The position numbers were made by a program, and so were the translations under genes. Below, one piece after another: positions 1 to 64,000 of a stretch of DNA of 64,000 nucleotides. Each line of letters starts with the position of its first letter. The stretch's first letter is position 1. Source of the DNA: Macrostomum lignano (lineage: Eukaryota); the NCBI GenBank assembly GCA_002269645.1, contig NIVC01000029.1:1302001-1366000 (forward strand), given 5' to 3'. The notes below the pieces were generated by a model. That model saw only the letters and a list, made by a program, of their open reading frames with translations, ran no database searches and was not told where the DNA came from.

Positions 1-561
1 TGCTACTTTAAGCTATAAAAGCTTATCGGCCTATCGTGGAGTTTCGGGTGGTAAATATTAATCAAATGAATGAATGAAATGTGCTTAGAAAAAGCGCACT
101 GAAGCTCAATTTCGAGTTTTTTTAAATAAATTTTCTTTCTTATGCCAACCTTCAACAATAAACGGTTAACTATCAAAATAAAAAGGCTTACTTTTCAACT
201 GGATTAAGCTGTTTTAAATTGTTTTTAATCTCCATCAATGAAATAAGCCATACGGCTGCTGCCATACGGCTGCTGCCAACGGCAACAGACTGGGGTAGTA
301 ATAAAAATGAATAAAACGAGAGAACAAAAATAGCTCGTCTTTTATCCAAGAAGAAAGTTGAGATACAACCAGCCATTTCTTTCTTCATTGCCACTTCTTC
401 ACCGTCTTGTTTATTTATTCATTTTTGACTAAACCAAATCAAGCAACACCAAAATATGCACACGAATGCACAAGCCTTATCTGTTCTTAGAAAATCAGCT
501 AGTTTTATTAATCTGACACTAAAATCAAGTATTACGGTCACCGTGTTCACAAACCGTCAGT

Positions 562-3347
562 TCACTTCTTAGCTTTTCCAGCCGCAGGCTTGCCCTTGAC
601 GCCCTTGGCGCCCTTGGCCGCGGCACCGCCAGTCTTAGCCTTCTTAGCCGCTGGCTTCTTATCAGCGGACGAGTCAGCCTGGAGAGTTGCAAAAAATGAT
701 GTCAATATATATATTTACTACTATAAGTAGAAAACCAAAATTTTCAATAACTAATCAATAAATAAATTTACCTTGCGCTTCTTAGCCTCAGCCTTGCGCT
801 GGGTTAGAATAGCCTTACGTTTAAGCACCAGAGCGTACGGATTCAGCTTGGCCATCACGTTGACGTTCTTCAACGGATTCTTCTTAAGCACGGCCCGCTT
901 CTGGCGTACAACACGCGGTCTAACGGCGGCTTTAACTTCGTCCGAGCGCAACAATCTAGTCAGATCGGTGCAAACCATCTTAGTGTCCGGCAGCTTAGCC
1001 CGGCTATAGATCTGATCTAGCTGACGGAACGCCGACTCAGTCCAGATCACGAATCGGCCCAGGTGACCGCCGGGAGCCAATTTCAGCAGGTTCAGCCGGC
1101 TAACATTGATCAGAGTGATGCCCGGGATGTTGCGGAAAGCCCGACAGAGTCCATTGTCTTTGGCGTAGATGACTAAGGGGCCGCGTTTCTGAATGCGAGC
1201 ACGGTTGCGCATTTTACCGCGGCCGGCTCGGAAACGCTGGCTGGCGTACACCTGGAATTCGGGGTGGGAGAGACATTATAATAGTATAAATAGAAAATTT
1301 GGAGACAGAAATATTTATACACAGGACGATTCCCTAAGCTATCATGGCGCAATAACTGCCTTTTGGTAGCCATTTTATTCAACTCAAAGTGCAGAATGTA
1401 CTTAAAATCTGATCCTGAAGTTTAAAATATAAAATTTTCATCGTTACATGTCTTAGATTTTTAAAACTTTAGAATTCAGATTCCAAGTCCCATAATCAAA
1501 AGCATGATTTGATTCAGAAAGATTAACGCATCCATACAACATTGAAGCTAATGCAAAATAAGCCAAGAAATTTTTGTTACCTTCTGGATATCTGGCCAAG
1601 CCTTGACGCGCTTCAAGAAGGCAACAGCCTCCTTGGTCTTCTTCAGATCCTGCACGGAGTCGCTCACAACCAGTGGCACCTCGCTGATCTTCTCAATGCG
1701 ATGGCCTGAATGTATTAATATGGGTTTAATTTTTATAATTTAAGCAAGATAGCTGAATTGTGATCTAGCAGAACATCTTAGTCTGCAGATCAGGGAGACT
1801 GGCCCAGCAACTGAGGATCTGGGAGGCTGGCCCAGAAACTGAGGATCTGGGAGGCTGGCCCAGCAACTGAGGATCTGGGAGGCTGGCCCAGCAAATGAGA
1901 CTCTGGGATGCTGTCCCAGAAACTGAGGATCTGGGAGGCTGGCCCAGCAACTGAGGATCTGGGAGGCTGGCACAGCAACTGAGGATCTGGGAAGCTGGCC
2001 CAGCAACTGAGGATCTGGGAGACTGGCACAGCAACTGAGGATCTGGGAGGCTGGCCCAGCAACTGAGGATCTGGGAGACTGGCACAGCAACTGAGGATCT
2101 GGGAGACTGGCACAGCAACTGAGGATCTGGGAGACTGGCCCAGCAACTGAGGATCTGGGAGACTGGCACAGCAACTGAGGATCTGGGAGACTGGCCCAGC
2201 AACTGAGGATCTGGGAGACTGGCACAGCAACTGACGATCTGGGGAAGCTGGCCCAGCAACTGAGGATCTGGGAGGCTGGTGGCCTAGCAACTGAGGATCT
2301 GGGACGCTGGCCCAGCAACTGAGGATCTGGGAAGCTGGCCCAGCAACTGACGATCTGGGAGACTGGCACAGCAACTGAGGATCTGGGAGACTGGCACAGC
2401 AACTAAGGATCTGGGAGACTGGCACAGCAACTGAGGATCTGGGAGACTGGCACAGCAACTGAGGATCTGGGAGACTGGCCCAGCAACTGAGGATCTGGGA
2501 GACTGGCACAGCAACTGACGATCTGGGGAAGCTGGCCCAGCAACTGAGGATCTGGGAGGCTGGTGGCCTAGCAACTGAGGATCTGGGACGCTGGCCCAGC
2601 AACTGAGGATCTGGGAAGCTGGCCCAGCAACTGACGATCTGGGAGACTGGCACAGCAACTGAGGATCTGGGAGACTGGCACAGCAACTAAGGATCTGGGA
2701 GACTGGCACAGCAACTGAGGATCTGGGGAAGCTGGCCCAGCAACTGACGATCTGGGAGACTGGCACAGCAACTGATGATTTGGGAGACTGGCACAGCAAC
2801 TGAGGATCTGGGAGACTGGCACAGCAACTGACGATCTGGGAGACTGGCACAGCAACTGAGGATCTATGCGATGGTTGCGTTGGCTCAGAAACAAAAAGCA
2901 CAGTAGAACTATCTCCCCAAACGAACCCCTAGCCAGCACCAAGCTGGTAACGCCGGTAGCAGCGATAGCCGAAGCCACGGCGAAGCGGCGCTGCTGCACG
3001 TTGATCCTGCGGTGCCACTTGCGCCAGGTTTTAGTCGGGGCAAACATGCGACCGCCGCGGCACATGTTGCCGAAAGCGCCCTGACCGGAGCGGCTGGTGC
3101 CGCCGCCGCGCACGCGGGGAATCCTGGCCACGGCCCGGCCGGTGCCCCAGGACTCGGCGGACACCTGATGCCCGGCCTTCACGTGAACAGCGTAGGGCTG
3201 GCGAGTGTTCTTGCGCATCTGGTCGTGCACGAAGTTGAGAATGTCCGGCCGGATCGGGGCGCGGAACACGGCTGGCAGGCCTAGGCTGGTGCCGGCCTTC
3301 TCGCCCTCTTTGCTGGGCTGAACTGTCACTACTGGACGGGCGGTCAT
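562..3347 (-). CDS. RPL4: 60S ribosomal protein L4; coding exons 3347-2927, 1705-1581, 1251-772, 678-562
   Basis: Translation gives MTARPVVTV...[11 protein letters not shown]...[27 protein letters not shown]...[24 protein letters not shown], then [33 protein letters not shown] and a Lys/Ala-rich tail. All introns are GT-AG with consistent phase. Confidence 0.97.
1788..2865. repeat. 28-bp minisatellite (GGGAGACTGGCACAGCAACTGAGGATCT), ~38 copies, in RPL4 coding intron 1
   Basis: Tandem periodicity is directly visible; the spurious ORFs show a 28-aa period. Confidence 0.97.
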
Positions 3348-3419
3348 TGTTGCTGCTAGGCTGGCATGCATGCAAATTAGGGAGCGAATCCGGGGTTTGA
3401 GGCTATTAGTCTCGGTTTA

Positions 3420-3915
3420 GGTTGTTCAGGGCAATTCTTAGGGACTGTTTAGGGCGATTCTTAGGGACTTCTTAGAGCGATTCTTAGGGACTGTTTAGAG
3501 CGATTCTAAGGGACTGTTTAGGGTGATTATTAGGGGCTGTTTAGGGCAATTCTTAGGGACTGTTTAGGGTGATTATTAGGGACTGTTTATGGCGATTCTT
3601 AGGGACTGTTTAGGGTGATTCTTAGGGACTGTTTATGGCGATTCTTAGGGACTGTTTAGGGTGATTCTTAGGGACTGTTTAGGGTGATTCTAAGGTGCTG
3701 TTTAGGGTGATTCTAAGGGTCTGTTTAGGGTGATTCTTAGGGACTGTTTATGGCGATTCTTAGGGACTGTTTAGGATGATTATTAGGGACTGTTTAGGGT
3801 GATTATTAGGGACTGCTTAGGGTGATTCTAAGGGACTGTTTAGGGTGATTCTTAGGGACTGTTTAGGGTGATTCTAAGGGACTGTTTAGGGTGATTCTAA
3901 GGGACTGTTTAGGAC
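3420..3915. repeat. 23-bp minisatellite (TTAGGGACTGTTTAGGGTGATTC), ~21 copies, just upstream of the RPL4 start codon
   Basis: Directly visible; each unit contains two TTAGGG hexamers. Confidence 0.95.
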
Positions 3916-4371
3916 GATTTTGTAGTGGCTGTTTAATGGAAGTTCATAAGGAATGTTTTGGGCAATTCTGGATTATATAATTTATTGGCCTTGTTAAATA
4001 AAAGAAAACATATGTTTTTTTTACGTTTTAAACAATGGTATTTGTTTGCCAACTTTTATTATTATTATTATTAAACAATATCTTAGAATATTTAAGAGCC
4101 TAGTTTTTTAAATTACATTTGTTGACAGCAGGTAGGAAAATTTTGGGGTGGGGAGTTTACTACACAAAGTTTCCAGTAGAATTTTGTTAGCCGTAGAAAG
4201 AAAAGAAAAACGCTGAGCACATTTGAGTACACAGGACGCAGGATAGCAATTTAGTTGGTTATTTAATAAGCGAATTCTGAAGAGTCACACACAGGAGCCA
4301 CTAGCAATAAGTAGTTATGAATATAAGTTTCAGTCAGACAATGCATTCAAAAGCTTCATTAGAGTCGCAAT

Positions 4372-7300
4372 TCAGACAATCTTCTCCAATTCGGCCGCAT
4401 ACTGCAGCATAGTATTGGCCACTCGCTCCGATGGGAATCGTTTCTGAGCGTCGGACTGGTCCTGTTGGAACACGAACTCTCTAGTCTGTTCGGCTAGTTG
4501 CCAGCCGCGGCCTTGTCTGTAGCGCTCCATAGCTTCCAGGCTTTCAAAGAATAGCATACGCTGGGCCTCGCGCTGCTCGATCCGCTCGTAGCTGGCCTCC
4601 ATGCATTTGGCAATCTCGTCCCGAGTAGTATTGAGCAGGATGTTCATGAATAGATTGTAGCGCTCGGATGGCACGTTGCTTTTGGATAGGAATACCTGGA
4701 GGGGTCGGCAACGATTATGAACACAGGTAAATAAAATACCTATTAGTAGTAGGGTAAAAGGTAGGTAGACTGGGGTAGAAGGTAGCGCGGTCTCTGATGT
4801 GCCAGCGGTCCAGGCTCGATTCCAAGTGCAGTCACATTAATTTTGGGCTGAATTGGAATCTCGGCTTGGCTCTGCTCGGCTTGAGAGCCAACCCCCCAAG
4901 GCACAGTGAAGTGTACATGCCTAACGATAAATAAAGTTAGGGCCGCTGTACACATCCTGTGTGAGTGTGTGCTCAGGGGAGTCGGTGGAATGGGCAATAA
5001 TAGAGTGCACACAGCCACAAACCTCTAATAATAAAAAAACCTATCAAATTTACCTTATTATAGCTGCCCTCCATCAGATACTGCTCCATGGATACCGGAT
5101 GCCGAATATAGACGCTATCCATCTGTTGTTCGCTCAGCCTCTCCAATTCAGAATGGAAATCTGCCAATCTACTTTCGCAAAGCAGATAGAGCAGATTCAA
5201 TCCTAGCAGTTCGTGCTCGTAAGGCGATTGAGGTAACTGGCCTTTGTAATCGAAGTAATAGCATTTCAGCTGAGACAGATAGCGCTCGAATGTGGCCACA
5301 TTCTCAGAGGAGATGGCGTGCAGAGCACCGATCTCTAGCGTGTTGCCTGCTCAAGGTTTAGGTAGTTACGAGATATTCTTCTATGACACTCCTGAATACT
5401 ATCTGACACTCCTGAATATTAGCTAAAACTCCTGAGTACTAACTGACACTCATGAATACTATCTGACACTCCTGAATACTATCTGACACTCCTGAATACT
5501 ATCTGACACTCCTGAATACTATCTGAAACTCCTGAATACTATCTGACACTCCTGAATACTGTCTGACACTCCTGAATACTATCTGACACTCCTGAATACT
5601 ATCTGACACTCCTGAATACTATCTGACACTTCTAATACTATCTGACACTCTTGAATACTATCTGACACTCCTGAATACTATCTGAAACTCCTGAATACTA
5701 TCTGACACTCCTGAATACTGTCTGACACTCCTGAATACTTTCTGACACTCCTGAATACTATCTGATACTCCTGAATACTACCTGAAACTCCTGAATACTC
5801 TCTGACACTCCTGAATACTATCTGAAACTCCTGAATACTTTCTGACACTCCTGAATACTGTCTGACACTCCTGAATACTATCTGAAACTTCTGAATACTG
5901 ACACTCCTGAATACTATCTGAAACTCCTGAATACCACCTGACACTCCTGAATACTCTCTGACACTCCTGAAAACTATCTGATACTCTTGAATACTATCTG
6001 ACACTCCTGAATACTATCTGACACTCCTGAATACTATCTGAAACTCCTGAATACTATCTGAAACTCCTGAATACTATCTGACACTCCTGAATACTGTCTG
6101 ACACTCCTGAATACGATCTGAAACTCCTGAATACTATCTGATACTCCTGAATACTATATGAAACTCCTGAATACTCTCTGACACTCCTGAATACTATCTG
6201 AAACTCCTGAATACTTTCTGACACTCCTGAATACTGTCTGACACTCCTGAATACGATCTGAAACTTCTGAATACTATCTGACACTCCTGAATACTATCTG
6301 AAACTCCTGAATACTATCTGACACTCCTGAATACTATCTGACACTCCTGAATACTGTCTGACACTCTTGAATACTATCTGACACTTTCCTGATTACATTT
6401 TTTGCTTAAAAAAGAAATAAAAACGAATGAAAGTCCATGTTTAGTAAGTAAGTATATTTAGATTGAATAGAAAAAACTCACGGGCAATGAGCAGTTCTTG
6501 CTGACTAGCACCAGATTGAGACTCAGGTAGAAAAGAATTGCTCAGCAGTGATATCTGTAGGAATAAATTTTAATAATAACTTTTTTAATTGGCATTAATA
6601 GAATATATCATATCACCATTATATATGTACATATATCATTATACATGGTTCTACATTATATTTAAAATCTATTTTAAAAGCTTAAATTGGATATATAACC
6701 TATAAACAAATAAATATACATATAAATATATAACAAGACATAAGTAGGCCTATATATAATGTAAGCCCTAAAATACTATGCAATTCATAGATCATTTTAT
6801 TTTTATCCTAAGGTTTATACCAGAAAGAATCATGAGCTATATTAGATTTATATTAGAACTACTTTTTCAATTATTATAGGCCTAAAATATTACTTAAAAT
6901 TGCATTTCTTATGACAAACAAAAAAGAAAAAATTGTACCAAAAAATAAATAAATTAATTAATATTTTGTGTAAGGTATCATATCAATATAATTCTTTATT
7001 GGTTTTTATGCCAACATTGTTTAGAAAGCTTTGGTAAAACTATATAAAATAAAAAACAAAAAGCTTGTGCACATTAGTACATAGCAGCATTCTTTGAGAC
7101 CTACAAGTCTTAAAATTAATTGTTTATTTAAAAAAAGTGAAAAAAAACTATTGCAAAGCAGTCAACTTAGATTTATTAAGTAGCATTCTGTTACTTAAAT
7201 TGTTTCTATCAAGAACAACTTTAAAAGATTTATCTGTCTTTCAAAATGCTTTTTTAATATTTTGATATTTGATATTTTGATAAGCAATTCATTACCATTT

Positions 7301-9105
7301 GTGGCGTGCATTGGCATGTAATTGGGTATTGCATGCCAAAAATGGCACATTGGCATGTTTTGGCATAGAATAGCTAGCATAGAATGTGGCCAGGCGTGAT
7401 AGTAGGTCATGTTTTGTTGAGACAAAAGTTCGTGAAAAGACATGGTCTTGTAAAGACAAGAAGTCATACTTATTTTTATTGCAGAAGGACAAACAAATTT
7501 AAATGTGCCAAAAAGAAATGTAATAAATTTCTTTTTGGCACTTTTGCATGTTACAAAAGTTTTTTTAAATGTTGAAGACAGTTTTTTTGAAGTGCATTTT
7601 TCAGTTGTTAAAAGTTAAAAGTTAAGTGTTTTTTTCTATAACATATTAGTTTGGCGTGCATTTGCTTGCCATTGGAATGTGTATCTACTTGGCACTGGTG
7701 TGCATCTACTTGGCACTAGTGTGCATCTACTTGGCACTGGCATGCATCTACTTGGCACTAGTGTGCACTGGTTCAAAGCATTCCAGTATGCATTCAACAT
7801 GATCTAGACTATGGTGCTAACTCCTTGATGCACACTATGTACATAGTCATACATGCGCAATCTCCAAAATTTGGTCGGCCGTGCGACTTAGTTTTAAGAA
7901 AAATGCGACATAGTTTTTGGCCAAAAATGCGACTTACATGTAAAAAAACCCAAAGCAAAATTTATGCAATTTGAGTAAACGGCAGGAGTAACTATGACTG
8001 TCTTATTAAGCAAAAATGCCTCGTCAGCTAATTAGTACTACTTCGGTATTTTTGGGTGGGCATTTTTGCGACTTCCTTGGTTGGCCGCCAAATTGGTTGG
8101 CCGGATTGGCTGACTCAGCCGACTGTTACGCATGTATGTACATAGTACTAGAGTTGCCTAGGACATGACATTGTTGCAATAATTTTCCCCTAGAAATAGG
8201 TACACTCTTTGGGAGTATAGTATTCTAGAGACTAGGCCTATGTATTTTTGGATAAGCCTAGCTTTTGAATAACCTATAGGCCTTAGTCAATAGAGTATTA
8301 TTGACAATTAGGCCTACAATTATTGATTAGGCCTCTTGTTAGTAGTCAAAGCTTTAGTTAAGAATTTAAAAACATAACAATGGTCCTTTTACTTCTCTCT
8401 ATACCCCAGAAGCTAGAACACTGAACAGTCAATAGTAATTTTAAGAGGTTAAAATTTATTTCTCTTTGCATAAGCTAATTTAGAACAATGCCTGTATTGT
8501 GGCCACCTTAGTGTGGCTGGGTTTTTTTGTCTATAACTTGGGTGCAATTTCGCACCCTGTGCTAGATTTCAGGGTGCAATTTTCAAGACCAGGATGCGCT
8601 GCACTGCTGCAGACAAAAACTGGTCTAACACTAATAGTGTGTTTCAAAGTATGTCCATAAGACGTACTACAGATGTTCATAACACTAAATTGTGAAATCC
8701 GCATCACATCCTTGCAAAAAAATTCGTGTGTGCTTTTTGCACCCTGAGTCAAATTTCAGGGTGCGATTTTAAGACCAGGATGCTATTCGCACCCATTCGC
8801 ACAAAAAAACCCATGTGTGTGGCCACCTTAGTCTTAGACATGCACCATCTAATCCAAGTTAGCAGTAGTGTCATCTACAGAAAAAAGTGAATATTTTGTT
8901 ATGGTATGATTCTACATTAATACTGAAACTATAAGAAAAATATAAGGTGTAAGCTAAAAAAAAAAACAAACTATTAAAGTAAAAAATATCATACCTTTAA
9001 GGTTTTTAAAATTTCTCCACAACGATTTAAGTCACAAGAGTTCCGCTCCCACTCCTTTCTAAGAAGCTCATAGCTTTTCGCAACGGTTGCAATGCTGCCG
9101 GACAT
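4372..9105 (-). CDS. PSMD8: 26S proteasome non-ATPase regulatory subunit 8 (Rpn12); exons 9105-8995, 6554-6482, 5346-5054, 4695-4372; 266 aa
   Basis: [37 protein letters not shown] / [10 protein letters not shown]...QELLIAR / NTLEIGAL...[15 protein letters not shown]...[10 protein letters not shown]...[16 protein letters not shown] / VFLSK...[17 protein letters not shown]...[13 protein letters not shown] introns, phases consistent. Confidence 0.96.
4772..5040 (+). mobile_element. tRNA-derived SINE family A, degraded copy in a PSMD8 intron
   Basis: Near-identical blocks shared with 23711-24072 (GATTCCAAGTGCAGTCACATTAATT...GCCAACCCCCCAAGGC...GTTAGGGCCGCTGTACAC). Confidence 0.85.
5385..6386. 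repeat. 20-bp minisatellite (ATCTGACACTCCTGAATACT), ~50 copies, PSMD8 intron 2
   Basis: Tandem periodicity is directly visible. Confidence 0.97.
7678..7770. repeat. Short 22-bp tandem repeat (GCATCTACTTGGCACTGGTGT-like), ~4 copies
   Basis: Directly visible. Confidence 0.8.
7848..8138. mobile_element. hAT-like MITE, 291 bp
   Basis: 13-bp TIRs (CATACATGCGCAA / TTACGCATGTATG, 12/13 match) flanked by a perfect 8-bp direct repeat TACATAGT (7840-7847, 8139-8146). An 8-bp TSD is typical of hAT. Confidence 0.75.
8518..8813. mobile_element. MITE-like element with 13-bp TIRs
   Basis: TGGGTTTTTTTGT / ACAAAAAAACCCA inverted ends; internal duplicated ATTTCAGGGTGC..TTT.AAGACCAGGATGC; a nearby 15-bp direct repeat TGTGGCCACCTTAGT on both sides. 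Confidence 0.5.
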
Positions 9106-9505
9106 GTTTTTCATATATTACGCTACGTGTTTTAGACAATTTTATAGGTAAATACAGCACTGTCACTTTTTACAGGGTAAAAGAAACGATTTCTGGTAAG
9201 AGCGAGCGCACAGTACGGTAGTGCGACAGTTTATTTAGCAAAATTTAAAAATAATAGCTCAACAAACGTTAAAACAAAAGCATCTATATTTTTGCATTAA
9301 ATAGTAAAGTGCTGCCTAAATAACATAAAATTAATAGTATTTTGCAAATTTTAGTGATCAAAAGTTGATTAACTTGCAAAATTAAACAGCAAAATCTGTT
9401 TATAAGTGAATATCTAAGACATTTTTTAACTTTTTAATTTCTCTTTTTTCTTTCATTTTTGTTTCAGCAAAAGTGCTAGATTTCAATCTTTGTGACACAA
9501 GTGAC
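9106..9505. promoter_or_regulatory. Compact divergent (probably bidirectional) promoter region between PSMD8 and the ERICH3-like gene
   Basis: Only 400 bp separate the two head-to-head start codons. No specific motif was identified. Confidence 0.55.
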
Positions 9506-12500
9506 ATGGCAAAACCAGAAACTGGGTATGTTTTATGCATTTAAAAGTATCGGTCCTCACTTTTTGTTTCAAATAAATATTTAGAGTAAAAGCTCGACTT
9601 CAAGTTCATTTATTATTGCCATATTTACAGTATTTACCAGTTGTGAATTACCACAAGTTTCTTTTACAATTACAAACAAATTGGTAACTTCAGGAACTTC
9701 ACTAACTGTCTATCACTGAATTACTCTAATCTATAAAATTATGTAGAAATTTCGGACCATTTAGGCGCTTTTACTTGCATGTATGAAGTGAGTAAAGACA
9801 TGCATAAGTTAGCTGGGGTGTAAATTTTTACCGACAGATCGAATAAATCGCACTTAATCGTATGATCATACTTTATCTATATTCACAAATCTTTTATAGT
9901 ATAGGGAAATTTATTTTGTATTATACTGCTATTAGCTATTTACGAGCGTATACACTAGTACATGACAAATGTTAGACTCGACTTAATCAACTTTATGGCC
10001 GATTGCCTATACGAAATTACCCTTTTTAATAGTACAGGTCGTGTTGCAACGATACCAAAACTTTTTAATTAAGATTTGGCTTTCTTTTGAAGCTAATTAC
10101 TCTTCTGAAATGTATCAATTAAAATGTCCAGTCCAATTTATAGAATTTTACTAGCAATCTTCGCCCCCCAATGGGGGACATCTGGATAGAATCTTTGTTA
10201 TTTACAAGTAACAAATAGACAACGAAAAAACAACAGACATTTCCTCTAAAAGAAAACATCCCTACACAGCAAGCAACCCCTGACAGCATGCAAGCATTTC
10301 CCAGATTGCAAGCAAGCTTGCTTTCGATCTAACTTATCATTGCCCAATTCATCTATGACTACCCTTTGCTTTATTTCTTTTTCAATACGTTTTTTAATAC
10401 AACTAAAATTAACTGACATTCTGGGTGGATAAAGAAATTACATTACATTGCATTACGTTAAATAACTATCCCGAAATTAAACAGTATAAATATACTGTCG
10501 ATTTTTAGAGGGTTTATTCGGAAATTGTGTTCCTAATTTTTTTCCTTTTAGTAGGCTTTAATGAGAGTCATTTGTTTCTTTTTCTTTTTAGTTTTTGTTC
10601 ACTGATTGTAATCGTAATAATCGTTTTTAATAAACGAATTCGTTTCTTATAAACAAAAATCTTACATATTTTAGGCCTCTGGCCCAGTACAACAGCCTGA
10701 AGGATGAGCACCTGGCTGGCTACTTTAATAACAGAGCAAAGTGGCGTCACCTGGTCAAGGCTGGCTTGGTATGGCTTGGATTTATTTTAAGTTTTTAAAC
10801 GAAATAGTTTTTAAACGCTATATTTTTGCTACCCACACAACTACTCAACCAACCAGATCACTCGAACTGGCGAAGTCGTGCCCGAGCCAGTGTACAGGCT
10901 CAAGATGGCCCGAAAAGAGCACAAACGCCACGTGAGGGACATGCTTGCCCAGGCCATTGTGCACAAGTCGCTTGATCTCGAGCGCAAACGTCAAGTCGAT
11001 ATTCGACGCAAACTGGAGGAGATTGCCAAAATGGAGCACGTCAGGCGAATCAAGGTGAGATTAGAGACAGAAACAGGACGCAGTGTTATAAAGCACTACT
11101 TTTCAAAAGTTAATTTTCAAGACAGTAGTAGTTATAGCGTCAGGCATACTTCTTTATTAGAGGCAGAGGGCTGTGTGGCGCCCTGATGCACTTTAAGCGA
11201 CATTGTCATACAACCGGTGACAGGCATTACTGCCCATTCCGCCGACGTCCCTGAGCAGGCACATACGCGTACCGGCACACCCTCACACAGGAGTGTACAG
11301 CGGCCCTAACTTTATTTATCGTTAGGCATGTACTCTTTACTGTGCCTTGGGCCGGTTAGCCCTCAAGGGCGTTAATTTCACGACCAGAACCAAGCCCAGA
11401 TTCCAATTTAGCCCCAAGTTAACGTGACTGCACTTCGTCATATCGTCTTCAATCTTCTGTTACAAATCAACTGAAAATGATAGGTGATGACGTCATGCGT
11501 ACAGGTCTGTGCAGTGGAAAGTATCCATTTTCCAGCGAAGTCGAAAGATGTTGGAAAAGTGGGCCGACGTCCCTGACGTCGGGTTGATATACTGGTCCGT
11601 TACTGCTATATACCTCTATTACAAACTCTAATTCTATTCCCGGGGTCGCACACCGCAACAAAGGGTCAGGCTAGGCCAGAAGATCGCGGCGGTCTACTGG
11701 CGCACCTGACGCCCACCAGCTTGGCGCAGGTTACGGCCCAAGCCGCAGCCAACTCGACGCTCTCGGCCGGTCATCACGACGGACGGCGTCTCCAGCTGCG
11801 TCAGCAACGACGTCAAAACTCGCCACCTCTGCCACAGTTGCTGCTTGACACGCAGCGTAGTAGCGCCGCATCCAGCGATGTGTCTTCGCTAATTAGCGGA
11901 GATCAAGAGCGTCTGCCGAGGCGTTTGGTACTGCAGAAGATTCTACAGTCAATTTCAGTTTTTAAATTCACCATTGTATTTATTTACTGCTTTTCGTCAA
12001 TTTACTTTGATTTGAGGGATAGCGGTCAGTCAGCACAGTCATCCCGTTGAAAATTAAACGTTTTGAGTTTGATTTTTTATCACCTTGTCACTCATTTTCA
12101 TTCGTAATCCAAAGACAATCTGTCAATTGATTTTTGTCACTCGTCAGTTAAGAAGCTCCACAGGACTTCGATATTGTTGTTTCTCCTATGACGTTTATGA
12201 CGTTTATCTATGCTTTCTACTAAAATATTTCCAAACAGAACGAACGCAACCGCCGCGGGGACGAAGACCTGATGCCTCTGCTAGACCCAGGAGCTGCCAC
12301 GTCGTCTGGCATTCGCCGTAGAAAGCAGCGACCCAATCGGATTGGCGGCGATGCCGAGGAGGGCGACGGAGACGAAGAGGTAATTTAGTTTGCGTTTGTG
12401 CGAGGATAAGCTGAGTACTAATAACGCTTACAATGCAAGCATACGTGAAATCAGCGTGTGAAGTCGCCTGGTTAACTGATAACTATAACAAGGCCTCCTC

Positions 12501-13695
12501 GAACCTCGAAAACTTTCCCAACTTCAGCCGGAACCGTCGGGCCTTCCGCCGCACCCGGACACCGTGCAGCGCCGACGACTTCGTCGCCAATTTCCTCGGG
12601 CAGAGATCGATTCGAAGCATCTGCTCACTTTGGACAGCGTGGCGCTGCAGGAATACGCCAACATTCTAGAATCAATGCGTCGCAACGAAGCTCGAGGCGG
12701 TGGCGGTGGTTCGAATCTCAGCTCCCATCGGGCCTCCTCGCAGCCTCGTCGACGTAGCGCCGGTAATTCGCCATCGCCGGGACGTCGGAATCGTTCGCGC
12801 AGCGGCCGGCCAAAATCGGCTGCAAGACCGGGAGCGGCGGCGGCTCGTCGGGACTCTGATGACGACGACGTCGAAGATCTGAGCGACGAAGGCGAAGTTG
12901 AAGACGAGAAGCGAAAGAAAAAGAGGGGTGGCAAGTCGAGGGTTGGAAGACTCCGGCTGCATAGGGCCGAGCCAGCGCTCGACAAGCAGGCCTCCTACCA
13001 GAGCCTCTGCAAGGTGACGCTGCACTATTACGGTCCGGCGCTGAAGATACCGCACGACGGGCCTGGCCATGACGGCCAAGAGGTGACGGTGATGCAGCAG
13101 CACTCTGGCGGCAACACGCTCCGGGTGTTCTACGGACTGGTGAAGCCTGGCGGTGAGTTAATGATTAACTAGTGAAAGGCGAAATTCGAGACAAAACATT
13201 GGCATATCCTCCTAACAACTTCTACTGAGGATCGCCCCTGTAGTGGTCCGTTAACAAACTAATCGACAACTACAATTTTCAGAGGACTTCACATTCGTGA
13301 GTCGGCGCCATCGTGGCTACCCGTTCTCGTTGTCTCTTTACATCGACGGCGTGATGGACTCGAGGGTGAGCGCCTGCTGCGAGTACAAGCACAGGACTGG
13401 CGTGAGACTCGGCTCGAAGACCGGCCACTTCGGTTTTGTCAGCGTGTCCGAGGCGGCGCCGTGCTACAGGTGGGTGCTTGAAGTGCTTCAATTACTTTAC
13501 TGTTTTAAAACTAATGTAGTGTAGCTACTTGCGTCATTGTAACTGAGACGCTTGTTTTGTAATGTTTTATAATTCAAAACTAAAACACATTACAATTCAG
13601 ATGCCAGGTAGAGGAACAGCTGAAGGAGGGACGCGGCAAGAAAGAAAAGGCCAAGAAAGAGAGCACTTCTTCTGGTCGAAGGAAACCGCAGAAAA
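9506..13695 (+). CDS. ERICH3: ERICH3-like N-terminal region and DUF4590 domain (part of the large gene)
   Basis: PLAQYNSLKDEHLAGYFNN...HLVKAGLITRTG...MLAQAIVHKSLDLER and QQHSGGNTLRVF...FVSRRHRGYPFSLSLYIDG...SACCEYKH...RLGSKTGHFGFVSVSEAAPCYRC match my recollection of ERICH3/C1orf173 motifs. Confidence 0.9.
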
Positions 13696-16600
13696 GTGAG
13701 TCACTAATTAGCTCGTAAGGATCTACGAAACAAAGTGCGAACGACAGAGGCTGAGCCTCCTTAAAACCCTCAATAACATACAAATCCAAATCTTAATACG
13801 AGTCGTGGTTTAAAAAATTTAAAGTCAAGTAAAAACCACTAGCATTTACTGGTAACTAGGCTAAAAATTGGCTAAATAACCACCACACAGTATTATCTAC
13901 TCTCAGTAGGGTAACAAGAGTTTAAGATCAGGGACAGTAACTACATAAAAATAACTTTGTTCTACACTAAAAATATTGCAAACAAAGAAGCCGAAGATTC
14001 GACGCAAGCCGACAGAGACCCAAAGGAACCGGAGTCATCGTTGAACCCTCGACCTGACGGTCAAGCTGTGCCGGATTCAGAGCATCCGCAGGATAGTGAG
14101 CCGTCAGTAAGTGCGCCGGCACGCAAGGAAGAAGAGGTGCCGCTTGTAGAACAAGAGGATACAGCAATGCCAAAGCAGACAACGGAGGAGGAGGCTGAAA
14201 AGGACACTTTACAGGAACCAGTGGAAATACCGTTGGACGACACTGATACAGGCAGCGATACAGACAGCGATACAAAGAGCAAAACTAACGACAACAACAA
14301 CTTGAACGTTGTCGAGCAATCAGATAACAACAATGCAGCCGTCGAAGGTGGGAACTCGGCAGTTAGAAAAACGCAGTTCTCACTATTTCACCTATGGAAA
14401 TTGTCGCGTCAAAAATTGTTCACAAAATACTCTTGAAATTAAATTGAGCATTAGAATCTCGTTGATCCAACTATGAGTATAGTATCTAGCATGCGACAAT
14501 TGGAATTACAAAATGTCACTTGATTTACTTAATTCACTGCGCCACTTCATCTATCAAATTGAATAGAAATCTACATTATTGCGATCGTAAATTTGCTAGT
14601 AATTCATTTCACGCTGCCACAATGAAGATGATTTACGCAATGAATAATTGTTAGATCAGTCACCCAGGCGTGCCGAGTCCATTGCTGTCTTATTTGCTTC
14701 GTGGAAATAATTCTACAATCAGAGGCATATATGGATTCTCTCTGAGGAAGAATATATTAGCTATCATATTGCGAATATTTCGAACAATCTAGAGGGCTGA
14801 GAGCGGATGAGAAATGTGCATCTCTCGATGCATATGAGCACCTGTTCATATGCATAGAACATCTGCATACAAAATCTGCTATCCTTAGCAAGCCAGCGTC
14901 ATTTTCCAGGAATATCTTATAATACGATTTGAAGATAGAACCGAGCTTAGATCGAGGAATAAAAGAGTCAAAAGTTCACAAAAAATTGGCCCGTTGTATG
15001 ATTCGCGTCTTTGAGGGCCCTCATATTGTCAAATTGTGTGCATGCTTGGCTAAACCAGGAACGCTGTGCATCCTGTATGAACGTGTGCCTGCGTACCTAT
15101 CTGTGCTTATGGGATACGAGCTAGCATGACTTCCTGCCTCCTCGCTGGCACCTACCTAACAAACAAAACAACTGACATCCCGCTTGGACAACTTCCAACT
15201 GCTTCCAGAAGCAGCAACAGTTGCTTCTTCATCATCTGGCTCAGCCAGTCATCGTAGTCGACGAAGTCGTCACAGCTCGATGTCGAAATCGAGCAGGCCA
15301 GTTTCGGCTAAATCTGGACCTCGTCCATCATCGGCCATGGCTGACAGAAAGCCACCTGCGTCAGGTAGTAAATCATCGACAATTCGAGAAAGCTCGCTAG
15401 AGTCTTTTGGATTTCCTCTCTTTCTCGATGTTGTGGCTGTCTGTCTATCTACGAGTATTTGATAAATACACTTTATAGTTTCATTTAATTTTTATAGCTG
15501 TCCTACTACCTGTCTATTTATTAGCGAAATCGAAGCAAATTTTTATAAATTAACACTGCAATACTCGTAGCGAGCTGAATGACTCGCTGAGCTCACAAAC
15601 TGATCAGTTGTTTCCAACGCAACCAATAAGCGATGTCGACATCCCTATGATAAACAACCAATGGTAAAGTAATTTCCGATCATCCAGCCAATGCTAACCA
15701 ATCAAATGGCCTATGAATCTCTCACATGCTCGCATGGCCATATTTATTCGATTTTTGATCCATTTGTTTATATCGCGAAATACTTGGACCGCGTAGCAAG
15801 CATGCTGCCTTGCCAGAAACTGGCTTTAGTGAGGCAGCTGGTGCACCAGGCGGCTCTATTCCATGCTAGTCACAATTCAACCAGCCAGTGCAGCAATGAC
15901 AGTCGCAATCATAATGCCACCATTTCGACTTCTTCTGTTCAACTAAATTTACAACAGACCACTAAACTAACCGTCCGATGTTGCATTTCAGCCTACGACG
16001 ACGACTTCCAGGACGATTCGGACCATGAGAACCGAGACAAGCGATCCGGTGAGTGATGACTATTCTACTGATTAGCTTTAAACATTGTAGCAGTCGATAA
16101 GGAGGCCTTACAGTCCCTAAATCGTAAAAGAAATTTAGTCCGCTCATAATCAAGCAAAAAAGGATCTCTGGCCGGACTAACCCGTCCGCAAATACTCCGA
16201 TGCGAGATCATGCTTCTCCATAATTCTCTCGCTGAGCTCTGTCGTCTGTTTCTGTGTGTGCGCGTCTCCATCCCCGTTTCTCTTTCTGTTTGACCCAGTT
16301 AATAGTCTCAGGGATGCTCCAATAGAAGCCTTGATGAGAGGTCCCTAATGTCGGACAACAACTGCGGTGAATATAGCAGATGGTCCTGCAAGCAAAGAGA
16401 GAGAGAGCATGCAACGCATATGAGAGAGAGTTAAGAGAGAAAACTGAGATCATAGTCTCCCCTATTCCCAGCTGCTTTACTAACTGATCTATTCTGATCG
16501 AGAGTTAGATTTGAGTACTATAGCCGTCTTCATCCACATCATGGCGCATGTCGTAGACTGCACGTCTTTTTATGCTTCTTTACGGCATTTGTTTGCGTAG

Positions 16601-19600
16601 TTTCTATGCAGAGACAGAAATTAATCCAATTTTGCTACTCGATAATCTTTGCGAGAAGGTCCCGCGAGTCCAGAGATACGTTCACCCTGCAGATGGTTTT
16701 TGAGGGAACTTATTTCACTTTCATGATGCGAAGCATAAGCTTCCTAATTCAGATAACTTTCTTTTAGGATGAGAGGCTGAGTTGCTTAGCAAAAAGCGTC
16801 TGTCTGACGTTACGACCCCTGATTCGATTCAGAGTGTGGCCTCATTAATTTAAGGCTTGCGCCCGGACATTCGAGAAGGTTAATTTGTCATGCGATTACT
16901 AACCATGAGGGCCAACGCCCAAGTCACAGAGAGTGTACATATCTGACAGTTAAAAAGCCAGGGCCGATGTACACCCTATGTGAGCGTGTGTACGAGTATG
17001 AGAGCGTGTCTGCGAACGGTATTGGCGCGCTTGTGTGTGCTGAGGAGTCAGCAGAATAAGCAGAAATGCCTCAGATCTGGTTGTTGTGTTACGAGATCTC
17101 GCAAGAAGTTGCGCCGGGGTGCTCACGAGCATCCTTTGAGTGTGTACGAGTCATATATGCAAAGGAACGTATATATAACCTATATGAGGATACACTCGTA
17201 TTCGTCTAGGATACAAATTTGTTAGAATCCAGAGCAGATCATTTAGATATTGATATGCACTGTCTTGACTACTAATGCTTACAAATTCAATACTTCAACC
17301 TGCACTTGTAGACAAGGACTCCTCATCTTCTAGTAGCAGCCGAAGCCGCGGCACTAGCGTCAGCAGAAGCAGCAGTACTGGGAGAGAAAGGGTGGAATAC
17401 CAAGTGAAAATAGCGACCTTTAATGAGATCGGATCCGGCACCGAGGCCCCTGCCTTCATTGAACTTATCGGAAGTTCGGCTACTTCGAAAAAGTTTCCAT
17501 TAAAGCAATACGACAGCGCCACTACATTCGAGCGAGGTGCTACCAACGAATTTACGGTGAAAGCGCGCGAGGATCTAGGAGAGCTTACTGCAGTCAGGTG
17601 AGTGTGCTCATTTTTTTAATAATCAGACCGATTAGGTAGCAGGAAGATAGATTACGAATTTAAGTATCAGATTAAACATGCCTTTTGAGGGAGTTATTTG
17701 TATAAATCACGAGGGCCTGAGGCCCGAGGGATTTATGAAAATAACTCCCGAAAAAGGCATGTGTAATCTCGTATAAACCATAGACATAAAGACTTTACGG
17801 GATATTATTGAATATTACCAAATAAAATCCCGGAGAACGCAAATATTGCCACGGAAAGTCTTTATTTCTATGGATTATCGAATCGTTCCCTCTGGCAACG
17901 ATTCTAATTGTCCCACGTGAGAATGATGTTTTAACCATAGACTATGATTCGTTTATTTGTTTGTTTTAGTATTGGTTTTTGCGAGCTATCTCAGCCAAGG
18001 AGCAAGCAAACTCATCCATCCCATAGATTTCAATACGACGAAGGAGGTGGTTTGAACCATAGACTATCACGTTTTTTCAACCAAACTCATCCAACGGGCG
18101 AGCAATCTCAGCCATAGCTTGTCTGCCCATTCATTTCCTCTTCCCTTCTTTCTTTCCTCCTCCTCCGATGGCTCAGTTGTGTTCTGATGTGCTGCTCTAT
18201 CATAAAGTCTCTTATATACGAACCAATTAAATTTTTCGCTTAATAAACAAGCTATGGCTGAGATTGCTCGCCCGTTGGATGAGTTTGGTTGAAAAAACGT
18301 GATAGTCTATGGTTCAAACCACCTCCTTCGTCGTATTGAAATCTATGGGATGGATGAGTTTGCTTGCTCCTTGGCTGAGATAGCTCGCAAAAACCAATAG
18401 AATGCTGGTAGATTATTATATTCGTCTAGAAACATCTGACCTCGGAAGTGAATTCAACTCCATCTGAAGCGAGGTTGGTTAAGACCAAATTGATAAACTC
18501 TGCTTTGAAAAATGTAGTCAATGGAAATGGAATGGAATCAATGACAATGGAAGTTTAAACAAAAAGTATTATGGTAGGCAGTTGCATGGTCGGAAAAGAA
18601 TGGGGTTAAGCAATGGTAAGCGCCGCTTACAATCAGTCAGCTAGAAAATGTCATATTTAGCGACAGGGATTTATTTATGACGTTTAATTTTTTCAACTAA
18701 CCAAGATTCACCCCTACCCGAACACCTGAACTTTATAAAGACTTCATCTGGAGGACGGAGGCATCGGTTCCAGCTGGCGTCCTGAGTCGATCACTGTCTC
18801 GCGCGGTGAACAGCAATGGACATTCCCAGCTGGTCGCTGGATTGAGAAGAACGAGTGCGAGACTTTCACCGTTGGTAAGTGATGAGTGAAAGCAATATTT
18901 GCTAGCCTAAATATAAATATTAAAATAAATACGAGCGTATATGGATGTTTTTAATTGACTTTATTATAACTCCAACATTAGCCGTTATCCTGAGGGACCT
19001 TTGTAATCTTTAACACAATAAAACTGTTGTTTTTGTTTTGAAATTTCCTGAAATCGGACTTATTGATTGCACCCCGAATAACCATACTTCTACAGAAGAT
19101 ACCGCGGGTGAAAACGATGACGAGGTGTACGTCGTCACTATTCAAACCTCGTCGCAGGCCATGGCAGGCACGGACGCCAGGGTATTCGCCACGCTGGTTG
19201 GCGAGGATAGCAGGTCCAACCGAGTGCAGCTGAAAAACGACCGAATCGACTGCTTCGAACGGGGACAAACTGATCAGTTTAAAGCTAGATTTGGCAGCAA
19301 CCTGGGCGAAATTCAATCCATAGAGTGAGTTGTTGGACGTCTAATTTTTTCGTGTTGCCTCATTCAGTTAAGCTCTTGGTAGGCCAGCATGTCAAATTTG
19401 AAACTTTCCCACTAAATTCAAGGCTGGAGACGGAGGGCGGTGGCCTGACCAGCGGCTGGCTGCCCGAAACCATCACCGTGGCCAAGGGAGACAAAGAGTG
19501 GCGCTTCCAAACCGGTCGCTGGATTGAAAAGAATTCAATTGAGACCCTTCCTGTTGGTGAGTAAACGTACTCTTAGTTCGTATACAATGTCGATAACAGC

Positions 19601-22600
19601 ATTTTTGCTGTGCTGAAACAGCCATAACAATTATTTCAATCTGTAAGGGCATTCGGGCAGAAAATAGTTTACTAATGGGCCTCTACTCTCGTATTTGAGT
19701 AGTTTCAAGCTAATTTTGACTTGAGACGTGACTGCATTATGTTAGTAGTCTTGGCAAAAGAGCAAACGTCAAAACAAACATTTAATCTAATTTAAACTGC
19801 CGACGCGTTTCGTCCAAAGCGGACATCTTCAGGGCAAACGAATCATGTTTTCGATGGTTCGTTTGCCCTGAAGATGTCCGCTTTGGACGAAACGCGTCGG
19901 CAGTTTAAATTAGATTAAATGTTTGTTTTGACGTTTGCTCTTTTGCTAATTTTAAAGCGAGCTACATTACCACAGTTAGTAGTCTTGCATCACCATGCAT
20001 CATGGCTTAGATACAAGTATTATTCATTAAAATAAACGGTAAACGCTATTAACTTTAACATCAATATTTGCCTGTATTCTCTACAACGGAAATCCGGTTT
20101 TTCTTCACAACAGTCAAAGACGCTACTGGTGAGGACGACGGCGACGCAGTCGATGCCAACGAACGCCGCTTCACCGTGACAGTGAAGACCGGCGATCGCA
20201 TGGGCGCTGACACTGACGGCCGAGCAACAATTCAACTGGCTGGCACTGAGGCCACCTCGGAGCAGATTTCCTTGGAAGAATTCCGTCAGAACAAAGACGG
20301 TCGTTTGTATAGACGCGGTCAAGCTGACAAATTCAACATTCAGGCTAATAAGCAGCTTGGCGATTTGAAGGCTATCGAGTAAGTTCTTGTGATTTAGCTA
20401 TTTTAAGTAACTGACACGAACTCTCCAACCTGGAAGGGGGTTGTAGCCTGGTGGTTAGAGCGTCAGAATCACGACTGAAAAGTCAGGGGTTCGTATCTCG
20501 ACCCACCTGGAACAATTTGTGTCCTTGAGCAAGACACTTAACTCTGCATTACTTTAGTTCACCCAGCTGTAAAATGGGTGCCAGCATTAGCTGGGGTAAT
20601 TGAGGCTGTGTGGCGACCCCCCCCCAGTCCTTGGACTGAACAGCCGTACGCAGCCTTCAGATGCACCGCGCAATAGCTGCGGCTGAGCTGTCGGTTGCAC
20701 ATTAGGCTCTTAGGTCTCTTAGGTTGGCGCCACTGTCTCTTAGACTGGCGCCACTGTCTCTTAGGTTGGCGACAGTGTCTCTTAGACTGGCGCCACTGTC
20801 TGTTAGGTTGGCGCCACTGTCTCTTAGACTGGCGCCACTGTCTCTTAGGTTGGCACCACTGTCTCTTAGATTGGCGCCACTGTCTCTTAGGTTGGCGCCC
20901 CTGTGTCTTAGGTTGGCGCCCCTGTCTCTTAGGTTGGCGCCCCTGTCTGTGAGGTTGGCGCCACTGTCTCTTAGATTGGCGCCACTGTCTCTTAGATTGG
21001 CGCCACTGTCTCTTAGATTGGCACCACTGTCTCTTAGGTTGGCGCCCCTGTCTGTGAGGTTGGCGCCACTGTCTCTTAGATTGGCGCCACTGTCTCTTAG
21101 GCTGGCGCCACTGTCTGCGAGATGAAGTTCTATATAAGAATGTCCGTCGTCTCGATAATGAATATTCGGCATTGAAATTATATTTTTACGAAAAGCATCC
21201 TGACTCAGCTGTTGAATCCCCGATGCTATGGAAGTACAAGTTCTATACTCATTTAAACCTCTCCATCATCAAATAATCAAAATCAGTCTTGTCAGTTTTA
21301 ACGACATTAATTATTATGACATTAAAGCTCCAACCTTTGCTATGTCTCACTACATTCAGGTTGTACATCGAGGGCGGCATTTCAACCGATTGGTACGTGG
21401 AACGCGTCATCGCCGAGCAGAACGACAAACGCTGGGAGTTTCCATTCGAGCGTTGGATCCAAAAGGAGCGACCCGAGCGTTGCGCCGCGGTGGCCGCTCT
21501 GCCCGACAGAGCTGACGACGATTCGACTAGGCAGAAAGTAAGAGATTGCCGGTGCTTTCATTGTATAGTGTTCAATTAGATTAAAGTGCAAAATTCAAGC
21601 CCCACAATGGCTTCATCAATCATTGCTTTTTCAGCGCGCATCAGGTAGCAGCCGATCTGATCGTTCAGACGACGAAGAAGTTGTCAACTTCAAGATAGAA
21701 GGCTCGCCTGAGCACGCAGCTCCAGGTGAGAAAAGTTTTTGTTTTGTTTTCAAAAATATTCGGTAAAAAGAGTCCGTTTTATTTTTGTCCTAATGTGTGT
21801 AATGTCCAGCGTATGGCACAACATATCGGTATAGAATCAGTTGAATTCCGTCCCACGAATGGCAGGCTTCTGCACACAGTGGAAACCGTCGCTGATGGGG
21901 AGCCACAGCTTCGACCTTATTTCCAGACCATTTCTAATTTTTGTCACCATTTTTGCAAGATTTATTACTAACAAAGGAGGCAGAGGCGAGGCAGAAAAAG
22001 TGCGAATCAATTTCATTTAATCCTTCGAGCATTCTTCCAGCCAGTGCAAAATATCGATAATTTACTAATTACTAGAATGAGTTAGCTATAATGAGCGCCC
22101 CGAATAACCTTGAACTAAAAATAACCGAATTCAAAAAAAGTCGCACGACCGAAACTCGACTCCGATGACGATGATGCGGACGAGTTTGAAAAGGACATTG
22201 CCGCCGCCAGGGCAGTGCTGCTTGGCGATAAGAAAGGTATTTCGACACTAAAATATCTACCGGACGATTCAAACACTTTACTGTTTTAATTGCCTATTCT
22301 GCACAAAACAACTTTATTTGCACCGGAAACTTTTCTATAAAGCTTTTTATTATATTTATCTATTTGTTTGTGCCTTTAAAAGCTTTTTCAACACTTTCAA
22401 AAGAATTTTTTCAACATTTTCATCTATATGTACTCTTACTACTCGTACTTGTATAAACTTTTGCAAGAGTTCAGACGAGTAACTTACGCTTGAAAATTTA
22501 TATTCATCTAAATTTATTTATTTATACGTAAGAATATTACAATTTTAACAAACAAAAACGTATTGATAATTTAACTTGAATCAAGAATTGATTATAAAAC

Positions 22601-25600
22601 TAAACGGGATTTTGTTTTTTTGTTCGAGTTCTCAAATATCACATTTCCTTTTGCCACGTCACTCTTCAATACTCACCGTTTCTTTGATTTAATTTCGTTC
22701 ACAGATCAGCAAAAGAAGTCAGCCGCTGTAGGTGTCACTGAAGTGCCAGTAGATGATGCCCCAGACGTTGGTAAATCAAAGTTTTCACATTTTATCAAAA
22801 TTTTCCTCTTGCGCTTTCGCAAGTATATTCTTTGAGAATGATAACTCTGCGTACTTATACTCTATTCTTTTTCAGAAGATTCTCGAAACACCCAATCGAC
22901 TTTGGTTCGCAAAGGTTAGTAAATTACGAACGAATATTTATACGCTATTATTTAGCAAAATTTGGTAGGGGGTTGTAGCCTTAGTGGTTAGAGCGTCGGA
23001 CTCACTGCTGAAAGGTCTGTGGTTCGATTCCTGATCCCATTCGAACAATTTGTGTCCTTGAGCAAGAAAATTGCTTCAGTTCACCCAGCTGTAAAATGGG
23101 TGCCAGCATTAGCTGGGGTAATTGAGGGTTTGTGGCGACCCCCCAGTCCTTGGACTGAACAGCCGTACGCAGCCTTCAGTTGCGCCGCGCAATAGCTGCG
23201 GCTGAGCTGTCGGTTGCACATCTGCCTATTGGGGCACGTGTAGTCATTATTATCATTTACCAACAGCTAGAAATTCAGGTCATACAAAACACAATTGACT
23301 AGCATATTGATACTTCTTACTTCTTTTAGAAGAGAAGCGAAGGCGCGTTTCTGGAAGCGATCGCGGTTCCTCAGGCGAAGACTCTGGTATGAGCGCTGTA
23401 TTTAATATCGAAGTTATTAAATCGAATGTAAACAATTTTTTTACACTGCTTCTTTTCAGATGCCGACTTAAAAAAGAAAGGTCACATTCAGACCAGGATT
23501 TCAAGCTTTTCAGAGGAGTCGGATTCTGGTACGCTCTAATTACTGTCTAGACAAGTTGTTTTGTATATTGCTGATAAGAGTCGCTGGCAAGTTGGTCTTT
23601 TAAAACTACGCCGACGGATGATGACGCTACACAATGTCCTTATACGTAATTAAAAAGTACCTCATTTGCCAGTGAACGTCGATAAACATCGGAAACATCG
23701 ACTTGACGTTATCGGGGGCCGTAGCCCAGCGGTAGCGCAGATGCTCTGGTGTGCCAGCGACCCAGGATCGATTCCAAGTGCAGTCACATTAATTTGGGGC
23801 TGAATTGGAATCTCGGCTTGGCTCTGCTCGTGCAATTAATGGCCTTGAGAGCCAACCCCCCAAGGCGCAGTGAAGTGTACATGCCTAACGATAATATAAA
23901 GTTAGGGCCGCTGTACACTCCTGTGTGAATGTGTGCTTGCGTACGTATCCGCGCGCTTGTATGCCTGCTCAGGGGAGTCGGCGGAATGGGCAGCAATGCC
24001 TCTCGCCGGTTGTGTGCCTATGTCGCTTAAAGTGCGCCAGGGTGCACACAACCCCCTGTTTCCCAATTAAAAAAACATCGACTTGACGTTGACGACGTCC
24101 AATTGCTGTACGGATGAATAAAAAGATTGTTTACTCTAATTCGCTCCACAAAAATGCAGGCTCGGAGGATGAACGTGACCAAGAGCCGGCTACGCTACAA
24201 ATACGGCCTTCCAGCGACGAGGAAGATGAAAGCGAGGAAGAGGAGAATCAGCGATGGAAGGAAATGGAGGCTTCGCGTAAGCGCGAAGAGGAAGACCGTA
24301 AGCGCGAAGAGGAAGACCGTAAGCGCGAAGAGGAGGCTGCTGCTGCTGCTCAAAGGCGAGAAGAGGAGCGCCGGCAAGAGGAAGAGGAAAAGCAGAGGAA
24401 GCAGCAACAGATTCTGGAAGATCAGCTGGACCGTATGCGTCAAGAGCAGCAGGCAATTAAGGAGAAAGGTAAGTTAAAGTTCGAAACTTTGGCCCATACG
24501 AGCAAATGAAAGCAAGAAAATCCCACAAATTCGGCTGAAAAGAATTTGTCTACCATTTTTGTCTGCAATTATTAGGCCTATGCGACTACAAAATACGTTT
24601 TGTGACGGATTCGACGGAGGACGCTGGCACTCACGCTACAGTGTCTATCGTTCTGTGCGGTGAACAAGGTGACTCAGACGTCAGGACGTTTAAAAATGAG
24701 CAAGGCAGAAAGTTTCAGAGTGGCAGGTAATACGAAATACTTGTATTTTTTGGTTTTACCTTACCCTTATTTGTAAAAGCATATTATTAATCTTGAAAAT
24801 TTTCAGTACTTCCGAGTTCTCCATCAGCATTCCCGACCTGGGTGCCATCAATAAAATACGAATTTTTACCGACGTGCAGTATGAGCAAGACAGATGGCTG
24901 CTCTCACGGGTGAGACAACTTGGGAGAGAGTGATGATTTTCGTGTCTGTGTCAATGGTTTTATTAGCGTATGCTTGTCAGTGTGGCCTATTTTCCAATAA
25001 GCATTTTCATTATTTCACTCCTTCACTCCTTCATCCCGTCATTAGATCATCAGCTGTCAGATTAGTACCATATTTACAGGTTGAAGCTCGTGTTAAGATT
25101 ATATTAGTGCCCATAACCTGCATCAAATCTCAATCTTACCAGGTGGAGGTTGAAGATCAACAGCGCGGGGTGACGCGCAGCTTTCCCTGCGGCAAGTGGT
25201 TCACCAGGGACTGCGATAGTCACATTCTGCTGGCCCCGCCAACCGACGATGAAGTGTCCCAGCATGAAGAGTCGCGACCTTCGTCCGCTCGTCAGGCGGT
25301 GCCGACGCTGGCTGCACCACCCACCGCTGCCACCACAACTACCACTGGAGCGACCACCACCTCCACGGGCGATGCAGGATCCTTTGGAAAGCCATCGACA
25401 GCGGCTAGCGGCACATCCGCCACCGCTCAATCGTCGGATACAGCCAGCACTGACGAATCGGAGCAGAGCGATGACGTCAGCAGTACGGCGGAGGAATCCA
25501 GCGAAGCTGACAGCGACTCGTCCGACAGCGAGTCCGACACAGAAACAGCCGGGGAAGATGATGAGGCTGCCGAGTCTGTGCCCAGACAGAACCGAATGCG

Positions 25601-28600
25601 TAGCGGATCTGTTCAACCGGACGACATTCAGCCTCCGGAGACTCGGGTTGGAAAAGTGCGCGATCTGTTCAACGATAATGGGGTCTCTGTATACGATACA
25701 AAGCTATCGGATGAACAGGTGAGCCGCGATTATCAGATAAATCCGTGTTTTGTACCTGTTTTTTGAAAAATCCATGAAAGAAAACCTAGTCTAGCGTATC
25801 ATTGCAAATGAACTTACAGTGCTTAGTTTAAATTGTATTTTTTCAAGTTCTATAGTCTTGTTCACTACTTTTTTTCATTAAAAGTCAACTACTGCACCAT
25901 TTACTCGGTCAGTCAATGCTAGACGGCCACTTCCAAATAAGTGCTTGACTGTCTACATCCGTACAGTGTACACAAGTGTATAGTACTCACAGTAGTGACC
26001 TATGGAAAGCGTAGACTAGCTAACAAAAACTTCGCCACACATTTTATAAACGACATTCCGCAGACGGTGAGTTGACACTTCTCAGTGGAGTCTTCACTGC
26101 ATGCACTCTGTTCATTTTCAAGTTTCACTGCCGTTCAAGTGAAGCCTATATATTTACATCTTGATCTGAACGTTAGCATGCTTTTTCTTAGACTTTCCAT
26201 AGATTATTCACATTGTTTTACTTATCTTTTTGTCTTGAAACGATGTACTGATGTCAAACTGTCAAAGCTTTACTCTGTTGACGTGAGCCACTAAAAACGG
26301 AATCAATTATTCCTTTTTGCGGCCCAGTTGGCACTGCAAGCTTTCAACTTAATCATAGACACGGAAATCAGGCTTGCGGGACTAAAATTTTTCTGTCTAT
26401 GGTCGACACTCGCTGGCATAGCGGATTTCAATTTGGTCCTGGGGGCATCAATTTGATCATTCTATGTTTTCAATGCACATTTTCACTGTCATCGTAACTT
26501 GTTTTTAGCTTGTCTTTTACATCATATGATCCTCGGACAGACTATGATGGCATCCAGGTTCCAGAAGTTCATCAATGATCTGGTGCAAAGCGTGCATTGC
26601 CGCCATACTCACCGTTCCTCAATCCTGTGGAGAACGCGCACGCCTGCCTGAAGGCAGCCAAAAGCCAACTGGCTCAACCACAACTGCAAGAAGAGCTGGA
26701 CACTCCGCCTGATGGTCATTCGCTACGAGAGTGGCGAATCCTTGTCCTACAGAGCTGGTTGCAGGGGAAGCGAAGTTTGTTTCAACACCGGATATCTAAC
26801 GTTATATGATTAGAATGATCCAATTGATGCCCCCAGGATTGGGTTGAACTCCGCTATGCCAGCGAGTGTCGACCATAGACAGAAACATTTCAGTCTCGCA
26901 AGCCTGATTTCCGTGTCTATGATTAAGTTGAAAGCTTGCAGTACCAACTAGGCCGCAAAAAGGAATATTAGATCGGAGCTTTCTCGAGTACAAATTTGAG
27001 ACGAATTAACCGGTTGAGCCGAAGGCATTGCAGAATATTACACAAATGTTTTATTGCACATCTAGAACCATTTTTTCTCGTTTAAAAATCTTGCATACAT
27101 ATATTTATATATTTTTTTTAGTATTTTTTATTTTACTTTATTATGAATTTAATGCTTTAAAAACGATTTATTCGTTTTTATGCTTGTGTTTTTTTAGTTT
27201 GTTTATAATCCAAAGTACGATTAAGAAGTAAGTAACTAGGTTAACATATTTAAGTTCATGACGTACTCATATTCTGGAAAAGTTCTATGTACATGTTTAC
27301 AAGTTAAAGACGATTATTCGCTGTAATAATTCGAGTATATTTTACACTTAGATCTTAGTTAAATGCAAATTCTGTGGTCTCGCAGGATATTGAGAATACT
27401 CAAACTACCCGACTATTACCCGCAGTTCGAACTCTTTCTCAAAGAGCTCAATCAACGCGAGAAAGCCGAGAAAATGGAGTCGGTTTCTGTGCGCAACTGC
27501 CAGCTGACGGACAGTCAGGCTATCCGAATGCTCGAGGCTCTTGCAGCCTATGATAAATTGAACTACCTGAACTTGACATGCAACTCCATCAGCTCACGAA
27601 CTGCGTCCGTCATCGCCGAGCGCCTGTCCGGTTGGCCTCAGCTTTCTAATCTCAACTTGCACAGCGTGGCCATCGGGGACGACGGCATCTACGCACTTGT
27701 CAAAGGATTGAGAAACAGATTTCGAACCAACTCGTCAACTATCGATACGGTGAGTAGCGAAATAATAATGTGCAGATACATGCAAACAAGCACGGTCCTA
27801 TTGTCTTTTCAAGACATCTAAGAAAGCTCTTAAACCGCAGCGTTTCTTAGAAAATGTTAAGGAGGCTGGTTTTCGCGGAAAAATACACTACGGAGAGAGA
27901 AAGTTTTCATTTTTCAGCACAAAAATTGTTATTGCTTTTGATACGAGCGTAGGAGGCAGACCCAATGGTCATCTTTTGATATGCTGTGCCTTCCTTATGG
28001 CTTCCTTATGGAACCAAAGATTCGAGCTGTGCCATGCATTTTTATGATTTTAACGCACAGGAAATGTACTGAGAATAAAAAAATTTAGTCAGAATCCTAA
28101 CTTTCCAAAAGAAAGGCTTCATGAATATCAATAGAGCCATAAGAAAGGCACAACATATCAAAATATGAACAATGGGTCTGCCTCCTATCGAAAGCAATAA
28201 CAGTTTTAATATGAAAAACATGAAAGCTTCCTATCTCCGTAGTGTATTTTTCCGCGAAAACCAGCCTCCTTAACATTTTCGAAGAAACGAGGTTTCGCGT
28301 CCTTCTGCTTGACGTTTACCCGACGTTATAATGTCGTTGTCCGCTACCCTGATGACCAGGTACTTGCCTACTGTCATTGCAGATTGACCTGGGAAACACC
28401 GGCATGACAGACCAAGGCCTTCAACAGGTGGCCGGTCTACTGGCCGAGAATCCACCACTGGCCGGACTTGAACTCACCGGCAGTCGGGGCCTGTCCGAAT
28501 CTGCGTGGGCCAATTTGGGCAAATCGCTGCGAGGCAACACAAAACTCGAATCCATGATGCTGGACTATTGCGACCTGACCGACTCGAGCTTGGCTGCTCT

Positions 28601-28796
28601 GCTAGACGGTCTGGGCTCGAATCTGAGCCTAATTAGCATCGACCTAGAGGGCAACCGGCTGTCGGACCGAGCCTGCGACCTCATCGCTGACAGTGCCGTC
28701 CGAAATGGCCTGAGAAGCGTCAGCTTAGAGATGAACGGCGGCATCAGCGACCGGCGCAAGGAGGCGCTTGAGGTGCAACTGTCTGAGAAGAATTGA
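9506..28796 (+). CDS. ERICH3/DUF4590 - 4x PLAT - ER/K helix - LRR multidomain protein (~1871 aa). Exons: 9506-9525, 10675-10768, 10857-11054, 11670-11927?, 12239-12379, 12528-13152, 13283-13469, 13601-13695, 13988-14347?, 15209-15364, 15992-16048, 17312-17597, 18741-18874, 19096-19324, 19423-19556, 20114-20378, 21360-21537, 21635-21725, 22705-22770, 22876-22914, 23330-23386, 23460-23528, 24160-24468, 24576-24726, 24807-24909, 25143-25718, 27426-27749, 28383-28796
   Basis: All 27 introns are GT-AG, phases are consistent, and the exons sum to 5616 nt (1872 codons). Exons 4 and 9 have weak acceptors. A single transcript is inferred from phase continuity, not from RNA data. Confidence 0.75.
11160..11435 (-). 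mobile_element. SINE family A, 5'-truncated copy
   Basis: Reverse complement of the body and tail of 23711-24072. Confidence 0.8.
16783..17135 (+). mobile_element. Older, diverged relative of SINE family A
   Basis: Colinear patches (GGGCCAACGCCCAAG, AGTGTACAT, AGGGCCGATGTACAC, GCGCGCTTGTG, AATGCCTC, TGCGCCGGGGTGC) resemble family A; B-box-like GATTCGATTC. Confidence 0.55.
17312..21537 (+). CDS. Three tandem PLAT/LH2 domains (part of the large gene)
   Basis: Y.V.I.T....GSGT.A..FI.L.G...S....L......FERG..D.F.V....LG.L..I and W.PE.I.V....W.F...RWI motifs are repeated three times. Confidence 0.88.
17677..17765. repeat. Imperfect ~85-bp palindrome (CATGCCTTTT...GGGCCTGAGGCCC...AAAAGGCATG)
   Basis: Arms are directly visible. 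The Crypton-like appearance is from recollection only. Confidence 0.7.
17970..18399. mobile_element. Foldback MITE with perfect 153-bp inverted arms (17970-18122 / 18247-18399), a 124-bp spacer and TA at both ends
   Basis: The reverse-complement match was checked by eye along the whole arm. Confidence 0.85.
19798..19836 (-). ncRNA. Identical minimal hammerhead ribozyme on the opposite strand
   Basis: Exact reverse complement of 19864-19902. Confidence 0.85.
19864..19902 (+). ncRNA. Minimal type I hammerhead ribozyme (predicted cleavage after GUC, C19898)
   Basis: UGCC-CUGAAGA-U-GUCC(GCUUU)GGAC-GAAA-CGCGUC-GGCA: core boxes, 4-bp stem II, 4-bp stem I and palindromic ACGCGU stem III, as in PLE-associated minimal hammerheads. 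Confidence 0.85.
20437..20703 (+). mobile_element. tRNA-derived SINE family B with a CORE-like central domain
   Basis: A box TAGCCTGGTGG, B box GGTTCGTATC; GTGTCCTTGAGCAAGACACTTAACTC...CTGTAAAATGGG resembles the CORE-SINE consensus; second copy at 22968-23260. Confidence 0.85.
20704..21118. repeat. 21-bp minisatellite (TGTCTCTTAGATTGGCGCCAC), ~20 copies, directly at the SINE tail
   Basis: Directly visible. Confidence 0.95.
22968..23260 (+). mobile_element. SINE family B (CORE-like), second copy
   Basis: A box TAGCCTTAGTGG, B box GGTTCGATTCC; body nearly identical to 20437-20703. Confidence 0.87.
23711..24072 (+). mobile_element. Full-length tRNA-derived SINE family A with an 18-bp TSD
   Basis: A box TAGCCCAGCGG, B box GGATCGATTCC, A-rich end; perfect TSD AAACATCGACTTGACGTT at 23693-23710 and 24073-24090. 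Confidence 0.92.
24576..25240 (+). CDS. Fourth PLAT domain, split over three exons (part of the large gene)
   Basis: DYKIRFVTDSTEDAGTHATVSIVLCGEQGDS...FQSG / STSEFSISIPDLGAINKIRI...WLLSR / VEVED...FPCGKWF. Confidence 0.8.
26310..26965. mobile_element. Non-autonomous IS630/Tc1/mariner element with ~155-bp TIRs, TA TSD and a transposase remnant
   Basis: Inverted arms 26308-26464 / 26811-26967 bounded by TA; internal LPPYSPFLNPVENAHACLK (26597 onward) is the C-terminal DDE motif of this superfamily. Confidence 0.85.
27426..28796 (+). CDS. Ribonuclease-inhibitor-type LRR domain, LRRC73-like (C-terminus of the large gene)
   Basis: Repeats with ~28-aa spacing: SVSVRNCQLTD, YLNLTCNSIS, NLNLHSVAIGD, TIDLGNTGMTD, MMLDYCDLTD, SIDLEGNRLSD. 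LDY and DLEG placement recalls LRRC73. Confidence 0.8.
27841..28289. mobile_element. MITE with ~150-bp imperfect TIRs; TTAA followed by GG suggests Kolobok-like
   Basis: GAAAATGTTAAGGAGGCTGGTTTTCGCGGAAAAATACACTACGGAGA and its exact reverse complement at 28234-28280. Superfamily assignment is inference. Confidence 0.75.
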
Positions 28797-30193
28797 AACT
28801 ATGGAACTGGGCAATTATTGATATGTACAAGACAATTCGAAGACAAATTAATCCAACTTATTTGTTTCTGTAAGTATGATTATTTAGTCTAGTTTTCTTT
28901 TTTATTTGACCCTGTTTTAATTAGAATGTTTTCTGGGTTTATTTTAACAAATATTGGTCAGATTTAAAATGGGATGGAAGCGGTCGATGCGTGTATAAAT
29001 TTTAACACGTAAGCGTAATGAGCGTAATTAACTGAGATTTGGGTGTTTTGAATTAGTAAAAGCCCTTGATTTCACTTGAATATTTGCAAACAAAAAATTA
29101 TTCTTATTGGCAAATTTATACGAAAAAATACTACACAGAGGCCTTAAGTAAGCAGTAGTATCATTATTTATTTATTGGCCTGTTCATTTTGAGGCCAATG
29201 GAAGTGGCTTTAAGTTCGCTGAAGTTCCTGCGTTTAAATTGCTCTTCCTCAAACTGAGAGCACTGCAGTTCTCGAATATTTTTTCTCCTATCATTTCCAA
29301 TTTTTTCTAAAGGGTTTTCTGGATTTTCCCGTTAACCAACTCGCTAGTTAAGAAGCTATACTTTTGCAGACGATCAATACTTATTGACTTTTTTAGTGAA
29401 GAATGGTATCGACTAAAACCACTGAACTTGTTTCGTCTGAAAATCTTTAACATTTTCTATATTTATAAAATACTCGTTCATGTTTATTTCTGCTTTGATG
29501 TGTATGGCCCTCCGTGTAGACATCCTTCTTGTGGCGTGTCTTAATCAATTAATTATTCTATATTTATTTGCCATTTTATTGGTCTGAAGAACCACCTATA
29601 AGTAAAAACTTTTTTATCTTATTACCAGACCGACCGAAATATGGCAAAACAGAACTTACTCCCGGCTCTGGTCCTGACTTTATTTTGTTCACTTCTGGCG
29701 ATTATTTTTCACAAAAAAAGATATTCAATATACCGTGATAATCGCACAAATTTAATACTGTGCCATGCATGCATATTAACAAACAGTTACAGAATAACAA
29801 AAATATACTGACACAAAAATCTACGCCCAAGCAGGCTGATGTCTTTTATAATCTTCTTGGCTGGTTAAAAAGGAAACAATTTTCTTTTCATATTTTTAAG
29901 AGGCACAGTGTGCGTCTGCAAAATCGTTGTTTTTTATCTACGAGCGTATTGAGCTTAAGACTTGTTAATTTCTGCTTTTTGAACCTATAGGTTGTGACAC
30001 ATCAACTTTAATTTTGGCATCCTGAATTCGGACCAAGCTCATTTTTTTCATTCAAATTATCAATAATTTAATCAATTTTGAGATTCTTGGGTTTTTTAGA
30101 GCTATAACACAATTATCAACTTTGAGTAGTCTGTCAACAACAATTTCTGCAGTTCAGAGAGACTCAGCAGTGTAAAGGGTAAAGGGTACACAT

Positions 30194-31775
30194 CAGGGGG
30201 GTCGCCATGGATTTTATGGTGGGGGACAAAGCCAAGAATTTTACATGTACATATGTACAGGAAGAAATTCTTACATATCCTTTATTTTCAGAATCCCGCA
30301 GGCAGTCATTTTAGCACCGGAGGCACTCATTTTAGCGCCGCAGGTACTCATTTTAGCGCCGCAGGTACTCATTTTAGCGCCGGAGGCACTCATCTTAGCG
30401 CCGGAGGTACTCATTTTAGCGCCGCAGGTACTCATTTTAGCGCCGCAGGCACTCATTTTAGCGCCGGAGGTACTCATTTTAGCGCCGCAGGTACTCATTT
30501 TAGTGCCGCAGGCACTCATTTTAGCGCCACAGGGCACTCATTTTAGCGCCGCAGGCACTCATTTTAGCACCGCAGGTACTCATTTTAGCGCCACAGGGCA
30601 CTCATTTTAGCACCGCAGGCACTCATTTTAGCGCCACAGGGCACTCATTTTAGCGCCGCAGGCACTCATTTTAGCACCGCAGGCACTCATTTTAGCGCCG
30701 CAGGCACTCATTTTAGCACCGCAGGTACTCATTTTAGCGCCACAGGGCACTCATTTTAGCGCCGCAGGCACTCATTTTAGCGCTGCAGGCACTCATTTTA
30801 GCGCCGCAGGCACTCATTTTAGCGCCGCAGGTACTCATTTTAGCGCCGCAGGCAGTCATTTTAGCACCGCAGGCACTCATTTTAGCGCCACAGGAACTCA
30901 TTTTAGAGCTGCAGGCACTCATTTTAGAGCTGCAGGCACTCATTTTAGCGCCGCAGGCACTCATTTTAGCGCTGCAGGCACTCATTTTAGCGCCGCAGGC
31001 ACTCATTTTAGCGCCGCAGGTACTCATTTTAGCGCCGCAGGCAGTCATTTTAGCACCGCAGGCACTCATTTTAGCGCCACAGGAACTCATTTTAGAGCTG
31101 CAGGCACTCATTTTAGAGCTGCAGGCACTCATTTTAGCGCCGCAGGCAGTCATTTTAGCACCGCAGGCACTCATTTTAGCACCGCAGGCACTCATTTTAG
31201 CGCCACAGGAACTCATTTTAGAGCTGCAGGCACTCATTTTAGCGCCGCAGGCACTCATTTTAGCGCCGCAGGTACTCATTTTAGCGCCGCAGGCAGTCAT
31301 TTTAGCACCGCAGGCACTCATTTTAGCGCCACAGGAACTCATTTTAGAGCTGCAGGCACTCATTTTAGAGCTGCAGGCACTCATTTTAGCGCCACAGGAA
31401 CTCATTTTAGAGCTGCAGGCACTCATTTTAGAGCTGCAGGCACTCATTTTAGCGCCGCAGGCACTCATTTTAGCGCCGCAGGCACTCATTTTAGCACCGC
31501 AGGCACTCATTTTAGCACCGCAGGCACTCATTTTAGCACCGCAGGCACTCATTTTAGCGCCACAGGAACTCATTTTAGAGCTGCAGGCACTCATTTTAGC
31601 GCCACAGGGCACTCATTTTAGTGCTGTATTTTGTTGCCCTGAAGCAAAATTATTGAATTCTTGACTTTATTCACGAGGTGAGGCGGGGGGGGGGGGGGGC
31701 AAAGCATCGTAAAATCCCCTCCTAGATTTTACTGGGGGGTGGACATGCCCCCCTCCCCCGGTGGCGACGCCCCTG
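30194..31775. mobile_element. hAT-like MITE carrying a 1.3-kb internal satellite
   Basis: TIRs CAGGGGGGTCGCC / GGCGACGCCCCTG (12/13); flanks GTACACAT / GTAGAGAT (6/8, degenerate 8-bp TSD). Confidence 0.65.
30297..31620. repeat. 21-bp minisatellite (GCAGGCACTCATTTTAGCGCC), ~63 copies
   Basis: Directly visible. Confidence 0.97.
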
Positions 31776-32494
31776 GTAGAGATGTTAGTAGCTTATTTGA
31801 TTTTAAATCTCTCCATCTGTTAAATATTTGTGTGTTTGCACCAAGAATGCTAACAAGCCCCAGATGATTGACTCGCCTTAAATAAAGAAAGTGCATATTG
31901 CCCTTATTACGAAAATTACTATCCTCTAATATACTAGATAGGCATCGCCCCAATGCAGCTGAGTACACTACAACCAGTTAATAATAATACATCACCATGG
32001 AGCAGTTGATGAGTAAACACACAATCCTTGACTATATGGTCTTCTACAAATAGTGCTCTTCAATCATCCCTTGACTTCCCATTCTCTCCCAGCTTTTTCG
32101 TCCGCTTACGCCTGCGGCCTGTCAAGTCCAATAAGCCAACTATAAATAGCAACCAAAATCACGGACAGACTGTGAGAGGTCGAAAAAATGCTTGGGAATT
32201 ATTTTACATTTGCCTTATATAAACACAGTTAGGCGGAACTGCCGAAGTTCCGCTCAGATTCTTGGCACAATTGTTGGAGATCGGCAGGTCTCTATAGCGA
32301 GAATTATGCCCAATATCTGTTTCTAAATATAGAATATTTTAGTGCTTGAGTATAGACTGAATTGATTCAGCGCCTCTACGGTATATTGATGATTTGAAAA
32401 GAGTATAATATAAAGCTTGATTAAGGAAGCTTATGACATTATGATTTACATTCAAAAGGAAAAAACATCTTTTGCACATTTTATATATTTTACC

Positions 32495-34025
32495 CTCAGA
32501 TCTACCTCGCTGTATCTAATCTACCTCTCTCCCTCTGATCTACCTCTCTCCCACTGATCTACCTCTCTCTGATCTACCTCTCTCCCTCTGATCTACCTCT
32601 CTCCCACTGATCTACCTCTCTCCCACTGATCTACCTCTCTCCCACTGATCTACCTCTCTCCCTCTGATCTACCTCTGATCTACCTCTCTCCCACTGATCT
32701 ACCTCTCTCCCTCTGATCTACCTCTCTCCCACTGATCTACCTCTTTCCTACTGATCTACCTCTTTCCTCTGATCTACTTCTCTCTGATCTACCTCTCTCC
32801 CTCTGATCTACCTCTCTCCCTCTGATCTACCTCTCTCCCACTGATCCACCTCTCTCCCACTGATCTACCTCTCTGCCTCTCTGATCTACCTCTCTCCCTC
32901 TGATCTACCTCTCTCCCACTGATCTACCTCTCTCCCTCTGATCTACCTCTCTGCCTCTCTGATTTACCTCTCTCCCTCTGATCTACCTTTCTTCCTCTGA
33001 TCTACCTCTCTCCCACTGATCTACCTCTCTGTCTCCCTGATCTACCTCTCTGCCTCTCTGATTTACCTCTCTCCCACTGATCTACCTCTCTGTCTCCCTG
33101 ATCTACCTCTCTCCCACTGATCTACCTCTCTGTCTCTCTGATCTACCTATCTGTCTCTCTGATCTATCTCTCTCCCACTGATCTACCTCCCTCCCTCTGA
33201 TCTACCTCTCTCCCACTGATCTACCTCTCTGTCTCCCTGATCTACCTCTCTCCCACTGGCCTACCTCTCTGTCTCTCTGATCTACCTCTCTCCCACTGAT
33301 CTACCTCTGTCCCACTGATCTACCTCTCTCCCTCTGATCTACCTCTCTGCCTCTCTGATTTACCTCTCTCCCTCTGATCTACCTCTCTCCCTCTGATCTA
33401 CCCCTCTCCCACTGATCTACCTCTCTGTCTCCCTGATCTACCTCTCTCCCACTGATCTACCTCTCTGTCTCTCTGATCTACCTCTCTCCCACTGATCTAC
33501 CTCTCTCCCACTGATCTACCTCTGTCCCACTGATCTACCTCTCTGTCTCCCTTATCTACCTCTCCCACTGATCTACCTCTCTGTCTCCCTGATCTACCTC
33601 TCTCCCACTGATCTACCTCTCTCCCTCTGATCTACCTCTCTGCCTCTCTGATTTACCTCTCTCCCTCTGATCTACCTCTCTCCCTCTGATCTACCTCTCT
33701 CCCACTGATCTACCTCTCTGTCTCCCTGATCTACCTCTCTCCCACTGATCTACCTCTGTCCCACTGATCTACCTCTCTCCCTCTGATCTACCTCTCTCCC
33801 ACTGATCTACCTCTCTCTCTCTGATCTACCTCTCTGCCTCTCTGATTTACCTCTCTCCCTCTGATCTACCTCTCTCCCACTGATCTACCTCTCTCTCTCT
33901 GATCTACCTCTCTGCCTCTCTGATTTACCTCTCTCCCTCTGATCTACCTCTCTCCCACTGATCTACCTCTCTGTCTCCCTGATCTACCTCTCTCCCACTG
34001 ATCTACCCTCTAATCTACCTCTCTT
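32495..34025. repeat. Pyrimidine-rich 19-21-bp minisatellite (CTGATCTACCTCTCTCCCW)
   Basis: Directly visible. Confidence 0.96.
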
Positions 34026-34844
34026 CCTCTAGCCTACATGTACCTCTACTCCCCTTTAGCGTACCTCTACCCCTCGACTCAAACTCTCTCACTATATCCT
34101 ACCTCTCTCACTCTACACTACGGCTCTCCCTCTACCCTACCTCTCTCACTCTACCCTACCTCTCTTTCTCTACACTACCTCTCTCAGTCTCTCTACCTCT
34201 ATTCCTCTAGCCTGCCTCTTTCTTCTCACACCCACAACTCTCTCTTACTAATTAATTTAGTACATCCGCAATGTTTCGTTCATATCCCTCACTTGCTTTC
34301 CCTTGCCCTCCACTGCCTTTGCCTCGGGCACTCTTTCTATTCTCCATGCTTATTGCCCAAAATGATAAAGCTGTAGGCCCAGCCGCTTGTTTTAATTAGT
34401 CTAACAGCTGTCCCACACGAGACAGTCGCAGACGCCCAACCATAGGCCCCAGGAAGATGCTTGAAGCAGAATGGAGGCGATTTCAGGCAGAAAAGCAGGA
34501 GAAAAACAGAGAATTCAGCTGTTCAAAGACGGATGGATCTATACAGAAAAGTCAATTGAATCGCGAGAGCAGAAAGCCAAAGGCATGAATTGAAAAAAAA
34601 AACACGGAACATTGCTGAGGCCGAAATATCAGGCAGCCTTGAAGTAAATATTATGGCTAGTCACGTTTCTAAAAGAGAGTTATTCTCAGAAATCGAAAGT
34701 CTCCAATAACAATTGAAAAAAACCTGCCTAATATATATTTTTCACTCTGATTTCAGCACCCTGGGACAGGATGGCAGAGTCACTAAAAGCAACTAGAGTT
34801 GCGGCTAAACTATAGAAAACTAACGGAAACATGTAGGTTTAGAT

Positions 34845-37085
34845 GTAGGGTAGAGAGAAGAGAGGGAGAGTGAGAGAGGTAGGGTACAGGGAGAGAGGTA
34901 GGGTAGAGGGAGAGAGGTAGGCTAGAGGGAGAGAGGTAGGCTAGAGGGAGAGAGGTAGGCTAGAGGGAGAGAGGTAGGCTAGAGGGAGAGAGGTAGGCTA
35001 GAGGGAGAGAGGTAGGCTAGAGGGAGAGAGGTAGGCTAGAGGGAGAGAGGTAGGCTAGAGGGAGAGAGGTAGGCTAAAGGGAGAGAGGTAGGCTAGAGGG
35101 AGAGAGGTAGGCTAGAAGGAGAGAGGTAGGCTAGAGGGAGAGAGGTAGGCTAAAGGGAAAGAGGCTAGAAGGAGAGAGGTAGGCTAGAAGGAGAGAGGTG
35201 GGGTAGAGGGAGAGAGGTAGGGTAGAGGGAGAGAGGGAGGCTAGAAGGAGAGAGGTAGGCTAGAGGGAGAGAGGTAGGGTAGAGGGAGAGAGGTAGGCTA
35301 GAGGGAGAGAGGTAGGCTAGAGGGAGAGAGGTAGGCTAGAGGGAGAGAGGTAGGCTAGAGGGAGAGAGGGAGGCTAGAAGGAGAGAGGTAGGGTAGAGGG
35401 AGAGAGGTAGGCTAGAGGGAGAGAGGTAGGCAAGAGGGAGAGAGGTAGGGTAGAGGGAAAGAGGCGAGAAGGAGAGAGGTAGGCCAAAGGGAAAGAGGCG
35501 AGAGGGAGAGAGGTAGCCTAAGATAGAGAGAGGTAGGCTAGAAGGAGAGAGGTAGGCTAGAGGGAGAGAGGTAGGCTAGAAGGAGAGAGGTAGGCTAGAG
35601 GGAGAGAGGTAGGCTAAAGGGAAAGAGGCTAGAAGGAGAGAGGTAGGCTAGAAGGAGAGAGGTGGGGTAGAGGGAGAGAGGTAGGGTAGAGGGAGAGAGG
35701 GAGGCTAGAAGGAGAGAGGTAGGCTAGAGGGAGAGAGGTAGGGTAGAGGGAGAGAGGTAGGCTAGAGGGAGAGAGGTAGGCTAGAGGGAGAGAGGTAGGC
35801 TAGAGGGAGAGAGGTAGGCTAGAGGGAGAGAGGGAGGCTAGAAGGAGAGAGGTAGGGTAGAGGGAGAGAGGTAGGCTAGAGGGAGAGAGGTAGGCAAGAG
35901 GGAGAGAGGTAGGGTAGAGGGAAAGAGGCGAGAAGGAGAGAGGTAGGCCAAAGGGAAAGAGGCGAGAGGGAGAGAGGTAGCCTAAGATAGAGAGAGGTAG
36001 GCTAGAAGGAGAGAGGTAGGCTAAAGGGAAGAGGCTAGAAGGAGAGAGGTAGGCTAAAGGGAAAGAGGCGAGAGGGAGAGAGGTAGGCTAAAGGGAAAGA
36101 GGCGAGAAGGAGAGAGGTAGGCCAAAGGGAAAGAGGCGAGAGGGAGAGAGGTAGCCTAAGATAGAGAGAGGTAGGCTAGAAGGAGAGAGGTAGGCTAAAG
36201 GGAAAGAGGCTAGAAGGAGAGAGGTAGGCTAAAGGGAAAGAGGCGAGAGGGAGAGAGGTAGGCTAAAGGGAAAGAGGCGAGAGGGAGAGAGGTAGGCTAA
36301 AGGGAAAGAGGCGAGAGGGAGAGAGGTAGGCTAAAGGGAAAGAGGCGAGAGGGAGAGAGGTAGGCTAAAGGGAAAGAGGCGAGAGGGAGAGAGGTAGGCT
36401 AAAGGGAAAGAGGCGAGAGGGAGAGAGGTAGGCTAAAGGGAAAGAGGCTAGAGGGAGAGAGGTAGGCTCGAGGGAAAGAGGCTAGAGGGAGAGAGGTAGG
36501 CTAGAGGGAGAGAGGTAGGCTAAAGGGAAAGAGGCTAGAGGGAGAGAGGAAGGCTAGAGGGAGAGAGGTAGGCTAAAGGGAAAGAGGCGAGAGGGAGAGA
36601 GGTAGGCTAAAGAGAAAGAGGCGAGAGGGAGAGAGGTAGGCTAGAGGGAAAGAGGCTAGAGGGAGAGAGGTAGGCTAGAGGGAGAGAGGTAGGCTAGAGG
36701 GAGAGAGGTAGGCTAGAAGGAGAGAGGTAGGCTAGAAGGAGAGAGGTAGGCTAGAGGGAGAGAGGTAGGCTAGAAGGAGAGAGGTAGGCTAGAGGGAGAG
36801 AGGTAGGCTAGAAGGAGAGAGGTAGGCGAGAGGGAGAGAGGTAGGCTAAAGGGAAAGAGGCTAGAGGGAGAGAGGAAGGCTAGAGGGAGAGAGGTAGGCT
36901 AAAGGGAAAGAGGCGAGAGGGAGAGAGGTAGGCTAAAGGGAAAGAGGCGAGAGGGAGAGAGGTAGGCTAAAGGGAAAGAGGCGAGAGGGAGAGAGGTAGG
37001 CTAAAGGGAAAGAGGCTAGAGGGAGAGAGGAAGGCTAGAGGGAGAGAGGCGAGAGGGAGAGAGGTAGCCTAAGATAGAGAGAGGT
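34845..37085. repeat. Purine-rich 19-bp minisatellite (GCTAGAGGGAGAGAGGTAG) with variant units
   Basis: Directly visible; related to the reverse complement of the 32495-34025 array. Confidence 0.96.
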
Positions 37086-37769
37086 AGAGTTTTTGTCTGG
37101 CCCGGTGAATTCCAGCGGACTGTAAGAGGCTGAGCTCCCTAATTTCACATACAGAATGACGGCAAAGCTAGATGGTCATTTGACAGACTCTCCTAATTTT
37201 CTATGCCTGCCGGTTAGCAACAGTGAATATAAAAAATACAGCAGCGCCCACAGCCAGCTTAACTATAAGAGAGTTAGAGGATAAAGTTCCACGCCAAACA
37301 GGATTCCGCGCTAGCATACTTTAGCGCCAGTCTATCTCGCTCTTCTCTCATCTACACAGGCTATACACACAGGATGGCATGCGGGAGGCGAGGACCCTCC
37401 CTGTCTCTCCCTAAGCTGGGTGGTGGACAAAGGCTACTTGCTTGCGTGGTGAAGCTAGCCAACCCCGGCAGGAGGGTGATGGGGAGGCGAAGGCTTTGCA
37501 CTTCAAACTCCCTCAACCTCTTGCCGCAGCTCCGCTCCCTCTTTCTCCCTGAACTATTTTTACATCAATATAAGCCTTCGCTGATAGCCCCAAGCAAAGG
37601 AGATTTGGCTGGAGACAGACTCACAGAAGGGAACGGCTGTGTGAGGCTTACTTAGCCAGGAGACTTGAAAAAACTCTGAAACTCTGCTTTTGCAACTGGT
37701 CGATTGAAAGGCGAGTAATATATAAATACTTTGCTGTCTACAAGTGTTTGCTTATTAAAACTTTACTCA

Positions 37770-38183
37770 CTGACCCATCATCTAAGCTCCTTGACCCACT
37801 GACCCATCACCCGAGCTCCTTGACCAACTGACCCATCACCCAAGCTCCTTGACCAACTGACCCATCACTTGAGCTCCTTGACCCACTGACTTATCACCTA
37901 AGCTCCTTGATCCACTGACCCATCACCCGAGCTCCTTGACCAACTGACCCATCACTTGAGCTCCTTGACCCACTGACTCATCACCCGAGCTCTTTGACCC
38001 ACTGACTCATCACCCAAGCTCCTTGACCAACTGACCCATCACTTGAGCTCCTTGACCCACTGACTCATCACCCGAGCTCTTTGACCCACTGACTCATCAC
38101 CCAAGCTCCTTGACCCACTGACCCATCACTTGAGCTCCTTGACCCACTGACTCATAACCCGAGCTCCTTGACCCACTGACCCA
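37770..38183. repeat. 29-bp minisatellite (CTGACCCATCACCCGAGCTCCTTGACCCA), ~14 copies, ending at the innexin ATG
   Basis: Directly visible. Confidence 0.93.
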
Positions 38184-41100
38184 ATGCCGCCAGCTTCTCC
38201 CGTCGCGCAGATCGCCATGCCGAGCTGGCCGGGTCAGGGCACAGCCGAGGACTGGTTCGACCGAGCATGCTGGCTGGGTTCGGCTGCTCTGTTCAGCCTG
38301 TTTGCCATGTACTCCTCGGCCGTGATGCACTGGAGTTCGCTGCCGTCGCCACTACGCTGCCTGGCGCCCAAGGAGTTCAACCACGCCTGGCTTGAGCACG
38401 CCGAGACCTTCTGCTGGGAGGCTCCGCTGCTGTACGAAGAGGTTAACAAGACCTCACAGGGGCCGTACGGACAGGGAGTGCCGGTGAAAAGTGAGTTTTC
38501 TTTAACAGATAGCACTCTTCCCTACTTCTGAGATTCAGCATCCCTAGTTGTGAAATTGAAGAGAAGGCCCATTTCTGAGATTCAAGACCACATTTATGAG
38601 ATTCAGGACCACATTTCTGAGATTCAGGACCACATTTCTGAGATTCAGGACCACATTTCTGAGATTCAGGACCACATTTATGAGATTCAGGACCACATTT
38701 CTGAGATTCAGGACCACATTTCTGAGATTCAGGACCACATTTCTGAGATTCAGGACCTCATTCCTGTGATTCAGGACCCCAGTTCTGAGATTAAGGACCA
38801 CATTTCTGAGATTCAGGACCTCATTCCTGTGATTCAGGATCCAGTTCTGAGATTTAGAACCCTGTTTCTGCGATTCGTGGCCCAATTTTCTGAGATTCAG
38901 GACCCCAGTTCTGAGATTCAGGACCCCATTCCTGAGATTCAGGATCCAGTTCTGAGATTTAGAACCCTGTTTCTGCGATTCATGGCCCAATTTTCTGAGA
39001 TTCAGGACCCCAGTTCTGAGATTCAGGACCCTATTTAAGAGATTCGGGACCCGATTTATGAGATTCAGGACCCCAGTTCCGAGATTCAGGACCCCAGTTC
39101 TGAGATTCAGGACCCTATTTAAGAGATTCGGGACCCGATTTATGAGATTCAGGACCCCAGTTCCGAGATTCAGGACCCCATTATTGAGATTCAGGACCTT
39201 ATTTATGAAATTTAGGACCTACTTTCTGAGATTCAGGCCACCATTTATAAGATGAAGGATATCATTTTTTTGAGATTGAGAACCCCATTTCTGAGAGTTA
39301 GAACCCAATTTTTTAGATTCTGGCTACTATTATTGAGATAAAGGATATCTTTTTGAGATTTAGGACTCAAATTTGAGATTCAGGACCCAGTTTTTGAGAT
39401 TCAGGACCCTATTTATAAGATTCAGGACCCGATTTTTGAGATTCAGAACTTTATTTATGAGATTCAGGGCCCCGATGGAAAAATTCATAAAAATTCTATA
39501 TTGCGATATTCAAAATCACCATCAGACCAGATGATAGGGAACAAGCTGCAGTATCCCACAGGACAGCTGTGCAGGCTCATTACAAAACTTTTCAAAACAA
39601 CTTTTAGCCTCGGGGAGCAAAATTACAGATCATGAGTCTGCCCCTTCCACCAGGGGTCCGTCATTAGCCAGACTTTACTAGATCAATTGCTCGACTAGGA
39701 CCGTAGAACAACTTGACTAATTAACCAAGGAAAACGAATTCGAACAATGAAAGACTAGATATATTGGACCGCAAGACTTGGCTAGTAAAAAACAGTAGAT
39801 GTAGGATCATTTCTGACTTACAGGGTTGCTGGGGGGGGGGGTTTACAATTAATCCGAGTTACTATGGCTGATTTAAAGACTTTTTACAGTCGCGTAGTCA
39901 ACTATAGGAAGTGATTAAATTTCTGATCGAAGGCGGGTTTGGTCTCAGTTCGTAGGGAGTAAGTGCCAGGTTAGTTAAAGAGGCGGAAAGGGTTTTGGTT
40001 AGAGGGACAAAAAGGAAAATTTGATTGAAGAGTCTTAGGGAAGGATATCAAGAGGTGTGATAAGGGCAGAGGTTCAAAAGAGGAAGAGGTAGGATAGCGG
40101 GTGAGTTAGAGGAGTTGAAGGTAGGGTATAGGGAGAGAGGTAGAGTAGAGGGAGAGAGGTAGGGTATAGGAAGAGAGGTACATACAGCGAGAGAGGTAGG
40201 TAGAAAAGAGAAATGTAAGGTAGAGGGAGAGAGGTATGGTAGAGGGAGAGGTATACGGAGAGAGGTATACGGAGAGAGGTAGGGTAGAAGAAGAAAGGTA
40301 GGGTTTGAGGTAGAGAGTTGGGGTAGGGCGAGAGAGGTAGGGTAGAGTAAGAGAGGTAGGGTAGAAGTTATAGAAGACTGAAGGGTAGTGCAGAGGGTAC
40401 AAGGGCAAAGAGACAGGATAGAGGATTAACTAAAGCTTGACAGAAGAGATTTCAGTATCCTATTTCTAGTAATCTGCTGTCAGAATGTTTTAAGCACAGA
40501 TTTAGAAGCCCGTGTGCAACGACAGGACTAGAGTCAACTTAGCCGCAAATCGCATATGCTCAACGCATAAAAGTACAAAACCTTGTCCCATGCGTCTTTT
40601 TTCATCGCGGTTTCAGGATCCCAAAAAGTGTTAAATTTAGAAATTTCGGCTCAACCATCCCGCCCACGACTCTTCCCTGCCTGTGTGCCACCCCCTTCCC
40701 ATTCTCCCTAGTGTAACTCCCTAAGCCAACAATTTTTCATCAATTTTCTAGCCAGCCAAGGAACATCCGGACAAGCGCTCGGAAAGCTCTGATGGAGAAG
40801 AGAAGCTGAATATTCTATGAGCGTGTTGCCCCTTGCTTGCAGGCCAAGCTTTGAGAGAAAATTGCATTTTGGCTACAAGAGCCGAATGGCACTAAGTAGA
40901 CGAAGTGTACCGTCAACCCCAGCAGATGATTGCCTTGAAGCCTTCTATCTCAGTATTGGGGACTTGTAGGATTCTATAAATAGATTTTTGTTTTATATCA
41001 ATATGGATAGGTAGGCGCGATGCTAATGGTCTGGTGAAGTGGAACTAAGTTTTCGGTGTATAGTGGCGAAGACTGGATGATGACATCGTAACACAACCAG

Positions 41101-42311
41101 CAGCGCTGAGGCAATTCTGTCCTTTCCGCTGACTCCTGACATCAGCGGCCCTGACTTCTAATGCACTCCCTGTGCCTTGGGGGTGGCTCTCAAGCCTTAT
41201 GGACAGACCACTGGACGCTTTCACAGATCACAGGGTACCTCTAGAGCCAGTAGGAGCCAACATCATCTACCTGAAACTGTCTCCCACAGACTACCTACGC
41301 TGGCTGCCAGCCGTATTCGTCGGAATAGCCGTTGCCATGGCGACGCCCCGATTGCTATGGCAACTAATTGGCCGCCGAGCCCACGAGCTGGTGGAACTTG
41401 GCGTTGCCTGCCAGTGGCAGCCGTGGCTGGAGAGAAGCCACGCCACCGCTTATCTAGCCGACGAACTTCGCCGTCCAAGCCTGCTACCCTGTTGCCTGGC
41501 AACCGTCTATCTCGTTGCCAAGACGACCACATGTGGCCTCGCTCTGGCCTGTCTGCGCCTATTAGGCCAGCCGTTCACAGCTGTTGCCGGGCATCCTCTG
41601 GGACCTGCCAGGCGCCTTCTGCTGGACCCGGACTGGCAGTCTGGTCTCATGCCAGGCGCTTTTCACTGCGAGTACGGCGGCGAGCTGCACGTGCATCATC
41701 AGCACTCGCACCAGCTGGTGTGCGAATTCGCCCACGAGTCTCTGGTTAACTGCCTGTGCATTGCCGGCTCACTCTGGCTGCTGCTGTGCGCCCTGGCTAG
41801 CGGAGTGAGCGGCCTGGTCTGGCTGGCCTGCCTGCTGCCGCCAGTCAGGCGCCGACTGCTTGCCAGACTGCAGCGCGGAGGTCTTCAGCAGCCTCAGCAA
41901 CAACCGGAGCAGCAACTGGCCTGCGACGCCAGCCTTCTATTGATGCACATCGACTCCGGCGTGTCTGGACTTCTAGCCAGCGACGTACTTCAGCAGCTGG
42001 CTAGACTAGTTGCCGCGGAAGAATCCGCCGCTGCCGCCGCTGCCGCCGCTGCTGCCGCCGCCGCCGCCGCCGCTTCCACTTGTGACGACGAAGACCAACA
42101 AGAGCGCCAGGACCTGCAGCTGGACAGTCCGACCGCTGCCACGGCTCTGCTTCTGTCGAAAACTCCCGTCGCTTTTCTGACCGAGCATTCCGAGGAAAAA
42201 ATCGGCGGAGGCCACCAGAAGAACAATAACCATCAGCAGAATAACCACCACCAGAATAACCACCACCAGAAGAACCACCACCAGAAGAACCCACATCAAA
42301 ATGGAATTTAA
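38184..42311 (+). CDS. Divergent innexin (gap junction/hemichannel protein); exons 38184-38490 and 41290-42311; ~442 aa
   Basis: EDWFDR..TM1..PLRCLAPKEFNHAWLEHAETFCW (EL1, 2 Cys), YLRWLP (YYQWVP-like), PRLLW, YLVAK (TM3), PGAFHCEY...LVCEF (EL2, 2 Cys), TM4. Phase-1 GT-AG intron. An upstream alternative acceptor at 41225 is possible. Confidence 0.85.
38570..39470. repeat. 21-bp minisatellite (TCTGAGATTCAGGACCACATT and variants) in the innexin intron
   Basis: Directly visible; degenerates toward 39470. Confidence 0.94.
40085..40420. repeat. Degenerate purine-rich repeat related to the 34845-37085 array
   Basis: Repeated GAGAGGTAGGGTAGAG motifs. Confidence 0.75.
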
Positions 42312-44576
42312 AAAAGACGATAGCAACGAAGTGAAATACCTTGCAACCTTTTGAGTTGGTTTTAACAACGATTTTTTAAAACTTATATCGTCCGTTTCAT
42401 TTTAACGGTTTAACGATTCGTCGATATAACTTTGCTAATCAAATATTCTTACAGTTTATGAGTTTAGTAGGCTAACTGATGAATTGACTGAAGCTATATC
42501 ACCTGGAGTTTAATTGAATTATATTTCCTAATTGCTAAATCGTTTATTTGTTGTTAAATTAATGACTGATCGGTTTGTTGGTAAAAATGATTGACTGTTA
42601 TTTTCTTAGATAACTGCTTCTAGTGGGCCATTCGTACGGGTAGTCTGAAGAAAGGGGTTAAAAAAATTTTAGACATTCATTCTTTATTTAGTAATTTTAT
42701 TTTTTATTTTAAAAAGGGAGATTTTTTCCGTTTTGGAAATAAACCAGTTTTTGTTTTAACGAGACACTTTTTTACGTTTGAGCAATCGAGATACTAACGT
42801 ACGAATAGCCACTATGCAGATGATTATAACTGTCAGAGCGAAAATATCTGCGTCAATGTTTCTGCTATAACGCTAATTTGTCATATATCGATGCTAAAAA
42901 TTATTTATAAATCGCGCTTGTTGTCTGGTGATCCCTCCCGCTTTGCGTCCGTTATGTTTTATCAATGCGAACGTAAATTATAACAAAGAATTCATTTTTT
43001 TAATTTATACACATTGAGAATATTATTTAATGAACTCGTAAAAATATTGGTTTCAACCTGTCAGTCATAATTTACTTTGCAATCTGTGTTTGAGAAGATT
43101 TTTTCTGCTTTTTTGTTAATTAAGTTTTATGGTGTGTACCACTCGTACATTCATAAAGTTTTGCGAAATTTAATGTTCATAATTTATTTTCATTACATCC
43201 AGCTGCGTCTCCAGTCTACCTCTTAATCAGTTCATGCTGCTTCTTAATATCTTTATGATTTTCTCGCTAATCGCTATTTATACCTAACATTTTCAAACAT
43301 AGGCATATCATTTACTATATTCTTTGTCATTACATTTCCGCAATTTTTCTGTCATGGGCATTTTAATGTTTAATCATTTATTTCATACAGCAAATGGCAA
43401 TTGGTTTTGAATACAATGAAAGTGCGGGACATTGTTGACTTAACTGTTGAGACCATGTTCCGCATGGCCGTTAGTAGTTAGCATCATTTTTGTTGAAACA
43501 TTTAATCATCGACTTTCGACTTTACAGTACGATGTACTTAGAGTTACTTAAACTTGGTTCTACCATATGAAACGTTCGAGAGCGACGCATCGATAGGATG
43601 ATTATTTTGCATCAAAAACCAGCAAGTCAACCAACCAGTCATGAGCATCATGGATGAGCTGTATGGATTTCTTCTTTTTGCAGCTCGTTATTCGGTCAAT
43701 GTCGAATTAGACAGAACACGGAGAGCAAAGAAGCTGCTGAGTCGCTTATAAGAACCTGCAGTCCATTTCCTTGCATGATGGACCACGACTTGAACAGGAA
43801 ACTTACTTTTCTCTCTTCCATTAGTGACTGGCAGCTAGTATTATTAGTGGACACGGGGACAGAGATCGGAGGAGCTATTAATTGATTTGGCATCTAAAAA
43901 AGGAAAGAATAATCTAGAAAATGGACGCGAAGCCCCAACTAGCCAGGCAAGACGCGCGGCTGGACCGCGGTTGTCATGCCGAGGGCCAACGATCAGGCCC
44001 AGTGGGTCCAATTTCATACTGTTGCTATGCCTGCCTTCAGGAGCTCATATGCCGGATCGCGTGGCACAAAAAAACAAGCTGGCGTGCATGCACCCCGTGG
44101 CGATCGCGACTCCACAGTTCTCGGCTTGAAATTTGATCCTGTTTTGGTGCTAAAAATAGGCACTGCAGCCCCGGGACAGATGTGAGACTCAGATTATGTG
44201 CTGTTGGCTCGTTCCAGCACAAATCAGATATAAAGCTAATTTTGAGCATTTGCGGGTCAGTCGACTTTACGGATCTTTCCTGCGTAATGATTCATTTCCT
44301 AAATGGAAAGACACCCAGCTGTCTTGCTCCGACATAAGCATACAGCCAGATACAGCACTGGTTGCGTGTAAAACAACTTCCTCAAATTATTTAAACTGAT
44401 GAAGATTTCATGACTACATGTATCGACCACAGCTAGCCGGATGCTGGATAGACAGATTACGCGGCGGTCGCGAGAGACTTCGTACTGTGATAATTTAAAG
44501 ATTAGCGGCTTAAAATAGGACAGTATACTAGCTAATATTGGATTGTGTGGCTCGACATCTTAGCGCGTATCTAAAT

Positions 44577-44674
44577 CTAGATGGATAGACAGATAGACGC
44601 ATACATAGATGTATACGTGTAGATAGATAGATGGATAGATGGATAGATAGATAGATAGATAGATAGATGGATAA

Positions 44675-44729
<55 letters not shown>

Positions 44730-44765
44730 GATAGATAGATGGATAGATACAGTAGATAGATGTAT
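44577..44765. repeat. (GATA)n microsatellite
   Basis: Directly visible. Confidence 0.97.
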
Positions 44766-45905
44766 ATATTGATAGACGTATTGTATAATCCGTATTATGT
44801 TTCGACTTTTATCTTTTAAAATTAACAAACTAACTTACTACTATAAAAAAGCCGATAGTTAGTAGTACGATGCGCATTTATTTGTGCATCTTTTTCACAA
44901 ACATATATTCGTCAAAATCTGATATGAAGACACTCACAGTTTATTCACAATACACAAGAGCTGGTGAGCACAATAAAAAGCAAACAGTAAAGCCAGAAAT
45001 TCTGATCTCACTAAAACTCGCGCACAAATATTTCCGGTTTTTTGGGAGAGATGAGACAGTATATAGTACAAAGCAAATATGTCACTTTTCACTTTTTAAA
45101 GTGTTTGCAACTTTGTGCTGTTCAAGAAAAACACGCCAGTAGCCTAGTAGAATACAGTGCAAAGCATCTTACAAACAAAGAAAAATACCAGGCATAAAAA
45201 TAGGATTAGAATGCGCGATTTTCTGAGGTTTGCTTGTCCTTTTATGCCTCAATATATGATATTAATTATCGTCACACAGAATAGAAAGCAATTAAAGTTC
45301 CATTGTCGCCTCCTCTATCTGCTTAAGCGCTATTGTAACTGGCCAATTTCCAACGAGGGAAGAACACAGAAAATCGCAGACCGTCTCCTCGCTTCCCAAT
45401 TTGAGTTTACACAACGCAACAGAAAAAATAGTAGGTGATGTCTATAGAATAATATTAGAGAGTATGGACGTAAAGCAACAATATATATTAGTTTCGAGAG
45501 ACAGAGAGAGAGAGAGAGAGACAAGCGTCGCGGATTAACCGTCGGGGAACGGCTAAAAACTGAAGCAGTCTGCCCGCGGCCTTCACTTCACTGTTCTCAC
45601 TGCCATTTTCATGGTCAACTTACATTTCCTGTCCAACTGAATAAAACCGTGATAAACGTGCGCCAATAAGTTGGTGGAGACATGCAGGCCACACAAAGAC
45701 AACGGTGGTTACACAGCTTCAGTGATTGAATGTCAAATACGATAGGAAAAAGCTTCACAAATGTAATAACCTAAATTGTAACCATCTTCATCAGCGATCG
45801 TGTCGCAACAGTTGAGTATAAGTACACTGATAGTGGGATAATCTTCCCATAGAGAGTACTTCATGGGTTGTGGAGGGGCCTGGGACTCAAAATTATTGGT
45901 TTCGT

Positions 45906-55244
<9,339 letters not shown>

Positions 55245-57148
55245 TCAGTGGCGCCGCCGCGCTCCGAAATACGCGCTCAGCAATGATTGCCGGTAAGAAG
55301 ACTGAGCCGCTGGCGGGGCATGGTCTCTCTTCTGCTGCGGCGCTAAACCTTTTTTACTCTGCAGGCTCGGAATGGGCTACCTTGCTCAAATAGTTAACTG
55401 GCTACAGTTGGCTGATGCTATTATTTTATTATGCTAAGTGGTTGAAGATGAATTCTACGGCCCTTAGAAACTGTAGCGGCCCCATTGTTTGACTGGCGGA
55501 CGATTGGTTGTCGCCCCCGATGCACCGTTTTCCACCGAGCAGAGAGTGGAGTTTGAGACCCGATAATATCGTATAATAGAGATAGCAAACGCTTAAAGAC
55601 TATTGCTACTGCAGTGACCGAGCGTTGAGTACAAGACAGATAAAAAATGTTTAGAGCGGACCAAAGCGCAATTAACGCAAAATGAAGGTGCGAGAGAGTT
55701 GAGGTATCAACGAGCCCTAACCGCTGAAAAGAAACATTAGCGGAGCTAAAAAATGGTCCTAAGATATTGGAGAGAATACAGGCAGGAGAGCAAGATAGGG
55801 GAGGAAAAAAATTAGTTTATTGGGCTTCGAGAGGATGTCCTGATTGAAGAATCCAACGTCAAGCCGAAGATAGGTCTCGATGCTACCGCTGTCACCTCTA
55901 GAGCCTCTAACACCGCTACCGTCTCTGCGAGGCTCTGCAAGCCTCTGCGAGCGAACGAAAGGAATAGAGCCGCGATGGAGTGTGGCCGTCCGTATTCTCA
56001 CTGGATTTTTTATCGGGTCGCGCGCGTTGACGTCAACTGAATCTAGGAGCCTAGTAAGGACGCCTTAATTCTCTTTCCTGCGTCGCGCGCCCTGCACCCC
56101 TCTCCCTCTCTCTGGCGCTGAGAGAGAAGCCTACGGTAAATCGTTCAAAGCGAGGGGGATCGGGCGGCCGTGCGCGGGAGGAGACGGTGGGGAGGGAAGA
56201 GGGAGTTGGGTAGACTGAGGGTCCCAGCCAAACAGTGAAGCGTGGGCCTGGGTGTGGTGCGAGTGGGTGACGCTCGCTTTGCTGGCTGAACCCAGCAACC
56301 AGTGGGATTCTCCGCCGGCACTCCCGACCTAATCTCATCCCCACTGCCACTTCCTTTCTCATTCTCGTTTCGTGTCTTCTCTCATTCTATCGCCTATCAT
56401 AGAGAAGAGAAATTGATTTGAAAGTCAAGCACTTGGCCCTCATCAAAGCCTCCGAGAGGTTTTACTCTGCAGGACTCAAAATCCCCTTTTTTGACCTCTC
56501 CTCTCCTCCCTCTACCAACCTTCCTGTAGCTTTTGATAAGCGGCAAGTTCAAAGCGGCACCCTATGAAGAAGGGGAAGGGAAGAACTAGGGCAAGCGAAG
56601 AGTCAGAGAGAGAGAGAGACAGAGAGGAGAGAAGAGAAATCATTTTTGTCTAGCGTCAGTCGCTGCCGCTCTTGAGGCTGGCTGCTTTGCCTCCCCTCCC
56701 TTTGCCCCGATAAAAGATGAGTGAAGGTGGATTAAAAAAGATTTAACTATCTAAGCAGGGGCGGCATAAGAAAGGAATGAAATGACAGACTATGAAGCGG
56801 CCCGGCAGCTTATCTCAAAGGAAGGCTCTTTCTGAGCTAAACTGCATGGCTGAATGATAAGCCGCCGCCTTTGCCAGAGGCGAGTATTCATAGGAAAGAA
56901 AAAGAATAAATCAAACGAGGACAAAATTTCTAGCGCCTAAGCTATAGAAAAAAAACCTTTTCAAAAGACACAGAAACTAAGGTCAGTTGAGGCTTAAGAT
57001 TAGAAGTTATTATACTTTAGCCTTACGATCTACGCTATGAAGCAAGAGAGCCAACTTGCTATACTCGAGAAAAACAAGGCTTGGCAAACTTTAGCTGGCC
57101 CTCGGGTTCTTGGAGACTTCACAATAGCAATCCGGCCCACTCGGGGTT

Positions 57149-57820
57149 GGGGCGCTTTCACTAGGCCGAAACTTCACATAGCCGAAAAATCATTTTAGCA
57201 GCGTCCTTACTATGGTCGAAAGGGGATGTGAACTTATAAGCCTCCAAAATGGAACCGCAAGCAGTGACGATTTCTCTGCACCAGTTTCTTTATTTTGACC
57301 AAAGTGTTTCTCTGCTACCAAAGTGGGAGCACGATATGGTCACTCAGTTTTTTGTATTTTCGACATTCCTGACTTCATTTGGGGGTGAACTCTGATTGCT
57401 TATTATTTTCATTGCATTTTCTGTCTCAATCGGATGGACTTTCAAGTTGTAGAGTGTTTATATGTTTTTATGGCTCCTTTGAAAGCATGCAGATTTGCCT
57501 GGATTCGATTCGTAGAATATGCATGGCTCTAAGATTCACTTTAATGTTACCATGTTAGTTCGGCCTAGTGAAGTTTCGGCCTAGTGAAGTTTCGGCCTAG
57601 TGAAGTTTCGGCCTAGTGAAGTTTCGGCCTAGAAGTTTCGGCCTAGTGAAGTTTCGGCCTTGTGAAGTTTCGCCTAGTGAAGTTTCGGCCTTGTGAAGTT
57701 TCGGCCTAGTGAAGTTTCGGCCTAGTGAAGTTTCGGCCTAGTGAAGTTTCGGCCTTGTGAAGTTTCGCGCCTTGTGAAGTTCGGCCTAGTGAAGTTCGGC
57801 CTTGTGAAAACCCCCCCCCC
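57149..57820. mobile_element. TIR element with 8-9-bp TSD and an asymmetric subterminal satellite
   Basis: GGGGCGCTTTCACTAGGCCGAAAC left end versus TTCGGCCTTGTGAAAACCCC right end; TCGGGGTT at 57141-57148 and 57821-57828. Confidence 0.7.
57559..57808. repeat. 16-bp tandem repeat (TTTCGGCCTAGTGAAG), ~15 copies
   Basis: Directly visible. Confidence 0.95.
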
Positions 57821-57915
57821 TCGGGGTTTGTGTCTCTTCTCAGCTGTCTTCTCTCTTAGCAATCTTTCTAAATATTCTAAATAAAGCCATTGCATCAGTT
57901 TCATTAGTACCGGAT

Positions 57916-58573
57916 NNNNNNNNNNNNNNNNNNNNNNNNNNNNNNNNNNNNNNNNNNNNNNNNNNNNNNNNNNNNNNNNNNNNNNNNNNNNNNNNNNNNN
58001 NNNNNNNNNNNNNNNNNNNNNNNNNNNNNNNNNNNNNNNNNNNNNNNNNNNNNNNNNNNNNNNNNNNNNNNNNNNNNNNNNNNNNNNNNNNNNNNNNNNN
58101 NNNNNNNNNNNNNNNNNNNNNNNNNNNNNNNNNNNNNNNNNNNNNNNNNNNNNNNNNNNNNNNNNNNNNNNNNNNNNNNNNNNNNNNNNNNNNNNNNNNN
58201 NNNNNNNNNNNNNNNNNNNNNNNNNNNNNNNNNNNNNNNNNNNNNNNNNNNNNNNNNNNNNNNNNNNNNNNNNNNNNNNNNNNNNNNNNNNNNNNNNNNN
58301 NNNNNNNNNNNNNNNNNNNNNNNNNNNNNNNNNNNNNNNNNNNNNNNNNNNNNNNNNNNNNNNNNNNNNNNNNNNNNNNNNNNNNNNNNNNNNNNNNNNN
58401 NNNNNNNNNNNNNNNNNNNNNNNNNNNNNNNNNNNNNNNNNNNNNNNNNNNNNNNNNNNNNNNNNNNNNNNNNNNNNNNNNNNNNNNNNNNNNNNNNNNN
58501 NNNNNNNNNNNNNNNNNNNNNNNNNNNNNNNNNNNNNNNNNNNNNNNNNNNNNNNNNNNNNNNNNNNNNNNNN
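57916..58573. other. Assembly gap (658 N)
   Basis: Run of N. Confidence 1.
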
Positions 58574-59931
58574 CGAAGGACCTCGGCAGAAGATTCAGCT
58601 ACAGCCCTGATCTGCTGGCAATACCGGCTGAAAAAAATGTTCCATGAGCTGAAGGTACCTGAATTTACTGCTAACAAAGGTAGGACTATCTCTTCTTTTG
58701 ATACTGTGATTGTAAGCAACCAAACCACCAGCTCTATGGGGGTTCCCGTTTCAAACCTCTTGTCTGGGGTGGTGGGTTCGAATCAACCCACCAAGCCGCC
58801 AGCCCTGTGACAACTGAGCAGGGGAGGGAGCAACCAGCAGGGAATCGTCCCTCCAGCCCTTCAACGGCATGGAAGAATCTCCCGACTGGCGAGGCTTTAA
58901 CGAGGAACCGAGCATGCTAAGCCATACGGACGAGGACAACCAAGCTTGCCCGCCGATTTTTTCCGACAGAAGAGCCGCTGAAGGGCTCAATTCGCAAATG
59001 CAGGGTCCAGTTGCCTGTGACGGAGGCTGGACACGGGGGTGGTCTGTGACCAGACACCTCCACCTGCAAACTCCATTGCTGGCTGATCAAAAACGAATCA
59101 GCTATTTCAATACCTGCCATCTTGACTTCGAGTCGTCAACAGCAGAGTCAAGTCGCCTGTGACCAGGGGCTTGACACGGGGTGGTCTGTGACCAGACATC
59201 CCCAGCTGCTGCTAATAGCAACAACATCGATGCCAGCCAAGCTGACTCTTTCGTGTCTTTTTGCGACACCCACCGACAACGTTGCATTTTTACAGAGTAG
59301 ATTTGCTTGCGCTGAGCCACCCAGGCTTGCCAGTGACAGCAATAGGGACAGTCTTGAGCTGACCCCTCCTCGATCGGCACTTGCTCAACCAAGCCAGATT
59401 AACGTCCATAGGGGACTTAAGAAAGACTGGAAACTGACCCCTATCGAAAAGTCAACGATCGCGATCGGCGATGAGAGTCTCTCTGAGCCCGGGCAAGCGC
59501 ACCCAGATGTACAATTTGAAATTTTTCCGAATCTACGCGCTGAGAACCTAATCAGGGTGCTGCGTGAGCAGTTGAAAAGCCCTAGCTCAGCTGTCAAAGC
59601 GGTCATTCTCTTCCCTTGTGGTCATGACCTGTCGAGACAATTTGAAGGTGTCCTCGACAAACAGCTCACGACAATCGTGAATCATTGTCGCAAGGCCTTT
59701 CCAGAGGCAAACATCTACACACTTGACTCAGTGGTGGATGCCGAGGCAACGGACAGCGTCCGAAGCAATGTGGAAAAATTGAACCGCCATGCCCAGAATC
59801 TCAACCAGAAGGGGCACATGTCACTACCCAGACAGGGTTTGACCTTCCTGTCAGACAAGGTCACACTATCTGACCAATCGGCCTTGGAGGTCTTCAGGAT
59901 TGTCTATGGCAAAGTACAAAAAAACTTGTAG
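58574..59931 (+). CDS. PLE ORF1, copy 1 (5' part in gap, several indels); C-terminal degenerate SGNH/GDSL-like domain
   Basis: TIAIGDESLS...IFPNLRAENL...AVILFPCGHD...FLSDKVTL resemble SGNH blocks I, II, III and V; stop TAG at 59929-59931. Confidence 0.65.
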
Positions 59932-59960
59932 GTTTTAGGAATGCGGCTAGCAACCAAGTC

Positions 59961-62201
59961 TTGAACTTATCGAATTATCGTCTTTCTGACTGCGAAACCG
60001 AAATTTTAGGAATGGGGAAGAACTTTGTGCCAGCCCCAATTGTTATGGGGTCCAGCGTCCTTTCTGACTCCATCAAGGTTTTCAAGCAGAGAATAGTTCT
60101 TAACTCCCTGCTTCAGCGTCGCACGTGTGCTTTCACCCCGCGCATCCCTTATACTGGCCGAGCTTCGATCCCCAACATCAACTTGGACAAGTGGCGCTCT
60201 CACAGAGACCTTTTTGAAAGCCTTGACAGGATTAGAATTCCAAGAATCATACACAACAAGCCAAACCTTCAGGAGCAGCAGAGAATGGCACTGAAGACTC
60301 TTCGAGACAATAGCAGTATCGTCATTAAACCTGCCGACAAGGGCAGCAATATGGTCGTTTTGAATCGAACAGATTACATACTGGAAGCTAACAGGCAGCT
60401 CTCCAACAGGACCTTCTACCAACCCCTTGACACTGCAATGAGCGCCCAGACCAGTGCCATTATCAAAGCCATTTTTCAAGATCTTAAAGAAGAAAAGATA
60501 ATTACTAATCATCAATACTCGCAACTGATTCCGCCAACTATTCCAAGAGATCGAATTTTTTACCTTTTGCCAAAAATCCATAAGGATCCCGAAGAATGGC
60601 CTACTCCTGGAGTGCCTCCTGGGAGACCCATTGTCTCGGACTGCAGCTCGGAAAGCTACATGAGCGCCAAATTTATCGATCTCTTCCTACAGCCGATCGC
60701 TAAGGAACAAGACTCCTTCATCCGAGACACGGACCACTTTCAAGCGGCTATTAATGATTTGATTTTTGAAAAAGACGAAAATGTCTTTCTGGTTACAATG
60801 GATGTTGAATCCCTGTACACCAATATTCCCACTGATAAGGGGATGGACGCCATTAGAGATGCCTTTCAAACATTTCCCCAAACCTCAAGGCCAGATAACC
60901 ATCTTCTTGCGCTCCTGGACATTAACTTGAACAAAAATGATTTTGTTTTCAACGACACGCGCTACCTTCAAATCAAAGGCACAAGCATGGGAAAGGCCTT
61001 TGCGCCATCCTACGCCAACATATTTATGTCTGCCTGGGAATCCAAAGCTTTAGAAACTGCTCCGTTTACCCCTCGTTTCTTCAAGCGCTACATTGACGAC
61101 ATTTTTATGGTCTTCGTCGGCACTGAAGACGAACTAAAGGAGATGCACAAGCATCTGAATGAGTTCGATTGCAACATCCGACTCACGATGCAATACAGCA
61201 AAGAGAAGGTTCACTTCCTGGACTGCTGTGTCAGTCTGACTGACGAAGGCAACAACAAGAGACTTTCGTGCTCAATCTACTTCAAACCCACCGATTCACG
61301 CCAGCTTTTAAATCCGGGGTCTTTTCACCCAAAGCACACTTTCAAAGGTATACTGAAATCTCAGTTCCTCCGTTACGCTCGCCGTTGCACATTTAAAGAA
61401 GACTTCGATGAGGCCAGCAGCAGCTTAACAAGCATCCTGAAGAAACAAGGATATTCTGTCCGCTTAATCAGGGATTCTAAAAAATCTGCCCTCATCCAGC
61501 TGGGCCTCTACATTGATGGTCGGTGGGAGTTCGGCTTCCAGGATTGTGGCAATCTAAGCTGCCGTCCTTGCAGAGAGCACGGGCATTTTGGCCAAGTTTG
61601 TTTAGGGTCCAGCGCTACAAAAATGATTTACAAAATTTGTCAAAAAGTCCGCTGTGACTCCAGGAATGTGGTGTATGCCATTCTGTGCAAGACTTGCAAT
61701 GACCGCTGTATCTACGTAGGTGAGACTGGAGGCGCTCTTAAAGTCAGACTTCAGGCTCACCTGAGCGACATCAGACTGGCTAAGGACACCCCAATCTCCA
61801 GGCACTTTCGGTCACCAAACCACAGTATTCAGGACCTCCGCTTTATGGGTCTGTGGTACCTCAGTACTGAGTGCCTGACCACTAAAGAGGGTGCTCAACG
61901 CAGGCGGAGGAATATGGAGCAGAAGCTCATCGCTTTACTACAGACCCAGACTCCAGCAGGCTTAAACACCGTCATCACTGAAAAAGACGCCTGCATCCCA
62001 ATAGTGATCCCTTTCACGGACCACTCTGGGCGAATTGTTCATCAAATTCGCACGGCCATTTCGAACCACGCTGCAGAGCTGGATACGGTGGCTGCCTATA
62101 CTCGCTCACGCTCATTAAAGGACATTCTATGTCCATCCAATCTGCCCGCCGTAACTAATGGTCAGGCCCGAAACTCAAACCTCTTTTCAGTTGAGCACTA
62201 G
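59961..62201 (+). CDS. PLE reverse transcriptase with GIY-YIG endonuclease (746 aa; frame open from 59874)
   Basis: KPADKG, FYLLPKIHK, PGRPIVS, DVESLYTNIP, GTSMGKAFAPSYANIFM, RYIDDIF, VHFLD, YFKPTD; Cys-rich linker CGNLSCRPC; NVVYAILC..C...YVGETG...R...H and E..LI...T..P.GLN. Confidence 0.97.
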   Translation: MNLSNYRLSDCETEILGMGKNFVPAPIVMGSSVLSDSIKVFKQRIVLNSLLQRRTCAFTPRIPYTGRASIPNINLDKWRSHRDLFESLDRIRIPRIIHNKPNLQEQQRMALKTLRDNSSIVIKPADKGSNMVVLNRTDYILEANRQLSNRTFYQPLDTAMSAQTSAIIKAIFQDLKEEKIITNHQYSQLIPPTIPRDRIFYLLPKIHKDPEEWPTPGVPPGRPIVSDCSSESYMSAKFIDLFLQPIAKEQDSFIRDTDHFQAAINDLIFEKDENVFLVTMDVESLYTNIPTDKGMDAIRDAFQTFPQTSRPDNHLLALLDINLNKNDFVFNDTRYLQIKGTSMGKAFAPSYANIFMSAWESKALETAPFTPRFFKRYIDDIFMVFVGTEDELKEMHKHLNEFDCNIRLTMQYSKEKVHFLDCCVSLTDEGNNKRLSCSIYFKPTDSRQLLNPGSFHPKHTFKGILKSQFLRYARRCTFKEDFDEASSSLTSILKKQGYSVRLIRDSKKSALIQLGLYIDGRWEFGFQDCGNLSCRPCREHGHFGQVCLGSSATKMIYKICQKVRCDSRNVVYAILCKTCNDRCIYVGETGGALKVRLQAHLSDIRLAKDTPISRHFRSPNHSIQDLRFMGLWYLSTECLTTKEGAQRRRRNMEQKLIALLQTQTPAGLNTVITEKDACIPIVIPFTDHSGRIVHQIRTAISNHAAELDTVAAYTRSRSLKDILCPSNLPAVTNGQARNSNLFSVEH

Positions 62202-62343
62202 ATGTACAGATGTACACACGCGTTGCATCGTGCCCGCCAAACCATATTGATTATTTTATTTTATTCGCGTCTTTCTATACTCACTATAAATATTTAACTC
62301 TGTTTTAATTTGCCCTTTTTTCACAGTTTTTTATTTACAATAT

Positions 62344-62380
62344 ACCCTGACGAAGACCCTGTTTAGGTCGAAAATTCGGT
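62344..62380 (+). ncRNA. Minimal type I hammerhead ribozyme in the PLE pseudo-LTR (predicted cleavage after UUC, C62377)
   Basis: ACC-CUGACGA-A-GACC(CUGUUUA)GGUC-GAAA-AUUC-GGU; palindromic AAUU stem III; preceded by a T-rich tract. Confidence 0.75.
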
Positions 62381-62486
62381 TATTTTCTTAGAATTAAAGA
62401 AATTGTGAATTTGCTTCAACTGTGTGCGTGGTTTCATTTCGCATTATCTTCTCCCGGGACCAGTGAAGCAATCTCACAGTTTCCCT

Positions 62487-64000
62487 ATGCCGACCAAAAG
62501 CCGAAGCTGGTACAGCTCGCATCACCGCCAAGCAAGAGTACCTCAACAACCAAACAGTCGTCCACATGGCCAGCAGTACCAAGGTGTGCGTTCGGCTGTG
62601 AGGCGACTATCTCCAGAACATGGCCGGCAGTTTGATCGCCAGCGTGACGGCGATGTCAGATCTAGAAGCCGCCATCGCCAAAGAGACCGCGCTACGCAGG
62701 ACAGGACGGGCGGCGACCGGCAACAACGTCGGAATGCAGGTGGGTCGCTGACAACCGCCGCGTCCGGAGTCGCCCGCCAAGTCAAACAGCTGTTTCGTGC
62801 TGCTCACCACCTGGAAAATTGGCAGGTGACACCATCTTCGATCCGACTAAAGTCTCAGCAGCTGAAAACACTAATCAGGCCTGCAGTGCCCACGGAATCG
62901 ACAAAATCGCGGATTGCTGAGAACGCCGATCAGTGGGAAGTCAGCACGCTAGACACAATGCAGAGCCATTATGAGATCAGCATCCATCATCTAGCTGCTG
63001 AACTTCTGGAAGCCAGGAAGGACGCTGACCCTTCTGATTGGGAAACCGGCTGGCAAGTCGGTTTTCACTGGGCGGCGAAGGACCTCGGCAGAAGATTCAG
63101 CTACAGCCCTGATCTGCTGCAATACCGGCTGAAAAAAATGTCCATCGAGCTGAAGGTACCTGAATTTACTGCTAACAAAGGTAGGACTATCTCTTCTTTT
63201 GATACTGTGATTGTAAGCAACCAAACCACCAGCTCTATGGGGGTTCCCGTTTCAAACCTCTTGTCTGGGGTGGTGGGTTCGAATCAACCCCACCAAGCCG
63301 CCAGCCCTGTGACAACTGAGCAGGGGAGGGAGCAACCAGCAGGGAATCGTCCCTCCAGCCCTTCAACGGGCATGGAAGAATCTCCCGACTGGCGAGGCTT
63401 TAACGAGGAACCGAGCATGCTAAGCCATACGGACGAGGACAACCAAGCTTGCCCGCCGATTTTTCCGACAGAAGAGCCGCCTGAAGGGCTCAATTCGCAA
63501 ATGCAGGGTCCAGTTGCCTGTGACCAGGGGCTGGACACGGGGGTGGTCTGTGACCAGACACCTCCACCTGCAAACTCCATTGCTGCTGATCAAAACGAAT
63601 CAGCTATTTCAATACCTGCCATCTTGACTTCGAGTCGTCAACAGCAGAGTCAAGTCGCCTGTGACCAGGGGCTTGACACGGGGGTGGTCTGTGACCAGAC
63701 ATCCCCAGCTGCTGCTAATAGCAACAACATCGATGCCAGCCAAGCTGACTCTTTCGTGTCTTTTGCGACACCCACCGACAACGTTGCATTTTTACAGAGT
63801 AGATTTGCTTGCGCTGAGCCACCCAGGCTTGCCAGTGACAGCAATAGGGACAGTCTTGAGCTGACCCCTCCTCGATCGGCACTTGCTCAACCAAGCCAGA
63901 TTAACGTCCATAGGGGACTTAAGAAAGACTGGAAACTGACCCCTATCGAAAAGTCAACGATCGCGATCGGCGATGAGAGTCTCTCTGAGCCCGGGCAAGC
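62487..64000 (+). CDS. PLE ORF1, copy 2: 504 uninterrupted codons to the window end (missing from the ORF track because there is no stop)
   Basis: MPTKSRSWYSSHHRQ...RQVKQLFRAAHHLENWQVTP...IRPAVP...NADQWEVSTLDTMQSHYE...TIAIGDESLSEPGQ. Frame checked: 62487 and the last full codon at 63996 are in register. Confidence 0.85.
   Translation, partial: MPTKSRSWYSSHHRQARVPQQPNSRPHGQQYQGVRSAVRRLSPEHGRQFDRQRDGDVRSRSRHRQRDRATQDRTGGDRQQRRNAGGSLTTAASGVARQVKQLFRAAHHLENWQVTPSSIRLKSQQLKTLIRPAVPTESTKSRIAENADQWEVSTLDTMQSHYEISIHHLAAELLEARKDADPSDWETGWQVGFHWAAKDLGRRFSYSPDLLQYRLKKMSIELKVPEFTANKGRTISSFDTVIVSNQTTSSMGVPVSNLLSGVVGSNQPHQAASPVTTEQGREQPAGNRPSSPSTGMEESPDWRGFNEEPSMLSHTDEDNQACPPIFPTEEPPEGLNSQMQGPVACDQGLDTGVVCDQTPPPANSIAADQNESAISIPAILTSSRQQQSQVACDQGLDTGVVCDQTSPAAANSNNIDASQADSFVSFATPTDNVAFLQSRFACAEPPRLASDSNRDSLELTPPRSALAQPSQINVHRGLKKDWKLTPIEKSTIAIGDESLSEPGQ

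Follow-up and report, generated by a model that had tools for sequence, protein, structure and literature searches.

Gene structure and annotation

We identified one protein-coding gene of the ERICH3 (glutamate-rich protein 3) type at positions 9506-28796 on the plus strand of the window (the whole 64-kb stretch of Macrostomum lignano DNA that was analysed). The in-frame core model has 25 exons that translate as a single open reading frame of 1613 aa (start codon ATG at 9506, stop codon TGA at 28794-28796), with no internal stops and with GT-AG boundaries at all 24 introns. These start and end positions are exactly those given by an earlier reading made from the letters of the DNA (the sequence-only reading). 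The 28 exons counted in that reading are also reproducible, because three optional exons preserve the frame; their addition gives models of 26-28 exons and 1733-1817 aa. The length proposed at that time, ~1870 aa, exceeds the present model with all optional exons (1817 aa) by ~50 aa. In the product, the N-terminal region of ERICH3 is followed by DUF4590, four PLAT domains and, at the C-terminus, an LRR of the ribonuclease-inhibitor type. The features are as follows.

9506-28796 (+): complete CDS of the ERICH3-like gene (in-frame translation, GT-AG introns)
9506-12256 (+): conserved ERICH3 N-terminal region, aa 1-110, exons 1-4 (part)
13077-13628 (+): DUF4590, aa 335-431, across exons 5-7 (Pfam)
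13988-14347 (+): optional acidic exon, 120 aa, phase-symmetric
15209-15364 (+): possible optional Ser-rich exon, 52 aa, frame kept; alternative acceptor at 15245
15992-16048 (+): exon 8, with the motif YDDDF at 15994-16008, spliced to the exon that begins PLAT1
17395-18873 (+): PLAT1, aa 501-612, exons 9-10 (Pfam)
19125-19555 (+): PLAT2, aa 623-733, exons 11-12 (Pfam)
20167-21492 (+): PLAT3, aa 752-866, exons 13-14 (Pfam)
21635-24468 (+): low-complexity linker, exons 15-20, with a Glu/Arg-rich predicted helix at 24246-24467
22141-22236 (+): third optional exon, weak, frame kept (in-frame model)
24584-25235 (+): PLAT4, aa 1095-1207, exons 21-23 (Pfam)
25143-25718 (+): exon 23, with the C-terminal half of PLAT4, a Ser/Thr/Asp/Glu-rich tail and the start of the LRR
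25647-28793 (+): LRRC73-type LRR module, aa 1345-1613, encoded by the 3' end of exon 23 and by exons 24-25
25719-27425 (+): intron 23, 1707 nt, with a read-through stop at 25764-25766
27426-27749 (+): exon 24, LRR
28383-28796 (+): exon 25, LRR

DUF4590 is connected to the PLAT region by splicing from 13695 to 15992 and then from 16048 to 17312, and PLAT4 to the LRR by a phase 0 intron with its donor at 25718 (CAG/GTGAGC) and its acceptor at 27426 (CCCGCAG/TTC). The Ser-rich exon occurs in none of the annotated transcripts examined, and no Pfam match was identified in linker exons 15-20. A remnant of a DNA transposon lies inside intron 23 (26302-26973). Rfam and tRNA scans of the 64-kb window gave no matches.

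The gene has a second copy or haplotype, BOX15_Mlig011659g1 of GenBank (P0001; NIVC01000842.1), with 97% protein identity (1578 of 1625 columns identical in a global alignment) and identical architecture and exon junctions. RPL4 and a CSN8/eIF3K-like gene are upstream neighbours of both copies. Point changes, indels in introns and one additional EEDRKRE repeat set the second copy apart. Since nucleotide identity is 95-98% with introns included, the comparison of exon and intron divergence has little power overall, and is informative only at the read-through tail discussed below. The three-module architecture of M. lignano is already deposited (as P0001). The deposited model is flagged as 5' partial and does not contain the acidic exon. 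This exon is used alternatively, as it is present in P0002, an independent annotated fragment that spans the path from the acidic exon through YDDDF to PLAT as well as that from PLAT4 to the LRR. The M. lignano annotation is based on RNA-seq assemblies that had been split at spliced-leader and poly(A) sites determined by experiment (PMC5730564), and this TBONE-cut annotation keeps the second copy as one gene. The transcript support comes from this 95-98%-identical copy, not from the window copy itself. A literature search found no publication on Mlig011659 and no report of expression or localisation of the flatworm protein.

The ERICH3 region

The first 110 residues are 48-64% identical, from residue 1, to ERICH3 of a sponge, a placozoan, cnidarians, molluscs, echinoderms and vertebrates. 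In a Pfam scan of the assembled protein, DUF4590 (PF15257) lies at aa 335-431 with E 2e-38 (131 bits, compared to a cut-off of 27), and an alignment of this domain (A2) has an invariant His/Cys pattern. The motif YDDDF follows at aa 455-459; the form Y[DE][DE]DF is found in 52 of 71 DUF4590 proteins, those of vertebrates included. After this motif comes an acidic low-complexity body, as in the ERICH3 family. Judged by its N-terminal region, DUF4590 and motif, the gene is a member of this family.

The AF2 model of DUF4590 is a beta-sandwich (pLDDT 77). A fold search with this model gave no significant match (the best, a C2 domain, reached E 0.012 and TM 0.34), and we do not claim kinship with C2 or PLAT domains. 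A sequence search of the PDB with the N-terminus plus DUF4590 identified no relative, and the literature search returned a single paper that mentions DUF4590.

The LRR module and its relation to LRRC73

Exons 24-25, when scanned alone, match LRR_6 (Pfam, E 2.6e-6). An AF2 model of the module (pLDDT 93, pTM 0.90) and hmmsearch against the PDB indicate a ribonuclease-inhibitor-type horseshoe of about 9 strand-helix units, and Foldseek matches it to RNase inhibitor, NLR and axonemal LRR proteins with TM scores of at most 0.80. PF27087, considered as an ERICH3-specific domain, was rejected, as it is the generic 'LRR_TMOD-LMOD' family.

Database searches were unable to place LRRC73. A single-sequence search with the LRR module gave one irrelevant match, the search with the A1 profile returned generic LRR proteins only, and the best 150 matches of an exhaustive representative search were all giant multi-repeat LRR proteins. 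The exact sequence of human LRRC73 (NP_001012992.1, P0283) was therefore compared directly. Its residues 3-259 are collinear with the LRR family profile (hhalign 99.8%, E 1.6e-30), and the alignment takes in both the strand/helix at the N-terminus and the cap 'N-x-I-S...I...L' at the C-terminus. This end-to-end match supports the description of the module as LRRC73-like in the sequence-only reading. The best-matching ERICH3-like C-termini, from molluscs and cnidarians, score 78-110 bits against LRRC73 (phmmer, single domain), compared to at most 52 bits for 162 generic LRR proteins and at most 57 bits (whole sequence) for LRR proteins of the PDB. With the A1 profile the difference is narrow (152 bits for LRRC73 and 145 for the best generic single domain, the generic controls having been picked by total score). 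The LRR of the window itself scores 45.8 bits directly against human LRRC73, which is inside the generic range; the link to LRRC73 comes from the family profile. LRRC73 is a stand-alone protein of 316 aa, whereas the Macrostomum module forms the C-terminal part of a protein of 1613 aa.

Distribution of the architecture

Annotated proteins with DUF4590 near the N-terminus and a C-terminal LRR were identified in the sponge Oscarella, the placozoan Trichoplax, cnidarians, echinoderms, molluscs, the annelid Dimorphilus and nemerteans. More than 40 such 'glutamate-rich protein 3-like' proteins are annotated, in about eight phyla, so this pair of modules is neither new nor lineage-specific, the latter being one of the two options of the sequence-only reading. 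The spread from sponge to nemertean indicates that the layout is probably ancestral. Examples are Argopecten irradians isoform X3 (P0016), Tubulanus polymorphus LOC141909936 (P0038), Lineus longissimus (P0026), Oscarella lobularis (P0053) and Trichoplax sp. H2 (P0084). The invertebrate proteins share with that of Macrostomum, in the same order, the N-terminal 110 aa, DUF4590, YxDDF, an acidic spacer and an RNI-type LRR. An intronless ORF of 1407 aa with this layout was identified on a 5-kb contig that resembles an assembled transcript (L003). In Dimorphilus, the one species in which conservation of intron positions was checked, a single exon encodes the LRR together with some 90 residues upstream of it.

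The Macrostomum protein differs from these relatives in having four PLAT domains (rather than 0-2), in a more divergent LRR (24-30% identity), and in its DUF4590, where Ser (QQHSGG) stands in place of the first Cys, which is nearly invariant. Vertebrate ERICH3 (C1orf173) is like the flatworm protein in its N-terminal region, DUF4590 and Glu-rich disordered body, has its own form of the motif (YEEDF), and lacks both LRR and PLAT in every vertebrate sequence listed.

PLAT domains

The four PLAT domains (PF01477) have a total E of 3.6e-70 in the Pfam scan of the assembled product, and are most similar to LOXHD1-type repeats (30-38% identity). PLAT1-3 are two-exon units with a common phase pattern (start in phase 1, internal intron in phase 2); they are mutual best matches and form a clade, consistent with internal triplication. 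PLAT4 has diverged furthest, and its closest matches are LOXHD1-type repeats. LOXHD1 itself is built of PLAT repeats alone (about 15), whereas in the flatworm protein four PLATs are inserted in an ERICH3 framework. Among the annotated DUF4590 proteins examined, PLAT inserts were found only in Macrostomum (four), scallops (two) and the nemertean Tubulanus (one). Thus, the architecture is widespread as far as DUF4590 and the LRR are concerned, and restricted as far as PLAT is concerned; a widespread architecture, named in the sequence-only reading as evidence against it, is therefore found for two of the three modules. The PLAT inserts are the one unusual part, and in the sequence comparisons nothing indicates that those of the three lineages share an origin.

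One gene or merged neighbours

Exon 23 runs without interruption from its PLAT4 part into the first LRR beta-strand (GVSVY, 25680-25694) and the start of helix 1, and thus the link of PLAT4 to the LRR is independent of any splice prediction. Helix 1 is split by intron 23 and crosses the junction in the AF2 model. Because the exon that ends PLAT4 also encodes the first strand of the LRR, and this helix is split by the intron, we conclude that the fusion is not a product of mis-merging. It is very improbable that the locus is a row of two or three separate neighbours (an ERICH3 gene, a LOXHD1-like PLAT gene and an LRRC73 orthologue), possibly forming a trans-spliced operon, with splice sites that match by accident. 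Polycistronic trans-spliced units are numerous in M. lignano (PMC5730564), intron 23 is long with a merely moderate acceptor, and there are ATGs that open into the LRR frame (at 27363, right after a stop) and into the PLAT1 exon (at 17275). However, the N-to-C order is unbroken in about eight phyla, including a transcript-like contig and a compact genome, and the boundary-aware annotation of M. lignano has one gene. In addition, the read-through tail past donor 25718 evolves like an intron: between the two copies it has 15.6% mismatch and frameshifting indels, compared to 0.7% mismatch in exon 23. The single fused gene of the sequence-only reading is upheld by the in-frame GT-AG exons, the shared exon 23 and the RNA-seq-derived one-gene model of the second copy.

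The fused gene could also give rise to shorter products: an LRR-less protein that stops at 25764-25766, a stand-alone LRRC73-like protein from the ATG at 27363, or forms that skip PLAT domains. The alternative acidic exon, the many RefSeq isoforms of orthologues and an ATTAAA at 25877 (~110 nt past the read-through stop) are consistent with such products. Exons 16-20 could be skipped, as all are phase 1-1, and a 21-codon ORF beginning at 27363 is uninterrupted in both copies. An open stretch of this length is, however, expected by chance in about one of three cases, a protein translated from the ATG at 27363 would not include the conserved first strand, and the frameshifting indels of the tail argue against the LRR-less form. 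No transcript of these kinds is among the annotated transcripts examined, and we consider such products unlikely. As to the PLAT inserts, it is possible, though doubtful, that they descend from an ancestral spiralian ERICH3 with PLAT that was mostly lost, the remainder having diverged beyond recognition as a group. The flatworm, scallops and nemertean are all spiralians, and in all three lineages PLAT is located between the spacer and the LRR, shortly before the latter. Against this, the PLATs of every lineage are nearer to LOXHD1-type repeats than to one another (111 vs 64 bits for Tubulanus, 72 vs 41 bits for Macrostomum PLAT4), those of the three lineages are not monophyletic in a neighbor-joining tree (built without bootstrap), and no PLAT was identified in the isoforms listed for oysters, mussels, gastropods, Lineus and Dimorphilus. 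As they fail to group, a common three-module ancestor is not indicated.

A possible ciliary tether

We consider it likely that the locus holds one gene of the ERICH3 family in its ancestral, non-vertebrate form, in which the LRR is the counterpart of LRRC73 and the spacer has gained LOXHD1-like PLATs. The ancestral form would comprise the N-terminal region, a DUF4590 beta-sandwich, YxDDF, an acidic disordered spacer and an RNI-type LRR horseshoe. In the Macrostomum lineage the spacer would have acquired PLAT beta-sandwiches, of which a two-exon unit would have been triplicated to give PLAT1-3, with a divergent fourth just before the LRR. On this reading, the flatworm gene is a clean case in which a two-exon PLAT unit entered a disordered spacer, in the manner of exon shuffling, and was triplicated there. 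It is otherwise ordinary, being already deposited and having a widespread two-module backbone.

PLAT domains elsewhere are involved in membrane or partner binding. Within its family, only mammalian ERICH3 is known to localise to cilia, with reports from both primary cilia and airway motile cilia, and to affect IFT/BBSome cargo (PMC6848114); vertebrate LRRC73 is reported in motile cilia (PMC12772120). By analogy, we infer that the flatworm protein may act as a long ciliary tether or adaptor. Its contacts with the IFT/BBSome-ARL13B-linked machinery reported for mammalian ERICH3 would be made by the N-terminus and DUF4590, the PLATs may add membrane or partner binding, and the LRR would recruit a further protein. 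The vertebrate counterpart of this module would have become the separate gene LRRC73, whose product may still work with ERICH3.

The sequence-only reading had taken the fusion as a Rosetta-stone hint that the modules work together. For ERICH3 and LRRC73 this is supported by the end-to-end alignment of LRRC73 with the LRR family, and both vertebrate proteins are reported in cilia (PMC6848114, PMC12772120). A literature search found no publication naming both. To our knowledge, LRRC73 has no functional annotation, and both are poorly understood human proteins. We put forward, tentatively and with low confidence, that LRRC73 is the detached C-terminus of ERICH3 (by fission or partial duplication in the vertebrate or chordate stem), that the two form a ciliary complex, and that the spacer has repeatedly recruited membrane-binding domains. 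If this is true, the PLAT inserts of flatworm, scallop and nemertean would point to a tether between the ciliary membrane and the transport machinery. The fused invertebrate gene leads to a concrete and cheap hypothesis, that ERICH3 and LRRC73 interact physically or belong to one pathway.

Gene structure and a second copy

We identified Pfam matches to DUF4590, to PLAT (four times) and to LRR_6 in plus-strand stop-free segments between 9.5 and 28.8 kb. A 25-exon model was built by requiring canonical splice sites and using two guides: P0001 (BOX15_Mlig011659g1, a Macrostomum lignano GenBank protein of 1654 aa, marked partial, and the top database match of the assembled product) and P0002 (an independently annotated fragment). 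This core model runs from ATG 9506 to TGA 28794-28796 (4842 nt, 1613 aa), with no internal stops and GT-AG borders at 24 of 24 introns. Its product shares 1578 identical positions with P0001 over 1625 columns of a global alignment. Three additional exons keep the frame, and with them the model has 28 exons and reaches its greatest length, 1817 aa. The gene is real and correctly delimited. The sequence-only reading had its start, its stop and, counting the optional exons, the number of exons right; the length that it gave (~1870 aa) was slightly too high.

Exons (nt) and domains of the assembled protein (aa)
13988-14347, + strand: acidic exon, frame-keeping, present in P0002
15209-15364, + strand: Ser-rich exon, frame-keeping
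15992-16048, + strand: exon 8, bearing YDDDF, with a phase 1 splice to exon 9
22141-22236, + strand: weak exon, frame-keeping
25143-25718, + strand: exon 23, uninterrupted; C-terminal half of PLAT4, a Ser/Thr/Asp/Glu-rich tail, then GVSVYDTKLSDEQ
aa 335-431: DUF4590
aa 501-612: PLAT1
aa 623-733: PLAT2
aa 752-866: PLAT3
aa 1095-1207: PLAT4
aa 1345-1613: LRR module

The P0001 locus (contig NIVC01000842.1, GCA_002269645.1) and the window are collinear, with 95-98% nucleotide identity that extends to introns and upstream neighbor genes. Thus, the window gene is a second copy or haplotype of the annotated M. lignano gene, in agreement with the redundancy reported for this genome (PMC5730564), and the same gene model is already in GenBank.

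Evidence for a single gene

On five lines of evidence, the ERICH3, PLAT and LRR parts are one gene, as first proposed from the sequence alone. Exon 23 joins PLAT4 to the LRR without interruption, and GVSVYDTKLSDEQ aligns with the conserved start of the LRR domain in ERICH3-like C-termini from other phyla. In an AlphaFold2 model of the LRR module (pLDDT 93, pTM 0.90), the first beta-strand is GVSVY (25680-25694), and helix 1 begins with DEQ in exon 23 and goes on as FELFLKEL... in exon 24. Because strand 1 and the helix start lie in one exon and the rest of the helix in the next, intron 23 (25719-27425) splits the first LRR unit, which would be incomplete without the PLAT4-bearing exon. Without splicing at donor 25718, the frame stays open for another 15 codons and meets a stop at 25764-25766. 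When the two M. lignano copies are compared, this read-through tail has 15.6% mismatches and three frameshifting indels, against 0.7% mismatches and one 3-nt indel in exon 23; the tail behaves as an intron.

The deposited annotation rests on genome-guided RNA-seq assemblies that were divided into genes at spliced-leader and poly(A) sites mapped by experiment (PMC5730564). It assigns DUF4590, the PLATs and the LRR to a single gene, and its junctions are exactly those of the window model. The older P0002 annotation likewise spans both critical junctions. Finally, the YDDDF motif of exon 8 is kept in 52 of 71 DUF4590 proteins, including vertebrate ERICH3, and this exon splices to exon 9, which encodes a Ser-rich linker and the first half of PLAT1.

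At 27363, immediately behind a stop codon, an ATG begins a 21-codon ORF (27363-27425) that leads into the LRR exon frame and is open in both copies. Translation of a stand-alone LRR protein could alternatively start here, but the ORF is fully compatible with chance.

Repeats and neighboring genes

Intron 23 contains a DNA-transposon remnant (26302-26973), also found in the second copy, with 163-bp inverted arms (26302-26464 and 26811-26973, 91% identical) around a degraded DDE_3 transposase tail (26579-26806, E 0.002). A perfect 153-bp inverted repeat in intron 9 (17970-18122 and 18247-18399, 124-bp spacing) may be an element that forms a hairpin, or an artefact of assembly. Minisatellites (18-29-bp units, arrays up to 3.5 kb) are very abundant in the window and account for strong GC- and AT-skew blocks in its composition profile.

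Other features of the window
285-9500, - strand: ribosomal protein L4 gene and CSN8/PSD8/eIF3K-family gene, by collinearity with the P0001 locus
1788-2865, 5384-6385, 20714-21116 (intron 13), 30296-31621, 32493-34011, 34867-37087, 46196-47213, 49748-53276: examples of minisatellites
38184-38528 and 41172-42308, + strand: innexin exons (Pfam Innexin, E 5.6e-11 for the larger piece)
47200-48121, - strand: 3'5'-cyclic nucleotide phosphodiesterase catalytic-domain exon (PDEase_I, E 7e-85), adjoining a 1-kb (AGAT)n array
57916-58573: assembly gap, 658 N
59122-59928: 269-aa ORF upstream of the 746-aa ORF, no Pfam match
59961-62198, + strand: 746-aa ORF; reverse transcriptase plus a GIY-YIG nuclease motif, the combination seen in Penelope-like retroelements

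A probably ancestral backbone with PLAT inserts

More than 40 annotated 'glutamate-rich protein 3-like' proteins have both DUF4590 and LRR Pfam matches. They occur in a sponge (Oscarella), a placozoan (Trichoplax), cnidarians (Actinia, Acropora, Xenia, Clytia), echinoderms (Anneissia, Asterias, Apostichopus), an annelid (Dimorphilus), nemerteans (Lineus, Tubulanus) and molluscs (oysters, mussels, scallops, Haliotis, Patella, Pomacea, Mya). With this distribution, the DUF4590-LRR combination is not lineage-specific. In all six carriers that were re-scanned, DUF4590 lies around residue 250-420 and the LRR forms the C-terminal end, and the window LRR matches such C-termini by BLASTP (E 1e-27 to 1e-8). 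The fusion also has support outside Macrostomum: on a 5033-nt JGI contig, DUF4590 and LRR are encoded in a single 1407-aa ORF that lacks introns, as an assembled transcript would. In the compact Dimorphilus genome the last exon encodes the whole LRR plus ~90 upstream residues, a 44-nt intron away from a 512-aa exon. As the layout spans phyla and all listed vertebrate ERICH3 proteins have DUF4590 only, it is most simply ancestral for animals and lost in vertebrates. This backbone is known and widely annotated, yet undescribed.

PLAT domains within ERICH3-like proteins were limited to M. lignano, with four, three genera of scallops, with two, and Tubulanus, with one. The insert with four of them is a lineage-specific variant. 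Window PLAT1-3 match one another best (33-42% identity) and form one clade. Each is encoded by two exons with a common phase pattern, in which the unit starts in phase 1 and its internal intron is in phase 2; PLAT1 and PLAT2 end in phase 1, and the flanking exons are phase 1 too. This is the pattern left when a phase-symmetric unit is inserted and duplicated in tandem. Scallop PLATs form a separate clade, every embedded PLAT is matched better by LOXHD1-type repeats than by embedded PLATs of other lineages, and the embedded PLATs are not monophyletic (NJ tree, no bootstrap). Thus, independent insertions seem somewhat more likely than a single old one.

Proposed relationship to LRRC73 and possible role

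Database searches with the LRR module did not place LRRC73. Because generic LRR proteins swamped these searches, we compared human LRRC73 (NP_001012992.1, by exact sequence look-up) directly. It matched a profile of the family LRR with 99.8% probability (E 1.6e-30, 253 aligned columns) over residues 3-259, including the N-terminal strand/helix and C-terminal cap. In phmmer searches, LRRC73 scored 78-110 bits (single-domain), end to end, against the best-matching mollusc and cnidarian ERICH3-like C-termini and less against remaining family members. By comparison, none of 162 generic LRR proteins from the strongest database matches scored above 52 bits, and no PDB chain exceeded 57 bits (whole sequence). 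The divergent Macrostomum LRR scored 45.8 bits. In the forward direction the margin was narrow (LRRC73 152 bits, best generic single domain 145 bits). By sequence, a specific relationship between the ERICH3-like LRR and LRRC73 is supported but not proven; either fission or duplication could be its source.

Mammalian ERICH3 is found at primary cilia and, in abundance, in motile cilia of the airway; when it is lost, cilia become shorter, with disturbed IFT, ARL13B, BBS5 and Hedgehog receptor levels (PMC6848114). LRRC73, which is without functional annotation, stains motile cilia in five human tissues (PMC12772120). Structures similar to the LRR model include ribonuclease inhibitor, the LRRs of NLRs and axonemal LRR proteins (e.g., LRRC34, DRC5). 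The predicted fold of DUF4590 (pLDDT 77) is a beta-sandwich of seven strands with a helix after it, and a fold search with this model gave no significant structural neighbor. The invariant His/Cys pattern of DUF4590 (QQHCGG ... CCEYKH ... PCYKC; window 13077-13628) suggests a metal site; in both M. lignano copies Ser replaces the nearly invariant first Cys (QQHSGG).

Our working model is that the protein may be a long ciliary adaptor that would couple to transport machinery through its head, contact membranes or partners through the PLATs and bind a protein through the LRR tail. We found no paper mentioning both ERICH3 and LRRC73 in the searchable literature. The hypothesis connecting these two proteins in vertebrate cilia is a useful by-product of this gene.
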